Part shown: piece after piece, positions 1-64,000 of the stretch
How positions within the stretch are numbered: the first letter of the stretch is position 1
How the letters are laid out: each line of letters starts with the position of its first letter
Source of the DNA: Clostridia bacterium
Lineage (GTDB): Bacteria; Bacillota; Clostridia; RGIG6154
NCBI GenBank assembly: GCA_045660065.1
Contig: JAZRDC010000100.1
Span: 294 to 64,293, forward strand
Direction: 5' to 3'
Length of the DNA stretch: 64,000 bases
Position numbers and translations under genes: made by a program
The notes under the pieces: generated by a model
The model's input: only the letters and a program-made list of their open reading frames with translations
Database searches by the model: none
What the model was told of the DNA's origin: nothing

Positions 1-874
1 TTTCTTTTATATAATCTATGTATGTTTTAAGACTCTTTGAAAGCCATTTGTTTTTATGGTAAATCAATTGTTTCCATATTTCGATGTTCATATCGCAGAT
101 ATCAAGATAGCATAAATTCCCTGATTTTATCATTTCTTTGGTAACAAAATCGGGGAGAAATGAAATCATATTTTCCTGTGCAATCAGGGAAGTGATTATG
201 TCAGTTCTTCCAATTTCAAGAACAGGTGTTATTTCAATAGATTTTTTTGCAAGTTCTTTGTCAAAAACCCTTCTGTATCCTTGACCGAATTCTGTCAAAA
301 TAAAAGGTTCATTTGCGATGTCTTTTATTGATAAATTCTTCGCTTTGGCAAATTTTGAATTTGCGTTTGTAACAAAGTGTATAGAAATCGGCACTTCTTT
401 TGCTATAACATAATCTTTATGATATGAATGGCTGTCAAGAGTAATAATGACATCTGCCTCATTGTGGTCAAGCATATCAAACATAACTGTTGTGTCAGCA
501 GTTGTGAATTTTACTGAAATTGATGGGTATTTGTTGTGAAAAGCAATATAATTCTTACTGATCATATCATCGCACACAGAATCGGGGGTAACAATATGAA
601 TATGCCCGCTGCAATCATTACTCCCTTCAAGATTTTCTTTAAAATCCTCGGTAAGAGCACGAACCTGATGAGCATATGATACAAGTTCATGACCTTTTTC
701 GGTAAGAGTTATAGTATGATTTATTCTTTCAAACAAAAGACACCCAAGTTCTTCTTCTAACTGCTTTATCTGAAATGAAATTGTAGATTGAGAATAATCA
801 AGTTGTTGAGCCGCTTTTGTAAAACTGCCAAGTTCTGCAACGTGAATAAAGGTGATTAAATTGCGTAATTCCAT
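1..874 (-). CDS. LysR-family transcriptional regulator (C-terminus runs off window start)
   Basis: rc from ATG at 874 reads MELRNLITFIHVA..., classic LysR N-terminal HTH; long uninterrupted frame to window edge; RBS GGAGGA upstream on minus strand. Confidence 0.8.
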   Translation of the reverse strand, partial: MELRNLITFIHVAELGSFTKAAQQLDYSQSTISFQIKQLEEELGCLLFERINHTITLTEKGHELVSYAHQVRALTEDFKENLEGSNDCSGHIHIVTPDSVCDDMISKNYIAFHNKYPSISVKFTTADTTVMFDMLDHNEADVIITLDSHSYHKDYVIAKEVPISIHFVTNANSKFAKAKNLSIKDIANEPFILTEFGQGYRRVFDKELAKKSIEITPVLEIGRTDIITSLIAQENMISFLPDFVTKEMIKSGNLCYLDICDMNIEIWKQLIYHKNKWLSKSLKTYIDYIKE

Positions 875-992
875 AATAAATCCTCCAACATCGATAAAAT
901 CGATAATAAACATCAAAACCATTCGTTTGACTAATGCTAAAAGGTATTATATACTATGTTACATAAAAAATCAACACTTGGAGGAAATAAAA

Positions 993-2543
993 ATGACAAA
1001 CGCACAACTTTACACAATTATTGCTCTCGGCATTTATGCCGTAGTAATGGCACTTATCGGATTATTTAGTGCAGGAAAGTCAAAGACATTGGATGGATTT
1101 TTAATTGGTGGCAGAAATATTGGCCCATGGGCAACAGCATTTGCTTATGGTACTACATATTTTTCGGCAGTTGTTTTTATCGGATATGCAGGTCAGCACG
1201 GATGGAATATCGGAATTGGAAGTGTCTGGATTGGCATCGGTAATGCAATTTTAGGTTGTCTGCTTTCCTGGCTTTTATTTGCAAACAGAACAAGGAAAAT
1301 GACTAAAAAATTAAATGCAAGAACAATGCCTGATTATTTTGAAAAAAGATACAATTCAAAAGGAATGAAAATTTTAGCAGCAGTTATTATTTTTGTGTTC
1401 TTGGTTCCATACTCTGCGGCAGTTTACAAAGGATTAGGTTCACTTTTTGGTGTGGTGTTCCCGGGAGTTGAAACCTGGGTATGGATGCTTGTCCTTGCTT
1501 GTCTTACCGCAGTTTACCTTGTTGCGGGAGGATACATCGCAACCGCATACACAGACCTTGTTCAGGGAATAATTATGATTGTCGGTGTTGTTTGCCTTGT
1601 CTGTACGGTGCTCGGACACGATGCAGTAGGCGGAATTGCAGGACTTTTTGAAAATCTAAAAAACTTTCAGTCAGTACCGGGCGATCCAAATCCCACAACG
1701 GGCGCACAATTGACAAATATTTTCGGTGGTTCATCATTTAAGTTTCTTTGCTTTAACATTATGCTTACAAGTTTCGGAACATGGGGCTTACCGCAGATGA
1801 TTGGTAAATTCTACGCGATCAAAGATACTGCCGCAATCAAAAGAGGTACAATAATTTCTACAATTTTCTGTATCGTTATTGGATGCGGTGCATATCTTAT
1901 AGGTTCAACATCAAGATTGATTTTAGGCGGTGTTCTTCCGGACGGCGGAATTGATTCAGTTATTCCTGCGGTGCTTATGAAAGTTTTGGGTAATGGCACA
2001 CTTGGAATTATTCTTTTGGCACTTATTATGATTTTACTTCTTTCGGCATCAATGTCCACATTGGAGGCGGTAGTTTTAACCTCGGCATCAGCGGTTGCGG
2101 TTGATCTTATCCCTGCAATCAGAAAAAAAGAAACAAAACCTGGTGTCCAGATGCTTCTTACAAGAATTTTATGTCTTGTATTTGTAGCCTGCTCATTTAT
2201 CTTTGCAACACAGAATATTCCGATTATCGTAAATTTAATGTCCTTTTCATGGGGGATAGTTTCAGGTTGCTTTATTGGTCCATACATTTGGGGGCTTTTC
2301 TCAAAGAAAATTACAAAGATAGGAGCATATTCGGGGATACTTTCAGGACTTTTGGTTGTAGGTGTTTCAACACTTGTTATCAGCCTGAATTCAGGATTTT
2401 CTGCGGCTGCAGCAAAATCACCCGAAATGGGAGTTGCAGCAATGGCACTATCTCTCATAATAGTTCCTTTTGTAAGTTTGTTTACAAAAAATAAGGATAC
2501 TGAAAGAGTGGAAGAAATTTTTGCTTGTTACAACGAAGAATGA
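993..2543 (+). CDS. sodium:solute symporter (SSS family) transporter
   Basis: MTNAQLYTIIALG...GGRNIGPW motif, multi-TM; RBS GGAGGAAATAAAA before ATG at 993; upstream in-frame extension from 852 lacks RBS and is rejected. Confidence 0.8.
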   Translation: MTNAQLYTIIALGIYAVVMALIGLFSAGKSKTLDGFLIGGRNIGPWATAFAYGTTYFSAVVFIGYAGQHGWNIGIGSVWIGIGNAILGCLLSWLLFANRTRKMTKKLNARTMPDYFEKRYNSKGMKILAAVIIFVFLVPYSAAVYKGLGSLFGVVFPGVETWVWMLVLACLTAVYLVAGGYIATAYTDLVQGIIMIVGVVCLVCTVLGHDAVGGIAGLFENLKNFQSVPGDPNPTTGAQLTNIFGGSSFKFLCFNIMLTSFGTWGLPQMIGKFYAIKDTAAIKRGTIISTIFCIVIGCGAYLIGSTSRLILGGVLPDGGIDSVIPAVLMKVLGNGTLGIILLALIMILLLSASMSTLEAVVLTSASAVAVDLIPAIRKKETKPGVQMLLTRILCLVFVACSFIFATQNIPIIVNLMSFSWGIVSGCFIGPYIWGLFSKKITKIGAYSGILSGLLVVGVSTLVISLNSGFSAAAAKSPEMGVAAMALSLIIVPFVSLFTKNKDTERVEEIFACYNEE

Positions 2544-2595
2544 TGAATAAATAGGTGTTTAATAAAAAAGGAAAAAAGTTAATCAATTTTTACAT

Positions 2596-2632
2596 TGACT
2601 ACACTAAAATTTTATGGTATAATATTTAAAGT
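2596..2632 (+). promoter_or_regulatory. sigma-A type promoter (TTGACT -35, TGGTATAAT extended -10) driving SRP RNA/dnaX
   Basis: tttacaTTGACTacactaaaattttaTGGTATAATa. Confidence 0.6.
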
Positions 2633-2696
2633 TATTGCGTATGACCGCTAATTAAAGCGGTCATACTATATTTTGTATTTATGCCCAAAAGGCTTA

Positions 2697-2935
2697 AATA
2701 ACCAACGCTGTACTAACCGGGGAGGTAGCGGTGCCCTGTACTTGCAACCCGCTCTAGCAAGGGTGAATGCCCGACCTCGGGACTGGAATGTGTGGCTGTT
2801 GTTTTGAAATTCGTGTTGAGAGCAGAGTCTTGCGCAATCGCAATTTACGAACCTTGTCAGGCGGGGAACCGAGCAGCAATAAGTAAAATCTGCGATGTGA
2901 CGACGAGGTAGCTCTGTTTGAGCGAAGTTCTTAAT
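2697..2935 (+). ncRNA. ffs: signal recognition particle RNA (long Bacillus-type scRNA/ffs)
   Basis: CGGGGAGGTAGCGGTGCCCTGTACTTGCAACCCGCTCTAGCAAGGG nearly identical to B. subtilis scRNA 5' domain; GTCAGGCGGGGAACCGAGCAGC domain IV-like; conserved position immediately upstream of dnaX. Confidence 0.8.
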
Positions 2936-2999
2936 AAACGCACATATTTCTTTTTCAAAGTCGGGTTGTGCAGCATATTATTTTTTTAGGGTGAAATTT

Positions 3000-4619
3000 A
3001 TGGAATATCAGGCTTTATACAGACAATTCAGACCTGAAATATTTGATGATATGGTAGGGCAGGAGCATATTGTTCAGGCGCTTAAAAATCAGATAGAATC
3101 AGGTCAGGTTTCTCATGCTTATTTGTTTTGCGGTACAAGAGGTACAGGTAAAACAAGTACTGCAAGAATTTTGTCAAGAGCAGTAAACTGTGAAAATCCT
3201 GATAGTGCAAACCCTTGTAATGAATGTGAATCATGTAAAAGTATTATGGCAGGAACTGCTATGGATGTTATTGTAATTGACGCGGCGTCAAACACAAGCG
3301 TGGAAAACATCCGTGATATCCGTGATGAAGTAATGTATCCGCCAACAATGCTTAAATATAAAGTTTAAATCATAGACGAAGTACATATGTTGTCTTCGGG
3401 TGCATTTAATGCACTTTTAAAAACATTGGAAGAACCACCAGAACATGTTATTTTTATTCTGGCAACAACAGAATATCATAAAGTCCCTGCAACTATTTTA
3501 TCCCGTTGTCAGAGATTTGATTTTAAAAGAATTCAATCAACAGACATTAAATCAAGACTTAAATTTGTTTGCGATGAAAAAGGGGTTACTATTGATGATG
3601 AAGCACTGAATGTTGTTTCATACGCTGCAGATGGCTCAATGAGAGACAGTCTTGCAATTTTGGATAAATGTGTGTCTTTTTCAAAAGGCAATATAACAGG
3701 TGAAATTGTTACAAAGATTTTAGGCATTGCAGATGATAATACTTTGTTTGAAATAGCAGATGCAATTTCAAAAAACGATTTGGGCAGATGCCTTGAAACA
3801 ATAGAAGAAACAATCAGAGAGGGCAGAGATCCGATTTTGCTTACAACATACCTGATTGAGCATTACAGATGTTTGTTGATTGCATCTTTGGTTAAAAATC
3901 CTGAAGAAGTTTTGCAGATGGCAAAAGAAAGAGCCGACAGGTTTGTTGAACAGGCAAAACTTATAAAAACAGAAAACATAACAAATATTATTAAAAAATT
4001 AAGTTCATTATATAAAGTTCAGAAAGAAAGTCCTAACCCTAAAGTTATGCTTGAGGCAGGAATTGTTACACTTAATGTAAAAGATGAACCTGCCCCTAAA
4101 AAATCAAATTCAAATTATGGTTATGATGCACCTGTTTATACACCGCCTGTGTATGATTATGCACCTGCGGTTTATGAAGCACCTGTTACAGAGAGCGTAC
4201 CTGCCGAGGAAACAGTGCCGATAAATGATGCACCCGTAACGGAAACTACTTCGGTTTCAAAAGTAGATGCATCAAAACTTACCGATGTATGGATTGAACT
4301 TATTGATACTGTTGCAAGAGACAGAAAAATGCAACTTAGTTCTGCAATGAAATCGGCAATGCCGGTTGAACAAAACGGTGTGTTTGCTATTATGTTTGAA
4401 GATGATAAGAAGATTTTTAAAAATATGGTAGACAATCCTGAAAATGTTAAATATATAAAAGAATTGCTTAAAAATATTACAGGAAATGAGTACACTGTGA
4501 GATTTCAATTAAGAAGCGAGTCAAGTGTAGGAGAGAGCGTTCCTAAAAAAGTTGCAACCCACTCTTTGGAAGAACTTGCACAGAAGTTTCCTGATATTGT
4601 AACTATTGAAGAAGAATGA
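3000..4619 (+). CDS. dnaX: DNA polymerase III subunit gamma/tau, interrupted by in-frame TAA at 3366-3368 (same frame continues IIDEVHMLS...)
   Basis: MEYQALYRQFRP...CGTRGTGKTS (Walker A)...KYKV*IIDEVHML (Walker B) ...SRC motif; both pieces in frame 0; RBS AGGGTGA. Confidence 0.75.
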
Positions 4620-4633
4620 AAGGATGAATAATA

Positions 4634-4984
4634 ATGGCTAAAAACAGATTTCCAATGGGCGGCGGAATGGGTGGCGCTCAGTTTAATCAGATGATGAAAC
4701 AGGCACAGAAAATGCAGCAGGATATGCTTAAAATGCAGGAAGAACTTGACACAATGACTTGTGAAGCATCTGCAGGTGGCGGAATGGTAACCGTTACTGC
4801 AAATGCAAAAAAAGAAATTATCGGCATCAAAATTAATCCTGAAGCGGTTGATCCTGACGATGTAGAAATGTTAGAAGACCTTGTTTTAAGTGCAGTAAGA
4901 GAAGCACTTTCAAAGGCTGAAAGAATTTCATCAGAACAGATGAGCAAAATCACAGGCGGACTCAATATTCCGGGTCTTATGTAA
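4634..4984 (+). CDS. ybaB: YbaB/EbfC nucleoid-associated protein
   Basis: 116 aa, [31 protein letters not shown]..., conserved dnaX-ybaB synteny. Confidence 0.85.
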
Positions 4985-4994
4985 TTAAATCTAT

Positions 4995-5030
4995 AAAAAT
5001 CCCAAAGTTTTAAACTTTGGGATTTTTTAT
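4995..5030 (+). terminator. rho-independent terminator
   Basis: aaatcccaaagttttaaactttgggatttttt hairpin + U tract. Confidence 0.7.
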
Positions 5031-5139
5031 CTTTTAGTCAATATGTCACATTTTTTTTGACATATATATTGATTTTTTTCAAAAAATGTGGTATTATATT
5101 TTTTATTAAAAACACAATTATGAAAAGGAGTTTTGATTT

Positions 5140-5823
5140 ATGAAAAAAATTTACGAAGGTAAAACAAAAGATGTTTATGAACTTGATAATGGCAATGTAA
5201 TGCTTGAATTTAAAGACGATTGCACAGGTAAAGACGGCGTATTTGATCCGGGCGAAAACAGTGTAGGTCTTAAAATTGAAGGTATTGGCAAAGCGAATTT
5301 GAGAACATCAGTTTACTATTTTGATATGCTTAAAGAAGCAGGAATCAAAACTCACTATGTAAGTGCAGATGTAGAAAATGCTACTATGGAAGTTCTTCCT
5401 GGTAAAGTTTTTGGTCACGGTCTTGAAGTTATCTGCCGCCTTGTTGCAACAGGCAGTTTCATCAGAAGATATGGCGAATACATCGAAGACGGCACACCAT
5501 TAGAAGGTGGATATGTTGAATGTACTTTCAAAAATGATGCTAAAGGCGATCCGCTTGTTACATCAGAAGGTCTTGCCGCTCTCGGCGTTATGAGCGAAGA
5601 AATGTTCAAGAGCATGAAAGAACAGACTCTTAAAATTACAAAAATCGTAGCAGACGACCTTAAAACAATCGGTCTTGATTTGTGGGATATCAAATTTGAA
5701 TTCGGTTATAATAACGATGAAGTTATTCTTATCGATGAAATTGCTTCAGGTAATATGAGAGTTTATAAAGACGGAAAAATCGTTGACCCTGTTGAACTTA
5801 CAAAGTTGATTTTAAACAGATAA
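5140..5823 (+). CDS. purC: phosphoribosylaminoimidazole-succinocarboxamide synthase (SAICAR synthetase)
   Basis: [18 protein letters not shown]... PurC signature; RBS AAAGGAG; TTGACA/TGGTATTAT promoter at 5058-5100. Confidence 0.85.
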
Positions 5824-5889
5824 TTAAATTTACCGACGATATTCTAAAATATCGTCGGTTTTTTTAAAATAATTCAAGGAGTGAAAATT

Positions 5890-7320
5890 GTGGGAATTTT
5901 AAGTAATTTAAACCCCAAAAGAGTTTTTGAAATATTTGAAGAGATTTGCAGTGTGCCTCGTGGTTCGGGGGATATGGAAAGAATAGGCCAGTATTGCATT
6001 GCTTTTGCTAAAAAGAATAATCTTGATGCGTACAAAGACGAAACGGGAAATGTTGTTATTTTTAAAGATGCAACTAAAGGGTACGAAAACTCTGAAACCG
6101 TAATGCTTCAGGGGCATATGGATATTGTTTGTCAGAAAGAAGCAGATTCAGAGTTTGATTTTAAAAAAGACGGAGTTATTCCAAGAATTGACGGGGAGTA
6201 TGTTAAAGCCACAGGTACAACACTTGGTGCAGACAACGGTATTGCTATGGCGATTATCATGGCAATATTGGAAGATAACACCTTAAAGCACCCGGATTTA
6301 GAGGCAGTCTTTACTACTGACGAAGAAATTGGTTTAATCGGCGCATCAAAAATTGATTGCAGTAATTTAAAATCAAAAAAAATGATTAATATTGACTCAG
6401 AAGACCCGAAACAAATTACAGTTTCATGTGCAGGCGGATGTGATTTTAAAGCAAAAATCCCATTGAAAAGAACTTCCAAAACAGGGAAATGCGTTCAGAT
6501 TATTCTTAAAGGATTAAAGGGCGGTCATTCAGGTGTTGAAATTAATGCAGGCAGAATTAACGCAGATATTTTAGCAGGCAGACTTTTAAATCATTTAAAA
6601 TTTGAAAATGATTTTGAAATTATTTCAATTTCAGGCGGGGATAAAGGAAACGCAATTCCAAACAGATGCGAAATTAAACTTTTTGCAGATGAAAAATTGA
6701 TTGAAAATGCAGAGAGTTATCTTTGTGAAATCAAATCTGAAATTTCAGACAGGGAAGAAGGTTTTGACTGGGAAATCTCTGCTTCAGAGGGGACATTTGA
6801 TGTAATAAGCAGTCCATCTGCCAAAGAAATAATCTATATTTTAAACCAGGCACCAAACGGAATTGAACAAATGAGTGTATCAATCGAAAATCTCGTAGAA
6901 ACTTCTTTAAATCTTGGTGTAGTTGAAACAGGAAAAGACCTTTTGCTCCTGCATTTTATGTTAAGAAGTAACAAGCGAACAGCACTTCTGGCATTAGATG
7001 AAAAACTTAAAAACTTTTTTAGCATTTTTGATTGTGAGTTTGAATCATACGGACATTATTTCCCATGGGAGTTTAAGTCAGATTCTGCTTTGCAGGAAAT
7101 CTGTAAAAAAGCATTTAATAAAAAATTAGGATATGTACCTGAAATTGTTGCAATTCACGCAGGACTTGAGTGCGGAATGTTTGCAGACAAAATGAAAGGA
7201 TTGGATTGTGTGTCAATCGGTCCTGAATTAATTGATATCCATACAACAAACGAAAGAATGAAAATATCATCTGTAAAAGATATTTATGATTGTGTGCTTG
7301 AAATTTTAGAAAATTGTTGA
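5890..7320 (+). CDS. pepD: aminoacyl-histidine dipeptidase (M20C, PepD-like)
   Basis: HMDIVCQKE...GADNGIAMA motifs of M20 Xaa-His dipeptidase; GTG start 9 nt after AAGGAG. Confidence 0.75.
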   Translation: MGILSNLNPKRVFEIFEEICSVPRGSGDMERIGQYCIAFAKKNNLDAYKDETGNVVIFKDATKGYENSETVMLQGHMDIVCQKEADSEFDFKKDGVIPRIDGEYVKATGTTLGADNGIAMAIIMAILEDNTLKHPDLEAVFTTDEEIGLIGASKIDCSNLKSKKMINIDSEDPKQITVSCAGGCDFKAKIPLKRTSKTGKCVQIILKGLKGGHSGVEINAGRINADILAGRLLNHLKFENDFEIISISGGDKGNAIPNRCEIKLFADEKLIENAESYLCEIKSEISDREEGFDWEISASEGTFDVISSPSAKEIIYILNQAPNGIEQMSVSIENLVETSLNLGVVETGKDLLLLHFMLRSNKRTALLALDEKLKNFFSIFDCEFESYGHYFPWEFKSDSALQEICKKAFNKKLGYVPEIVAIHAGLECGMFADKMKGLDCVSIGPELIDIHTTNERMKISSVKDIYDCVLEILENC

Positions 7321-7409
7321 CAAAAAAGGTTGTATTTTGCATTCAATTATGGTATCATAAAAAAGATAGATTTTTTTAGCCGCTTAAATTGCGGCGGATA
7401 GGAGTACAA

Positions 7410-9314
7410 ATGAACAACAAAGAATTTAAACCGTATATTCCTGCCGAAAAGGTAACACCTGAAATTACTGTTACTTCAATAGTAATGGGTATTATCCTTG
7501 CAGTAGTGTTCGGCGCGGCAAATGCTTATCTTGGCTTAAGAGTTGGTATGACAGTGTCAGCATCAATTCCAGCGGCAGTTATAGCAATGGGCGTTATCCG
7601 TGTAATTATGCGTAAAAACTCAATTTTAGAGAGTAATATCGTGCAGACAATAGGTTCAGCAGGTGAATCTTTGGCAGCAGGTGCTATTTTCACACTTCCT
7701 GCACTTTTCTTGTGGGCGGCAGAAGGTAAAACAACAAATCCAAGTATCATTGAAATCACTTTGATTGCACTTCTTGGCGGTCTTTTGGGTGTTTTCTTTA
7801 TGGTACCTTTAAGAAATGCTTTGATTGTAAAAGAACACAGCGTTTTGCCTTATCCTGAAGGAACTGCTTGTGCTGAAGTTTTACTTGCAGGTGAAGAAGG
7901 CGGTGCGAAAGCATCAACTGTATTTGCAGGTATGGGTTTTGCGGCACTTTTTAAATTTATTATCGATGGTATTAAACTTGTATCAGGGGAAATTTCTGCA
8001 AGTGTAAAAGGTTTTGCAGGCGAAATCGGAACACAGATTTATCCTGCGGTTATGAGTGTAGGTTACATCTGCGGTGCAAGAATTTCATCATATATGTTTG
8101 CAGGCGGCGTCTTAAGTTGGCTTGTAATCATTCCTTTAATCGTGCTTTTTGGTGCTGATATTACACTTTATCCTGGTACAGCACCTATTTCTGAAATGTA
8201 TGCTTCAGGCGGTGCAGGTGCTATCTGGAGTTCATATATCAGATACATCGGTGCAGGTGCTCTTGCAGCAGGTGGTATTATAAGTCTTATAAAATCACTT
8301 CCTTTGATTGTTAAAACATTCAGCGGTGCTATGAAATGCATTTCTGCAGCAGGTACAGCAACATCAAATGAAAGAACTGCTCAGGATATCAATATGAAAT
8401 TTGTGTTGCTTTCAATTGCAGTATTAACTCTTTTGGTATGGCTTGTTCCTGCAATTCCTGTTACTTTGATTGGTGCAATCATTGTAGTTGTATTCGGATT
8501 TTTCTTTGCAACAGTATCATCAAGAATGGTTGGCTTGGTAGGTAGCAGTAATAACCCAGTTTCAGGTATGGCTATTGCAACACTTTTAATTGCAACACTT
8601 ATTTTGAAACTTACAGGTTATGAAGGTATTGCAGGTATGTGCAGTGCTATTGCCATTGGTTCAATTATCTGTATCGTATCTGCAATTGCAGGCGATACTT
8701 CACAGGATTTAAAAACAGGTTTTCTTTTAGGCGCAACTCCTAAAAAACAACAGATTGGTGAAATCGTTGGTGTTGTAGCGGCTGCGTTTGCAATCGGCGG
8801 TACACTTTATTTGTTAAACAGTGCATGGGGATTTGGTTCAAACGAACTTGCAGCACCTCAGGCAACACTTATGAAACTCATTATCGAAGGTGTAATGGAA
8901 GGAAATCTTCCATGGGCTTTAGTGTTCACAGGCGTATTTATTGCAATTGTTGTTGAAGTTGTAGGAATTCCTGTACTTCCATTTGCAATTGGTGTATATC
9001 TTCCTGTTCAGCTCAACGCTTGTATTATGGTTGGTGGCTTGGTGCGTCTTGCACTTGAGAAAATGAAAAAGAACGAAGAAGAAAAGAAAGCAATTATCAA
9101 CGACGGTATTCTTTTCTGCTCAGGTATGATTGCAGGTGAAGGTCTTGTTGGTATTTTACTTGCGCTTTTAGCAGTTTTCGGTGTTGGTGAAATGATTGAT
9201 TTGTCAAGCAAATTAGGACTTTCTGCACCATTTATGAATATTGGTGGACTTGTATTGTTCGCAATTATTATTGCAACATTGCTTAAGTTCTCATTATGGA
9301 AGAAAAGAAGCTGA
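7410..9314 (+). CDS. OPT-family oligopeptide transporter
   Basis: MNNKEFKPYIPAEKVTPEITV...multi-TM, OPT superfamily signature region; RBS TAGGAG. Confidence 0.75.
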   Translation: MNNKEFKPYIPAEKVTPEITVTSIVMGIILAVVFGAANAYLGLRVGMTVSASIPAAVIAMGVIRVIMRKNSILESNIVQTIGSAGESLAAGAIFTLPALFLWAAEGKTTNPSIIEITLIALLGGLLGVFFMVPLRNALIVKEHSVLPYPEGTACAEVLLAGEEGGAKASTVFAGMGFAALFKFIIDGIKLVSGEISASVKGFAGEIGTQIYPAVMSVGYICGARISSYMFAGGVLSWLVIIPLIVLFGADITLYPGTAPISEMYASGGAGAIWSSYIRYIGAGALAAGGIISLIKSLPLIVKTFSGAMKCISAAGTATSNERTAQDINMKFVLLSIAVLTLLVWLVPAIPVTLIGAIIVVVFGFFFATVSSRMVGLVGSSNNPVSGMAIATLLIATLILKLTGYEGIAGMCSAIAIGSIICIVSAIAGDTSQDLKTGFLLGATPKKQQIGEIVGVVAAAFAIGGTLYLLNSAWGFGSNELAAPQATLMKLIIEGVMEGNLPWALVFTGVFIAIVVEVVGIPVLPFAIGVYLPVQLNACIMVGGLVRLALEKMKKNEEEKKAIINDGILFCSGMIAGEGLVGILLALLAVFGVGEMIDLSSKLGLSAPFMNIGGLVLFAIIIATLLKFSLWKKRS

Positions 9315-9316
9315 TT

Positions 9317-9652
9317 ATGAAAAAACAAAATTCAGAAAATTTTCTTGAAAAAAAGCCTGTAAGGGCAGAGCTGATTTTTAGTGAAAAAGAGGGAATTGTT
9401 ACCCTTGAAATTGAAAATAAAAACTTTTTCAACAAAATTGCACAGAAGTTTTTTAAAAAACCAAAAATCAGTTATATTTACCTTGATGAAATGGGCAGTT
9501 TTATTTGGCCACTTTTAGACGGTGAAAGAGATATTATAGAAATCGGCAAATTAGTAGAAGAAAAATTTGGCGAAAAGGCAAATCCTTTATACGAAAGACT
9601 CGCAGAGTATATTAAACGCCTTGCAAGTTACGGGTTTGTAAAATTAGATTAA
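9317..9652 (+). CDS. PqqD-family small protein (RRE-like)
   Basis: ...YIYLDEMGSFIWPLLDGERDIIEIGKLVEEKFGE...ERLAEYIKRLASYGFV matches PqqD fold pattern. Confidence 0.5.
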   Translation: MKKQNSENFLEKKPVRAELIFSEKEGIVTLEIENKNFFNKIAQKFFKKPKISYIYLDEMGSFIWPLLDGERDIIEIGKLVEEKFGEKANPLYERLAEYIKRLASYGFVKLD

Positions 9653-9690
9653 ACTAAAAGGTCTGCAATAAGCAGACCTTTTTTTGTGTT

Positions 9691-10245
9691 TTATTCATCT
9701 GAACAAATTATTTCACTGAGCATTTTAAAAATATTTGCAGAGTTTGCAACCTGCATTATAATGTCGTTAATTCTTTCAGGAGCACCATTTTCTTTGATTA
9801 AAATATTGTTTGCAACGGTAGAAATGTTTTCTGAAATATATTCGTATGATTTCCTCTGATTTTTTACAAATGAAATATAAATGTTCTTTACTTCATCTTC
9901 GCTTAAATCCAAAGGAATAATATTTTGGATTGTAGACATAGTTAAAGTCTGTTTTAAAATACATACTATAATCAGATAAGCAAGGTGGACTCTCGAATAT
10001 TTCTTTCTGTCTGGAGGGGGCATAATTTTAAGTTTAACATAGTTGTTTATCATTGATTGTGTTATACCTTTTTCGTCCTTTACCGCCTCAGAATATATAC
10101 TTAAATAACTGTTTAACAGTTTTATAACCTGATCCATATATAATTCAAAAACAGGAAGTTCGTCCCAATCGGGGAGTTTAAAATCTGCAATTTTTTTGTT
10201 CCAATAGTTAAATATGTCTGAAAAATTCTCTTTATTATATTTCAT
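9691..10245 (-). CDS. hypothetical protein (DUF1836-like)
   Basis: ATG at c10245 (MKYNKENF) preceded by AGAGGTG RBS. Confidence 0.5.
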   Translation of the reverse strand: MKYNKENFSDIFNYWNKKIADFKLPDWDELPVFELYMDQVIKLLNSYLSIYSEAVKDEKGITQSMINNYVKLKIMPPPDRKKYSRVHLAYLIIVCILKQTLTMSTIQNIIPLDLSEDEVKNIYISFVKNQRKSYEYISENISTVANNILIKENGAPERINDIIMQVANSANIFKMLSEIICSDE

Positions 10246-10372
10246 TTTATACACCTCTTTGTTATGATAACATACATTTTTGATAAAATCAAGCACTTGA
10301 CAAAATTAGTCGAATATGTTAACATAGTATTAAATACTATGTAATATAGTAAATTATAACGAGGTGTAAAAA

Positions 10373-11956
10373 ATGACAGATTATAAACGTTTTAGTAATT
10401 TAGCAGAAATTATTGAAAATTCAGCAAAGAAATTCGGATCAAGACCGGCTTTTACTTTAAAAGACAGAACTGTTACATATAGTGATCTTTACAATGATAT
10501 CAGAGCCATTTCAAGATTGTTTGCACAAAAAGGTTATGTAGGCAAAAGAGTTGCCTTAATAGGCAAAAACTGTTATGAATGGGTGCTCATTCATCTTTCT
10601 ACTATGTATACAGGCAGTGTATTGGTTCCGTTGGATAAAGGTCTTAAAGACTTTGAAATCCAGAGCCAGATTAAAAGAAGTAAGACAGATGTGTTGTTTG
10701 TTGTAGGCAGTATGAAATTGCCTGAACTTGATATTGCAATAGAAAACGATGTTGAAAAGTTTATTGCTGATGCAAAACTTCTTCCTGTAAGTGAAAATGA
10801 AAAGTACGAAGTTGACAGTTATAAAATGAGTATGCTTCTTTTTACATCAGGTACAACAGATAATTCAAAAGCGGTAATGCTTTCACAGTTTAATGTTGCG
10901 TCAAACCTTTATTCTCTCTGCCTTCACGAGCATTTTGTTCCTGAAGATGTAAGTTTGGTGCTTTTGCCACTTCATCATACATTCGGAATGGTTGCACTTT
11001 TACTTTTCTTAAGTCTTGGTATGAACAATGCGTTTTGTGATGGTCTTAAAATTACAAAATCTATTGAAGAATATAATACAAATATCCTGGTTGGTGTGCC
11101 GTTGATTGCAGATGCAATTTACAAAACTGCACAGAGAAAACTTAAAGCAATGAAACTTGATAAAGTGATCAACACTTTGATTAAAATCAGCCGTGCATTT
11201 TTGAAAGTGAAAATTGATTTAAGAAAACCATTTTTTGCAAAAATCAGAAATCAGATTGGTAAACCGCTTGATTTTGTTATCATTGGCGGTGCTGCACTCA
11301 GCCCTGAAGTTGAACAGTGGTTTAATGATATTGGTATTTACACAGTTCAGGGGTATGGATTAACAGAATGTTCACCTGTTTTATGTGCAGAAAATCCTGA
11401 AAATATGAGACTTGGTTCTGTTGGAACTGCAATGCCTGGAATTGATATGAAAATTTCAGAGCCAGATGCAGAAGGTATTGGTGAAATCATCGCAAAAGGC
11501 GATAATATAATGCTTGGATATTACGAAAATGAAGAACTTACCAACGAAGTTTTAAAAGACGGTTATTTCTACACAGGTGATTTAGGCTATATCGATGATG
11601 ATGGCTTTATCTGGATTACAGGCAGAAAGAAAAATATGATTGTTCTTAAAAACGGAAAAAATGTTTTCCCTGAAGAAATTGAAGAACTTATCGGTAAGTA
11701 TGAATTTATCAAAGAATGTATGGTTTACGGAGAGACAGGAGATGACGGCGATGTTATTTGTGCATACATTGTTTGTGATAAAGAAAAAAATCCTGATAAA
11801 ACCGATGCAGATTTCAAAGCAATGGTAGACGACGCTATCAGCAAAGTAAACGAAAAACTTATTTCTTACAAAAAAATCAGAAAAATTGTTATTTCTGAAA
11901 AATTGCTTGAAAGAACTTCAACAATGAAAATTAAAAGAAATCAAAAAGTGAATTAA
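10373..11956 (+). CDS. AMP-dependent synthetase/ligase (long-chain fatty acid-CoA ligase-like)
   Basis: LFTSGTTDNSKAVMLSQ AMP-binding motif, YTGDLGYIDDDGF..., ...ITGRKK. Confidence 0.8.
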   Translation: MTDYKRFSNLAEIIENSAKKFGSRPAFTLKDRTVTYSDLYNDIRAISRLFAQKGYVGKRVALIGKNCYEWVLIHLSTMYTGSVLVPLDKGLKDFEIQSQIKRSKTDVLFVVGSMKLPELDIAIENDVEKFIADAKLLPVSENEKYEVDSYKMSMLLFTSGTTDNSKAVMLSQFNVASNLYSLCLHEHFVPEDVSLVLLPLHHTFGMVALLLFLSLGMNNAFCDGLKITKSIEEYNTNILVGVPLIADAIYKTAQRKLKAMKLDKVINTLIKISRAFLKVKIDLRKPFFAKIRNQIGKPLDFVIIGGAALSPEVEQWFNDIGIYTVQGYGLTECSPVLCAENPENMRLGSVGTAMPGIDMKISEPDAEGIGEIIAKGDNIMLGYYENEELTNEVLKDGYFYTGDLGYIDDDGFIWITGRKKNMIVLKNGKNVFPEEIEELIGKYEFIKECMVYGETGDDGDVICAYIVCDKEKNPDKTDADFKAMVDDAISKVNEKLISYKKIRKIVISEKLLERTSTMKIKRNQKVN

Positions 11957-12014
11957 CACTTGTAAAAATCTCCTTTTTGTGGTAAACTAAAACCATAAAA
12001 AGGAGGATTTTTTT

Positions 12015-13385
12015 ATGCAAAGAGAAAATTTTGGGTCAAGACTTGGCTTTATCCTGATTTCAGCAGGTTGTGCCATCGGTCTTGGTAATGTGTGGAGATT
12101 TCCGTACATAGTTGGTCAGTACGGTGGGGCAGCATTTATTTTGATTTATTTTGCTTTTCTTATTATGTTTGGTCTTCCGATTATGACAATGGAATTTTCA
12201 GTAGGAAGAGCAAGTAGAAAAAGTATTTCAGAATCATTTAAAGAATTAGAACCAAAAGGTACAAAATGGCATTGGTTTTCAAAAGTCGGTGTTGCAGGTA
12301 ACTACCTTTTGATGATGTTTTATACAACTGTAACAGGTTGGATGTTTGCTTATTTCTTTAAGATGATTAAAGGTGATTTTGTTAACCAGACATCAGAACA
12401 GATTGCAGGTCAGTTTGGTACATTTACATCAAATCCTTATGCAATGGTAGGATTTATGCTTCTTTCTGTTGTGCTTGGATTTATTATCTGCTCACTCGGT
12501 TTGAAAAAGGGTGTTGAAAAAGTAACAAAATTTATGATGCTTGCACTTTTGGCAATCATTGTAGTTTTAGCAGTTCGTGCAGTAACACTTCCGGGTGCAT
12601 CAGAAGGTCTTAAATATTACCTTATTCCTGATTTTAATCGTATGGTAGAGCAGGGAATAGGTGAAGTGTTGTTTGCAGCACTTGGTCAGGCATTCTTCAC
12701 TCTTTCAATCGGTATGGGTTCTATGGCGATTTTCGGCAGTTACATTTCTAAAGATAGAAGTCTTTTAGGTGAAACTGTGTCAATTGCAGCACTTGATACA
12801 TTTGTTGCATTTGTTGCAGGTATTATTATCATTCCATCATGCTTTGCATATGGGGTTGACCCTGCTGCAGGCCCAGGACTTGTGTTCCAGACACTTCCGA
12901 ACATTTTTGCAGCAATGCCTGGTGGAAGAATTTGGGGAGCACTTTTCTTCCTGTTTATGATTTTCGCGGCACTTTCAACTGTTGTTGCAGTGTTTGAAAA
13001 TATCATAGCATTTGGTATGGATTCAAAAGGCTGGAGCAGAAAAAAAGCCTGCCTTATCAATGTTATACTTGTATCAGTGTTATCACTTCCTTGTGCGTTA
13101 GGATTTAACGTATTGTCAGGATTTAATCCACTTGGAGAAGGTACAGTTGTATTAGACCTTGAAGACTTTATTGTAAGTAACAACATATTGCCTATTGGCT
13201 CACTTGTATATGTTCTTTTCTGCTGTCTTGATAAAAAAGGCTGGGGTTGGAATAACTTTATCGCAGAAGCAAATGCAGGTAATGGCATGAAATTCCCTAA
13301 AGCACTAAAAATATATTGCAAGTATATTTTACCTGTAATTCTGGTAATACTTTTAGTTGCAGGGTACATTACATTCTTTAACTAA
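12015..13385 (+). CDS. sodium-dependent transporter, NSS (SNF) family
   Basis: GFILISAGCAIGLGNVWRFPYIVGQYGGAAF signature. Confidence 0.85.
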   Translation: MQRENFGSRLGFILISAGCAIGLGNVWRFPYIVGQYGGAAFILIYFAFLIMFGLPIMTMEFSVGRASRKSISESFKELEPKGTKWHWFSKVGVAGNYLLMMFYTTVTGWMFAYFFKMIKGDFVNQTSEQIAGQFGTFTSNPYAMVGFMLLSVVLGFIICSLGLKKGVEKVTKFMMLALLAIIVVLAVRAVTLPGASEGLKYYLIPDFNRMVEQGIGEVLFAALGQAFFTLSIGMGSMAIFGSYISKDRSLLGETVSIAALDTFVAFVAGIIIIPSCFAYGVDPAAGPGLVFQTLPNIFAAMPGGRIWGALFFLFMIFAALSTVVAVFENIIAFGMDSKGWSRKKACLINVILVSVLSLPCALGFNVLSGFNPLGEGTVVLDLEDFIVSNNILPIGSLVYVLFCCLDKKGWGWNNFIAEANAGNGMKFPKALKIYCKYILPVILVILLVAGYITFFN

Positions 13386-13398
13386 AGGAGTTTTTGAT

Positions 13399-14007
13399 AT
13401 GAGTTTTGATGTAAAAGCGTTGTTTAATATTGGTTACGGCCTTTATGTTGTAACATCAAAAGATGGCACTAAAGACAACGGTGCAATAGTAAATACAGTA
13501 ATGCAACTTACCGATAATCCTAACAGACTTGCAGTTTGTGTAAATAAGAAAAATTACACTCACGATATTGTTAAAAACAGTGGCAAACTCAATGTAAATA
13601 TTTTGGACGAATCTGCACCATTTTCTGTTTTTCAGAATTTTGGCTTTAAAAGCGGAAGGGATGCAGATAAGTTTGAAAACATCGATAGTTTTCGTTCAGA
13701 AAATGGGCTTTTAGTTCTTACAGACCACATCAATTCTTTTATTTCTCTGGAAGTTGAAAAATATGTAGATGTTGAAACTCATGGTATGTTTATCTGCAAA
13801 GTAGCAGACGCAAGAACAATGTACGATACACCAACAATGACATATTCATATTATCACAAGAATGTAAAACCAAAACCGAATACCGATGTTAAAAAGGGAT
13901 ACAGATGTAAAATCTGCGGATATGTATATGAGGGTGATCCTCTTCCTGAAGATTTCATATGTCCTCTTTGTAAACACGGTGCACAGGATTTTGAAAAAAT
14001 TAATTGA
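13399..14007 (+). CDS. flavin reductase-like domain protein with C-terminal rubredoxin
   Basis: NIGYGLYVVTSKDG... flavin reductase fold; C-terminal YRCKICGYVYEGDPLPEDFICPLCKHG rubredoxin CxxC...CPxC. Confidence 0.7.
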   Translation: MSFDVKALFNIGYGLYVVTSKDGTKDNGAIVNTVMQLTDNPNRLAVCVNKKNYTHDIVKNSGKLNVNILDESAPFSVFQNFGFKSGRDADKFENIDSFRSENGLLVLTDHINSFISLEVEKYVDVETHGMFICKVADARTMYDTPTMTYSYYHKNVKPKPNTDVKKGYRCKICGYVYEGDPLPEDFICPLCKHGAQDFEKIN

Positions 14008-14090
14008 TTAAAAAACCGAAGCAATTGCTTCGGCTTTTAATATTTTTTTAAAAAAGTGGAATAATAAGCAAATAGAAGAGAGGGTTAACT

Positions 14091-14525
14091 ATGAAAATGA
14101 CAAAAAAGGAATATAAAAAATATGCAGAAAAAAAGGCAGATAAATCACCCCTGTTAAAAGATATGTTAAATGCCTTTTGGATAGGCGGTTTGATTTGTAC
14201 TATTGGACAGTTTTTGACAGAAATGTTTAGTAATCTCGGACTGGATAAAGAAATGGCGGGAACAGCTACCAGTATTACACTTGTATTTATAAGCGCAACT
14301 CTAACAGGTCTTAATGTGTATGATAAAATAGCAAAGGTTGCAGGTGCAGGAACTTTGGTGCCAATAACAGGATTTGCAAACGCAGTTGTTTCACCTGCCA
14401 TAGAATTTAAAAACGAAGGATTTATAATGGGGGTTGCCGCAAATATGTTTAAAATAGCAGGACCTGTAATAACATATGGAATAATTGCGTCAGTTTTTGC
14501 AGGAATAATATATCTTGTTTTTTAG
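14091..14525 (+). CDS. spoVAC: stage V sporulation protein AC
   Basis: 144 aa membrane protein; ...PLLKDMLNAFWIGGLICTIGQ...LVPITGFANAVVSPAIEFKNEGFIMGVAANMFKIAGPVI typical SpoVAC. Confidence 0.85.
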   Translation: MKMTKKEYKKYAEKKADKSPLLKDMLNAFWIGGLICTIGQFLTEMFSNLGLDKEMAGTATSITLVFISATLTGLNVYDKIAKVAGAGTLVPITGFANAVVSPAIEFKNEGFIMGVAANMFKIAGPVITYGIIASVFAGIIYLVF

Positions 14526-14548
14526 AAAATATGTAGCAGATTGCACCA

Positions 14549-14593
14549 GCATAACACCTTAGGTGCCAGTACAATACCATAAGGTGTTATGTG
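14549..14593. repeat. 45-bp imperfect palindrome (att-like site) sharing ACCATAAGGTG-TATG core with the P' arm of the spoVAD intervening element
   Basis: gcataacaccttaggtg-ccagtaca-ataccataaggtgttatgtg; 15/16 identity to 23754-23769. Confidence 0.5.
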
Positions 14594-14727
14594 AAAATAT
14601 TTATTATGACATTATACTTGGGGTGAAAAAATGCAACAACGGTAAACGACAAAACTAATCATTGACAACCTTATTTTATAAATCTAATGCAAGTGGTAGG
14701 ATACATATAAAAAAGGAGTTGCCAATT

Positions 14728-15567
14728 ATGAAAAAAATTACTAATGAACTAATTAATGAATTTAAAGAATATCTTATTAATGAAGAAAAATCAACTGCTA
14801 CAATTGAGAAATATGTCCACGATGTTGTTGCTTTTATGATATGGGCAAGGGATAATGAAGTTACAAAACTGTCAGTTTTGGAATACAAGCAGGAAATGAC
14901 AGAAAAATACGCCCCTGCGAGTGTAAATGCGGCATTATCATCACTTAACAGTTTCTTTATATTCAATGAGTGGTATGATTGTAAGGTTAAAGCGGTAAAA
15001 ATTCAGAAGCAGATTTTTGCTAACACCGATAAAGAACTTACAAAAGCGGAGTATGAAAGATTGCTTATGGCTGCAAAGAATAATAAAAACGAAAGACTTT
15101 ATTACCTTATGCAGACGATTTGTTCAAGCGGAATTCGCGTTTCAGAACTTTCTTCAATCACCGTAGAGGCAGTAAAACTGCGCAAGGCAACAATTAATTG
15201 CAAAGGCAAAATGCGAGTTGTAATTTTACCAAATGACCTGTGTAAAATGTTGTTGGAATACGCAAAAAGGAAGAAAATAACAAGCGGCCCTGTATTCGTT
15301 ACAAGAACAGGGAACCCGCTTGACAGAAGTTCTATATGGAAAATGATGAAGGATTTGTGCGAAGATGCGAGAGTAAATAAAGATAAAGTATTTCCGCACA
15401 ATCTTCGTCACCTGTTTGCAAGAACCTACTACAGCCTGCAGAAGGATATAGTAAGACTTGCGGATATTTTAGGTCATTCCAGCATTAATACAACAAGAAT
15501 TTATACTATGGAATCAGGAGATATCCACCGCAATCAAATTCAGAGATTGGGATTATTGTTGATATAA
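14728..15567 (+). CDS. tyrosine-type site-specific recombinase/integrase (XerC/D-like)
   Basis: R...HNLRHLFARTYY...GHSSINTTRIYT catalytic R-H-R-Y residues; N-terminal SAM-like core-binding domain; RBS AAAGGAG before MKKITNEL. Confidence 0.85.
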   Translation: MKKITNELINEFKEYLINEEKSTATIEKYVHDVVAFMIWARDNEVTKLSVLEYKQEMTEKYAPASVNAALSSLNSFFIFNEWYDCKVKAVKIQKQIFANTDKELTKAEYERLLMAAKNNKNERLYYLMQTICSSGIRVSELSSITVEAVKLRKATINCKGKMRVVILPNDLCKMLLEYAKRKKITSGPVFVTRTGNPLDRSSIWKMMKDLCEDARVNKDKVFPHNLRHLFARTYYSLQKDIVRLADILGHSSINTTRIYTMESGDIHRNQIQRLGLLLI

Positions 15568-15585
15568 AACAATAGTGGGTGCAAG

Positions 15586-16161
15586 TTACAGGTTTTCTGA
15601 ATTATGTTCCGTTGTTAAATGAAATTTTATTGTATTTTGGATATTATTAAGGTGCGATTGCAATTTTTCATTATCCTCCCAGATTGTATAATATACAATT
15701 GCCGAAAAAACAGAATAGATAAATGCTTCAGCTTGCTTATATGTACAACCATAAATTTTAACAAGCTTCTCTGCGTAGTAATATGAATTGCTAAACTCAT
15801 TCATTGCTTCACGCATCCGCTTTCCATACACAGGACTTACAGTGAGTTGTATTAAACACCGAAGATTTGGTTTATATTTATCGATTTCTTGTAAAAGGTT
15901 TTTAGAATAGTCTTCTACAGGTTCGATATGTTTTATGATAAAGTCGAAAAGTTTATCAATAACCTTTGTTAAACCATATTTACCTGCACTTATCCAGATA
16001 TCTTCTTTGTTTTCAAACCAGTAATACAAACTGCTTTGTGCTAACTTTTCCTTTCTGCACAAATCTCCTATAGATGCTTGCAATAACCCGGTTGTCAGAA
16101 GATACTCCCATGTTTTTTCTACGATTGTCATTTTTTTGTCAGGATTATTTTTGTAATTCAT
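15586..16161 (-). CDS. TetR/AcrR-family transcriptional regulator
   Basis: N-terminal HTH ...ASIGDLCRKEKLAQSSLYYWFENKEDIW typical TetR_N. Confidence 0.75.
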   Translation of the reverse strand: MNYKNNPDKKMTIVEKTWEYLLTTGLLQASIGDLCRKEKLAQSSLYYWFENKEDIWISAGKYGLTKVIDKLFDFIIKHIEPVEDYSKNLLQEIDKYKPNLRCLIQLTVSPVYGKRMREAMNEFSNSYYYAEKLVKIYGCTYKQAEAFIYSVFSAIVYYTIWEDNEKLQSHLNNIQNTIKFHLTTEHNSENL

Positions 16162-16240
16162 TTTTACACCCCTTCAGATATAATTTACTAAATTGTATAA
16201 CCTGATGTAATGTTCATTACAATAGGTAAAAAAATAAATT

Positions 16241-16520
16241 CACATAATCGAAATTATGTTGAAAAAATTCTGTCCTATATTCAAATGCCTCATAAGTATA
16301 CCACTTTCAACAGTTTTTGTCAATGATTTTTTATATGTATTTTAGTAAAAAAACACCGTATCACAGAAAAACAGTACATAAACCAGACCGGTATAAGTAA
16401 AATATACTCTTTACCGGTCTAATAATCATATTCTTATGCAAAATTTTAAAGTTAATATTCCATTCTGGAAATTTTGAGGTTAAATTTTTAAAAAATCTTC
16501 AACATAATTTCGATTATGTG
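16241..16520. repeat. pair of perfect 23-bp inverted repeats (each an internal 7-4-7 palindrome ACATAAT-N4-ATTATGT) flanking ~235 bp; candidate dual operators or MITE-like unit
   Basis: 16241-16263 cacataatcgaaattatgttgaa; 16498-16520 ttcaacataatttcgattatgtg (exact reverse complement). Confidence 0.6.
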
Positions 16521-16648
16521 GAATTTTATTTTTTTTGACGTAGTGTGTAATGAAAGTTACACATCACCATATATTGTGTAATTATTTTCCGGAAAAGACG
16601 TATAATTACACTTTTTGTCATATCTTTTTGACAGCCAAATTGGTGCAG

Positions 16649-16663
16649 ACAGTTTAAAACTGT
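16649..16663. promoter_or_regulatory. palindromic operator ACAGTTTAAAACTGT followed by TTTACATATATTGTCAT (-10-like), upstream of camelysin paralog 1
   Basis: motif GGTGCAGACAGTTTAAAACTGTTTACATAT repeated at 19943 and 21529. Confidence 0.55.
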
Positions 16664-16708
16664 TTACATATATTGTCATTACTTTATTATCAAAAGGAGG
16701 AATTTTAA

Positions 16709-18490
16709 ATGAAAAAAATGTATTCAACAAAGAGATCGTTGATTACAAGCGTAATTGCTCTTATGCTCTGTTTCTCAATGCTCTTAGGCACAACATTTGC
16801 GTGGTTCACAGATTCAGTAACAAGCGCAAATAACATTATCAAGTCTGGTAACTTAGATGTTGCAATGTACTGGGCAGACGGTAAAGCTGATCCAGATACA
16901 ACATCATGGACAGATGCATCAACAGGTGAAATTTTCAACTACGACAAATGGGAACCAGGTTATGCTGAAGTTCGTCATATCAAAATTGCAAACGAAGGCA
17001 CACTTGCACTTAAATATAAAGTGTTAATCGCTGCAACAGGTGTTGTTACTGATCTTGCAGATGTAATTGATGTTTACTACGCAGATCCTGCAGTTCAGGT
17101 TGCAGATCGTTCTCAGCTTACTGATGCAAATAAACTTGGTACTCTTACAGAAGTGCTTTCAAAACTTGGTGAAACAGGTTATGGTGAACTTGCAGCAGAT
17201 GAAGCGCACACAATTACTCTTGCATTTAAAATGCAGGAATCAGCAGGCAACGAATATATGAACAAATCAATCGGTTCAAAATTTGCTGTTAAAATCGTAG
17301 CAACACAGTTAGAAGCTGAAATGGACAGTTTTGATGCAACATATGATGCAGAAGCTGAGTATCCTAATGTAAATAGTGTAAACGTTCCTGCAAACGCAAC
17401 AACTTCTTCAACACTTAAAATGGACGAAGTTAAAGTTACAATTCCAACTACAGCAGGTGAAGGTGCTTACGAACTACAGGTAGTTAAAACAGGTGTTGAA
17501 ACAGATGAAAATGAAAAAACAACAGTTTCATACGACATTAATGTCCTTAAAGATGGTGTAAAGGTATCAGGCATTGAAATTCCTGTAGAAATCAATGTTG
17601 GCAAATATCTTGAAATCATATCACTTAAGCACAACGGAAATGATATAGCAAAAGCAGATTATAACTATGATAAAAAAACAGGTATTATTAAGTTCACAAC
17701 AACTTCATTCAGCCCATTTGCAGTTGAATATGTACCTGGAAAAATAACAAGCGGTCTTTATGATGAAGATCCTACTCAGTATGACAAAACATTGTTAGAA
17801 CCAAATTCAGAATACATTTCAACTGAAATTAAAGTAGGCGGAGTATCAAAATGGAACGTTAGTGAACGTGCTACAACTGTTTTTGTAGAACCTTCACAGT
17901 CTGGAAAACTTTATAGTATAATCAGTGGTTTACAGAACAATGAACATTCAACAGTTTACCTCTATCCTGGTACATATAATGAAGGTACAACAATCAATGT
18001 TACATCATCAATGGATATCATAGGTCTTGGTGATAAAGATAGCGTTAAAGTTGTTAAAACATCATCATCAAGTAGCAACCGCCATCTTTTCAATGTAAGT
18101 GGCACAAAAGCAGATTATATCGAAGTAACACTTAGAAATATGTATTTAGATGCTACAGCAACCACAACAAATAATAAAGATAATGCAGCAGTTCAGTCTA
18201 TCAGAAAATCTAAAGTAAAATGCTATGACCTTACAATTGTTAAAGGTACAGGCTGGGATGCAGTTGCTTTTTATGTAAATGGAAATAATGCAGTTGATGG
18301 TGTGAAATATCCTGCATATCTTTATGTTGAAAACTGTGCACTTAATACAACCAAAACATTTGGTGTAGTTACAACAAGTGGAAGTTACAAATTCTACCAC
18401 AACAATCTTACATATAATGGAACAGCTTATACAAACAATAGCGGTTCAATTTTAAACCAGTCAATGTCAGCAGACGATTGGGAATGGTAA
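16709..18490 (+). CDS. TasA/camelysin-like (SipW-cognate signal peptide) N-domain protein with C-terminal right-handed beta-helix-like extension, paralog 1
   Basis: MKKMYSTKRSLITSVIALMLCFSMLLGTTFAWFTDSVTSANNIIKSGNLDV aligns with TasA/CalY GGTWAAFND..SGTLDL; C-terminus Gly/Asn/Thr-rich beta-helix repeats. Confidence 0.7.
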   Translation: MKKMYSTKRSLITSVIALMLCFSMLLGTTFAWFTDSVTSANNIIKSGNLDVAMYWADGKADPDTTSWTDASTGEIFNYDKWEPGYAEVRHIKIANEGTLALKYKVLIAATGVVTDLADVIDVYYADPAVQVADRSQLTDANKLGTLTEVLSKLGETGYGELAADEAHTITLAFKMQESAGNEYMNKSIGSKFAVKIVATQLEAEMDSFDATYDAEAEYPNVNSVNVPANATTSSTLKMDEVKVTIPTTAGEGAYELQVVKTGVETDENEKTTVSYDINVLKDGVKVSGIEIPVEINVGKYLEIISLKHNGNDIAKADYNYDKKTGIIKFTTTSFSPFAVEYVPGKITSGLYDEDPTQYDKTLLEPNSEYISTEIKVGGVSKWNVSERATTVFVEPSQSGKLYSIISGLQNNEHSTVYLYPGTYNEGTTINVTSSMDIIGLGDKDSVKVVKTSSSSSNRHLFNVSGTKADYIEVTLRNMYLDATATTTNNKDNAAVQSIRKSKVKCYDLTIVKGTGWDAVAFYVNGNNAVDGVKYPAYLYVENCALNTTKTFGVVTTSGSYKFYHNNLTYNGTAYTNNSGSILNQSMSADDWEW

Positions 18491-18538
18491 TTCGGTAAAT
18501 CCCAATTTATTTAAATAACAAATAAGGAGTAGATAATA

Positions 18539-19852
18539 ATGACAAAATCTTATTCAACAAAAAGATCGTTGATCACAAGCGTAATTGCTCTTATGCTTTG
18601 CTTTTCAATGCTCTTAGGCACAACATTTGCGTGGTTCACAGATTCAGTAACAAGCGCAAATAACATCATTAAATCAGGTAACCTTGATATTGAACTCAGA
18701 TATAAAAACGATGAAGTTGCCGATTGGACTGAAGTTAAGGACGATACCAATGTTTTCAAAAAAGAAACACTTTGGGAACCTGGTCATGTTGAAGTTGTAA
18801 AACTCAAAATCACAAACGCAGGTACACTTGCACTTAAATATCAGCTCGGTGTAAATGTGGTAAACGAAGTAACATCTATTAATGTTAACAATGGTACACT
18901 TCAACTTTCAGAACATATTAAATATGGTATTTTAGAAGGCGATTTAAATCTTTCACGCAGTGAGGCAATTGCGGCAGTAGAAGCAACTGCAAAAGCGTTA
19001 AAAGAACCATACACTTCAGAAGATATCGACCTTCTTCCAAAAACTGACACAAACTCAGATTTTGAAGACATCGTAACATTGGTAGTTTATATGCCTGAAA
19101 CTGTAGGCAACGAAGCAAACTACAAATTGGGAGAAGCAGTTCCAACAATCGACCTTGGTATTAACCTCTTTGCAACACAGTACGCTTCAGAAGCAGACTC
19201 TTTCGATGAAAAATATGACGAAAAAGCTCTTTATGAAAAAGGCAAACCTGTAGCAAAAACAAAGGAACTTACCAAAACAGCAACATTATCAGTTGAAGAC
19301 GATAATGGTAATACTGTAGAAATTTTAGGCAAAGATTTTGCAATTACTACTAACACTGCTGGAAGTTTCGGAGCAAACCTTGGAGCAATTAATCTTGATG
19401 CAGCATATCAATTTGAGCCAACATTATCTTTAGAAGAAGCATTACGTTCAGAATATGAACAGTGGCACGCAGATTTTATTGTTTCAGTTGATAAAGATAT
19501 TCCTGCAAACAGTATTGCTTTAGCCGGTTACTACAATTTATGGTGTGAAGGGTTCAACAATAATAATTGGGTAGCTCTTACTAATGAGTATGATGCAATT
19601 ATGGCAAATCAGCCAATCCGTCTTGTTGACTATATGGGACAGGGTTCATTGACTGTTGCTCTCAAGGATCTTGCAGAGTATGGCAATGATGGTATCGGAT
19701 TCCTTTGTGGTGTAATGGAATTGAATGATGCTCTTCCTACAAATACAAAATTCACAGTTGAACTTCGTCTTTACGAAGCAACAGACAATTCAAGGGCTTC
19801 AGAAACAGGCGAATATATGACTATAGGAACATATAGTTATCTTTTTAAATAA
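18539..19852 (+). CDS. TasA/camelysin-like N-domain protein, paralog 2 (distinct C-terminal domain)
   Basis: near-identical first 45 aa to paralog 1; co-transcribed (48-bp gap, no terminator). Confidence 0.7.
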   Translation: MTKSYSTKRSLITSVIALMLCFSMLLGTTFAWFTDSVTSANNIIKSGNLDIELRYKNDEVADWTEVKDDTNVFKKETLWEPGHVEVVKLKITNAGTLALKYQLGVNVVNEVTSINVNNGTLQLSEHIKYGILEGDLNLSRSEAIAAVEATAKALKEPYTSEDIDLLPKTDTNSDFEDIVTLVVYMPETVGNEANYKLGEAVPTIDLGINLFATQYASEADSFDEKYDEKALYEKGKPVAKTKELTKTATLSVEDDNGNTVEILGKDFAITTNTAGSFGANLGAINLDAAYQFEPTLSLEEALRSEYEQWHADFIVSVDKDIPANSIALAGYYNLWCEGFNNNNWVALTNEYDAIMANQPIRLVDYMGQGSLTVALKDLAEYGNDGIGFLCGVMELNDALPTNTKFTVELRLYEATDNSRASETGEYMTIGTYSYLFK

Positions 19853-19863
19853 TTTATTATATG

Positions 19864-19924
19864 CCCGTCCTGTCCATTCGGACAGGCGGCAATCAAAAGG
19901 TACGAATTTAATTTGTACCTTTTG
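19864..19924 (+). terminator. conserved two-hairpin module: hairpin1 (CCTGTCC-ATTC-GGACAGG) + GGCGGCAATCAAA + rho-independent terminator
   Basis: repeated with compensatory base changes at 21449-21512. Confidence 0.65.
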
Positions 19925-19942
19925 ACTGCTGAATAGATGCAG

Positions 19943-19957
19943 ACAGTGAAAGACTGT
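19943..19957. promoter_or_regulatory. operator variant ACAGTGAAAGACTGT upstream of paralog 3
   Basis: same flanks GCAGACAGT...ACTGTTTACATATATTTGTCAT. Confidence 0.5.
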
Positions 19958-20003
19958 TTACATATATTTGTCATAAAAAATATTACATTAGGAGGAAAAT
20001 CAA

Positions 20004-21434
20004 ATGACAAAATCTTATTCAACTAAGAGATCATTGATTACAAGCGTAATTGCTCTTATGCTTTGTTTCTCAATGCTTTTAGGCACAACATTTGCGTGGT
20101 TCACAGATTCAGTAACAAGCGCAAATAACATTATCAAGTCTGGTAACTTAGATGTTGCAATGTACTGGGCAGACGGTAAAGTTGATCCAACTACAACATC
20201 ATGGACAGACGCATCAACAGGTGCAATTTTTGACTATGCTAATTGGGAACCAGGTTATGTACAGGTTAGACACATCAAAATTGCAAATGAAGGCTCACTT
20301 GCTCTTAAATACCAGTTAGCAATTGCTGCTAATGGAGAAGTATCTGAACTTGCAAATGTAATCGATGTTTACTATGCAGATCCAGCTGTTAAAGTTGCTA
20401 ATCGTGCTCAGCTTACAGAAGACATGAAACTCGGTACTCTTACTGAAGTTCTTGCTAACCTTGGCGCAACAGGTTATGGTGAACTCCAGAAAGATGAAGC
20501 TCACACAGTTACACTTGCATTCAAGATGCAGGAATCAGCAGGCAACGAATATCAGAACTTAGCAATCGGCTCAGATTTCGCAGTTAAACTTGTTGCAACA
20601 CAGCTCACATCTGAAGAAGACAGCTTTGACGATCAGTATGACAAAGATGCTGAATATGATTATCTCGTTGCAACACAGGACGAACTTGAAGCAGCAATCA
20701 AGAGCGCTCCAGTAGGTGATGAACCAACTGTTATTGCTTTAGGAACTGATATAAAAGAAACTCTTACAATTGCGCAGGAACCTGGTGTTAAATTAGTGAT
20801 CGATGGTAACGGTAATTCAGCTTTGGAAGGTATTATTGTAGATGGTAAATCAGCAGCATATTCGGATGCAGGATTAGTTATTAAGGATTTTGTTTTTGAT
20901 GCCAACAGCAAAATTGATGAAGAAGCTTGCATTAACCTTGGCGATGGCACCAATGGAACTCGTTACATTAGCAACTTAACAGTGGAAAACTGTACTTTTG
21001 ATGTTGCAGGAAAAGTTGCGGTTAAATCTTATCAAAATGGGGACAAAAACATCACAATCAAAGGATGTACTGTATCAGATAAAATGCATTCATTAGTTCA
21101 GGTTAATAACGTAAATAACTTGGTTGTAGAAGATTGTAAAATTTTCTCAAAGAATGGTATCAATGCAAACCAGAGCCCGATTGTTACAGTAAAAGGCTGC
21201 ACAGCTGATGTAACAGGATACGCGGTTCGTTTTGGTGCAACTTCAGGTGCAACTGGTGTAGCAGAAACATATCTCATTGAAAACTGCAACTTGAAATCTG
21301 CATGTGCAGAATCAGACGATGCAGTAGTTGTTCTCCGTGCTACAACTGAAGGAGCAACACTTACTCTCAAAAACACAACTCTCACAGGAACACGTGATAT
21401 TATTAACCTCGGAAACGCAACAATTGTTAGATAA
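20004..21434 (+). CDS. TasA/camelysin-like N-domain protein with C-terminal pectate-lyase-like beta-helix domain, paralog 3
   Basis: conserved N-terminus; C-terminus NCTF/GCTV/DCKI/NCNL repeat pattern typical of parallel beta-helix. Confidence 0.7.
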   Translation: MTKSYSTKRSLITSVIALMLCFSMLLGTTFAWFTDSVTSANNIIKSGNLDVAMYWADGKVDPTTTSWTDASTGAIFDYANWEPGYVQVRHIKIANEGSLALKYQLAIAANGEVSELANVIDVYYADPAVKVANRAQLTEDMKLGTLTEVLANLGATGYGELQKDEAHTVTLAFKMQESAGNEYQNLAIGSDFAVKLVATQLTSEEDSFDDQYDKDAEYDYLVATQDELEAAIKSAPVGDEPTVIALGTDIKETLTIAQEPGVKLVIDGNGNSALEGIIVDGKSAAYSDAGLVIKDFVFDANSKIDEEACINLGDGTNGTRYISNLTVENCTFDVAGKVAVKSYQNGDKNITIKGCTVSDKMHSLVQVNNVNNLVVEDCKIFSKNGINANQSPIVTVKGCTADVTGYAVRFGATSGATGVAETYLIENCNLKSACAESDDAVVVLRATTEGATLTLKNTTLTGTRDIINLGNATIVR

Positions 21435-21448
21435 TAATTTCATACAAG

Positions 21449-21512
21449 CCCGACCTATCCCTTCGGGGATAGGCGGCAATCAAAGGGCACGAATTAGTTT
21501 GTGTCCTTTTAT
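21449..21512 (+). terminator. second copy of two-hairpin/terminator module
   Basis: CCTATCCC-TTC-GGGGATAGG + GGCGGCAATCAAA + GGGCACGAATTAGTTTGTGTCCTTTT. Confidence 0.65.
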
Positions 21513-21528
21513 TGCCGAATAGGTGCAG

Positions 21529-21543
21529 ACAGTTTAAAACTGT
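21529..21543. promoter_or_regulatory. palindromic operator ACAGTTTAAAACTGT upstream of paralog 4
   Basis: identical to 16649-16663 copy. Confidence 0.55.
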
Positions 21544-21587
21544 TTACATATTTGTCATTATAATATTACATAAGGAGGAAAAACGAA

Positions 21588-22994
21588 ATGACAAAAGTTT
21601 ATTCAACTAAGAGATCATTAATTACAAGCGTAATCGCTCTTATGCTTTGTTTTTCAATGCTTCTCGGCACAACATTTGCGTGGTTCACAGATTCAGTAAC
21701 AAGCGCAAATAACATTATCAAGTCTGGTAACTTAGATGTTGAAATGTACTGGGCAGACGGTACAGCAGCAGTTCCAACTGTAGACGCAGGTTGGACAGAC
21801 GCATCATCAGGTCCAATCTTCAAGAATGATTTATGGGAACCAGGTTATGTAGAAGTTCGTCACATTAAAATTGCAAACGAAGGCACACTTGCTCTTAAAT
21901 ATCAGTTGGCAATTGCTGCTAACGGAGAAGTATCTAAGCTTGCTGATGTAATCGATGTTTACTATGTAGATCCTGCTACTCAGGTTGCAGATCGTACTCA
22001 GCTTCCAGCTGACAAGAAACTCGGTACTCTTACTCAAGTTCTCGCAAATCTTGCTACAACAGCTAGCGGTAACCTCGAAGCAGGTAATGCTCACACTGTT
22101 ACTCTTGCTCTTAAAATGCAGGAATCAGCAGGCAACGAATATCAGGATTTAGCAATCGGTACTGATTTCTCTGTTAAACTCTTTGCAACACAGTTAGATG
22201 CTGAAGAAGATTCATTCGGTAAAGATTATGACGCAGATTTAGACGCTTCACAAAATGGTATAGCACGCGTTACTTCTAATGGTTCAACAGTAATGTATTA
22301 TAGCGAAGAAAGTGGTTATGCAGGCAAAGTAAGATTAACTGCACTTCCTGAAAATCTTGGTAGCGAATATGTTGTACCTGCAGAAGTTAACGATTTAGGT
22401 GGTGTACTCGCAGGTAAAACTCTTGACAAATTGACCATTCATGCAAATGTTCAGAATGCATATAAATCTCTTCAGGGTACAACCGTTGATACTGTTGTTG
22501 TTGAAAGTGGCATGACAACAATTCCTGATCGTATGTTCTACCGCGCAACTGTTGATAGTGTAGTTATTCCATCAACAGTTAAAAATGTTGTAGATAGCGC
22601 TTTCCAGGAATCCATTATCAAAGAAATTAAAGTTCCTGCTTCTGTTGAATATTTCGGGGTACAGGCATTTGGTTCTTCTAAAATTGAAACTGTTACTTTT
22701 GAAGGTAACACAAGAATTCAGAACAAAGCTTTCCGTGGTTGTGCTAATCTCAGAACAGTTTACATAAACGGTGATGATATTACTTTTGAAAACACAACTG
22801 GTCAGGCTAACTGCTGGTTCTGTAACAGCGAATCAAACAATCCTGGTACAAGTGATATTACATTTTATGTTAAAAATGAAACTGTAGCAGCAAAAGTTAA
22901 AGCGGCTATGGGTGCTGAAGTTCAAAGTGAAGCAACAAGCAAAGTTAAGATTTATGTAAATAACGTACCATACTTTGTTGGTACAAAACTGTAA
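21588..22994 (+). CDS. TasA/camelysin-like N-domain protein with C-terminal BspA-type leucine-rich-repeat domain, paralog 4
   Basis: conserved N-terminus; C-terminus ...VVIPSTVKNVVDSAFQES.IKEIKVPASVEYFGVQAFGSSKIETVTFEGNTRIQNKAFRGCANLRTVYI LRR_5-like repeats. Confidence 0.7.
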   Translation: MTKVYSTKRSLITSVIALMLCFSMLLGTTFAWFTDSVTSANNIIKSGNLDVEMYWADGTAAVPTVDAGWTDASSGPIFKNDLWEPGYVEVRHIKIANEGTLALKYQLAIAANGEVSKLADVIDVYYVDPATQVADRTQLPADKKLGTLTQVLANLATTASGNLEAGNAHTVTLALKMQESAGNEYQDLAIGTDFSVKLFATQLDAEEDSFGKDYDADLDASQNGIARVTSNGSTVMYYSEESGYAGKVRLTALPENLGSEYVVPAEVNDLGGVLAGKTLDKLTIHANVQNAYKSLQGTTVDTVVVESGMTTIPDRMFYRATVDSVVIPSTVKNVVDSAFQESIIKEIKVPASVEYFGVQAFGSSKIETVTFEGNTRIQNKAFRGCANLRTVYINGDDITFENTTGQANCWFCNSESNNPGTSDITFYVKNETVAAKVKAAMGAEVQSEATSKVKIYVNNVPYFVGTKL

Positions 22995-23115
22995 ATAATA
23001 CATTATAAACCAAACAAAAAACATCAATGAATTTTCATTGATGTTTTTTTTGTTTGGAATAAAATTTTTCATTCTGGAAATCAAATAAGTATACAAATTT
23101 TTTTAAGGAGTATAT

Positions 23116-23760
23116 ATGAACAGAATAGGAAAGCAGACGGTAGTTTTAAATAATTTGCCAAGAATTATAGAAACTGCTTCGGTAGTTGGACAAAAAGAGA
23201 ACGAGGGTAATCTCGCAGGGTGCTTTGATTATGTTATAAGTGACGGAAGATTTGGTGAAAAATCATGGGAAAAGGCAGAAAGCAAAATGCAGAAAAAAGC
23301 CGTTGAAATTCTCTTGAAAAAATCGGGGAAAACAAAAGAAGAAATAGATTTTATAGCAGGCGGCGACCTTTTAAATCAATGTATGGGTACAAGTTTTGGT
23401 TTGGCGGATTTTAATATCCCGTTTTTAGGTCTTTACGGTGCGTGTTCCACAATGGCAGAAAGCCTTTGCATTGCATCAATGACAGTAGATGGTGCATATT
23501 CAAAAAATACCATCGCAGTAACCTCCAGTCATTTTTGCTCAAGTGAAAGGCAGTTCCGTTTTCCCTTGGAATATGGTGGTCAGCGCACACCCACATCACA
23601 GTGGACGGTAACAGGTTCAGGAGCCGCTTTAGTGTCAGACAAAGGCTCAGATATCGCCATAACACACATAACTCCTGGCAAAATTGTAGATATGGGAATA
23701 ACTGACGCCAACAATATGGGTGCAGCAATGGCCCCTGTAAGTGTTAAACTAACACCATAA
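23116..23760 (+). CDS. spoVAD: stage V sporulation protein AD, N-terminal ~205 codons (gene split after ...MAP at 23736; frame then runs 8 codons into the element to a TAA)
   Basis: GKQTVVLNN...FLGLYGACSTMAESL...SSHFCSSERQFRFPLEYGGQRTPTSQWTVTGSGAA...DMGITDANNMGAAMAP collinear with SpoVAD residues 1-~205. Confidence 0.85.
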   Translation: MNRIGKQTVVLNNLPRIIETASVVGQKENEGNLAGCFDYVISDGRFGEKSWEKAESKMQKKAVEILLKKSGKTKEEIDFIAGGDLLNQCMGTSFGLADFNIPFLGLYGACSTMAESLCIASMTVDGAYSKNTIAVTSSHFCSSERQFRFPLEYGGQRTPTSQWTVTGSGAALVSDKGSDIAITHITPGKIVDMGITDANNMGAAMAPVSVKLTP

Positions 23761-24003
23761 GGTGATATGCTAAATCTCTACAATTTACGCAAATTTCCTA
23801 CTTTTTCCCGAAGGATGAGACACCCCAATTCGCTATTTTTTGACAAAAGGAGAGATGATTAGAAAATACATATAAAATAATGGTACAACCATTTTGAAAA
23901 TTTTTTTGAGTTTGTGGTTTCTTGGACTAAAATAGGTATAATGCAATCAGAAAGTGTAAATAACAATTATTGGAAATCTTGGTTGACGGGAAAGGAAAAT
24001 CCT

Positions 24004-24210
24004 ATGGTGAATATAGTTAAAGCCGAAGAAATTGCAGATTTAAAAATTCTTACAATTGACCAAACAAAATCGCAACCTGAACGCTTAACGCAATTTTTTA
24101 AGGATGTGAAAAATCCATATATGGTAAGAGTAGGCGATACATTGGTACGAATAGAATTTATCGGTGGAAGAAATTTTTCAGATGCTTTAACTGTGGCTTT
24201 TTCTGTGTAA
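24004..24210 (+). CDS. small hypothetical protein upstream of recombinase (candidate accessory/directionality factor)
   Basis: 68 aa MVNIVKAEEIADLKIL...; position immediately 5' of recombinase inside element; function not recognisable. Confidence 0.35.
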   Translation: MVNIVKAEEIADLKILTIDQTKSQPERLTQFFKDVKNPYMVRVGDTLVRIEFIGGRNFSDALTVAFSV

Positions 24211-24318
24211 AGAGAGATTTCAAAATATTTCTACTTGAAAATGCGATGGTGGTATGATATAATCCTTTTGTAGAGATTAGCATATCACTGTCTATAAAAT
24301 AAGACGGAGGTACGCATA

Positions 24319-26001
24319 ATGACAAATACTAAATATGCTATGTATGTAGAGCAGCCTCCGGTATTCAAGGTAATATGGAAAGCTGCTCTTTATATTAGGC
24401 TCTCAAAAGACGATGGGGATAAGTGTGAAAGTAATTCGGTAACTTCTCAACGCGAGATATTGATGGAATATCTGAAACAACACCCTGACATCGAGTTGTA
24501 TGATATTTATGTTGATGACGGATGGTCAGGCACAAACTTCAACAGACCTGATTTTTCCCGAATGATGGAAGATGTTTATGCAGGTAATGTAAACACTATT
24601 ATTGTAAAAGATTTGTCCAGATTTGGAAGAAATTATACAGATAGCGGATACTACCTTGAAAATGTGTTTGTAAGACTGAATGTGAGATTTATTGCACTTA
24701 ACAACGGCGTTGATACTGCATCTAATAATATGAACGCCGCAACTCAATGTATTTCGGTGGGGGTTACAAATGTTATCAACGAAAGTGTAGCCGCTACAAC
24801 TTCTGTCAATGTTCGGGCAACACTTAATGTAAACCGCACCCAGGGCAAATTTATTGGTTCTTTTCCCACTTACGGATATTTGAAAGACCCAAACGACCAC
24901 CATAAACTTATTGTTGACGAGGAAACTGCTCCTGTTGTACGCTCAATTTTTGAGCGGTTTATTTCAGGGAAAAGTATAATTGGCATTGCAAAGGAACTTA
25001 ATGAAGAAGGAATTCCTAATCCTTCAATGTATAAAAAACTTAAAGGCTTTAATTACAGACACCCGGTAGGGAAAAGTAATGACGGCTTATGGCCTGACAG
25101 TTCTGTAAGAAGAATTCTTCAAAATCAGATGTATATTGGCAATATGGTACAGGGCAAGAATACCACGATAAGTTACAAAATCAAACAATGCAGAGCCATT
25201 CCAAAGGAAGATTGGATTATCGTTGAGAATACTCACGAGGCTATTGTGAGTAAAGAGATGTTTGAAAAAGCACAATCCTTGTTTAACAAAAGCATTCGCA
25301 CTGCACCGCAGAAAAAAGAAGTTGATTTGTTTTCAGGATTTGTAAAATGTGCAGATTGCCACAGATTGATGCATAAGAAAACAAATGTTCACTCTTATGG
25401 TACCTATCATTATTACCGTTGTTCTACTGCACGAAAAATGAAAAAAAGTGCCTGTGGTAATCATACTATAAGAATTGATAAACTTGAAGAGACGGTTATT
25501 ACAGTCATTCAAAATATGATAGATGTGGCAATTGATATGAATGTTTTGATTGAAAAGATAAATTCAAGCAGTATGCGCAAGAAAGAATCAACGCATCTTA
25601 TGAAAAATCTGCAGACTTTAATTTCCGAAAGAGAAAAATGTATGAGCCTGATGACAGGCTTATATCCCGACTACAAAAACGGGATTATAAGTCAGGCGGA
25701 ATATCAGAGGTTAAAGCAAAACTTAAACGAAAAAATTGATATTCTTGATAAAAATATCAACAATTTAAGCGAAACTGCAAAAAACTATGAAGACGGCGTA
25801 AATAACGAAAACAAGTTTATTACCAACTTTAAAAAGTACGGAAAATTAGAGTGTCTTAACAGAAATATCCTGACAGAACTTGTTGAAGAGATTTTAGTGC
25901 ATGAAAACAAAATGATTACCATCAAATTCAAATTTGAAGATGCTTATAAAGATGCAATGCACTATATAAAAATGAATAAGGACGTAATAAAGACCGCATA
26001 A
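24319..26001 (+). CDS. large serine recombinase (resolvase N-domain + recombinase domain + zinc ribbon/coiled coil), SpoIVCA/CisA-like
   Basis: ALYIRLSKDDGD...NSVTSQREIL catalytic N-domain; ...CADCHRLMHKK...YYYRCSTARKMKKSACGNH zinc ribbon; 560 aa; RBS GGAGGT. Confidence 0.85.
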   Translation: MTNTKYAMYVEQPPVFKVIWKAALYIRLSKDDGDKCESNSVTSQREILMEYLKQHPDIELYDIYVDDGWSGTNFNRPDFSRMMEDVYAGNVNTIIVKDLSRFGRNYTDSGYYLENVFVRLNVRFIALNNGVDTASNNMNAATQCISVGVTNVINESVAATTSVNVRATLNVNRTQGKFIGSFPTYGYLKDPNDHHKLIVDEETAPVVRSIFERFISGKSIIGIAKELNEEGIPNPSMYKKLKGFNYRHPVGKSNDGLWPDSSVRRILQNQMYIGNMVQGKNTTISYKIKQCRAIPKEDWIIVENTHEAIVSKEMFEKAQSLFNKSIRTAPQKKEVDLFSGFVKCADCHRLMHKKTNVHSYGTYHYYRCSTARKMKKSACGNHTIRIDKLEETVITVIQNMIDVAIDMNVLIEKINSSSMRKKESTHLMKNLQTLISEREKCMSLMTGLYPDYKNGIISQAEYQRLKQNLNEKIDILDKNINNLSETAKNYEDGVNNENKFITNFKKYGKLECLNRNILTELVEEILVHENKMITIKFKFEDAYKDAMHYIKMNKDVIKTA

Positions 26002-26458
26002 TTTTTAGTAGTGCAAAAAATATAAAAATGTTTGTTTGAGCATTGATTTTTTGTTAAATATGTGATAAAATTAATACATTCACACAAAGTGTTGGTTATG
26101 TCACAACTGCTTTTAGCAAGGCATAATCGGTGGAAAGGGAATGGGGTGAGAATCCCCTGCGATAACTGTCGGTGTATGCACCAAATGTTTTTATATCCGT
26201 TATCGAAAGATAGTCATTGGGAAACTGAGAAGGCAGGATATAAAAATGCAGACTTTTTGTCTATATGGTGTAAGCCACAAGACCTGCTTTGATGTTATCT
26301 CGTAGGTGCGTCTATGCATAGAGGTAGCTTTTTTGTCTGCAAAAATTAATGCATACAAATTGTGAACCATCACAGGAAAACTCAGCTGTGGTAATTTTTC
26401 AAAACGAAAAATTGCCGCAGTTTTTTGTTTTATGCGGCAAAAAGAGAGGATGGTAAAA

Positions 26459-28672
26459 ATGAAAACAAAAAAATTATTATCAATCATTTTATGTATGGTG
26501 ATTGTATTGGGGGCATCATTATTTCCTGTGAGTGCAGATAGTAACACAATTGTGCACAACATCGCAGAAAAGTATTCAGGAGAAAGTCTTGTAGATGATC
26601 CTAATATGATGTGGTTTGTTGCAGATCTTTCTGTGTATGAACAGGTTTATCAGCAAAATTCAATCACACCGGTTATCAGGCAAAATTGCCTTGATAAAAT
26701 AATTGCAGAGGCAGATAGTTCAGTGTATCCGTCTGCAATGGCAAAATCAATTATAGCATTAAGAGCGTTGGGATATGATGCTAAAAATGTTATTACTGCT
26801 GATTTGACAGCAATTGACGTTGTGAAAAAACTTACAGATATGGTCGATAGCGGTGAGGCAAGTGTTCTTAATGAATACACTTTGCCATATGTAATTTTAG
26901 CGTTGCAACAAGGCAATAATTACGCAACTGTTGAACAGATGGACTATCTGATTGCAAAGGCAGTTGAAACAAAATCTGCATGGCAGGACACCACCTGGGG
27001 AACAGATGCCGCAACACCTATGCTTTTAGCATTAGCACCTTATTACAACACCAATATACAGGTGAAAAATGCTATTGATGAAACTTTACCTATTATAACT
27101 TCATTTCAAGATGAAGCAGGACTTATCAGTAACGCTGCATCTCACGGACTTGCTATGGCGGCATTTTCTGCACTTGGAATAGATAATCATAGCATAATAA
27201 AAAATGGCAATGATATGTTTGACGGACTGATGACAGAGATAACACCTGAAAATGACGGATTTGAACCAAGTTATAATTCTTTTTCAACAGAGCAGGGATT
27301 CAGAGGACTTTTATCAACAATGTTGCCTGCAGGTACAAGAATTTATGATTTTGCAGATAATCCGTATAATCAGGCAACAGCAACATGGGCTGAATTTGCA
27401 CCTGTAACATTTGAGGTTACACCGCAGGACGCAATTGTAACAATAACAGATGCTACACCGGTTAAAAACAACAAATTTGATTTAAATGCAGGAACTTATA
27501 ATTATTCTGTTGTGCATTCTGTATATCAGCCTGTAAGCGGTGTTATTGTTATTACTCCTGAAGAAGCAGAAAATCATATTCCTAAAACAGTTAATGTTGT
27601 TTTGCAACAATACCCGCAATCTTCAGGTGGTGTGAGTAGCGATATTAAAGTGAAGGTTAAAGTTATGTCACACAATCAAAATGAATGCAATAATTCATTT
27701 ACTTATAAAAATAATTCTAATGCGTACCAATCATTGGTAAGTGAAACTGTTACTTTGAAAAAAGGGGACAGCGTTTTAGATGCGTTAAAAAAAGCACTTA
27801 ATAAGAATAATATTGTATACTCTGAAAACAACGGATATGTGTCAGCAATAAATAATCAGAAAGAATTTGACCACGGAAGTAATTCAGGTTGGATGTTCAC
27901 TGTTGACGGACAGCATTCCACAAAAGGAAGCTTAGAAACCAAATTGTCAAACGGTCAGGAAGTTGTTTGGTTTTATACAGATGACTATACTGCAGAAAGA
28001 GGATCGGAAAGCATAAGACCATCTTCTTCAGGTACATCTAAGAAGGAAAAAGCCTGGGGTCTTGAAGGAAAAAATCCTGATATCAAAAAAAGAGATGTAG
28101 AGATTAAAGGCAAAACATTTGGTGATATTAAAAATCATAAAAATAAGACCGCCATTGAGTCTTTGGCTGAAAGAAAAATTATTAATGGCAAAAGTGAAAC
28201 ACTTTTTGAGCCTGACGGGCTTATGACAAGAAGTGAATTTGCAACAATTATTGTAAATGGATTGTGTCTGCCTGTTAAAGACGGAAAAGAATTTAAAGAT
28301 GTTTTAAAAACCGATTGGTTTTTTGATTATATTGAAACCGCCTATGCCTATGGTATTGTAAAAGGGGAGTCTGACACAGAGTTTAACCCAAACGGAACAA
28401 TCACAAGAGAAGAAGCGGTTGTTATGCTCGCAAGAGCGGCAAAATTGTGCGGAATGGATACTTCGGTAAGTTCTGATGGTGTTCGCAATGTTTTGGCACA
28501 ATTTACTGATTACAAAACTGTATCTGACTGGGCGCAATGTTCACTTGCATTTTGTTACGGCAAAAAAATATTATCAAACGAAGTGTTGGAAATTAAACCG
28601 TCAGAGTGTGTTACAAGAGCGGAAATAGCGGAAATACTTTATAATATGCTTTGTCTTGCTAAACTTATATAA
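26459..28672 (+). CDS. secreted cell-surface protein: alpha/alpha-toroid N-region + DUF4430 domain + three C-terminal SLH domains (transcobalamin-like architecture)
   Basis: signal peptide MKTKKLLSIILCMVIVLGASLFPVSA; DUF4430-like ...DSVLDALKKALNKNNIVYSENNGYVSAIN...GSNSGWMFTVDGQ...; three repeats FxD(V/I)..DWF..Y...A...GIVKG SLH motifs. Confidence 0.65.
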   Translation: MKTKKLLSIILCMVIVLGASLFPVSADSNTIVHNIAEKYSGESLVDDPNMMWFVADLSVYEQVYQQNSITPVIRQNCLDKIIAEADSSVYPSAMAKSIIALRALGYDAKNVITADLTAIDVVKKLTDMVDSGEASVLNEYTLPYVILALQQGNNYATVEQMDYLIAKAVETKSAWQDTTWGTDAATPMLLALAPYYNTNIQVKNAIDETLPIITSFQDEAGLISNAASHGLAMAAFSALGIDNHSIIKNGNDMFDGLMTEITPENDGFEPSYNSFSTEQGFRGLLSTMLPAGTRIYDFADNPYNQATATWAEFAPVTFEVTPQDAIVTITDATPVKNNKFDLNAGTYNYSVVHSVYQPVSGVIVITPEEAENHIPKTVNVVLQQYPQSSGGVSSDIKVKVKVMSHNQNECNNSFTYKNNSNAYQSLVSETVTLKKGDSVLDALKKALNKNNIVYSENNGYVSAINNQKEFDHGSNSGWMFTVDGQHSTKGSLETKLSNGQEVVWFYTDDYTAERGSESIRPSSSGTSKKEKAWGLEGKNPDIKKRDVEIKGKTFGDIKNHKNKTAIESLAERKIINGKSETLFEPDGLMTRSEFATIIVNGLCLPVKDGKEFKDVLKTDWFFDYIETAYAYGIVKGESDTEFNPNGTITREEAVVMLARAAKLCGMDTSVSSDGVRNVLAQFTDYKTVSDWAQCSLAFCYGKKILSNEVLEIKPSECVTRAEIAEILYNMLCLAKLI

Positions 28673-28682
28673 GGGTAATTGA

Positions 28683-29339
28683 ATGAAAAAATATAAAAAT
28701 AAAATAATTTCACGTGCCATCATTTTCATCATATCTGTTGTTGCTTTTTTAAGTGGTTGCGGTGAGAACACTATATCTGAAAATGCAGTATCTTACAACG
28801 CACCTAAAGAAACTAAAGTGCAAATAAAAGAGGAAAAAACATCAGAAGTAAATTCTTCAGAAATAAATCAAGATGTAAAACCGACAGAAGTTAAAAAAGA
28901 AAGCACAGAAAAACATGAAAAAGCAACAGTTGATAATTCTGAAGCAACTACTGAATCAAATGGAGAATTTACTTGCATTTTATCTGTAAGATGTGATACA
29001 ATTTTAAATAATATGTCGCGCTTTGATAGTGCTAAAGTGGATATTGTGCCAGGGGACGGTGTAATATTTGCACCAGAATCTGTTGTGTTTTATGAAGGCG
29101 AAAGTGTATTCAATGTGCTTGCTCGTGAAATGAAGCGTAACAAAATACATTTAGAGTTTGAAATGACACCACTTTACGAAACTGCGTATATAAAAGGGAT
29201 TGCCAATATTTATGAATTTGATTGCGGAGAACTTTCGGGGTGGTTATACAAGGTAAACAACGAAAGTCCGGGTGTTGGATGCTCTCTTTATAAGTTGAAA
29301 GATGGCGATGTAGTTGAATGGATATACACTTGCGGTTAA
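28683..29339 (+). CDS. DUF4430-domain lipoprotein
   Basis: lipobox LSGCG; C-terminal ...VFNVLAREMKRNKIHLEF...ELSGWLYKVNNESPGVGCSLYKLKDGDVVEW DUF4430 pattern. Confidence 0.6.
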   Translation: MKKYKNKIISRAIIFIISVVAFLSGCGENTISENAVSYNAPKETKVQIKEEKTSEVNSSEINQDVKPTEVKKESTEKHEKATVDNSEATTESNGEFTCILSVRCDTILNNMSRFDSAKVDIVPGDGVIFAPESVVFYEGESVFNVLAREMKRNKIHLEFEMTPLYETAYIKGIANIYEFDCGELSGWLYKVNNESPGVGCSLYKLKDGDVVEWIYTCG

Positions 29340-29365
29340 AACTATGTAGTACTTAGGAGAAAAAG

Positions 29366-39038: not shown

Positions 39039-39589
39039 TAAAGTATCTGGAGCAAAAAGATTTTAAGATAGAATATACTTTAGAGTACAAAAATATTAAA
39101 AATATAAATCTTCGCATTAAAAATGATGGTTTGATTTATGTTTCTGCACCAAGACATATTTCCGAAAATGTTGTTGAAAATTTTTTGATTTCAAAGTCTG
39201 AATTTATCTTAAAAGCAGTTGAAAAATATAAAGCAACAAATGCTAACCCTTTGATTAAGTATTATGATGAAAAAGAAATTAAAGATATTATTTTATCATT
39301 GTGCAAAGAAAATTATTTGTATTTCAAAGACAAAGGTGTAAAATTTCCAGAAATCAGATTTAAGAAAATGACTTCAAGGTGGGGAAGTTGTATTCCCTCA
39401 AAAGGTGTGCTTACATTTAATATAAATCTTATGTATGCACCACTTGAATGTATCGATTATGTTGTAAAACATGAATTTACACATTTTTTACAACCCAATC
39501 ATCAAAAAGTGTTTTACGCAGAAATTTCAAAAATCTGCCCGAACTGGAAAGACTATAAAAATATACTAAAATCTATTAACTTAAAATAA
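39035..39589 (+). CDS. YgjP-like metallopeptidase-fold protein (DUF45/M48-like, HExxH)
   Basis: WGSC...VKHEFTHFLQPNH motif. Confidence 0.65.
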   Translation: MIKYLEQKDFKIEYTLEYKNIKNINLRIKNDGLIYVSAPRHISENVVENFLISKSEFILKAVEKYKATNANPLIKYYDEKEIKDIILSLCKENYLYFKDKGVKFPEIRFKKMTSRWGSCIPSKGVLTFNINLMYAPLECIDYVVKHEFTHFLQPNHQKVFYAEISKICPNWKDYKNILKSINLK

Positions 39590-39789
39590 TGTTGAAATTA
39601 TTTGTAAAACAAGGACTGATGAAATCAGTCCTTTATTATTTTTTCTCTTAATACAAGTTCCAAACTCTTTGGTAATACTCATTCAATACATGATGTAAAT
39701 ATTTTCTTGTAGGTTTTAAAGAATTTATATACTCACTATCTTGCTAATTTGTTATTTTTATGTTAGAATATTCGTTGAGGTGACTAATT

Positions 39790-40938
39790 ATGTATATTTC
39801 TGAAGATATTAAATACATTGGTGTAAATGACCACGAAATTGATTTATTTGAGGGTCAGTATATTGTTCCTAACGGGATGGCATATAATTCATATGTCATT
39901 ATTGATGAAAAAATCGCAGTTATGGATACAGTAGATGCAAGATTTAAAGATGAGTGGCTTAAAAATCTTGAAAATGAACTTGGAGGAAAAACTCCTGATT
40001 ACTTAATCGTTCAACATATGGAACCCGATCATTCTGCCAATGTTTTAAATTTTGCAAACACCTATCCTGATGCAAAAATTGTTGCGTCATCAAAGGCATT
40101 TGCTATGATGAAAAACTTTTTTGGAAACGATTTTGCTGACAGACAGATTGTTGTAGGAGAGGGAGATTCTCTTAACCTTGGCAAACACAATCTTACTTTT
40201 GTTACTGCTCCAATGGTACACTGGCCGGAAGTTATCGTAACCTACGATAGTTATGATAAAGTGTTGTTTTCAGCAGATGGATTTGGTAAGTTCGGTGCAT
40301 TAGATGTTGAAGAAGACTGGGCTTGCGAAGCAAGAAGATATTATATCGGCATCGTAGGTAAATATGGTGTTCAGGTGCAAAGTTTGTTGAAAAAAGCATC
40401 TGTTCTTAACATTCAGACAATTTGTCCCTTGCACGGACCTGTTTTAAAAGAAAATCTTGGATATTACTTGAATTTGTATGATATCTGGTCAGGTTACAAA
40501 ACAGAAAGCGAAGGTATAGTTATAGCCTATACATCAGTTTATGGCAACACTAAAAAAGCAGTTTTAAAACTTGAAGAAATGTTAAAATCCAAAGGCATAA
40601 AAGTTGTAGTTAATGACCTTGCAAGATGCGATATGGCAGAAGCGGTTGAAGATGCTTTTAAGTACGGAAAAATCGTACTTGCTACCACAACATACAACAA
40701 CGATATTTTCCCATTTATGAAGGAATTTATAAACCATTTAACAGAGCGTAATTTCCAGAATAAAACTGTTGCATTCATTGAAAACGGAAGTTGGGCTCCT
40801 GTAGCAGCCAAGACTATGAAAGAAATGCTTGAAAAGAGCAAAAATCTCACATATACAGAAAATAATGTTAAGATTATGTCAGCGTTAAATGCAGAAAGTG
40901 AAACTATGCTTGAAAATTTGGCAAATGAACTTGCATAA
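39790..40938 (+). CDS. flavodiiron protein (FprA-type: metallo-beta-lactamase domain + flavodoxin domain)
   Basis: N-terminal MBL fold ...VQHMEPDHSAN...; C-terminal flavodoxin-like ...IAYTSVYGNTKKA... Confidence 0.7.
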   Translation: MYISEDIKYIGVNDHEIDLFEGQYIVPNGMAYNSYVIIDEKIAVMDTVDARFKDEWLKNLENELGGKTPDYLIVQHMEPDHSANVLNFANTYPDAKIVASSKAFAMMKNFFGNDFADRQIVVGEGDSLNLGKHNLTFVTAPMVHWPEVIVTYDSYDKVLFSADGFGKFGALDVEEDWACEARRYYIGIVGKYGVQVQSLLKKASVLNIQTICPLHGPVLKENLGYYLNLYDIWSGYKTESEGIVIAYTSVYGNTKKAVLKLEEMLKSKGIKVVVNDLARCDMAEAVEDAFKYGKIVLATTTYNNDIFPFMKEFINHLTERNFQNKTVAFIENGSWAPVAAKTMKEMLEKSKNLTYTENNVKIMSALNAESETMLENLANELA

Positions 40939-41007
40939 AACGAGTAATTAAAGCAAAAAAATGAAAAATCCCACAGAAGTGGGATTTTTTGAAATGGAGT
41001 ATTAAGT

Positions 41008-41760
41008 ATGGAAATGGTGTTAATTACCGCTCTCGGCGTTGGTGGAGCGACAGTTATTGGTGCAATAATCGGGTTCTTTTTTAAAAAGATTTCCCACAGT
41101 TTTTCAGATATAATTCTGTCCTTTGCGGCAGGTGTAATGCTTGCGGCGGCTGTGTTGGGACTTATATTGCCATCAGTTGAATATGGTGGTAAGTTTGGGC
41201 TTATCTATGCGGTTACGGGTATTTTCATTGGGGCTATTTGTTTAAATCTTATTGACAAACTTGTTCCGCATCTTCATAAATTCGTTGGGGCTGATGAAGA
41301 AGGACATAATAATGCCAAATTAAGTAAAGTGCTGCTTTTTGTAACAGCCATAGCAATCCATAATTTGCCGGAAGGTATTGCTGCAGGTGTAGGCTTTGGA
41401 TCAGGCGATATTTCAAGAGCATTGGTTATTGCGGGCGGTATTGCACTTCAGAATATCCCGGAAGGTATGGTTATAATCGGACCAATGCTTGCGGCAGGAG
41501 TTAGCGCCAAAAAGACTTTTATTTGTGCATTTTTAACAGGTGTTGTTGAAGTTGTAGGTACATTGATTGGATATTTTGCAGTGAGTATTTCTAATCTTAT
41601 CCTTCCATTTGCTTTAGCATTTGCGGGAGGAACAATGCTATACGTTATAAGTGATGAAATGATTCCTGAAACCCATGCTCATGGAGCACAAAGAGGAGCA
41701 ACTTACGCACTTTTAGCAGGCTTTTGCCTGATGCTTATTACAGATGTTTTACTTGGTTAA
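41008..41760 (+). CDS. zupT: ZIP-family divalent metal (zinc) transporter
   Basis: HNLPEGIAAGVGFG / QNIPEGMV signature. Confidence 0.75.
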   Translation: MEMVLITALGVGGATVIGAIIGFFFKKISHSFSDIILSFAAGVMLAAAVLGLILPSVEYGGKFGLIYAVTGIFIGAICLNLIDKLVPHLHKFVGADEEGHNNAKLSKVLLFVTAIAIHNLPEGIAAGVGFGSGDISRALVIAGGIALQNIPEGMVIIGPMLAAGVSAKKTFICAFLTGVVEVVGTLIGYFAVSISNLILPFALAFAGGTMLYVISDEMIPETHAHGAQRGATYALLAGFCLMLITDVLLG

Positions 41761-41768
41761 AATAAAAA

Positions 41769-41800
41769 TAAGACCTCGTGTATAGAGGTCTTATTTTTTT
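41769..41800. terminator. bidirectional rho-independent terminator between convergent genes
   Basis: aagacctcgtgtatagaggtctt flanked by A/T tracts. Confidence 0.65.
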
Positions 41801-41801
41801 A

Positions 41802-42698
41802 TTAAGTATGTTGTTCTGTGTCTGCATTTTGTAAGGGGACTACACTTTTTTTATATCCTATTGGCGAAAAGCCTGTAGATTTTTTAAATGCTCGTGAAAA
41901 ATTATGAATACTTGAATAGTTTAATTTAAATGTTATCTGACTAACTGACAGATTGTCTTCACGGAGGAGTTTTTTTGCTTCTTCAATTTTAAGTTCTGAA
42001 AAATATTCCATAGGGCTTTTTCCTGTGAAATCCTTAAATAACACACTGAGTCTGGATTTCCTTAAATAGAACTTCTGACATAACTTTTCCAAGTTTACAC
42101 TACTGTAAATATTTTCATTCATATATGATACTATTTGTTCTACTGTATCACTTTTTGCAGATAGTCTTTTTTTTATGCTGTGTGATGCTGCATGCGCATT
42201 GCCTCGTATAAGTTTAATTAAAAACTCCACAAAATGGAATTTCATTAACTGACAGGAACCGAATTTCTCATTAGAAAAGTCCAAAGGACCTTTGAAATTG
42301 TAATCATTGGGGATTTTACCCATAGCATTTTGCGCTTCTTCAATAAACAAAGATAGCAACATCTTTGAAGTTTTATCAAGTGTAAAAGTTTTGTTTTTGA
42401 AAAAATCCATACACTCATTGTCGCAGGTAAATGATACAACAAGCATATTGTTTGCAACCTCACGATTTGAGGTGTGAGAGTGCTTTTCATTAGGACTGTG
42501 AAATATTGCCTGACCTTCTTCCAGAACAAAAGTTTTGTTCTCAGTGTTGGCAATAACTCTGCCTTTATCTATATACACCATTTCCCAAAAACTATGGCTT
42601 TCAAGTTCGTGATGATGGTATTTTCCAAATTCAAAATAGTAGATATTATGAAATCCTTTTATATAGATATCGGTTTTAATTTTTGTTAAAGGAAACAT
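41802..42698 (-). CDS. AraC-family transcriptional regulator (cupin sensor + HTH)
   Basis: ATG c42698 (MFPLTKIK) with AGAGGTGA RBS; C-terminal AraC HTH ...SVSQITFKLNYSSIHNFSRAFKKSTGFSP. Confidence 0.75.
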   Translation of the reverse strand: MFPLTKIKTDIYIKGFHNIYYFEFGKYHHHELESHSFWEMVYIDKGRVIANTENKTFVLEEGQAIFHSPNEKHSHTSNREVANNMLVVSFTCDNECMDFFKNKTFTLDKTSKMLLSLFIEEAQNAMGKIPNDYNFKGPLDFSNEKFGSCQLMKFHFVEFLIKLIRGNAHAASHSIKKRLSAKSDTVEQIVSYMNENIYSSVNLEKLCQKFYLRKSRLSVLFKDFTGKSPMEYFSELKIEEAKKLLREDNLSVSQITFKLNYSSIHNFSRAFKKSTGFSPIGYKKSVVPLQNADTEQHT

Positions 42699-42896
42699 CT
42701 GTTCACCTCTGTGGAATAAATGATAAATTTTGCGAAAAAAATGATAAAGACTTTTTTTAAAAGATATTTTATAATATAATTGATAAATTGTCAATTGCTT
42801 TTTTAAAAAATAGTCTTATTAAAACCAAGTAACAAAAGTGGCAATTGAAATTAAATCTATTTGTAATAAACTTTATATAAGAAAGGATGAAAAAAT

Positions 42897-43760
42897 ATGA
42901 AAATTTTAATGATTGGTGCTCATCAGGATGATAATGAGTTCGGAAGAGGCGGACTTGCAAGTCTTTATGTTAAAGCAGGTCATGATGTTAAATTTTTAAG
43001 TATGTGTAACGGTAGCGGAGGTCATCATATTTTAACTCCAGAAGAAACAGTTGCTACACGTGCAAAAGAATCTGCAAAAGTTGCAGAACTTCTCGGTATT
43101 ACATATGATGTTTGGGATGTTGAAGATTGTAATATTGTTGCTGATCTTGCTACAAGAAAGCGTTTGATCAGATATATCCGTGAATATAATCCTGATATTA
43201 TCATTTCACACAGACCAAACGACTACCACGCAGACCACAGAGCAGTAGGTCAGCTTGTTCAGGATGCATCTTATCTTTTGACAGTGCCTCACGAATGTCC
43301 GGAAGCTCCTGCAATGCGCTTTATGCCTGTAATTCTTTACAGTGAAGACAGATTTAAATGGCCTCCGTTCCAGGCTGATATTGTTATTGATGTTGACAGC
43401 GAAATTGATGTTAAAATCAAAATTGCAGACATTAATGTTTGTCAGGTTTATGAATGGTTGCCATACACTTACGGAATTGAGAACGAAGTTCCTACAGATC
43501 CGGAAGAACGTATTGTTTGGCTCAGAGACAGAGGAAGAAATATCAATAATGATACAACAGACGAAGAAATCAATGCTTTGAAAGGTCAGCAGGGTTATGC
43601 AGTACGCTATGCAAGAACTGCTGCACGTTTCAGAAAAGAACTTATTGAAAAATATGGTCAGGAAAGAGGTTCAAGAATTCGTTTTGCTGAAGCATATGAA
43701 ATCTGTGAATATGGTAAACAGCTCACTCCTGAGACAATGAAGGAATATTTCCCATTCTGA
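42897..43760 (+). CDS. PIG-L/LmbE-family N-acetylglucosaminyl deacetylase
   Basis: MKILMIGAHQDDNEFGRGG...HRPNDYHADH motifs. Confidence 0.75.
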   Translation: MKILMIGAHQDDNEFGRGGLASLYVKAGHDVKFLSMCNGSGGHHILTPEETVATRAKESAKVAELLGITYDVWDVEDCNIVADLATRKRLIRYIREYNPDIIISHRPNDYHADHRAVGQLVQDASYLLTVPHECPEAPAMRFMPVILYSEDRFKWPPFQADIVIDVDSEIDVKIKIADINVCQVYEWLPYTYGIENEVPTDPEERIVWLRDRGRNINNDTTDEEINALKGQQGYAVRYARTAARFRKELIEKYGQERGSRIRFAEAYEICEYGKQLTPETMKEYFPF

Positions 43761-43771
43761 TGAGGTGTAAT

Positions 43772-44704
43772 ATGACTAAGCAAGAAATTTTAAAGCGAGT
43801 TGGCTCTGTTGAACAAATCGGCGGTATCAGAGATTTTGTTTTTAACGACGGAAAAGCCAAAGGTGTTCGTGCAATAGAAGTAAACACGGGTAATCTTTGC
43901 ATTACAATACTGCCCGACAGATGTTTGGATATTGCAAACGCAACTTATAAAGGAACTCCTGTTGCCTGGATTTCCAAAACTGGCATTACCGACTCAAGAT
44001 ACTATGAAAAAGACGGCAGAAGTTCCCTGAGAGGTTTTGCAGGAGGTCTTGTATTTACCTGCGGTCTCAAAAATATCGGCGGACCTGTGGGCGAATTAGG
44101 TTTGCATGACAGAGTGGCTTTTATCCCTGCTGAAAAAATAGGTGTTTTTGCAGATTGGGTAGGCGACGATTATGTTATGGAAATTTCAGGTCAGATCAGA
44201 CAAAGCAGTGTTTTCGGTGAAAATATTGTTATAAAAAGAACAATCAAAACAAAACTTTTTGCTGAAAGTTTTGAACTTGAAGATGTTATTATTAATGAGA
44301 ATTTTGAAGATGAAAATATTGCATTGGCATATCATTGTAATTTTGGCTATCCTTTGGTAACTGAAGGGGCTAAAATAGTTAATGTTTCTGAAGATATTGC
44401 GGATATTACAGCACCTATACATGGAAAAAAGGAAGAATGTATCGGTATTCCAACTTCGGGTGAGTATGCAACCTATGGCATCAAAAATGACAAAATCGGG
44501 GCGTATATTACTTATAAAACAGAGACCTGTCCTGAATTTTTAATATGGAAAATGCTTGGTGAAAGTGAGTATGTTGTTGGTTTAGAGCCAAGAACAACAA
44601 ACTTCGGTGGCCAAAATATCATTAAAAATAATGCTTTTGTTTCTTTGAAACCTTTTGAAGAATATAAAACATATTTAAAGTTTGAATTTAAAGGGGAGAA
44701 ATAA
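43772..44704 (+). CDS. hypothetical protein (DUF4432-like, sugar-utilisation cluster associated)
   Basis: ORF with GAGGTG RBS; co-located with PIG-L deacetylase and NagB-like gene. Confidence 0.45.
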
Positions 44705-44705
44705 T

Positions 44706-45644
44706 ATGGATTTTTTAAGTACTGTTAAAGGCAGCCTTTTAGAAGGATTTTATCCTGAAGGTTGGGATATGGAAAAAATTGATAAATGTTGCGATATGGG
44801 TGTGGAAAGAGAAGATTTCTGGCACAAAGATTTTAATCCTATTGAGTGTGAATCTTTAGCAGAATTTGATACTCTTATGGGACACGAAATCGCCTTGCAG
44901 ATAAAAAAAGCAAAAGATGAAGGAATTAAACTTGCTATGATTTTACCCGTTGGTCCTATGGGTATGTATAAGTGGGCAGTGTATTTCCTTAAGGAATGGA
45001 ATATAAAATGCGATCATGTGTATACATTCAATATGGATGAATGGTCAGATGCAGAAGGTAACACACTTTCAAGCGATAACCCTGCTTCATTTGAGTATAG
45101 TATGAAACAGGCGTTTTTTGATAAACTTGGCGAAAATACTATTCCGCCATCACAGAGAAATTTTGCAACAAAAGAAAACCTTCCTACATATCCTGAAAAA
45201 ATTGCAAAATTAAAAGAAGAAGGAGCAAAACTTGTTCTTGTATTCGGTATCGGCAGAATGTGTCATATTGCATTCTGGGAACCGCAGTTTGGTGCGGAAT
45301 TTGCAACAGTTGAGGAATGGAAAAAACAGTGTTACAGAATTGGCGCAAAACTTCATCCTTTGACAATTGAACAAAATGCAATCACAAGTTTTAAGAGCAG
45401 AACAACTTTAGTTCCTTGCAGAGCAAATACTATCGGACCTGGTCTTTTCTTGCAGGCTGATTATATTATCGGTGGTGCAGATGGTGCTTTAGGCCGCGGT
45501 ATGCAGTGGCAGGGTATGAGTTTCTTAACAACCCTTCATTATGGCCCTGATAAGCATATCACTTCAACATTTATCCCGACTATGCCGGGAAGATTGTTCT
45601 ACTTAAAAGAACTTGCAGGTCCGTTGGAGGCTGAATGTAACTAA
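44706..45644 (+). CDS. glucosamine-6-phosphate deaminase/isomerase-family protein (NagB-like)
   Basis: ...[11 protein letters not shown]...FNMDEW motifs; RBS AGGGGAG. Confidence 0.6.
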
Positions 45645-45685
45645 TGATCGAATTAAAAAAATGGCAACAACCCTGGAGAGGGAAA

Positions 45686-46450
45686 ATGGAGCCTTTTAAA
45701 GTATTTGGAAATTTGTATTTTGTTGGCACGCATCCTGCATCTTCTCATTTGATTGATACAGGTGATGGTCTTATATTGATAGACACAGGATATCAGCACG
45801 GGTTGTATTTGCTGATTGACAGTATCTACAAACTGGGATTTTCTCCCTATGATGTAAAATACATTCTTCTTACTCACGGACATATTGACCATTTTGGCTC
45901 TTCATATGCATTTAAAGAACTTACAGGATGTAAGATCGCCTTAGGTGAGGCAGATAAAACATACGCAACAGGTGAGGAGGACCTTTCATGGTCAAAAGAA
46001 CTCGATGTTTACATGGAAACATTTGAACCTGATATTTTGCTTAATGATGGCGATGAAATTAAACTTGGTAATACTGTAGTTAAAGCCGTTGCTACCCCTG
46101 GACACACTCCTGGTGCTATGTCATATTTCTTCGATGTAACCGATGGCAATGAGACATTTCGCGCTGGTATGCCGGGCGGATTGGGCACAAACTCTGTTAA
46201 CAAAGCGTTTCTTGAAAGTTACGGATTACCATTGTCGCTTCAACAGGATTATCTTAATTCTATGGATAGACTTAAAGATGAAAAAGTTGGTATATTTATT
46301 GGCAATCATGTGTGGAACAATAATACACAGGCAAAGTATGAAAAACTTATAAACGGCGATAAGTATGCATTTGTTGCACCTGATGACTGGAAAGAATGTA
46401 TGTTGAAATGCAAAAAAAATCTGGAAGAAATAATTAAAAACGAACAATAA
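45686..46450 (+). CDS. MBL-fold metallo-hydrolase
   Basis: THGHIDHFG ... GHTPG motifs; alternative start at 45644. Confidence 0.7.
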   Translation: MEPFKVFGNLYFVGTHPASSHLIDTGDGLILIDTGYQHGLYLLIDSIYKLGFSPYDVKYILLTHGHIDHFGSSYAFKELTGCKIALGEADKTYATGEEDLSWSKELDVYMETFEPDILLNDGDEIKLGNTVVKAVATPGHTPGAMSYFFDVTDGNETFRAGMPGGLGTNSVNKAFLESYGLPLSLQQDYLNSMDRLKDEKVGIFIGNHVWNNNTQAKYEKLINGDKYAFVAPDDWKECMLKCKKNLEEIIKNEQ

Positions 46451-46488
46451 GAAAAAAGCAAGTTGAATTTTCAACTTGCTTTTTTGTG

Positions 46489-46809
46489 TTAATTATCTAA
46501 AATGCAACAGAGTTCACCTTTAGGACAGCCACAGTCTATTGCTGCTTCACCAATTTCGGTTTTTGCACCGAACATTACGGGAATTTCAACTTTAATTTTC
46601 TGGCTTATAATAAACTTGCAAACACCGTCAGGTTTACCTTTGCATATTTCTGCACCCGGGATAATTTCGGCATTTCCCACACATTCGGTTTTTACTTTAC
46701 CAACATGCGCAAATGCTTTAATGCACACAGGAACTCCTACTTCAACTTCCTGCACACCCATGGTCGGGCATAATTCTTTTACAATATGCTGTTCATATTC
46801 TTTATTCAT
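46489..46809 (-). CDS. small Cys-rich hypothetical protein
   Basis: ORF with AAGGAGGG RBS; 10 Cys in 106 aa; no recognisable family. Confidence 0.4.
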   Translation of the reverse strand: MNKEYEQHIVKELCPTMGVQEVEVGVPVCIKAFAHVGKVKTECVGNAEIIPGAEICKGKPDGVCKFIISQKIKVEIPVMFGAKTEIGEAAIDCGCPKGELCCILDN

Positions 46810-46944
46810 TATCAACCCTCCTTTGTCGGATATGAATATCCAATACTATAATATGTTTAATGGAGAATTTTGGTGAGAAATATATTTTGACATTTTGTTG
46901 TATAACTGATATAATTATTATAATGATGTTTAAGGAGAAATAAA

Positions 46945-47496
46945 ATGTTGGAATCTATAAAAAATCAGGCAAAATCTGCGGTTGAAGAACTTTTTGAAAT
47001 ATCTGATGCAAAAAAAGGGCAGGTTTTAATTGTAGGATGTTCTTCAAGTGAAATCATAGGAAGTAAAATCGGTTCTGATTCTAATCCTGAGGTTGCAGAA
47101 CAGGTATTTGGTGCATTGTACGACTCATCTTGCGAAAAAGGTGTAGAAATTGCTGCACAGTGTTGTGAGCATTTAAATCGTGCTATTATTGTTGAAAATG
47201 AAACAGCCCAAAGACTGGGACTTGAAATTGTAAATGTTGTTCCTCAGCCTAAAGCAGGTGGCTCTTTTGCTACGGCAGCGTATAACAAATTTAAAAATCC
47301 TGTTGCAGTTGAATATATTAAGGCTGATATGGGATTGGATATTGGTCTTACAATGATTGGTATGCACTTAAAACATGTTGCAGTACCTGTAAGGCTTTCT
47401 GTTAAAAAAATTGGTGAAGCAGTTTTGACAGCAGCCCGTACAAGACCTAAATACATTGGAGGGCCAAGAGCGTATTATAAAGGAAATGAGAGATAA
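46945..47496 (+). CDS. TIGR01440/DUF436-family protein
   Basis: ...VLIVGCSSSEI.GS.IGS...AAQCCEHLNRA... pattern. Confidence 0.6.
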   Translation: MLESIKNQAKSAVEELFEISDAKKGQVLIVGCSSSEIIGSKIGSDSNPEVAEQVFGALYDSSCEKGVEIAAQCCEHLNRAIIVENETAQRLGLEIVNVVPQPKAGGSFATAAYNKFKNPVAVEYIKADMGLDIGLTMIGMHLKHVAVPVRLSVKKIGEAVLTAARTRPKYIGGPRAYYKGNER

Positions 47497-47497
47497 T

Positions 47498-48085
47498 ATG
47501 GATAATAAAGAAAGATTTTTAGAGATTTATAACAGTAAGATTAAAAGAGAAGGTGCCGATAAACTTTTAGACTATCTTCTTTCTCCATCGAGTGATTTCT
47601 TCACTGCACCTGCAAGTGCGAGATTTCATGGTGCTTACAAGGGTGGCTTGTTAGAACATAGCCTTAATGTATATGACTGCCTTTGTGATTATTTAGAACG
47701 ACAACGTGTGAAAACTGATTATGGAATGAATTATTCAGAAGAAAGTATAGCGATCGTTTCTCTTTTACACGATTTGTGTAAAGTAGATTGCTATAAAGAA
47801 GGCGCAAGAAATGTAAAAGGACCTGATGGTGTATGGAAAAGTGTACCTACATACGAATTTTCTGACAATCTTCCATACGGTCATGGCGAAAAATCTGTTT
47901 ATATTATTACAGGGTTTATGAAACTTACCCGTGAAGAGGCATTTGCTATCAGATATCATATGGGCTTTTCATCTGCAACAGATGACGCAAGAAATGTGGG
48001 AAGTGCTTTTGAAATGTTTCCTTTGGCTTTTGCTTTGTCAACCGCAGATATGGAGGCAACATATTTTATTGAAGGTAAGAAATAA
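47498..48085 (+). CDS. HD-domain hydrolase
   Basis: ...SLLHDLCK... HD motif; ATG 1 nt after upstream stop. Confidence 0.55.
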   Translation: MDNKERFLEIYNSKIKREGADKLLDYLLSPSSDFFTAPASARFHGAYKGGLLEHSLNVYDCLCDYLERQRVKTDYGMNYSEESIAIVSLLHDLCKVDCYKEGARNVKGPDGVWKSVPTYEFSDNLPYGHGEKSVYIITGFMKLTREEAFAIRYHMGFSSATDDARNVGSAFEMFPLAFALSTADMEATYFIEGKK

Positions 48086-48107
48086 CGAAATTCAGGCAAT
48101 TAATCTG

Positions 48108-48141
48108 TTTGACATTTGTTATTAAAGATGTTATAATTTAT
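48108..48141 (+). promoter_or_regulatory. sigma-A promoter (TTGACA ... TGTTATAAT) of polysaccharide locus
   Basis: ctgtTTGACAtttgttattaaagaTGTTATAATt. Confidence 0.6.
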
Positions 48142-48172
48142 ATATGCATGTAAAAATAACGGGGGTGCTTTT

Positions 48173-50047
48173 TTGAAACAAGGAAAATACCATTTGATTT
48201 TTCCATTAATCGATTTATTTATCATTATTGCATCTATTGTTGTGGCTACCGTTTTATTGGAAGGAAAACTTTTAGTTTCATCTGAGGTTCTTTACAGACT
48301 TGAACTGAGTGCAGTTATATGCGTATGTTTGCACTTGGGTATTTTTACTATTTTTGATGCTTATAAGAAGTTTTGGGCAAATGCCAATGTGATTGATTAT
48401 GCAGTTACCTTATGTTGTTCTATCGTTACAGTTCTTGGTATGCTTGCTTTATCAATCATTTTTAAAGGCAGGCTTATGTTTATCAGACAGATAATTACGT
48501 TTGCTTTTTGCTACATATCTTTGGTTGTATTTTCCAGAGTAAGTGTTAAAATCTTAATGTTTTATGCAAGAAAGTATGTTATAGATAAAAGTGAGGATAC
48601 TAAAAATATTCTTATTGTCGGAGCAGGGCAGGCAGGCGGACTTATTATCAGTGATATAATAAATAATACTACTTTTAAATACAGAATTGTAGGTATTATT
48701 GACGATAACAGCGAAAAAATCGGACAGTCTGTTTTTGGATATACTATTCTTGGCGGTCGTAAAGATATTTATAAAATCTGTGATAAAGAACATGTAGACG
48801 AAATTGTTATTGCTATTCCGTCACTCGAAAGAGAAAATTTGGCAGAGTTAATTGAGATTTGCAACAAAACTGCTTGTAATGTTAAATTTTTGCCAAATAT
48901 TGAGCAACTTGTTGACGCTAATGATATTTCCTACAATAAAACTAAAAAGATTGAGATTGAAGACCTTCTTGCAAGAGATCCGATTGTTTTAAATGATCGT
49001 GAAATCGCTTTTGATATTGAAGGACAAACCATTTTAGTTACTGGTGGCGGTGGCTCAATCGGCAGTGAATTGTGCAGACAAATAGCAAAGTATAATCCCA
49101 AAAGAATTGTAGTTCTTGATATTTATGAGAATAATGCTTATGATCTTCAAAACGAACTTGCAGAATCATATTCGTGGTTGAACGTATCTGTGATTATTGC
49201 TTCAATTCGTGATAAAGAACGCATTGAGGAAGTTATTTCAGAATATAAGCCTAAAATTATTTTCCATGCAGCGGCTCATAAACATGTTCCTTTAATGGAA
49301 TATAACCCGTGTGAAGCGATAAAAAACAATATTTTTGGTACATATAATGTTGCAACTGCAGCCAATAAGTACGGTGTTGAAAAATTTGTTATGATTTCAA
49401 CAGATAAGGCAGTAAACCCTACTAATGTTATGGGTGCAACAAAACGCTTCTGTGAGATGATTATACAATCTCTGCAGGCAGTAAGCAAAACAGAGTATGT
49501 TGCGGTGCGTTTTGGTAATGTGCTTGGTTCAAATGGCTCGGTAGTTCCTCTTTTTAAGCGACAGATTGAAAAAGGCGGTCCTGTTACTGTTACTCACAAA
49601 GATATAACAAGATATTTTATGACCATACCCGAAGCGGCACAGTTGGTTCTTCAGGCATCATATTATGCCAATGGTGGCGAGATATTTGTTCTGGATATGG
49701 GCAAGCCGGTAAAAATTTATGATTTGGCATATAATATGATAAAACTTTCAGGAAATAAACCGGGAACTGATATAAAAATTGAAGTAACAGGTTTAAGACC
49801 TGGTGAAAAACTGTATGAAGAATTACTTATAAAAAATACAGAAACTTCTAAAAGAACAGCCAACTCAAGAATTTTTGTTGAAGAATCTACATTCAATAAT
49901 TTAGATGCTATTAAAGAGTCGTTTGCACTTTTTGAGAAAGCAATAAAAGATAATGACTATGAAGAAATCAGACAGGTGCTTATGAAGTATGTTGATACAT
50001 ATCACCCGGTTAATGCTATTTATAATAATGAGATCAAAGGTGCCTGA
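48173..50047 (+). CDS. polysaccharide biosynthesis protein CapD/PglF-type (membrane-anchored NDP-sugar 4,6-dehydratase)
   Basis: N-terminal TM helices; VTGGGGSIGSEL Rossmann; 624 aa. Confidence 0.8.
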   Translation: MKQGKYHLIFPLIDLFIIIASIVVATVLLEGKLLVSSEVLYRLELSAVICVCLHLGIFTIFDAYKKFWANANVIDYAVTLCCSIVTVLGMLALSIIFKGRLMFIRQIITFAFCYISLVVFSRVSVKILMFYARKYVIDKSEDTKNILIVGAGQAGGLIISDIINNTTFKYRIVGIIDDNSEKIGQSVFGYTILGGRKDIYKICDKEHVDEIVIAIPSLERENLAELIEICNKTACNVKFLPNIEQLVDANDISYNKTKKIEIEDLLARDPIVLNDREIAFDIEGQTILVTGGGGSIGSELCRQIAKYNPKRIVVLDIYENNAYDLQNELAESYSWLNVSVIIASIRDKERIEEVISEYKPKIIFHAAAHKHVPLMEYNPCEAIKNNIFGTYNVATAANKYGVEKFVMISTDKAVNPTNVMGATKRFCEMIIQSLQAVSKTEYVAVRFGNVLGSNGSVVPLFKRQIEKGGPVTVTHKDITRYFMTIPEAAQLVLQASYYANGGEIFVLDMGKPVKIYDLAYNMIKLSGNKPGTDIKIEVTGLRPGEKLYEELLIKNTETSKRTANSRIFVEESTFNNLDAIKESFALFEKAIKDNDYEEIRQVLMKYVDTYHPVNAIYNNEIKGA

Positions 50048-50065
50048 ATATAAGGAGTGAATATA

Positions 50066-50806
50066 TTGAAAGCGATTGTTTTGGCAGCAGGATATGCTAC
50101 AAGATTATATCCTCTTACTTTGAATAAACCTAAAGCCCTTCTTACAATCGGGAAAGAAACAATTCTTGATTTTGTGGTAAATGAAATTATTACTATTCCC
50201 GCAATTGACGAAATTTATATTGTAACAAACGATAAGTTTTATGACCAGTTTTGTCAGTGGAACAAAATGGCAGAAAAAACTGTCAAAATTACAGTGCTTA
50301 ATGATAACACTACCGATGATGCTACAAAATTGGGTGCTATCGGTGATATTCAGTTTGTTATTGATAAAATGAATGTTTCAGATGATATACTGGTTATGGC
50401 AAGTGATAATATTTTCACTTTCAGACTTATGGATTTTTATAAATCTTTTGAAAGTAAAGGCAATGATATGATACTTGTCAGTGAAATTGAAAATCACGAA
50501 GATTTGAAACGTATGGCAAATGTTGTTTTGGATTCTGAAGGTAAAGTTTTGGATATGGTTGAAAAACCTGCTGAACCGATTTCAAATATTGCTGCATTTG
50601 CGTCATATCTTTATACTAAAGAAACTGTCCCAATGATAAAAGAATATTTGCAGCAAGGCAACAATCCTGATGCACCGGGTTTTTTCCCGTCATGGCTTTA
50701 TAAGCAGAAGGATTTGTACGCATATAAGTTTGAGGGGGAATGTTATGATATAGGCACTCCGCAAGCCTATGAAGAGGTTGGCAAGATATTTAAACACAAG
50801 GAGTAG
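50066..50806 (+). CDS. sugar-phosphate nucleotidyltransferase (NTP_transferase domain)
   Basis: LKAIVLAAGYATRLYPLT...KPK signature; TTG start 9 nt after AAGGAG. Confidence 0.7.
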   Translation: MKAIVLAAGYATRLYPLTLNKPKALLTIGKETILDFVVNEIITIPAIDEIYIVTNDKFYDQFCQWNKMAEKTVKITVLNDNTTDDATKLGAIGDIQFVIDKMNVSDDILVMASDNIFTFRLMDFYKSFESKGNDMILVSEIENHEDLKRMANVVLDSEGKVLDMVEKPAEPISNIAAFASYLYTKETVPMIKEYLQQGNNPDAPGFFPSWLYKQKDLYAYKFEGECYDIGTPQAYEEVGKIFKHKE

Positions 50807-50810
50807 TTCT

Positions 50811-51584
50811 ATGAAAAAAAGTGTAAAGATAGGGTTAGGGATAACTATTGTTATTGTTGCAATTATACTTTCACTGATAATATGGCAATGGGAAAATATT
50901 AGTGCCATTTATATGGGTGTTGTAAGCAGCGAAGAAAAGATAGAGGAAGAAATACAAAAAAACAAAGACAAATTAGCAAAGCAATTGGAAGAAGATGGAT
51001 TAATCAATCCTAAAGCAGCCGCCGGTTTATCTAAGGAAGACGAAGAAAAAATTGCCAAAGGTGAATTGACTGTTGATGAAGCAGTGGAAAAACTTTTTGA
51101 ACCTAAAGAAGAAATTTATGAAGATGCAAATGCTGAAGAAGAAATTCAGAAAAATCCACAAACTGATGTAAGTGGTGATACACCTCCGCAAGAAGAAAAA
51201 GTACCTGAGGAGAAGCCACCTAGTGTTCAGCAGGATGATTCTAAAATTAAAGAAAAACAACTTATAGAAACTGCTGTTAAAAAAATGTATTCTTTAAAAG
51301 CGATTTTTACTCAACAGCTTTCAGCGATAGAAACTGAAGCAATTAAGGTTTATTCTGAAGGGAAAATGACGAAAGAAGATAAATTGAAAATTGCCGATAT
51401 TTATATTCCAAAAATTGTGGATGCAGAAAAAAGATGTAATGCAGAAGTAGATGCAGTTTTGAGTGAATTAGAAAAAGGATTGAAAGAAGTAAATGGCAAT
51501 TTATCTGTAGTCGGACTTATCCGCGAACAATATAATAACGAAAAACAACTTCAAAAGTCTAAATATGTTAGTAAATATTTATAA
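50811..51584 (+). CDS. membrane-anchored coiled-coil protein (hypothetical; not a typical Wzz/CpsC)
   Basis: single N-terminal TM, acidic/Lys-rich coiled coil. Confidence 0.45.
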   Translation: MKKSVKIGLGITIVIVAIILSLIIWQWENISAIYMGVVSSEEKIEEEIQKNKDKLAKQLEEDGLINPKAAAGLSKEDEEKIAKGELTVDEAVEKLFEPKEEIYEDANAEEEIQKNPQTDVSGDTPPQEEKVPEEKPPSVQQDDSKIKEKQLIETAVKKMYSLKAIFTQQLSAIETEAIKVYSEGKMTKEDKLKIADIYIPKIVDAEKRCNAEVDAVLSELEKGLKEVNGNLSVVGLIREQYNNEKQLQKSKYVSKYL

Positions 51585-51597
51585 ATGAGGGGAACAT

Positions 51598-52416
51598 ATG
51601 AAAAAAACTGATGTAAAGAAAAGATTAAATTTAAGGGCAATAATCAATAAGAAAATAAAGCAGCCTGATGAACGCGAGAATGCAGTAATTGACAAGAATA
51701 CTGATTTTAGTATAAAAGAAGCATATAAGACATTAAGAACTAATATTATGTTTTCTTTAGCAAACGATGGAAAAAATAAAATTATTGTTGTAACAAGTGC
51801 TGTGCCGGGTGAGGGTAAGTCTACAACAATTTTGAATTTGGCCATTACATTTTCGCAAATCGGCTCGAAAGTCCTTGTTATTGACGGTGACTTAAGAAAG
51901 CCTAAAATCCATAAATATTTAGGAATTTCAAACAATAAAGGTCTTTCAGGTATTTTGGGCGGATTTGCAAAAGTAGAAGAAACCATTGTTAAGACCAAAT
52001 ATGGCTTTGATTGTATTACTGCAGGTAGTGTTCCGCCAAATCCATCTGAACTTATTGGTTCTGCGATGCTTGTTGATATTTTAAAAGAACTTAATGAAAA
52101 ATATGACTATGTATTTATTGATTCGCCACCGGTAACTGTTGTTTCAGATACTCTTACAGTTGCTGCAATGAGTGATGGTGTGCTTTTGGTTGCAAGATCT
52201 AATTACACTCCAAAATCATTGTTAAAACAGTCAATTAACAACATTAAAATTACTAAAGCCAAAGTTATTGGTGTAGTAGTAAATGCAGTTGACACAAAAA
52301 AGCGTGCTTATGGCACTTATAAAGGCAAGTATTATTCAAGAGGCAGATATGGTAATTATAGTAAATATGGATACCATTATTACTATGCTACTCAGGATAG
52401 AAAAACAAAGGAATAA
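51598..52416 (+). CDS. CpsD/CapB-family tyrosine autokinase
   Basis: VVTSAVPGEGKSTT Walker A, VLVIDGDLRKP Walker A', C-terminal Tyr-rich tail YYSRGRYGNYSKYGYHYYY. Confidence 0.85.
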   Translation: MKKTDVKKRLNLRAIINKKIKQPDERENAVIDKNTDFSIKEAYKTLRTNIMFSLANDGKNKIIVVTSAVPGEGKSTTILNLAITFSQIGSKVLVIDGDLRKPKIHKYLGISNNKGLSGILGGFAKVEETIVKTKYGFDCITAGSVPPNPSELIGSAMLVDILKELNEKYDYVFIDSPPVTVVSDTLTVAAMSDGVLLVARSNYTPKSLLKQSINNIKITKAKVIGVVVNAVDTKKRAYGTYKGKYYSRGRYGNYSKYGYHYYYATQDRKTKE

Positions 52417-52419
52417 TTT

Positions 52420-53127
52420 ATGATAGATACTCATTCACATTTTCTTCCCGGGATTGATGATGGAGCAGACTCGGTGGAATCTGCTTTAAAAATACTTGAA
52501 GATTTGAAAAATCAAGGGGTTGATACGGTAGTTTCAACCTCTCATTATTATGAGTGGCAGGAAGACATAAGCAGTTTTTTATCAAGAAGAGAACAAGCGT
52601 ATAATATCTTAATAGAAAATATGCAGAAACTTGGAGGGGAGTATCCAAATATAGTTCTAGGTGCAGAAGTTGCATTAACTCCGGAGATCCCCAAAAGTGA
52701 GGATTTGAAAAAATTATGTATTGGCGATACAAATAATATTTTAATTGAATTGCCATATAGCGGGTATCATGAATGGATTCCGTATGCGATTTTTGAGATT
52801 TCATCAAGACACGGCCTTGTACCTGTTCTTGCACATTTTGAAAGGTTTTGCACAAGTAAAAATAAACTTCAACAGTATAAAGAGTTGCTTGCATTAGATG
52901 TTAAACTGCAGATTAATACTGAATCTTTTTTATACAGAAAACCATTTAAGGTTATAAAACATCTCGCTAAAGAGGGAGCCATTGATGTAATTGGTTCTGA
53001 TACTCATAATATGACATCACGAAAAAGCACCTTTGCTGACGGCATTAAGCGTATCGACAAAAAGTTTGGCAAAGATTTTTTAGTTAAACTTGATAATAAT
53101 GCAAAAAAATTAATAGGATTAAGTTAA
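52420..53127 (+). CDS. CpsB/CapC-type PHP-family protein-tyrosine phosphatase
   Basis: MIDTHSHFLPGIDDGA...STSHYY motifs. Confidence 0.8.
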   Translation: MIDTHSHFLPGIDDGADSVESALKILEDLKNQGVDTVVSTSHYYEWQEDISSFLSRREQAYNILIENMQKLGGEYPNIVLGAEVALTPEIPKSEDLKKLCIGDTNNILIELPYSGYHEWIPYAIFEISSRHGLVPVLAHFERFCTSKNKLQQYKELLALDVKLQINTESFLYRKPFKVIKHLAKEGAIDVIGSDTHNMTSRKSTFADGIKRIDKKFGKDFLVKLDNNAKKLIGLS

Positions 53128-53176
53128 AAAGACTTGTTTTTTTTATAAAATTATAGTATAATATACAAGTTGAAAC

Positions 53177-53268
53177 GGAGAGGTGGCCGAGTTGGTCGAA
53201 GGCGCAGCATTGGAAATGCTGTAAACAGTAATCCTGTTTCGTGGGTTCGAATCCCATCCTCTCCTCCA
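53177..53268 (+). tRNA. tRNA-Ser (anticodon GGA), long variable arm, encoded CCA
   Basis: GGAGAGGTGGCCGAGTTGGTCGAAGGCGCAGCATTGGAAATGCTG...GGGTTCGAATCCCATCCTCTCCTCCA; anticodon loop TTGGAAA. Confidence 0.85.
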
Positions 53269-53449
53269 TAAAAATAAGCCCACTTTGGTGGGCTATTTTT
53301 TATGGAATAAAAGGGATTCGAACCCTGAGAGGGCATTTTGCGTTAAGAAAAAGTTGCCGGTGGCAAGTTTTATAGCAAAATGGTGCGAAAACGGGTACTG
53401 AAAGGTAACACCTTTCGGTCGTTGAGCAGAAATAATGCAAAGCATTATT

Positions 53450-53469
53450 ATCCCATCCTCTCCTCCATA
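53450..53469 (+). repeat. 20-bp direct repeat of the tRNA-Ser 3' end (ATCCCATCCTCTCCTCCATA), 180 bp downstream of the tRNA
   Basis: identical to 53251-53270. Confidence 0.8.
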
Positions 53470-53584
53470 GAAACCGAATGATTTGATGCCAATGTAGATT
53501 ATTCGGATTTTTATATAGTTTAAAAATAATTTATTTTAGCTATTGAAATATGTTCTGAAAAGTGATACAATATATTTAAACTTA

Positions 53585-53740
53585 ATAAACGGGAGCTTGT
53601 ATACAGGCTGAGAGGAAGGTGCGACCTTCGACCGAGAACCTGATTTGGATAATGCCAACGTAGGGATGCCTGATAAAAGTGTCAGGAGGAACAAAGAAGT
53701 TTTAGGAAGTTACCAAATCGGTAACTTCCTTTTAATTTTT
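53585..53740 (+). promoter_or_regulatory. TPP (THI-box) riboswitch with terminator-type expression platform
   Basis: GGCTGAGAGG...CCTTCGACCGAGAACCTGATTTGGATAATGCCAACGTAGGGAT THI-element consensus; followed by GGAAGTTACCAAATCGGTAACTTCCTTTT hairpin. Confidence 0.85.
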
Positions 53741-53798
53741 GGCAAGGTTTATTATTAAGTTAATAAACAGCCGGTAATTACGGCAGAAAGAGGTAAAA

Positions 53799-54620
53799 AT
53801 GTTAGGAAATTGTCTTGAAAATGTAAGGAGAAAAACACCACTTGTGCATAATATTACAAATTATGTAACGGTTAATGATGTAGCAAACGCTTTGCTGGCC
53901 TGCGGTGGCAGCCCGATTATGTCAGATGAGCCTGATGATGTGGCAGATATTACTGCTATTTGTGGAGGTCTTAATATTAATATTGGGACTTTAAATCAAA
54001 AGAGTATCGAAGGGATGTTTATCGCAGGTGCAAAAGCTAAGGAGTTGAAGCATATAGTTTTACTTGATCCTGTGGGGGCAGGAGCAAGTAAACTGCGTAC
54101 TGAAACGGCAATAAAACTTATGGATAATATTGAATTTGATGTTATTCGTGGAAATGTTTCAGAAATTAAAACTTTAGCACTTGGCTTCGGAACAACTAAA
54201 GGAGTAGATGCCGATGTTGCTGACACAGTAACAGAAGAAAATCTTGAGGAGATGATTGCCTTTGCTAAGAATTTTTCAAAAAAAACAAATGCCGTTATTG
54301 CGATTACAGGAGCTATCGACCTTGTAGCAGATAGTGAAAAATGTTATATAATTCGTAATGGCAGACCGGAAATGAGCAAAATTACAGGTACAGGCTGTCA
54401 ACTATCCGGTATTGCGGTGGCTTTCGCTGTAGCAAATCCTGATGATAAAACAATAGCCGTTGCAGCAGCGGTTTGCACTATGGGACTTGCAGGTGAAATA
54501 GGTTATTCAAATCTAAAGCCAGGCGAAGGGAATTCTACATTGCGAAATCGCATTATAGATGCTATTTGTAATATGGATTCAGAAACTTTGAATAAAGGAG
54601 CAAAATATGAAGTGCGATAA
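53799..54620 (+). CDS. thiM: hydroxyethylthiazole kinase
   Basis: PLVHNITNYVTVNDVANALLACGGSPIM ThiM signature. Confidence 0.85.
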   Translation: MLGNCLENVRRKTPLVHNITNYVTVNDVANALLACGGSPIMSDEPDDVADITAICGGLNINIGTLNQKSIEGMFIAGAKAKELKHIVLLDPVGAGASKLRTETAIKLMDNIEFDVIRGNVSEIKTLALGFGTTKGVDADVADTVTEENLEEMIAFAKNFSKKTNAVIAITGAIDLVADSEKCYIIRNGRPEMSKITGTGCQLSGIAVAFAVANPDDKTIAVAAAVCTMGLAGEIGYSNLKPGEGNSTLRNRIIDAICNMDSETLNKGAKYEVR

Positions 54621-55251
54621 AAAGGATTTGCTTTTATATGCTGTTACTGACCGTACTTGGCTTGGAAATATGACTCTTTACGAACAAGTGAAGGAAACTC
54701 TCAAAGGGGGAGCAACTTTTATTCAACTTCGTGAAAAGGAGTTGGATGAGGAAAACTTTTTCAAAGAAGCCTTGGAAATAAAGCAACTCTGTAAAGAGTA
54801 TAATGTTCCTTTTGTAGTTAATGATAATGTCGATATTGCAGTAAAGGTGAAGGCAGATGGAATACATATAGGTCAAAAAGATATGGAAGCAGGGTATGTA
54901 CGGTCTGTTATTGGGGAAGACAGAATTCTTGGTGTGTCTGCACAAACAGTAGAACAAGCTATTCTTGCAGAAAAGATGGGCGCTGATTATTTGGGTGTCG
55001 GTGCTGTGTTCAGTACAGGTTCAAAAGCAGATGCAGACGATGTAAGTTTTGATACACTTAAAGCAATATGCGATGCTGTAACTATTCCCGTTGTTGCTAT
55101 CGGCGGAATTGGAGTAAATAATATTTTAGAACTGACCGGAAGCAGGATATGTGGTGTTGCAGTTATCAGTGCAATTTTTTCTGCAGAAGATATCAAATCT
55201 GCAACAAGAAAATTAAAAGAATTAGCAAAAAAGGTGGTGCCTGAACGATGA
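54607..55251 (+). CDS. thiE: thiamine-phosphate synthase
   Basis: LLYAVTD...FIQLREK...HIGQ...GVGAVFST ThiE motifs. Confidence 0.85.
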   Translation: MKCDKKDLLLYAVTDRTWLGNMTLYEQVKETLKGGATFIQLREKELDEENFFKEALEIKQLCKEYNVPFVVNDNVDIAVKVKADGIHIGQKDMEAGYVRSVIGEDRILGVSAQTVEQAILAEKMGADYLGVGAVFSTGSKADADDVSFDTLKAICDAVTIPVVAIGGIGVNNILELTGSRICGVAVISAIFSAEDIKSATRKLKELAKKVVPER

Positions 55252-56678
55252 AAGGCGCAATATTTGACTTGGACGGAACTTTGATAGATTCAATGTTTAT
55301 ATGGGATACAATTGGTGAAGATTATCTGCGTTTGCTTGGTATCGAACCAAAAGAAAACCTTGCAGAAGTGTTTAAGACATTTACCCTTGAACAAGCAGCG
55401 GAATATTACCAAAATCATTATGGTGTAATGATGCCTGTGATTGAAATTGTTGAAGACATTAACAATATGGTAACAGAAATATATAAAACAAAAGTAACCT
55501 TAAAATCAGGGGTCAGAGGTTATTTGGAGAGATTACAGAGGCAAGGCGTTAAAATGTGCATTGCAACTGTAACAGACAGACATATTGCAGAAGAAGTTCT
55601 GAAGCGTTTGGGGATTTTTAAATTTTTCTCAGAAATATTTACTTGTGCTGAAGTGGGGTGTAGTAAACAAACACCCGAAATATACAGACAGGCTTTGAAA
55701 CATCTTGGAACTGACAAAAATGAAACCGTAGTTTTTGAAGATGCTTTTCATGCATTAAAAGTCGCTCAAAATGATGGATTTAAAACAGTGGCTGTTTATG
55801 ACTCACACGAGTCAAGGCAAGAAGAAATAAAAGAAATTGCAGATTATTACATTACTGATTTTGATAACTTCTGTATAAAATCACAGATGAAAACCACTCT
55901 AACGATTGCAGGCAGTGATTCAAGCGGTGGAGCTGGTATTCAGGCAGATATTAAAACAATAACAATGAATGGTGTTTATGCAATGAGTGCAATAACCGCC
56001 CTTACTGCCCAGAACACGACAGGAGTAAGATCAATTTCAGATGTAACCCCGGATTTCTTAAAAGAACAAATAGATGCTGTATTTGAAGATATATTCCCTG
56101 ACAGTATAAAAATCGGAATGGTATTATCAAGTGAACTTATAAATGTAATTGCAGACAGATTAAAGTTTTACAATGCAAAAAATATTGTTGTAGATCCTGT
56201 GATGGTAGCGACAAGCGGAGCAGCTCTCATAAAAACAGAAGCAATAAAAACGTTGACAGAAAAATTACTACCAATTACAACTTTAATAACTCCCAACATT
56301 CCAGAAGCAGAAGTTTTGTCTGAAATGAAAATTGAATGCATGGAAGATATGATAAAATCAGCAATGTTTATATTTAAAAAATATAATTGCAGTGTCCTGA
56401 TAAAAGGGGGGCATTGTATTAATGAAGCAAATGATTTATTATGTGAAAATGGCAGATGTATATGGTTTGAGAGAAAACGAATTAATAATCCGAACACGCA
56501 CGGAACAGGTTGTACATTATCAAGTGCTATCGCATCAAATCTTGCTAAAGGATATACACTTGAAACATCTATACAAAGAGCAAAGGATTATATTTCCGGT
56601 GCACTATCTGCAATGCTTGACTTGGGGAAAGGTTCTGGTCCTCTAAATCATTCTTTTGCTATAACTGGTAATATCTGA
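55248..56678 (+). CDS. thiD: fusion: HAD-family hydrolase (N) + hydroxymethylpyrimidine/phosphomethylpyrimidine kinase ThiD (C)
   Basis: N: MKGAIFDLDGTLIDS HAD motif I; C: TLTIAGSDSSGGAGIQADIKT ThiD signature. Confidence 0.75.
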   Translation: MKGAIFDLDGTLIDSMFIWDTIGEDYLRLLGIEPKENLAEVFKTFTLEQAAEYYQNHYGVMMPVIEIVEDINNMVTEIYKTKVTLKSGVRGYLERLQRQGVKMCIATVTDRHIAEEVLKRLGIFKFFSEIFTCAEVGCSKQTPEIYRQALKHLGTDKNETVVFEDAFHALKVAQNDGFKTVAVYDSHESRQEEIKEIADYYITDFDNFCIKSQMKTTLTIAGSDSSGGAGIQADIKTITMNGVYAMSAITALTAQNTTGVRSISDVTPDFLKEQIDAVFEDIFPDSIKIGMVLSSELINVIADRLKFYNAKNIVVDPVMVATSGAALIKTEAIKTLTEKLLPITTLITPNIPEAEVLSEMKIECMEDMIKSAMFIFKKYNCSVLIKGGHCINEANDLLCENGRCIWFERKRINNPNTHGTGCTLSSAIASNLAKGYTLETSIQRAKDYISGALSAMLDLGKGSGPLNHSFAITGNI

Positions 56679-56721
56679 ACTAATAATTTATATTTTTGAC
56701 TCTATAAAAAAAGCATCGGAA

Positions 56722-58224
56722 TTACTCCGATGCTTTTTGATTATTAGTATCTTTGTGCATATCTCTGAACTGTTGGGCGGTATAGCCTGTAATATCTTTA
56801 AAGGTTTTGTAAAAATGATTAAGGCTGTTAAATCCACACATTTTGCATATTTCGTTTATTTTATAACGGCTGCTGATTAACAAAACCTTCGCACGTTGTA
56901 TTCTTACATCAATAAGATAATCAATAAAATTTATATTGTTATCTTTCTTAAATCGTTTGCTGAAATATGATGGGCTTAGTGATACATGATTTGCAACCTC
57001 AACTAAAGAAATATCCTCAGCGTAATGTTGCTGAACATATTCTTTTGCACTTATTAAGGCATCATAATTTCTTGCAAACATTCCTGCAAAATGCTCGGTT
57101 GCTTTTGTTATCATTTTTTTCGAATAGTTAACATATGTATTTCTGTCAACAAGAGAATTCATATATCTGGTGTTGATGTCTAGTTCCCCAAGATTTTGTT
57201 CTTCGATATTACTTTTAAGTGCTGTATAGATTGATTTTGAAAGTTTTTTAACAGAATCTATATCCTGATTTTCTATTAAAGTATTGTAATATGAAATAGA
57301 TTCGTATTTATCACCAAGTTTGATTTGTGAAACAAGAGAGTCGAGTTTGCTTTTTTCAACATTTTTAGTTATTCTGACTTTGTTGATAAGAGCAATGTTG
57401 TGCTTGATTGCAACAATGTTTGTGTTGATGTTAAGGTGCATAATAACTTTACAAGTATCTGTCAGTGTTGCTAAAAGTACAGTAAGCATTCTTTTGAAAT
57501 CGGGAAGTGGACAGTCTTTGGTTCCGAATATTACAAAAAGCATTGAGTCAAAGAAATTAAACCCGGGAACTACCGTTATAGGAGCGCCATGAGGGAATTG
57601 TTTCAGTATTGCCTCAAAAAGAGCATTTTTACCATATTTCCAGGTGTTGGTAAGATACTGGGTGATGTTAGTAACAGAAACTTTTACTACAGCCGCAGGG
57701 GTTGCGTGCACATCAATATTTATATTGTTTAGTTGAAATAGTGATTGCAAATTTATAGGTTCATTTACTGAATTCAGCAGATAGTCTGTTATAATCTGTG
57801 AAAAAGTTTCAGTTTCAATAAGTCCATCTTTTCCAAGATTTTTATGTATTGTATTTAAACGTGCTAAAATGCGATAACAGGTGTTTCGCAAACTGTTAAA
57901 AGTGATAGGTTTAAGAAGGTAGTCGCAAACACCTTCAAGAATGCCTTGCTGCGCATATTCAAATGAAGGGAATTTTGACATAAAAGCAACAATGGTATTT
58001 TTGCAGTTTTTGTTAACGTATTTTGTTAAGTCAATACCACTGAATTCAGAAATATTTACTTCTGTCAAAACTGCATCCACATCATTGGTTTTTAAAAATT
58101 CGGCTGCATCAATAGCATTGTCAAAAGTACCAACAGGTTCAATTCCCATTTCTTTCCAGTCAAAAATATTGCATATTGTATCAATGACACTTGTGTCAGG
58201 ATCTACAAAAATTATTTTATACAT
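56722..58224 (-). CDS. response-regulator-like protein with AraC-type HTH output (YesN-like); receiver phospho-acceptor Asp appears replaced by Glu
   Basis: MYKIIFVDPD...DAVLTEVNISEFSGIDL...YLLKP receiver; C-terminal AraC HTH; no adjacent histidine kinase. Confidence 0.65.
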   Translation of the reverse strand: MYKIIFVDPDTSVIDTICNIFDWKEMGIEPVGTFDNAIDAAEFLKTNDVDAVLTEVNISEFSGIDLTKYVNKNCKNTIVAFMSKFPSFEYAQQGILEGVCDYLLKPITFNSLRNTCYRILARLNTIHKNLGKDGLIETETFSQIITDYLLNSVNEPINLQSLFQLNNINIDVHATPAAVVKVSVTNITQYLTNTWKYGKNALFEAILKQFPHGAPITVVPGFNFFDSMLFVIFGTKDCPLPDFKRMLTVLLATLTDTCKVIMHLNINTNIVAIKHNIALINKVRITKNVEKSKLDSLVSQIKLGDKYESISYYNTLIENQDIDSVKKLSKSIYTALKSNIEEQNLGELDINTRYMNSLVDRNTYVNYSKKMITKATEHFAGMFARNYDALISAKEYVQQHYAEDISLVEVANHVSLSPSYFSKRFKKDNNINFIDYLIDVRIQRAKVLLISSRYKINEICKMCGFNSLNHFYKTFKDITGYTAQQFRDMHKDTNNQKASE

Positions 58225-58340
58225 AAACGCCTCTAAAATTAAATTATAGTCAAAGTATTCTACCATAAATACCACAAAAAAGCAATACATATACAGCAAA
58301 AAAGTGGTGTAAAAAATCCCGAATTAAATTCGGGATTAGT

Positions 58341-59210
58341 TTAGTCAGTAAAGCATTGAGTCCAGTAATGAGAATACCCTTTTTCTGAGTTGTAATAACC
58401 AATGCCTATTTTTTTAAAGTTTGGGTTTAAAATGTTTTCTCTGTGTCCTTTTGAACCCATCCATGATTTGACAACTTCATCAGGTGATGATTGTCCGGCA
58501 GCGATGTTTTCAGCGGCATATCTGTAGGAGATGCCGTGCTTTTTTAATCTGTCAAAAGGGGATAGACCATCAGGATTTGTATGACTGAAAAAATTTCTGT
58601 TGTGCATATCCTGGCTATGCATTCTTGCAACATAATTCAAATTGTCGTTAATTGATAGCGTTGCAAGTCCATTTTTGCTTCTTTCAATATTAATTAACTC
58701 CAATACTTTAAGTTCAAATTCATTACTTGAATTGGTAGGTTTATCAGAATTTTCGGGGTTTTGGGTATCATTATATTCAGGGAGAGTACCGGGCGGAGTG
58801 GAAATGTTAATATTTTCGTCGTTTTCATTCCAGTTTACATTAAATCCTAATAATTCGAGAATTATACGCAACGGTATATAGGTCTTTCCACCGATTAATT
58901 TGCAGTCGCTATCTGATTTGTAAACCTTACCATCTTTTAAGATTATATTACTGCCGATTTCAAAACTGATTGTTGAACCACCAAAGATGGCAGTTGCAGA
59001 TTTTGTTTCATTTTCCCAGGAAACAGTTGCACCTATATTTTCAAAGAGATCACGCATGGGAACGTAAGTTCTTCCATCAGATATAAAAGCAGAACTTTCA
59101 AGTGTGGAACGATTACCGTCAATGGTTATTCCAACATCATTTGCTTTAACTGATAATCCTGAAGTGATTAAGACAATCAGCACCAAAAATTGTAATAAAT
59201 ATTTTTTCAT
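58341..59210 (-). CDS. secreted protein: copper amine oxidase-like N-domain + CAP/SCP (YkwD-like) domain
   Basis: signal peptide; ...GRTYVPMRDLFENIGA... stalk domain; C-terminal ...HSQDM..NFFSH...GENIA...W..S.GHR.NIL CAP motifs; RBS GGAGGTGA. Confidence 0.65.
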   Translation of the reverse strand: MKKYLLQFLVLIVLITSGLSVKANDVGITIDGNRSTLESSAFISDGRTYVPMRDLFENIGATVSWENETKSATAIFGGSTISFEIGSNIILKDGKVYKSDSDCKLIGGKTYIPLRIILELLGFNVNWNENDENINISTPPGTLPEYNDTQNPENSDKPTNSSNEFELKVLELINIERSKNGLATLSINDNLNYVARMHSQDMHNRNFFSHTNPDGLSPFDRLKKHGISYRYAAENIAAGQSSPDEVVKSWMGSKGHRENILNPNFKKIGIGYYNSEKGYSHYWTQCFTD

Positions 59211-59273
59211 ATTCTTCACCTCCATATATATGCTAACATATGAAATAAGATGAAGTCAATGTAAATATTACCC

Positions 59274-62200
59274 TTAAAGCCACTCTGTAGTATTGTCGTC
59301 AAGGAAATAGATGCAGGCTTTGATTTTAGCATCTTTGTATATTGTGCGTAAAGCAAGACAATAAAATTCAAGTTGTTTTTTGTAATTTGCAATTTTTGAG
59401 GACTTGTTTTGTTGAGTAATTCTGTCAGATTTAAAGTCGATAATTGTGTATACGTCACCATCTTTAAAGTAACAGTCAATTACACCTTGAAGTTGAACTT
59501 TAAGGCTGTCTTTAGTTGGAATATCAAACTTTTCAGATATGTGTATGTTAAAGGGCACTTCACGTTTAACAAAATCAGAATTTTGAAGTTTTTGCCCAAG
59601 TTCACTGCTAAAGAATGCAAACATTTTCTCAAATGGGATAAGTTTTGCCTGATCTTCAGTTATAACATTATTTAATACAAGATTTTCTGTAAATTGCCTG
59701 ATATCTTCAGCAGAAGATATGTTTTTTAAATCTATTAATTCAAAAACCTTGTGAATTATACTTCCTCGCTGTGCAGAAGTGGTGATATCGGGATTGTCAA
59801 TATCAGACAGGGTTATTAATTTTTCAAAATAGTCTTTGTAATCAGATTCAGTTTCAATATATCTTTTTAATTCTGATACTGAGTATTTTGAAAAAACACC
59901 TTGCCCGAAGTCGGGAACACTATATTCAAGTTTTTCTCGGATTTCATCAGCAATATCTACGCTTAAAATATCTGCGGTGTGATTGTTGTTTTCAGTAACA
60001 GAAAAATCAATATGGTCCATAAAGTTCAGAGCGATGCCGGATAATTCTGTGATAGTGTTAGATGCATAACCGAATTTGTCAAGAACTTTTTCAGAGCATT
60101 TGTGTCTTAACACAGAAAGCATAATCCACATCAGATAACTTTTGGCAGACTTGGTGATATGTGCAGGGTACTTGTATGTCTGCTCATACATAGCGTTTGA
60201 TAGTTTTTCCAAAAAGTTGGCGTGATTTTCAACTGAACCAATTAAAATCAACTTCTCTTTGGCACGGGTTAAAGCAACATATAACACACGCAATTCTTCG
60301 GACATATATTCATCTGAAATAACAGAAGATATTGCAGACCTTAGCGGTGATTTGATTTTAGAGTGCTTTTCGCTGTTTATATAATCAAACGCAATGCCTA
60401 AATTTTTATGAAAAAGTAGTCTTGATGAAAGGTCTATATTTCTTAATGCACGGCCCAACATCGGAATAATAACCACAGGATATTCCAAACCTTTACTTTT
60501 GTGCATGGTAGTAATGGTAACAACATCACTTGTATCAGGCAGAATTTTGGGACTGAGCATTCCTTGTGAATGAGATGAAAAACTGTCAATATACAATAAA
60601 AAACCAAATAAATTACCTGCTGAAGATTTAACATAATTGTTTGCAAGGCGCAAAAAATATCTTAAATTCTGAACTCTTTGTGTTCCACCGGGCATAGTTG
60701 CAGAAAATTCCAACAACATGTTTTTCTGTATTATGAGATTGCAAAGTTCATAAACCGAGAGGGTAGAGGCCTGTTTTTTATAAAATTCAAGATCTTTCAG
60801 GAAAATGGTTATTTTTTCATTTTCAAAATTTTTCAGTTTTTCATAAAAGGCAACGTCTTTACCGCCACTTAAGTTAATTTCCATCAACAAATCATCGCTG
60901 AATTTGTAAAAAAGACTTCTTAGAATAGAAATTAATGCAATATCATTGTATGGATTGTCAATTATTTTTAAAAGAGAAATTACTGTCTGAACTTCTATTG
61001 ACGAAAGAAGCAGTTCCTTTCCACCGTCATTGTAGACAGGAATTCCGCATTTTGTGAGGAAAGTTGCCATTTCATCTGAAACATTTTTTGAATTTCTCAG
61101 CAGAATTACTATATCTTTATATGATATATTTCGCATTGAGTTAGTTTTTCTGTCAAAAACTTGATATCCTGAACTTATCAGATTGTTGATTTTTCTGGCA
61201 ATAACAGCACTTTCTTGTTCAATTCCCGAAAAGTCTGTATATTCGTTTTTTTCTATTACTTCAATTTCGACTGCATCGTCGTTTTCTGGGTAGTTTGCTC
61301 CGTAATGTAAAGATTCATTTTCACCATAGTCAATTTCGCCCATATTTTTGCTCATTAACTGTTCAAAAACAAGGTTTGAAAAGTCAAGAATATTTTTTCT
61401 GCTTCGGAAATTGCTTGAAAGGAAAATTCTTTTCCCGGTGTTGTTATCGTCATCTGAATAACTTTCAGTTTTATTTAAAAACAATTCAGGTGCGGTGTTT
61501 CTGAAGCGGTAAATACTTTGTTTCATATCACCAACCATAAATATGTTGGATTTTCCACCTGAAACTGCGTTTAAAATTGCTTCCTGCACATCATTAGTAT
61601 CCTGATATTCATCAACAATTATTTCATCAAAATCTTCAGAAATCTGTTTTGCACATTCACTTGGATTACCTTCTTCATCAGTCAGAATGTTGATGGCAAT
61701 ATGTTCTAAATCATTAAAATCGAGTAAGTTCAGTGTGCGTTTTTTTAAAGTGTAGATTTCATCAAGTTTTTTTACAAGATTCACCAGTTCTTTAATGTGA
61801 GGATATTGCAACGCAGAAAATTCTTTGATATGTTCAACAGAATATGCAAGATATTGTTCTTTGATATTGGCGATGATATTTTTTATAACATCTTTTTTTC
61901 TTCTGAAATCAATTATTAAAGCAGAGTTTTTAATTTTGTCATCACTAATAGAAGGAAAATTCTTGATTTTCAATTCATTGAAAGCATCATATGCAGAACC
62001 ATAGTCAGTTAGTTTGTTTAAGCAGTCTTTGATGCTTATAAGATCTGCGCTGACAGACGGTAAAATATATTTATTTGCAATTTCAATTTCATCGGGCGCC
62101 TGAAGATTGCTTATGTCATCGGCAAATTTACCTAAAACTTCTAAAGCGTAAGTTGAATTTTCACGGGCTTTGCATGAGAAAAGTTCAAGCCAGGAAAAAT

Positions 62201-62810
62201 CTTCAGGGGATTTATACATTTCCACCACATTATCAAGCCATTTGTTTGGATAAGGGACGGAGCGGGAAAAATTATACAGATTTAAAACCATATCAGGTAA
62301 CGCTGAATCATTTTTATAACTCGTATAACTTCCTGCAAAATCTAAAAATGCTTCTGTTCCTTCTTCATATTCATTTTCAATTAATTGCTCGACTGCCTGT
62401 GAAAGCAAAAGATTGCTTCTGTCAGGCTCTGCCAGAGAATAGTCAGGTGAAAGTTCTGCTTTTTCAAAATTTTCTTTTATAATTTTAGAGCAGAATGAAT
62501 GCAGGGTGGAAATATTAGCCCCCGGGAGTAATAAAAGTTGTCTGTGATACAAGTTTTTTTCTTCCTGACTTATGTCAGAACGGATTTTATCTTCAAGAGC
62601 ATTTGCAATATTTTCACGCATCTGTGCCGCGGCAGCCTGAGTGAATGTAACAACCAACAGACGGTCTATATCTGTCTTGTCGAGCATTCTTATTATTCTT
62701 TCAACTAAAACAGCAGTTTTACCTGAACCTGCGGCGGCTGAAACGATAACGGAACTTTGGTGATATTCAATTGCTTTTTTTTGACTATCGGTCCATTTTA
62801 CATCACTCAT
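59274..62810 (-). CDS. addA: ATP-dependent helicase/nuclease subunit A
   Basis: MSDVKWTDSQKKAIEYHQSSVIVSAAAGSGKTAVLVERI UvrD-like helicase motifs; C-terminal RecB nuclease domain; RBS GGAGGTGA. Confidence 0.85.
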   Translation of the reverse strand: MSDVKWTDSQKKAIEYHQSSVIVSAAAGSGKTAVLVERIIRMLDKTDIDRLLVVTFTQAAAAQMRENIANALEDKIRSDISQEEKNLYHRQLLLLPGANISTLHSFCSKIIKENFEKAELSPDYSLAEPDRSNLLLSQAVEQLIENEYEEGTEAFLDFAGSYTSYKNDSALPDMVLNLYNFSRSVPYPNKWLDNVVEMYKSPEDFSWLELFSCKARENSTYALEVLGKFADDISNLQAPDEIEIANKYILPSVSADLISIKDCLNKLTDYGSAYDAFNELKIKNFPSISDDKIKNSALIIDFRRKKDVIKNIIANIKEQYLAYSVEHIKEFSALQYPHIKELVNLVKKLDEIYTLKKRTLNLLDFNDLEHIAINILTDEEGNPSECAKQISEDFDEIIVDEYQDTNDVQEAILNAVSGGKSNIFMVGDMKQSIYRFRNTAPELFLNKTESYSDDDNNTGKRIFLSSNFRSRKNILDFSNLVFEQLMSKNMGEIDYGENESLHYGANYPENDDAVEIEVIEKNEYTDFSGIEQESAVIARKINNLISSGYQVFDRKTNSMRNISYKDIVILLRNSKNVSDEMATFLTKCGIPVYNDGGKELLLSSIEVQTVISLLKIIDNPYNDIALISILRSLFYKFSDDLLMEINLSGGKDVAFYEKLKNFENEKITIFLKDLEFYKKQASTLSVYELCNLIIQKNMLLEFSATMPGGTQRVQNLRYFLRLANNYVKSSAGNLFGFLLYIDSFSSHSQGMLSPKILPDTSDVVTITTMHKSKGLEYPVVIIPMLGRALRNIDLSSRLLFHKNLGIAFDYINSEKHSKIKSPLRSAISSVISDEYMSEELRVLYVALTRAKEKLILIGSVENHANFLEKLSNAMYEQTYKYPAHITKSAKSYLMWIMLSVLRHKCSEKVLDKFGYASNTITELSGIALNFMDHIDFSVTENNNHTADILSVDIADEIREKLEYSVPDFGQGVFSKYSVSELKRYIETESDYKDYFEKLITLSDIDNPDITTSAQRGSIIHKVFELIDLKNISSAEDIRQFTENLVLNNVITEDQAKLIPFEKMFAFFSSELGQKLQNSDFVKREVPFNIHISEKFDIPTKDSLKVQLQGVIDCYFKDGDVYTIIDFKSDRITQQNKSSKIANYKKQLEFYCLALRTIYKDAKIKACIYFLDDNTTEWL

Positions 62811-64000
62811 CTGTTTCACCTCCGTTATTATATAGTTCATTGAAAATTTCATCTTTGGTTATTTTTTTAACATATCTGCAGGAATTATGTTTTGGGTCAA
62901 AACCGCAACAAGACGCATAGTCGCAGTATTCACATGAGGAAATGCTCATGTCGGTTAATGGTGAAATTTCAAAATTTCCGCTTAAAATATGATCAGAAAA
63001 TTCACCACATCTTTCAAGAACTTTGTTTGTAATATATTCATATTCAGCAGAATTTAAAAATCTTTGTGTTGAGTAGCCCGATTTTGTAGCCCTTGCCGAA
63101 ATTACATCTGAATATCCGTCAAATTCTTTGTGATTTTTCAGAATAGTTTCTTCGCTATCTTCACCAACCATATATCCCGAAAGCCTGAATTCTTTCATTA
63201 TTTTGTCTTCTGCTTCACTTGGGGTAATTGTTCCTGAATATTCAATTATCGGGTTAGTTATTGCCAGATAGAACATTCCACCCGGTTTACCGAGTCTGTT
63301 CTTTAAAGCAGCGCTATATACAAACAACTGAAGCGAGAATCCTTGATAAACTTTAGACAAGTCAATGTCGTGAGGACTTGATTTATAGTCAACAATTCTG
63401 AAATAACCATCGCCCGTGTCAACACGGTCAATCTTACCGAACAGAGTCATTTTGTTACCTTTCGGTGTATCGCAGGTAAGCGGTGGAACTAAATCACTTT
63501 TGGACAAGTCAAGTTCAGCGGTGTAAGGTGTAAAAACACCTGAATTGATGTGGTGAACAACCGCCCACATAGCATCGCATGCTGCTTTTTTTAATTTTTC
63601 AACAGCAAATTCATATCTTTTGCTTAAAATGGGCAGTTTTGTTAAAACCTCATTTAAAGCACCTTCAGATAGTTCTCGTGTTTTATTATAACAATCTTCT
63701 TTACTTATTGAATTCCAGTCTATTTTATTTTCGGTAATATAAGCAGAATAATCCTCAAGTATTTTGTGAATAAATGTTCCGGCATCAGGTGAATCAAAAC
63801 TGTAAACTTTTTTAGGAAATATTCCCAAACCGTATTTCATAAAATAGGCAAACGGACATTTGGAAAAACTTTCAAGACGGGATACAGTTGTATTGATTTT
63901 ATCTCCCCAGATTTTGGAGATGAGTTCTTGTGAAAGTTTAGCGGACAAATCATAAGTTTTTCCCGAAAGTACATAATTCAACTTGTCTTTATATTTTTCA
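62803..64000 (-). CDS. addB: ATP-dependent helicase/deoxyribonuclease subunit B (C-terminal part; N-terminus beyond window)
   Basis: C-terminal nuclease/Fe-S region with CEYCDYASCCGF...C motif; overlaps addA start by 8 nt. Confidence 0.75.
   Translation of the reverse strand, partial: EKYKDKLNYVLSGKTYDLSAKLSQELISKIWGDKINTTVSRLESFSKCPFAYFMKYGLGIFPKKVYSFDSPDAGTFIHKILEDYSAYITENKIDWNSISKEDCYNKTRELSEGALNEVLTKLPILSKRYEFAVEKLKKAACDAMWAVVHHINSGVFTPYTAELDLSKSDLVPPLTCDTPKGNKMTLFGKIDRVDTGDGYFRIVDYKSSPHDIDLSKVYQGFSLQLFVYSAALKNRLGKPGGMFYLAITNPIIEYSGTITPSEAEDKIMKEFRLSGYMVGEDSEETILKNHKEFDGYSDVISARATKSGYSTQRFLNSAEYEYITNKVLERCGEFSDHILSGNFEISPLTDMSISSCEYCDYASCCGFDPKHNSCRYVKKITKDEIFNELYNNGGETDE

Follow-up and report, generated by a model that had tools for sequence, protein, structure and literature searches.

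The locus analyzed here lies in a 64-kb stretch of DNA from a Clostridia bacterium (64,000 nucleotides, referred to as the window) and interrupts the spoVA operon. spoVAC (14091–14525, plus strand; PF03862, E = 1.8e-45) is the last gene before a gap of 8.6 kb, and the gap ends at a 214-amino-acid 5' fragment of spoVAD (23116–23760, plus strand; PF07451, profile positions 1–207 of 329). The spoVAD 3' fragment (32805–33206) and spoVAE (33210–33563) lie further downstream. The gap contains genes for a tyrosine recombinase and a TetR-family regulator, four TasA/camelysin-like paralogs, and a strong terminator, a gene content that an earlier sequence-only reading had described with the right coordinates. 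GC content of the block is similar to that of its flanks. A hairpin without a clear U tract (14549–14592, plus strand; −20.5 kcal/mol, z = −4.0) is located 3' of spoVAC.

The spoVAC-spoVAD junction is normally contiguous, as seen in congeners, so the 8.6-kb block is an insertion. L094–L096 and L097–L100 share with the window the DUF1836, AMP-ligase, SNF, and flavin-reductase genes as well as spoVAC, at 75–80% nucleotide identity, and in these loci, with the same upstream synteny, the spoVAD ATG sits 9–10 bp after the spoVAC stop codon. spoVAC and spoVAD were also contiguous in nearly all of 80 more distant genomes with spoVAC upstream, consistent with the original proposal that an island had been inserted between adjacent genes. 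Comparison with the empty sites in L094 and L097 revealed a 7-bp T-rich flanking duplication of low information content, TTTTTTA, at the left junction (14517–14523) and within the 77 bp before spoVAD (23099–23105). The block (approximately 14524–23105) is a lineage-specific insertion in the chromosome, and its entry point coincides exactly with the spoVAC stop codon and the spoVAD ribosome-binding site.

A recombinase 84% identical to that of the window is also placed directly after spoVAC in L090, so the insertion is old. L107 (94% nucleotide identity), an independent contig, has the same tail-to-tail junction of recombinase and TetR genes as the window. The closest spoVAD relatives, L108 and L109, carry a 277-bp scar in which three recombinase pseudo-fragments are fused to the last 77 bp of the island. 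The insertion is therefore not strain-specific, being common to L090 and L107 and decayed in L108/L109. The suggestion that the operon is an insertion hotspot was only partly supported: spoVAD is split at one and the same residue across many lineages, and other genes occupy the spoVAC/spoVAD gap in L021 and L070. spoVAC of L108 is 86.6% identical to that of the window at the nucleotide level, and an IS element is found immediately upstream of it.

The recombinase open reading frame spans 14662–15567, and translation most likely begins at the ATG at 14728, 203 bp downstream of spoVAC and in agreement with the approximately 200 bp noted before. This gives a protein of 279 amino acids (14728–15567, plus strand; PF00589, PF02899), as in its homologs, which is conserved at 94–95% in L107. 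The catalytic motifs (R..HxxRH..Y) are intact in an alignment to XerA (5hxy, E = 4e-25). The protein is not a XerC/XerD equivalog, with NCBIfam Xer equivalog scores far under the cut-off, and it has weak NCBIfam matches to tyrosine-type DNA invertase models (NF007370, NF007371). At least 7,998 homologs were found at E ≤ 1e-30, and those examined adjoin the same inverted sites; no close relatives were found in the viral and phage collections searched. From these sequence relationships, the protein is read here as the putative invertase of the adjacent inverton.

This inverton is bounded by two 36-nt arms (16228–16263 and 16498–16533) that are 89% complementary, with 234 nt between them. Each arm contains a core recombinase site, 16241–16260 (CACATAATCGAAATTATGTT) on the left and 16501–16520 on the right, both of the form ACATAAT-N4-ATTATGT and reading ACATAAT-CGAA-ATTATGT. 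Only two matches to the core motif were found in the 64-kb window (0.02 expected), both internal to the block and mutually inverted. The two cores have identical sequences and share a single deviation from the family consensus, a pattern that fits homogenization by recombination. The recombinase had originally been taken for an integrase that begins the island; we rejected this assignment, as its cognate sites lie on either side of a 234-bp promoter segment within the block and as the same recombinase-inverton module occurs in many unrelated chromosomal contexts. A check for att-like repeats at the island ends likewise yielded none, except for the 7-bp TTTTTTA duplication.

The invertible segment itself (16264–16497; 234 bp, also given as 280 bp) contains a near-consensus promoter, TTGACA-N17-TGnTATACT (16295–16323, minus strand), with 11 of 12 hexamer matches and an extended TG, which faces the TetR gene. 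In related loci, segments homologous to it are found in either orientation while the flanks stay fixed. Pairs of sites with palindromic arms and an asymmetric center are present 206–275 bp apart and directly 3' of the recombinase gene in L081–L086, L091–L093, and L101–L106. The promoter (consensus TTGACA-N17-TGnTATAMT) is conserved in 12 loci at 27–40 bp from whichever arm it faces; it points toward the TetR gene in the window, L091, L092/L093, and L101–L103 and toward the recombinase in L082–L087 and L104–L106. The segment interiors of L083/L084 align only as the reverse complement to L081, L091, L092, and the window. L103, a metagenome contig that is 100% identical to L101, has a flipped junction: it starts with the reverse-complemented TetR-side flank, followed by the core site and then the far end of the interior. 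The L090 contig ends within the core site, and the L103 and L106 contigs begin at or just outside it. The window was assembled in one orientation only, with the promoter toward the TetR gene; from the related loci, we infer that inversion occurs in this organism. The module of recombinase, inverton, TetR gene, and surface cargo recurs in at least 15 other loci, and SLH proteins, an EPS operon, or dockerin proteins are the cargo in some loci.

The TetR/AcrR-family gene (15586–16161, minus strand) is oriented tail to tail with the recombinase gene. It has no Pfam match of its own and a weak NCBIfam FadR-type match, but homologs at 61–64% identity carry PF00440 and are named TetR/AcrR. A 16-bp palindrome, TGTAATGTTCATTACA (16206–16221), is located in the stretch that separates the inverton from the TetR start codon, and a second copy, TGTAATGAAAGTTACA (16546–16561), lies on the Tas side, so that the palindrome flanks both arms in the window; an imperfect inverted repeat of approximately 65 nt takes in the second copy. 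All eight loci with a close TetR homolog have the palindrome TGTAATGNNCATTACA between the TetR-side arm and the TetR start, including L081, L083, L084, L091, L092, L101, and L104. It is missing at this place in the three loci that lack a TetR gene and in L086, where the TetR homolog is only 30% identical. This distribution suggests that the TetR protein binds the palindrome, which we regard as a candidate operator. In canonical loci, the TetR gene and the cargo run in the same direction and would be expressed together, whereas in the window the two are located on opposite sides of the switch. This difference leaves three options for the regulator, which may be a repressor of its own cargo, an autoregulator, or a cross-regulator.

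The four cargo genes all lie on the plus strand, and all four products match PF12389 above the gathering score as well as the SipW-type signal peptide model TIGR04088. Tas1 (16709–18490; PF12389, 34.6 bits) has a TasA/camelysin-like N-terminal domain and a 350-amino-acid C-terminal extension; Tas2 (18539–19852; 35.6 bits) is the most divergent paralog; Tas3 (20004–21434; PF13229) ends in a right-handed beta-helix domain; and Tas4 (21588–22994; PF13306) ends in a BspA-type leucine-rich-repeat domain. In L104, the locus with the closest TetR homolog, the recombinase, inverton, and TetR gene are followed by four Tas-like paralogs that run in the same direction as the TetR gene with short gaps, in an operon-like arrangement. 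Two of these paralogs match window proteins from end to end, one of them Tas2 at 53% identity and the other, the LRR_5 gene, Tas4 at 43% identity. The best fold matches for a mediocre model of the Tas3 N-terminal domain (pLDDT 62, TM 0.3) were archaeal bundling pili (7ueg, E = 4.5e-6) and the TasA fiber (8aur, E = 1.2e-4). The Tas proteins are secreted members of the TasA superfamily and are probably fiber or adhesin subunits. A crude motif search of the window detected no SipW-type peptidase.

A conserved 58-nt leader precedes Tas1, Tas3, and Tas4 (16614–16671, 19908–19965, and 21494–21551, plus strand; direct repeat family D6). It contains the palindrome ACAGT-N5-ACTGT and promoter-like hexamers (TTTACA-N16-TATTAT), and it has no Rfam match; these three genes may be transcribed from their own leaders, independently of the switch. 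Double hairpins occur between Tas2 and Tas3 (19869–19931, plus strand; −37.3 kcal/mol, z = −8.5) and at a homologous position (21454–21517; −40.4 kcal/mol, z = −7.4); the differences that separate the copies are compensatory.

The Tas array is closed by a bidirectional intrinsic terminator (23016–23049; −23.7 kcal/mol, z = −6.9) followed by a T run, as the sequence-only reading had recognized. That reading also held that spoVAD would need its own promoter, and this is most likely the case. The 77 bp before spoVAD (23039–23115, plus strand) are 94.9% identical in L108/L109, compared with 73% at spoVAD third codon positions, and conservation above that of synonymous sites supports a separate promoter, with its ribosome-binding site, in this interval. 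spoVAD and spoVAE, cut off from spoVAC by the Tas array and the terminator, would most likely be transcribed from it. A 13/14 direct repeat had been proposed to delimit the paralog cassette. The exact match is a 12-mer, CATTCTGGAAAT, at 16461–16472 and 23070–23081 (the second coordinate first given was approximately 3 nt off); a repeat of this kind involving a 12-mer from the last 66 nt is expected approximately 8% of the time under a Markov null, and one copy sits inside the invertible segment, so the repeat delimits nothing.

With good confidence, we explain the block as an on/off surface-protein switch based on promoter inversion rather than a self-mobilizing island, inserted into the spoVA operon and most likely leaving spoVAD dependent on its own promoter. 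The recombinase would act on the two cores and invert the 234-bp segment with its one strong sigma-70-type promoter. As assembled, this promoter would read leftward through the 16-bp palindromic operator into the TetR gene and onward, in antisense, into the recombinase gene. Once flipped, it would read rightward through the second operator copy into the four Tas genes, whose expression would depend on the flipped promoter. The cell would alternate between a state with the regulator on and the fiber genes off and a state with the fiber genes on.

Alternatively, the block could be an integrative genomic island, inserted site-specifically by the recombinase at its left end and perhaps still able to excise. 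The precise empty sites in close relatives, the position of the recombinase as first gene, the TTTTTTA duplication, and the presence of other DNA in the same gap in L021 and L070 favor this view, but the only two recombinase sites in the 64 kb are internal and inverted with none at the ends, and members of the family are found beside inverted site pairs in numerous unrelated settings that carry differing cargo. In addition, genes for an excisionase, for replication, and for transfer are all missing from the block, its recombinase family lacks close phage relatives, its GC content does not stand out, it is common to lineages at approximately 80% nucleotide identity, and the L108/L109 copy decayed in situ with no clean excision. 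We consider this origin distinctly unlikely. Also very unlikely is that the inverted repeat is a fossil, with recombinase or sites inactive in this lineage and the locus fixed with TetR on. Intact catalytic residues in an intact, conserved open reading frame, the complementarity of the arms over 36 nt, and two identical cores whose shared mismatch fits homogenization all argue against loss of function, even though a single orientation was assembled, both cores deviate from the consensus, the spacer of the recombinase promoter is apparently 9 nt longer than in L090, and the locus is gone from the sister lineage L108/L109.

A further possibility is that the insertion and the switch are real but that the switch drives the TetR gene only, with the Tas genes expressed from their leader promoters and the phase-variable TetR protein repressing or activating them, and possibly other loci, in trans. 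Every canonical TetR-bearing locus has the inverton directly upstream of the TetR gene, with the palindrome in the TetR leader, and the window has both the 58-nt leader with its different palindrome and strong hairpins between Tas genes. However, the −10-like hexamer of the leader lies just 4–5 nt from the Shine-Dalgarno sequence, which leaves almost no 5' UTR, and neither the Tas3 nor the Tas4 leader contains the TetR-type palindrome. The second operator copy is located exactly where the inverton exits on the Tas side, which suggests that transcription leaves there too, and the L104 Tas-like genes follow the TetR gene co-directionally. A TetR-only switch is therefore unlikely, and a promoter inversion that also serves the Tas genes remains the preferred reading.

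The proposed switch resembles the type 1 fimbriae switch of E. coli (fimS with the tyrosine recombinases FimB/FimE) in that an adjacently encoded tyrosine recombinase would flip a promoter segment of approximately 0.3 kb bounded by inverted repeats and so turn structural genes for fibers or adhesins on and off. Unlike fimS, the window has a single Xer-like two-domain recombinase of 279 amino acids instead of the short Fim type, and instead of 9-bp repeats it has 18–20-bp cores with palindromic arms and a 4-nt asymmetric center, set in imperfect repeats of 36–65 nt. The module also includes a TetR-family gene with a conserved operator, and its cargo, carried by a Gram-positive spore former, consists of TasA-superfamily proteins. 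In the clostridial spore former Clostridioides difficile, the tyrosine recombinase RecV flips short segments in the intergenic regions that precede surface-protein or regulator operons (cwpV, flgB, and cmrRST), a similar arrangement. RecV is, however, encoded away from its several targets, and some of these act via the 5' UTR instead of a promoter, whereas every inverton described here adjoins a recombinase gene of its own and contains a clear promoter.

With respect to cargo, the Tas proteins are similar to Bacillus subtilis TasA, Bacillus camelysin (Peptidase_M73), and archaeal bundling pili in their signal peptides, PF12389 matches, and predicted folds. They differ in matching only the first half of the Pfam profile and in their size (437–593 amino acids, with large extra C-terminal domains) and tandem arrangement as four paralogs, and no sipW or tapA was found adjoining them. 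PhaseFinder-type surveys of gut microbiomes have cataloged comparable intergenic invertons near invertase and cell-surface genes, with some groups mostly from Firmicutes_A (Clostridia-like) (PMC11892184); neither TetR nor sporulation is mentioned in that study or in the DeepInverton paper. A parallel for a regulator gene placed first in a surface-structure operon behind a promoter inverton is offered by the capsular polysaccharide loci of Bacteroides, although these belong to a different phylum and use the global serine invertase Mpi with NusG-like UpxY and UpxZ as regulators. By analogy with UpxZ, the near-identical operator across loci hints at cross-locus regulation.

The 8.6 kb that separates spoVAC (14091–14525; PF03862) from the 5' fragment of spoVAD (23116–23760; PF07451) had been read from the sequence alone as a foreign island with its own tyrosine integrase. 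Comparison with relatives at three levels of relatedness confirmed that the block is an insertion splitting a contiguous spoVAC-spoVAD pair, with the empty site found in L094–L100 (contigs from relatives); for the recombinase, the comparative evidence points instead to the invertase of a promoter inverton. Pfam and NCBIfam scans bore out the proposed gene list. The tyrosine recombinase ORF (14662–15567) has its likeliest true start at ATG 14728, giving a 279-amino-acid protein as in all homologs, and is followed by a TetR-family gene on the minus strand (15586–16161; PF00440 in homologs). Tas1 (16709–18490) and Tas2 (18539–19852), both matching PF12389 and TIGR04088, precede Tas3 (20004–21434), with an additional beta-helix C-terminal domain (PF13229), and Tas4 (21588–22994), with an additional BspA-type LRR C-terminal domain (PF13306). 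A terminator (23016–23049; −23.7 kcal/mol, z = −6.9) ends the block, which is not distinct from its flanks in GC content. The remainder of spoVAD (32805–33206) and then spoVAE (33210–33563) lie 3' of a 9-kb serine-recombinase element.

A scan with the SpoVAD N-fragment, using one genome per species, returned 80 loci at 56–68% identity; spoVAC, where visible upstream, abuts spoVAD in nearly all of them, and none of those with spoVAC upstream has a recombinase or Tas genes at the junction. A protein search produced much nearer SpoVAD relatives (86–95% identity). Among these, L094–L096 and L097–L100 have the upstream genes DUF1836, AMP-ligase, SNF symporter, flavin reductase and spoVAC in common with the window at 75–80% nucleotide identity, and only 9–10 bp lie between the spoVAC stop codon and the spoVAD ATG, the stop overlapping the ribosome-binding site (TAAGGAG). 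Set against these empty sites, the left junction in the window falls between ...CTTGTTTTTTA and G..., and the right junction between ...CAAATTTTTTTA and AGGAGTATATATG. A 7-bp T-rich duplication (14517–14523 and 23099–23105) brackets the insert of ~8.58 kb, but its information content is too low to point to an insertion mechanism.

Other relatives show that the insertion is old. In L090 the recombinase, 84% identical to that of the window, also lies directly 3' of spoVAC, within flanks of ~80% nucleotide identity, and L107 (94% nucleotide identity) has the same unusual tail-to-tail recombinase/TetR junction as the window. L108 and L109, from two samples, have the nearest SpoVAD N-fragment (95% amino acid identity) and a 277-bp scar between spoVAC and spoVAD (L108:3366–3642 and L109:558–834). 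The scar comprises three recombinase pseudo-fragments, encoding MKIMTDELIRKF, DKELTKVEYERLLVAAKN and IVRLAD, together with the last 77 bp of the island and the second half of its terminator; the two parts meet at a TGAT microhomology. Because of L090, L107 and the L108/L109 scar, we place the block in the common ancestor of the window, L090, L107 and L108/L109 lineages, followed by a large deletion that removed most of it from one of them; the L094 and L097 lineages never carried it.

The spoVA locus has received other DNA as well. The spoVAD gene is split after residue 214 by a ~9-kb large-serine-recombinase element (~23761–32804; recombinase 24319–26001, DUF6870 23914–24210). SpoVAD N-fragments of 213–219 amino acids occur in many relatives at 59–95% identity, with different cargo in L094, and the split point looks, from these sequences, like a widely used attachment site. 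The gene is expressed in the forespore in Bacillus, whereas the known sporulation-gene intervening elements are located in mother-cell genes; our limited literature search found no paper joining spoVAD and "intervening element". The cargo of the splitting element (26432–32676) encodes an SLH/DUF4430 protein, a DUF4430 protein, a 295-amino-acid protein and an ABC-ECF fusion, and the same cargo is present in another organism (L092:207–6893), where a recombinase-inverton-TetR module and a Fic gene lie a short way downstream of it. In L108, an IS3-type transposase pair (HTH_21/rve; 1607–2826) adjoins spoVAC upstream, in the place that the flavin reductase gene takes in the window; it represents one more insertion at spoVA. 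Two distant relatives have other genes in the spoVAC-spoVAD gap (L021:7433–10001 and L070:8773–10001), namely an opposite-strand 391-amino-acid ORF with a weak N-terminal methylation motif and a PanE/ApbA ketopantoate reductase.

Where the site is empty, spoVAD is coupled to spoVAC at the level of translation; in the window, four genes and a strong terminator precede spoVAD. The 77 bp upstream of spoVAD (23039–23115) are 94.9% identical to L108 at the nucleotide level, compared with 89.1% for the spoVAD coding sequence, 73% for spoVAD third codon positions, 86.6% for the spoVAC coding sequence and 80% for the region upstream of spoVAC. Because these 77 bp are more conserved than third codon positions, the apparent constraint supports the earlier suggestion that spoVAD has a separate promoter of its own, for which this region is the candidate. 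When 23039–23115 was compared by eye with the Bacillus consensus sequences for sigma-G, F, E and K, no match was convincing; nothing better emerged than a weak sigma-70-like TTGATG-N16-TAAAAT and a pattern partly like that of sigma-E. Upstream of spoVAC, a region conserved with L090, L094 and L097 (14008–14090) comprises a terminator hairpin and, directly after it, TTTTAATATTTT...AAAAA.TG.AATAATAA, a TG-extended −10-like element only ~25 nt before the spoVAC start codon; the motif TGGAATAA recurs upstream of spoVAD (23055–23062). The normally translationally coupled spoVAC-AD-AE has thus been split over long evolutionary time and appears to have been maintained in that state, since the 77-bp region upstream of spoVAD is conserved. 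The split spoVA operon would be a natural example of an insertion after which a promoter was captured or created.

Within the block, the longest inverted repeat of the region lies in the 548 bp that separate the TetR gene from Tas1; its 36-nt arms (16228–16263 and 16498–16533) are 89% complementary and 234 nt apart. Each arm has CACATAATCGAAATTATGTT as its core, two palindromic half-sites of 7–8 bp with an asymmetric centre of 4 nt between them, arranged as in a crossover site for tyrosine recombinases. The 64 kb contain exactly two copies, oppositely oriented, where 0.02 would be expected, and both have one identical single deviation from the family consensus. The segment between the arms contains a consensus match to a promoter, TTGACA-N17-TGnTATACT, on the minus strand (16323–16295). 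The catalytic motifs R, HxxRH and Y are intact in the recombinase (PF00589; alignment to XerA, 5hxy), which has at least 7,998 homologs with E ≤ 1e-30.

Nine metagenome loci with recombinase relatives (61–76% identity) were compared, and additional homologous loci were obtained by protein look-ups. Wherever sequence is available, the recombinase gene is followed after 10–35 bp by a site ACATAAT-N4-ATTATGT, an interior of 206–275 bp and an inverted copy of the site; 3' of the second site there is usually a TetR-family gene and then surface-related cargo. The canonical order is recombinase, inverton, operator, TetR gene and cargo, all in one direction. In L090 this order is kept for its first step or more, a core site lying ~20 bp past the recombinase stop codon. 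Each segment has one strong promoter, TTGACA-N17-TGnTATAMT, located 27–40 bp from the arm that it faces and conserved in 12 loci. It points to the TetR gene in the window, L091, L092/93 and L101–103, and to the recombinase in L082–L087 and L104–106. In BLAST comparisons of whole interiors, L083 and L084 match L081, L091, L092 and the window solely as the reverse complement, with the flanks collinear. L103, a contig 100% identical to L101, opens with the TetR-side flank as its reverse complement, and the core site connects this flank with the interior's far end, a junction possible only in the flipped state. Contig L090 terminates inside a core site, and L103 and L106 start at or just outside one. 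The orientation of L083 and L084, the L103 junction and these contig breaks support, as sequence comparisons, inversion in this family. Both orientations occur in homologous loci, and the window was seen in one assembled orientation; L092 and L093, with identical recombinases, have the same inverton orientation. L081 has tandem core-site copies, three on one side and two on the other, at 33–35-bp spacing (2046–2131 and 2375–2426), which might serve as alternative inversion endpoints. On this comparative evidence, the recombinase is the predicted invertase of the promoter inverton.

Annotation pipelines label such recombinase genes "integrase" or "XerD". That label, together with an empty site, would suggest a mobile island, whereas the comparisons identify the enzyme as the probable invertase of a promoter switch. 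An integrative island with its own integrase is improbable: there are no att sites at the ends, and both matches to the family core site are internal and inverted. The att core repeats expected at the block ends were not borne out, as the ends have only TTTTTTA in common, and Pfam and NCBIfam scans found no mobility genes in the block. Considered as the same element at another site, L104 is a locus of the same type yet only 40–63% identical, and no near relatives of the recombinase were found in viral collections. A direct repeat that had been proposed to delimit the paralog cassette also fails as a boundary: it is a 12-mer, CATTCTGGAAAT (16461–16472 and 23070–23081), whose recurrence is at chance level (p ~0.08), ~8% of Markov-shuffled sequences repeating some 12-mer of the last 66 nt elsewhere in the block. 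One copy lies within the invertible segment, in its non-conserved part, and the spoVAD-proximal copy is already different in L108.

Two further roles for the enzyme were considered and rejected. A XerC/XerD resolvase does not fit the profile scores, which are 130.8 bits for TIGR02225 (cut-off 329.6) and 116 for TIGR02224 (cut-off 335). A shufflon that rearranges the Tas paralogs would need crossover sites among them; a search for further core sites with up to 3 mismatches at the island ends or among the Tas paralogs found only the two inverton cores, and there is no third site. All four Tas genes are moreover co-directional, and the shufflon was therefore rejected.

The TetR-type protein of the window has no Pfam match at E ≤ 0.01 and only a weak NCBIfam match to FadR-type TetR (E 1.4e-6); its assignment to the TetR family rests on homologs at 61–64% identity that carry PF00440 or TetR/AcrR names. 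A 16-bp palindrome, TGTAATGNNCATTACA (16206–16221), falls between the start codon of the TetR gene and the arm on that side, and is likewise placed in L081, L083, L084, L091, L092, L101 and L104, that is, in 8/8 loci with a close TetR homolog. It is missing from the corresponding position in three TetR-less loci and in L086, where the TetR homolog is 30% identical. We infer that TGTAATGNNCATTACA is the putative operator of the regulator; the candidate operator sequences for the TetR-family protein are TGTAATGTTCATTACA and TGTAATGAAAGTTACA. The imperfect inverted repeat reaches ~65 nt and takes in a second copy of the palindrome on the Tas side (16546–16561).

Compared with the canonical loci, the TetR gene plus inverton are reversed in the window and L107. 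In the window, 18 bp separate the end of the TetR gene from the stop codon of the recombinase, and the inverton has the TetR gene on one side and Tas1 on the other. Action of the recombinase at a third site was considered as the source of this arrangement and rejected; the only candidate is a half-site, ATTATGT (15600–15606), near the recombinase/TetR junction, which is insufficient. In the assembled state, transcription from the promoter at 16323–16295 (minus strand) would pass the first operator, enter the TetR gene and continue antisense into the recombinase gene; in the flipped state, it would pass the second operator and a conserved leader and enter Tas1. A two-way toggle is a reasonable model for the window because the predicted promoter exits through one operator per orientation, to TetR or to Tas1; the part of the regulator in it is tentative, since in canonical loci the regulator would be co-transcribed with the cargo.

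The four Tas paralogs have an invariant 50-residue N-terminus in common. All four match the SipW-type signal peptide model TIGR04088 (20.3–22.5 bits; cut-off 19) and PF12389 (30.4–35.6 bits; cut-off 22.5), the latter match covering only profile positions 3 to ~110 of 196. The AlphaFold model of the N-domain is of moderate quality (pLDDT 62; core 70–86). Its best PDB matches in Foldseek are the archaeal bundling pili 7ueg (E 4.5e-6) and the TasA fibre 8aur (E 1.2e-4), with TM scores of only 0.30–0.38, and phmmer found no match between the N-domain and PDB sequences. No LPXTG motif is present in the Tas proteins, and a six-frame search of the window for SGSMEP-like motifs gave no convincing match to a SipW-type peptidase. 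Tas1, Tas3 and Tas4 have a common 58-nt leader with another palindrome. Paired strong hairpins lie between Tas2 and Tas3 (19869–19931) and between Tas3 and Tas4 (21454–21517), at −37 and −40 kcal/mol, and the two copies differ through compensatory changes that preserve both stems. The leaders and hairpins may act as terminators, processing sites or independent promoters. An Rfam scan of 13900–23300 found no riboswitch or other family in the leaders or hairpins, with nothing below E = 0.8. L090 has an extra PF12389 Tas-like gene (3306–5053) between the PqqD-like and DUF1836 genes, at the position of window 9645/9690, where the window has no counterpart; it has a perfect TTGACA-N17-TATAAT promoter, and its N-terminal part is ~71% identical to Tas1, Tas3 and Tas4 at the nucleotide level.

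The cargo of the homologous loci varies: L084 and L091 encode SLH proteins, L086 has an EPS operon, L085 encodes dockerin and M14 peptidase proteins, L082 an SPFH protein, and L101 giant proteins with a Tas-like N-domain. L104 encodes the nearest TetR homolog, and its module is followed by four Tas-like paralogs and a sortase-like gene, with full-length matches to Tas2 (53%) and Tas4 (43%, with LRR_5). Since L104 pairs the module with Tas-like paralogs at a site unrelated to spoVA, the gene set of the window is, judged by this homology, a recurring functional unit. The inverton family is widespread in Clostridia. In uncultured gut members, whose phase variation is little charted next to that of Bacteroides, it would control EPS loci, SLH proteins and TasA-like fibres. 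It can be searched for by its ACATAAT-N4-ATTATGT core, TTGACA-N17-TGnTATAMT promoter, TetR gene and operator TGTAATGNNCATTACA.

Several wider readings follow. Gut Clostridia may have, in the recombinase-inverton-TetR unit, a family of portable phase-variation cassettes that is very large and undescribed. Coupling between loci could come from the TetR protein and its nearly invariant operator, such that an ON locus represses the others; S-layer, EPS and TasA-fibre variants would then be displayed one at a time. The promoter of the window may drive either repressor or fibre genes, with an operator at both exits. Switching could be boosted in the forespore, because the recombinase gene lies directly behind spoVAC without a U-tract terminator, and germinating spores would then carry a re-randomized surface phase. 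That the portable-cassette family, cross-locus coupling by TetR, the toggle and forespore switching all hold together is improbable. A limited search of the literature found no description of the site motif, the TetR-plus-operator component or the sporulation-operon location; invertons have already been catalogued in Clostridia-like gut genomes (PMC11892184). Functionally, the window locus resembles the fim switch of E. coli and the RecV switches of C. difficile. With the regulator as first gene, the canonical TetR modules recall Bacteroides capsule loci, and the proposed repression of other loci by an ON locus would have its analogue in Bacteroides UpxZ.

Follow-up and report, generated by a model that had tools for sequence, protein, structure and literature searches.

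A putative corrinoid capture and import operon carried by a serine-recombinase element that splits spoVAD in a Clostridia bacterium

Operon layout and proposed function

The DNA analyzed here, a stretch of 64,000 nucleotides from a gut Clostridia bacterium (the window), probably encodes a self-contained operon for the capture and import of corrinoids, the vitamin B12 family, repressed by corrinoids themselves. The probability of this reading is estimated at roughly three in four, with the substrate deduced from regulation and homology; it is well supported mainly because a cobalamin riboswitch lies upstream of the first gene. Structural matches of the two exported proteins, a CbrT-like S domain, and conservation of the riboswitch in orthologous operons likewise favor the capture-and-import system put forward in the original prediction.

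The operon comprises four co-oriented, tightly packed genes (26459-32676, on the + strand, as are the other features of the operon and of its host element), and the expected domains were found in their places. P1 (26459-28672) encodes a transcobalamin-like surface protein and has a ribosome-binding site, GAGAGGA, 8 nt 5' of its ATG. P2 (28683-29339) encodes a lipoprotein of 218 aa with a DUF4430 domain, P3 (29366-30253) the transmembrane coupling subunit EcfT (295 aa), and P4 (30226-32676) a fused EcfA-EcfA'-S protein. Following the stop codon of the operon, a hairpin whose U run is weak (32693-32725; folding energy -15.6 kcal/mol, z -3.7) constitutes a possible terminator; a strict terminator scan called none 3' of the operon. 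A scan of 20 ORFs in the flanks (16709-22994 and 33764-63981) found no B12-dependent enzymes or cob genes.

Regulatory region

A promoter-like site (TTGATT-17-TAAAAT with a TG extension, 26043-26071), identified by a consensus scan, opens the captured cassette discussed below. It had been stated initially that no riboswitch was to be seen upstream of the operon, which is incorrect: a search for cobalamin riboswitches located an RF00174 aptamer at 26070-26305, scoring 44.3 bits against a gathering score of 31.5, covering the full model (positions 1-189) and carrying the B12 box AGCCACAAGACCUGC. The intrinsic terminator of its expression platform, a 17-pair hairpin with a T run, occupies 26384-26432 and ends 27 nt before the P1 start codon; the terminator scan found 1, against 0.2 expected. 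The score above gathering, the 5' leader position, and the presence of an expression platform identify, at the level of sequence, a probable cobalamin riboswitch in the P1 leader. At high intracellular corrinoid levels the aptamer would bind its ligand, the terminator would form, and the operon would be turned off, while under corrinoid scarcity the operon would be transcribed.

Transcobalamin-like proteins predicted to be exported

An NCBI protein of 737 aa has the same sequence as P1 (the length first given, 738 aa, was in error). A signal peptide (aa 1-26), with a hydrophobic stretch at the N-terminus and the cleavage motif VSA/D, was read from the sequence. In the AF2 model (pLDDT 95.1) it is followed by an α6/α6 barrel (aa 27-291, 26537-27331) and a β-sandwich (aa 304-381, 27368-27601), the latter located between the α-toroid and the DUF4430 β domain (aa 395-511, 27641-27991; Pfam match at aa 436-507, E 2e-18). 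The chain ends in three SLH repeats (aa 545-737, 28091-28669; Pfam SLH E 1e-29, 102.7 bits), and aa 551-726 align with the three-repeat SLH domain of B. anthracis Sap (3pyw). The secreted protein with an α-toroid-like region, a DUF4430 domain, and three SLH repeats is present as foreseen; the additional β-sandwich had not been mentioned. The combination of a signal peptide and an SLH triplet suggests an SLH-anchored cell-wall protein, which would be exported and then kept on the cell wall via the three repeats.

The resemblance of the α-toroid plus DUF4430 to whole transcobalamin was borne out by a structure search, in which the 15 best Foldseek matches of the P1 model belong exclusively to haptocorrin, transcobalamin, and intrinsic factor, span both domains with more than 500 aligned columns, and have E values from 6e-10 to 8e-8. 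The next fold class begins at E ~5e-3. The model also matches the isolated transcobalamin β domain (5no0, 5np4) and the intrinsic factor α domain (2pmv_B), which points, as far as the model goes, to the two-domain fold of an α6/α6 barrel and a DUF4430-type β domain. The structure model was needed for this link, as sequence-only searches against the PDB, with P1 alone and with its profile (A1), returned SLH proteins only and no transcobalamin. Identity to the eukaryotic carriers is 11-14%, and P1 does not reach the threshold of Pfam Cobalamin_bind PF01122 (17 bits, E 0.003, against a cut-off of 25); many of its relatives at 40-60% identity have a precomputed PF01122 match. Like transcobalamin, intrinsic factor, and haptocorrin (PF01122 and DUF4430), P1 has the α6/α6 barrel followed by a small β domain, and it might hold a corrinoid between the two in the manner of transcobalamin. 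It differs from these carriers in the inter-domain β-sandwich, in the three SLH repeats for wall anchoring, and in being a bacterial protein that would hand its ligand to a membrane transporter, not to an endocytic receptor.

The second gene encodes a DUF4430 lipoprotein, as anticipated. P2 contains the lipobox LSGC, a disordered linker (aa 26-91), and a transcobalamin β-like DUF4430 domain (aa 92-218, Pfam E 1e-15) with 5 invariant cysteines, as judged from the columns of its alignment (A3). DUF4430 (PF14478) scores 58.0 bits in P2 and 66.9 bits in P1, against a cut-off of 23.8. A phmmer search of P2 against the PDB gave no significant match, and the top 16 Foldseek matches of its AF2 model all lie over the β domain of transcobalamin, intrinsic factor, or haptocorrin. 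Tethered to the membrane via the flexible linker of ~65 residues, P2 would pass the ligand inward or cap it jointly with the α domain of P1. The division of roles between P1 and P2 and the order of hand-off are guesses.

ECF transporter

P3 has no Pfam or NCBIfam match, and its identity was settled through PDB sequences: phmmer matches it to solved EcfT chains (5d3m_D, E 6e-13; also 4hzu_T and 4huq_T), in agreement with the predicted EcfT gene ahead of the fused protein. Its orthologs have a weak CbiQ Pfam match. P4 likely starts at the ATG at 30226, which yields 816 aa (not 817, as originally counted) and a product identical to an NCBI protein. TIGR04520 (ECF_ATPase_1, 363.4 bits, cut-off 315) and TIGR04521 (ECF_ATPase_2, 342.4 bits, cut-off 330) each match two stretches of it, and the C-terminus matches Pfam ECF-ribofla_trS and ECF_trnsprt above cut-off. 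The two ECF-type ABC ATPase domains are followed by a Lys/Pro-rich linker, two extra TM helices (aa 588-635), and a 6-TM CbrT-like S domain (aa 645-801, about 32158-32628). The two ATPase domains of the initial description stand, while its membrane domain of 6 TM helices is ruled out by a hydropathy scan, which gives ~8 hydrophobic segments, two in addition to the 6-TM core. With the linker and a two-helix hairpin connecting the fused ATPases to the S domain, the transporter as a whole would consist of two polypeptides.

The only significant solved relative of the S domain is CbrT (6fnp_A; E 4.5e-7 with the single sequence, 4.1e-10 with profile A2), followed by the S-component 4hzu_S at E 0.007. 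The membrane domain accordingly classifies with a characterized B12 S-component, rather than with an unrelated permease. A CbrT-homologous S-component, EcfT, and two ECF-type ATPases together suggest, from sequence comparison, a cobalamin (CbrT)-type ECF transporter, in which the S domain would carry the ligand across the membrane while EcfT and the ATPase domains drive import. The fused A-A-S architecture, thought unusual at first, is so only against textbook ECF transporters; the fusion occurs in 64 of the 150 best 50%-identity representatives, so that it cannot be called rare and is a common architecture of the subfamily in the databases.

The closest characterized counterpart is ECF-CbrT from Lactobacillus delbrueckii (PDB ID: 6FNP; Santos et al. 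2018), which transports cobalamin and cobinamide and not hemin (PMC5997447). Both systems have a homologous S domain, EcfT, two ECF-type ATPase domains, and a link to B12 by regulation or gene context. The L. delbrueckii CbrT is a free 182-aa subunit on a common ECF module without extracellular binding proteins, whereas the present transporter is a single-substrate module with ATPases and S domain in one chain of 816 aa and two extra TM helices. Dedicated CbrUVT systems were predicted by Rodionov and co-workers, as cited in later papers (PMC6593275, PMC8123684).

As a rule, ECF transporters work without an extracytoplasmic binding protein, since the S-component provides high-affinity binding on its own (PMC5997447; 10.1101/864751), and P1 is anchored to the wall, away from the membrane. 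Both points suit an arrangement in which the transporter imports corrinoids and P1 and P2 do not feed it, serving instead for hoarding or sequestration at the surface (depriving competitors or storing the vitamin) or for cobamide selection. This arrangement is nevertheless considered unlikely: in all operons examined, the P1-like and P2-like genes and those of the transporter are co-transcribed and keep a fixed order, the long flexible membrane tether of P2 suits a hand-off, and sequestration and delivery are mutually compatible.

Orthologous operons and substrate

The operon, riboswitch included, is also present in six other genomes, at ordinary chromosomal sites. Six of the seven distinct copies, counting that of the window, carry the riboswitch, i.e., five of the six orthologs (L001, L004, L005/L006, L088, and L089); in the remaining ortholog, L002, it was not detected at threshold. 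The four-gene order is kept in L001, L004, L005, and L089, while L088 ends inside the second gene. The operon in L002 adds a gene for a CobA/BtuR corrinoid adenosyltransferase. Relatives of the individual proteins are far more numerous, with 277 for P1 and more than 3000 for P2 (both at E<=1e-5) and more than 2000 representatives for the S domain (E<=1e-3).

A similar set of genes has been assigned to a different substrate. The "ECF-like" operon lsa1836-1840 from Lactobacillus sakei (Verplaetse et al.) encodes ECF-S, EcfAA', and EcfT together with secreted transcobalamin β-like and α-like proteins, and for this same parts list a link to heme uptake was drawn from mutant phenotypes and docking (10.1101/864751). 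By analogy, the system described here could import heme or another non-corrin tetrapyrrole, the more so as the transcobalamin fold of P1 is only ~12% identical to the true B12 carriers. The cobalamin riboswitch on the operon of the window and on five of the six orthologs speaks against heme, as do the corrinoid adenosyltransferase gene within one orthologous operon and the proximity of the S domain to CbrT, whose transport is not competed by hemin (PMC5997447). Furthermore, a domain scan of the ORFs found no heme-related gene adjacent to the operon. Import of heme is consequently regarded as highly improbable, and corrinoids are preferred as the substrate.

An ECF transporter paired with secreted transcobalamin-like proteins has thus been published before, for L. 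sakei (10.1101/864751), and literature searches on DUF4430, bacterial transcobalamin-like proteins, and SLH domains with corrinoids returned nothing closer than that preprint. In both operons the ECF S, A-A', and T components are co-transcribed with exported transcobalamin α and β folds, and conceptually the system is the same. In L. sakei, α and β are separate secreted proteins, the S component is separate, and the paper mentions no riboswitch. Here, in contrast, a single SLH-anchored chain holds both α and β, with a β-sandwich inserted, an extra β-only lipoprotein is present, and the operon is under B12 riboswitch control and carried by a recombinase element.

Host element in spoVAD

The operon belongs to a 9083-bp element that splits spoVAD and has the 6-bp core CCCCTG at both junctions. 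The 5' part of the gene extends through the crossover core (23116-23737; Pfam SpoVAD 1-207, 299 bits), its ORF continuing to a stop at 23760 inside the element. The attL core, read from the sequence, forms the left end of the element (23732-23737), and the attR core (32815-32820) lies in the right attachment arm (32767-32820). The 3' part of spoVAD follows at 32821-33206 (Pfam SpoVAD 201-329, 191 bits; ORF 32805-33206). When the halves are joined at the core, giving the attB junction sequence GCAGCAATGGCCCCTGCCGCAGTAG, an in-frame, intact SpoVAD of 335 aa results, which upholds the assignment of the operon to the cargo of a sporulation-gene intervening element. The reconstructed attP contains a 9-bp inverted repeat, TTATGGTGT/ACACCATAA, flanking the core.

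The edge of the element carries the gene for a large serine recombinase of 560 aa (24319-26001) with Pfam Resolvase, Recombinase, and Zn_ribbon_recom domains; NCBIfam matches of this protein to XisF and CcrB stay below cut-off. Directly 5' of the recombinase gene, as is always the case, lies a gene for a DUF6870 protein (23914-24210, Pfam E 1e-14), found beside the recombinase in ~50 of 80 related loci; the protein is a candidate accessory or directionality factor. The recombinase has 80 relatives (up to 82% identity), and in ~45 of the 80 species genomes the relative is located beside a split spoVAD. The left arm of the element is homologous to the junctions in three related loci (L059, L033, and L049), and the right arm shares 82-92% identity with the segment that separates the recombinase gene from the spoVAD 3' part in L008-L014, L068, and L080.

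A prophage origin was set aside because the recombinase is less than 40% identical to phage recombinases and the element ORFs of at least 80 aa, i.e., the DUF6870 gene, the recombinase gene, and the four operon genes, include none that is phage-like.

The operon occurs in none of the loci of the recombinase relatives in the 80 species genomes examined. Homology to these loci stops at 26003 and resumes at 32767, and in the closest relatives the recombinase gene ends ~120 bp from the spoVAD 3' part. Positions 26023-26080, in turn, are homologous to the region upstream of the riboswitch in a chromosomal copy of the operon (L004:229-286). It appears that a cassette of ~6.7 kb, containing the operon with its promoter and riboswitch, was captured between the recombinase stop codon and the right attachment arm. 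Lying inside the element, B12 scavenging would travel with it and be excised with it. A megablast search of the cassette against plasmids gave no match.

Known intervening elements include skin in sigK, SPβ in spsM, and gin in gerE (PMC4191935, PMC5595907, PMC5025042). The present element shares with them an edge-located gene for a large serine recombinase, a split sporulation gene with short identical cores, an ORF that precise excision would restore, and variable cargo, which is non-phage in gin. The described cases all hit mother-cell genes, whereas spoVAD is, judging by model species, a forespore gene, the spoVA operon of B. subtilis being made in the forespore under sigma-G (PMC9186386); moreover, the cargo here is a nutrient-uptake operon. 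No report of spoVAD-interrupting elements was found in the literature.

With spoVAD expressed in the forespore, as in model species (PMC9186386), an excised element would disappear from the germ line, which makes simple inactivation an easier reading: the element may be a dead remnant, spoVAD a pseudogene, and the operon an ordinary fixed chromosomal locus whose status as cargo has no functional meaning. In addition, exact 28-29-nt searches of metagenome and viral contigs found neither an empty attB site nor an attP circle junction, and the split spoVAD has no spoVAC gene upstream. On the other hand, the recombinase ORF is full length with all its domains, both att arms are conserved with many related elements, and the spoVAD halves are undamaged and rejoin in frame. 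That both halves are still recognizable beside related recombinases in ~45 species genomes argues for selection on a restorable gene. On balance, a dead element seems doubtful, although it is a more serious contender than either alternative concerning the transported ligand.

A more ambitious reading combines all parts of the locus and is offered tentatively, as a minority view. P1 might be a genuine full-length (α+β) bacterial transcobalamin, which together with P2 would form a wall-to-membrane corrinoid relay feeding the ECF importer, with the whole riboswitch-controlled trait captured by a family of serine-recombinase elements living in spoVAD. If so, restoring spoVAD would require excision of the element in the germ-line chromosome, followed by re-integration at germination or by loss, a life cycle unlike that of every described sporulation intervening element. 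B12 scavenging would then be a transferable, developmentally excised trait in gut Clostridia.

Implications

Corrinoid competition shapes gut communities, and surface capture proteins are known from Bacteroides (BtuG and BtuH); BtuG is a β-propeller, a fold unrelated to those of P1 and P2. To our knowledge, little has been described of the way in which Gram-positive Clostridia scavenge B12 beyond the membrane transporter. The Bacteroides BtuG/BtuH systems and mobilized B12 transporters resemble the present locus in surface corrinoid capture ahead of a transporter, riboswitch control, mobile-element carriage, and occurrence in gut bacteria (PMC8759732). They differ in being built on a Gram-negative outer membrane with TonB and in traveling on a conjugative transposon, as opposed to the small serine-recombinase element described here.

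The operon represents a so far unstudied form of a known uptake system, carried on an unusual vehicle. The new part is the vehicle, in which the operon forms a clean cassette between the gene for a large serine recombinase and the right attachment arm. The locus points to a large uncharacterized family of wall- or membrane-anchored transcobalamin-fold proteins coupled to a CbrT-type importer and controlled by a B12 riboswitch, and it is relevant both to the disputed substrate of the analogous operon in L. sakei and to the possible bacterial origin of the eukaryotic B12 carriers. The vehicle, for its part, indicates that small recombinase elements can move operons of this kind as cassettes and exposes an unreported family of elements targeting a forespore gene.

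Organization of the spoVAD element

The spoVAD gene of the window is split into two open reading frames, the first (23116-23760) corresponding to positions 1-207 of the Pfam SpoVAD family and the second (32805-33206) to positions 201-329. The halves are separated by six co-oriented genes: a DUF6870 gene (23914-24210), the gene of a 560-aa large serine recombinase with Resolvase, Recombinase, and Zn_ribbon_recom domains (24319-26001), and an operon encoding an SLH-anchored transcobalamin-like protein (P1, 26459-28672), a DUF4430 lipoprotein (P2, 28683-29339), EcfT (P3, 29366-30253), and a fused EcfA-EcfA'-S polypeptide (P4, 30226-32676). An identical 6-bp core, CCCCTG, is present at both junctions (23732-23737 and 32815-32820), and the element measures 9083 bp. 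Joining the halves at the core restores an uninterrupted 335-aa SpoVAD (...NMGAAMAP followed by AAVDTI...), and in the reconstructed circle junction (attP) the core is flanked by a 9-bp inverted repeat. Neither the empty site nor the circle junction turned up in exact searches, a negative that carries little weight because the strain itself is apparently absent from the collections searched.

The original prediction named the cargo genes correctly, with small errors in length. P1 comprises 737 aa rather than 738, as indicated by a ribosome-binding site 8 nt upstream of the ATG at 26459 and by an identical 737-aa NCBI protein, while the most probable start of P4, at 30226, gives 816 aa rather than 817, again with an identical NCBI protein.

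Directly upstream of spoVAD, the expected place of spoVAC, the window carries four tandem paralogous genes (16709-22994; 593, 437, 476, and 468 aa). Each starts with a Peptidase_M73 (camelysin/TasA-like) N-terminal region, and two of them contain beta-helix or BspA-type LRR regions; no spoVAC was seen adjoining spoVAD in the window.

Riboswitch and predicted operon control

A full-length cobalamin riboswitch aptamer with its B12 box, overlooked in the original prediction, is located upstream of the operon (26070-26305; Rfam score 44.3 bits, gathering threshold 31.5). It is preceded by a promoter-like site with a TG extension (end at 26071) and followed, between aptamer and start codon, by a 17-pair hairpin and a T run (26384-26432); a scan for terminators gave one against 0.2 expected. 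Promoter-like site, aptamer, and hairpin have the usual arrangement of a predicted transcriptional OFF switch. The riboswitch links the operon to corrinoids without reliance on any protein homology.

A second vitamin-regulated locus of the window has a TPP riboswitch (53579-53683, 57.9 bits) upstream of three open reading frames (53799-56678), the last of which, the sole one scanned, encodes a HAD hydrolase fused to phosphomethylpyrimidine kinase.

Extracellular proteins

P1 contains a signal peptide, a Pfam DUF4430 domain (aa 436-507), and SLH repeats, together with a sub-threshold Cobalamin_bind match (E 0.003). Its AlphaFold model (aa 27-515, from 63 sequences; mean pLDDT 95.1) bears out the proposed likeness to whole transcobalamin: the top 15 Foldseek matches in the PDB are exclusively haptocorrin, transcobalamin, and intrinsic factor (E 6e-10 to 8e-8), each aligned over more than 500 columns and thus over both domains. 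The isolated transcobalamin beta domain and the Ruminococcus gnavus DUF4430 structure 3U7Z are matched as well. The high rmsd to the carriers is due to a different domain orientation and to an inserted beta-sandwich (model residues 278-355), which resembles the transthyretin-like domain of carboxypeptidase D. P2 has an LSGC lipobox, a disordered linker (aa 26-91, pLDDT < 50), and a C-terminal DUF4430 domain with five invariant cysteines; its assignment to the carrier beta type agrees with its top 16 structural matches, all of which cover the beta domain of one of these three carriers, transcobalamin, haptocorrin, or intrinsic factor (E 6e-4 to 4e-3).

About 30 of the best 120 P1 relatives have a DUF4430 domain of their own. 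The others combine an alpha domain only (often PF01122), sometimes with CarboxypepD_reg, and SLH repeats, and their beta half is presumably supplied by a separate DUF4430 lipoprotein. By this survey, P1 represents a "fused" form mimicking the whole eukaryotic carrier; the separate beta lipoprotein is retained alongside it in the window.

ECF transporter

P3 has no match in Pfam or NCBIfam; its matches are to three EcfT subunits of known structure, the best being 5d3m_D (E 6e-13). P4 exceeds the curated thresholds for the two ECF ATPase equivalogs, and its end domain matches Pfam ECF S-component families. Among all solved structures, the sole significant relative of this domain is CbrT (6FNP chain A), with E 4.5e-7 for the single sequence and E 4.1e-10 for a profile from eight orthologues; the next S-component match has E 0.007. 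CbrT is the S-component of an ECF transporter for which import of cobalamin and cobinamide, though not of hemin, has been demonstrated (PMC5997447). Comparative genomics has predicted dedicated CbrUVT systems (PMC6593275, PMC8123684). By every sequence criterion tested, the transporter belongs to the CbrT-type ECF family. The membrane part of P4 was originally described as a 6-TM domain; about eight hydrophobic segments are counted, as a Lys/Pro-rich linker and two additional hydrophobic helices (aa 588-635) lie N-terminal to a six-helix core. Because the added helices are even in number, the ATPases stay on the cytoplasmic side and the topology of the fusion is sound.

The textbook ECF transporter consists of four subunits, from which the A-A-S fusion departs. 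Within this ECF subfamily, the fusion is nevertheless a common architecture, and not the unusual one it was first taken for. The best 120 P4 clusters (90% identity) are all 813-894 aa long with an identical domain set. Searched exhaustively by itself, the S domain gave 2181 representatives (50% identity) at E<=1e-3; 64 of the best 150 reach a length of 750 aa or more, and two Walker A motifs are present in 60 of these 64. No paper describing the architecture was found in the literature. Elsewhere in the window (34796-37678), a 960-aa single polypeptide combines an alpha-amylase catalytic domain with a complete 4-alpha-glucanotransferase (GH77).

Operon family and its capture by the element

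Six further distinct copies of the operon were found (L001, L002/L003, L004, L005-L007, L088, and L089/L090). Their chromosomal sites are unrelated to one another, with neighbours that include ribosomal protein genes, microcompartment genes, an ATP synthase operon, and an AraC regulator gene. Neither a recombinase gene nor spoVAD adjoins any of the six. The full order of SLH protein, DUF4430 protein, EcfT, and A-A-S is present in four (L001, L004, L005, and L089); L002 keeps it with an adenosyltransferase gene added, and the L088 contig stops inside the second gene. A cobalamin riboswitch precedes five of the six (six of seven counting the window). L002 has none at threshold; the gene added to its operon encodes a CobA/BtuR corrinoid adenosyltransferase. 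The corrinoid link is thus a trait of the operon family and not of the window copy alone. In L002 (6233-12676) and L003, the CobA/BtuR gene is placed between the DUF4430 and EcfT genes, the SLH protein is shorter (554 aa), and the operon lies directly downstream of BMC, EutN, PTAC, and aldehyde dehydrogenase microcompartment genes and a DeoR regulator gene.

Searched against species-representative genomes, the recombinase gave 80 loci with up to 82% identity, all in Clostridia MAGs or isolates (Oscillospiraceae, Acutalibacteraceae, Eubacterium, and Ruminococcus); gut samples of goat, deer, chicken, and rabbit are the source of many. By tblastn, about 45 of these 80 loci have the DUF6870-recombinase pair adjoining one half of spoVAD, and P1, P2, EcfT, and the fused protein occur in none of the 80. 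Among the closest relatives, about 120 bp separate the end of the recombinase gene from the 3' half of spoVAD. Homology of the window to these relatives ends at 26003 and restarts at 32767, while 26023-26080 matches a stretch upstream of the riboswitch in one chromosomal operon copy. A cassette of about 6.7 kb, including its own promoter and riboswitch, has thus entered the element between the stop codon of the recombinase gene and the right attachment arm.

The spoVAD-associated recombinases (window 23116-33206; L008-L068, L073, and L080) are 50-82% identical and occupy one common position in the gene. In nearly all related elements (about 50 of loci L008-L068 and L080), the recombinase gene is directly preceded by the DUF6870 gene; from this co-occurrence, the DUF6870 protein is a candidate accessory factor, for instance a recombination directionality factor. 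Other sampled spoVAD elements carry cargo quite unlike the B12 operon (L036:11765-18943, L038:4662-5894, L068:11727-12830, and L008:147-9638), including Fic/DOC proteins, HipA-like and Ser/Thr kinases, a GNAT acetyltransferase, an RNase III-like protein, an AraC-GyrI/Cass2 regulator, AAA_14-DUF4143, beta-lactamase-like proteins, and a tyrosine integrase. The usual order is reversed in L049 (10001-11608 and 20938-21531): the spoVAD 5' half follows the recombinase gene on the same strand, about 9 kb downstream, which suggests tandem or rearranged elements.

spoVAD as a target

The intervening elements described to date interrupt genes of the mother cell, and their excision is confined to that cell (PMC4191935, PMC5595907, PMC5025042), so that the spore keeps them. 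In contrast, the target here is, in model species, a forespore gene: SpoVA proteins of Bacillus subtilis are forespore-made under sigma-G, and SpoVAD belongs to the minimal complex for DPA import (PMC9186386). Simple gene death is argued against by spoVAD halves that are intact and recognisable in many species. If the element must excise in the germ line, it might persist by re-integrating when the spore germinates, or the problem might be avoided by a second copy of the gene or by expression in a different compartment in these taxa. No report of spoVAD-interrupting elements was found in the literature.

Substrate and relation to known systems

Mobile B12 uptake loci are already known in Bacteroides (PMC8759732), with proteins and vehicles unrelated to those of the window. 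An ECF transporter with exported transcobalamin-like proteins has been published for Lactobacillus sakei lsa1836-1840, where the alpha and beta domains reside in two different proteins and heme uptake is the function favoured by the authors (10.1101/864751). For the window operon, corrinoids are a far more likely substrate than heme, given the riboswitch, the CbrT relationship, and the adenosyltransferase gene of the L002 copy. The original prediction of a corrinoid capture-and-import cargo is supported by the aptamer, the CbrT-like S domain, and the modelled transcobalamin-type folds of P1 and P2. The same three features, riboswitch, adenosyltransferase gene, and CbrT relationship, suggest that the heme assignment of the L. 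sakei system merits re-testing.
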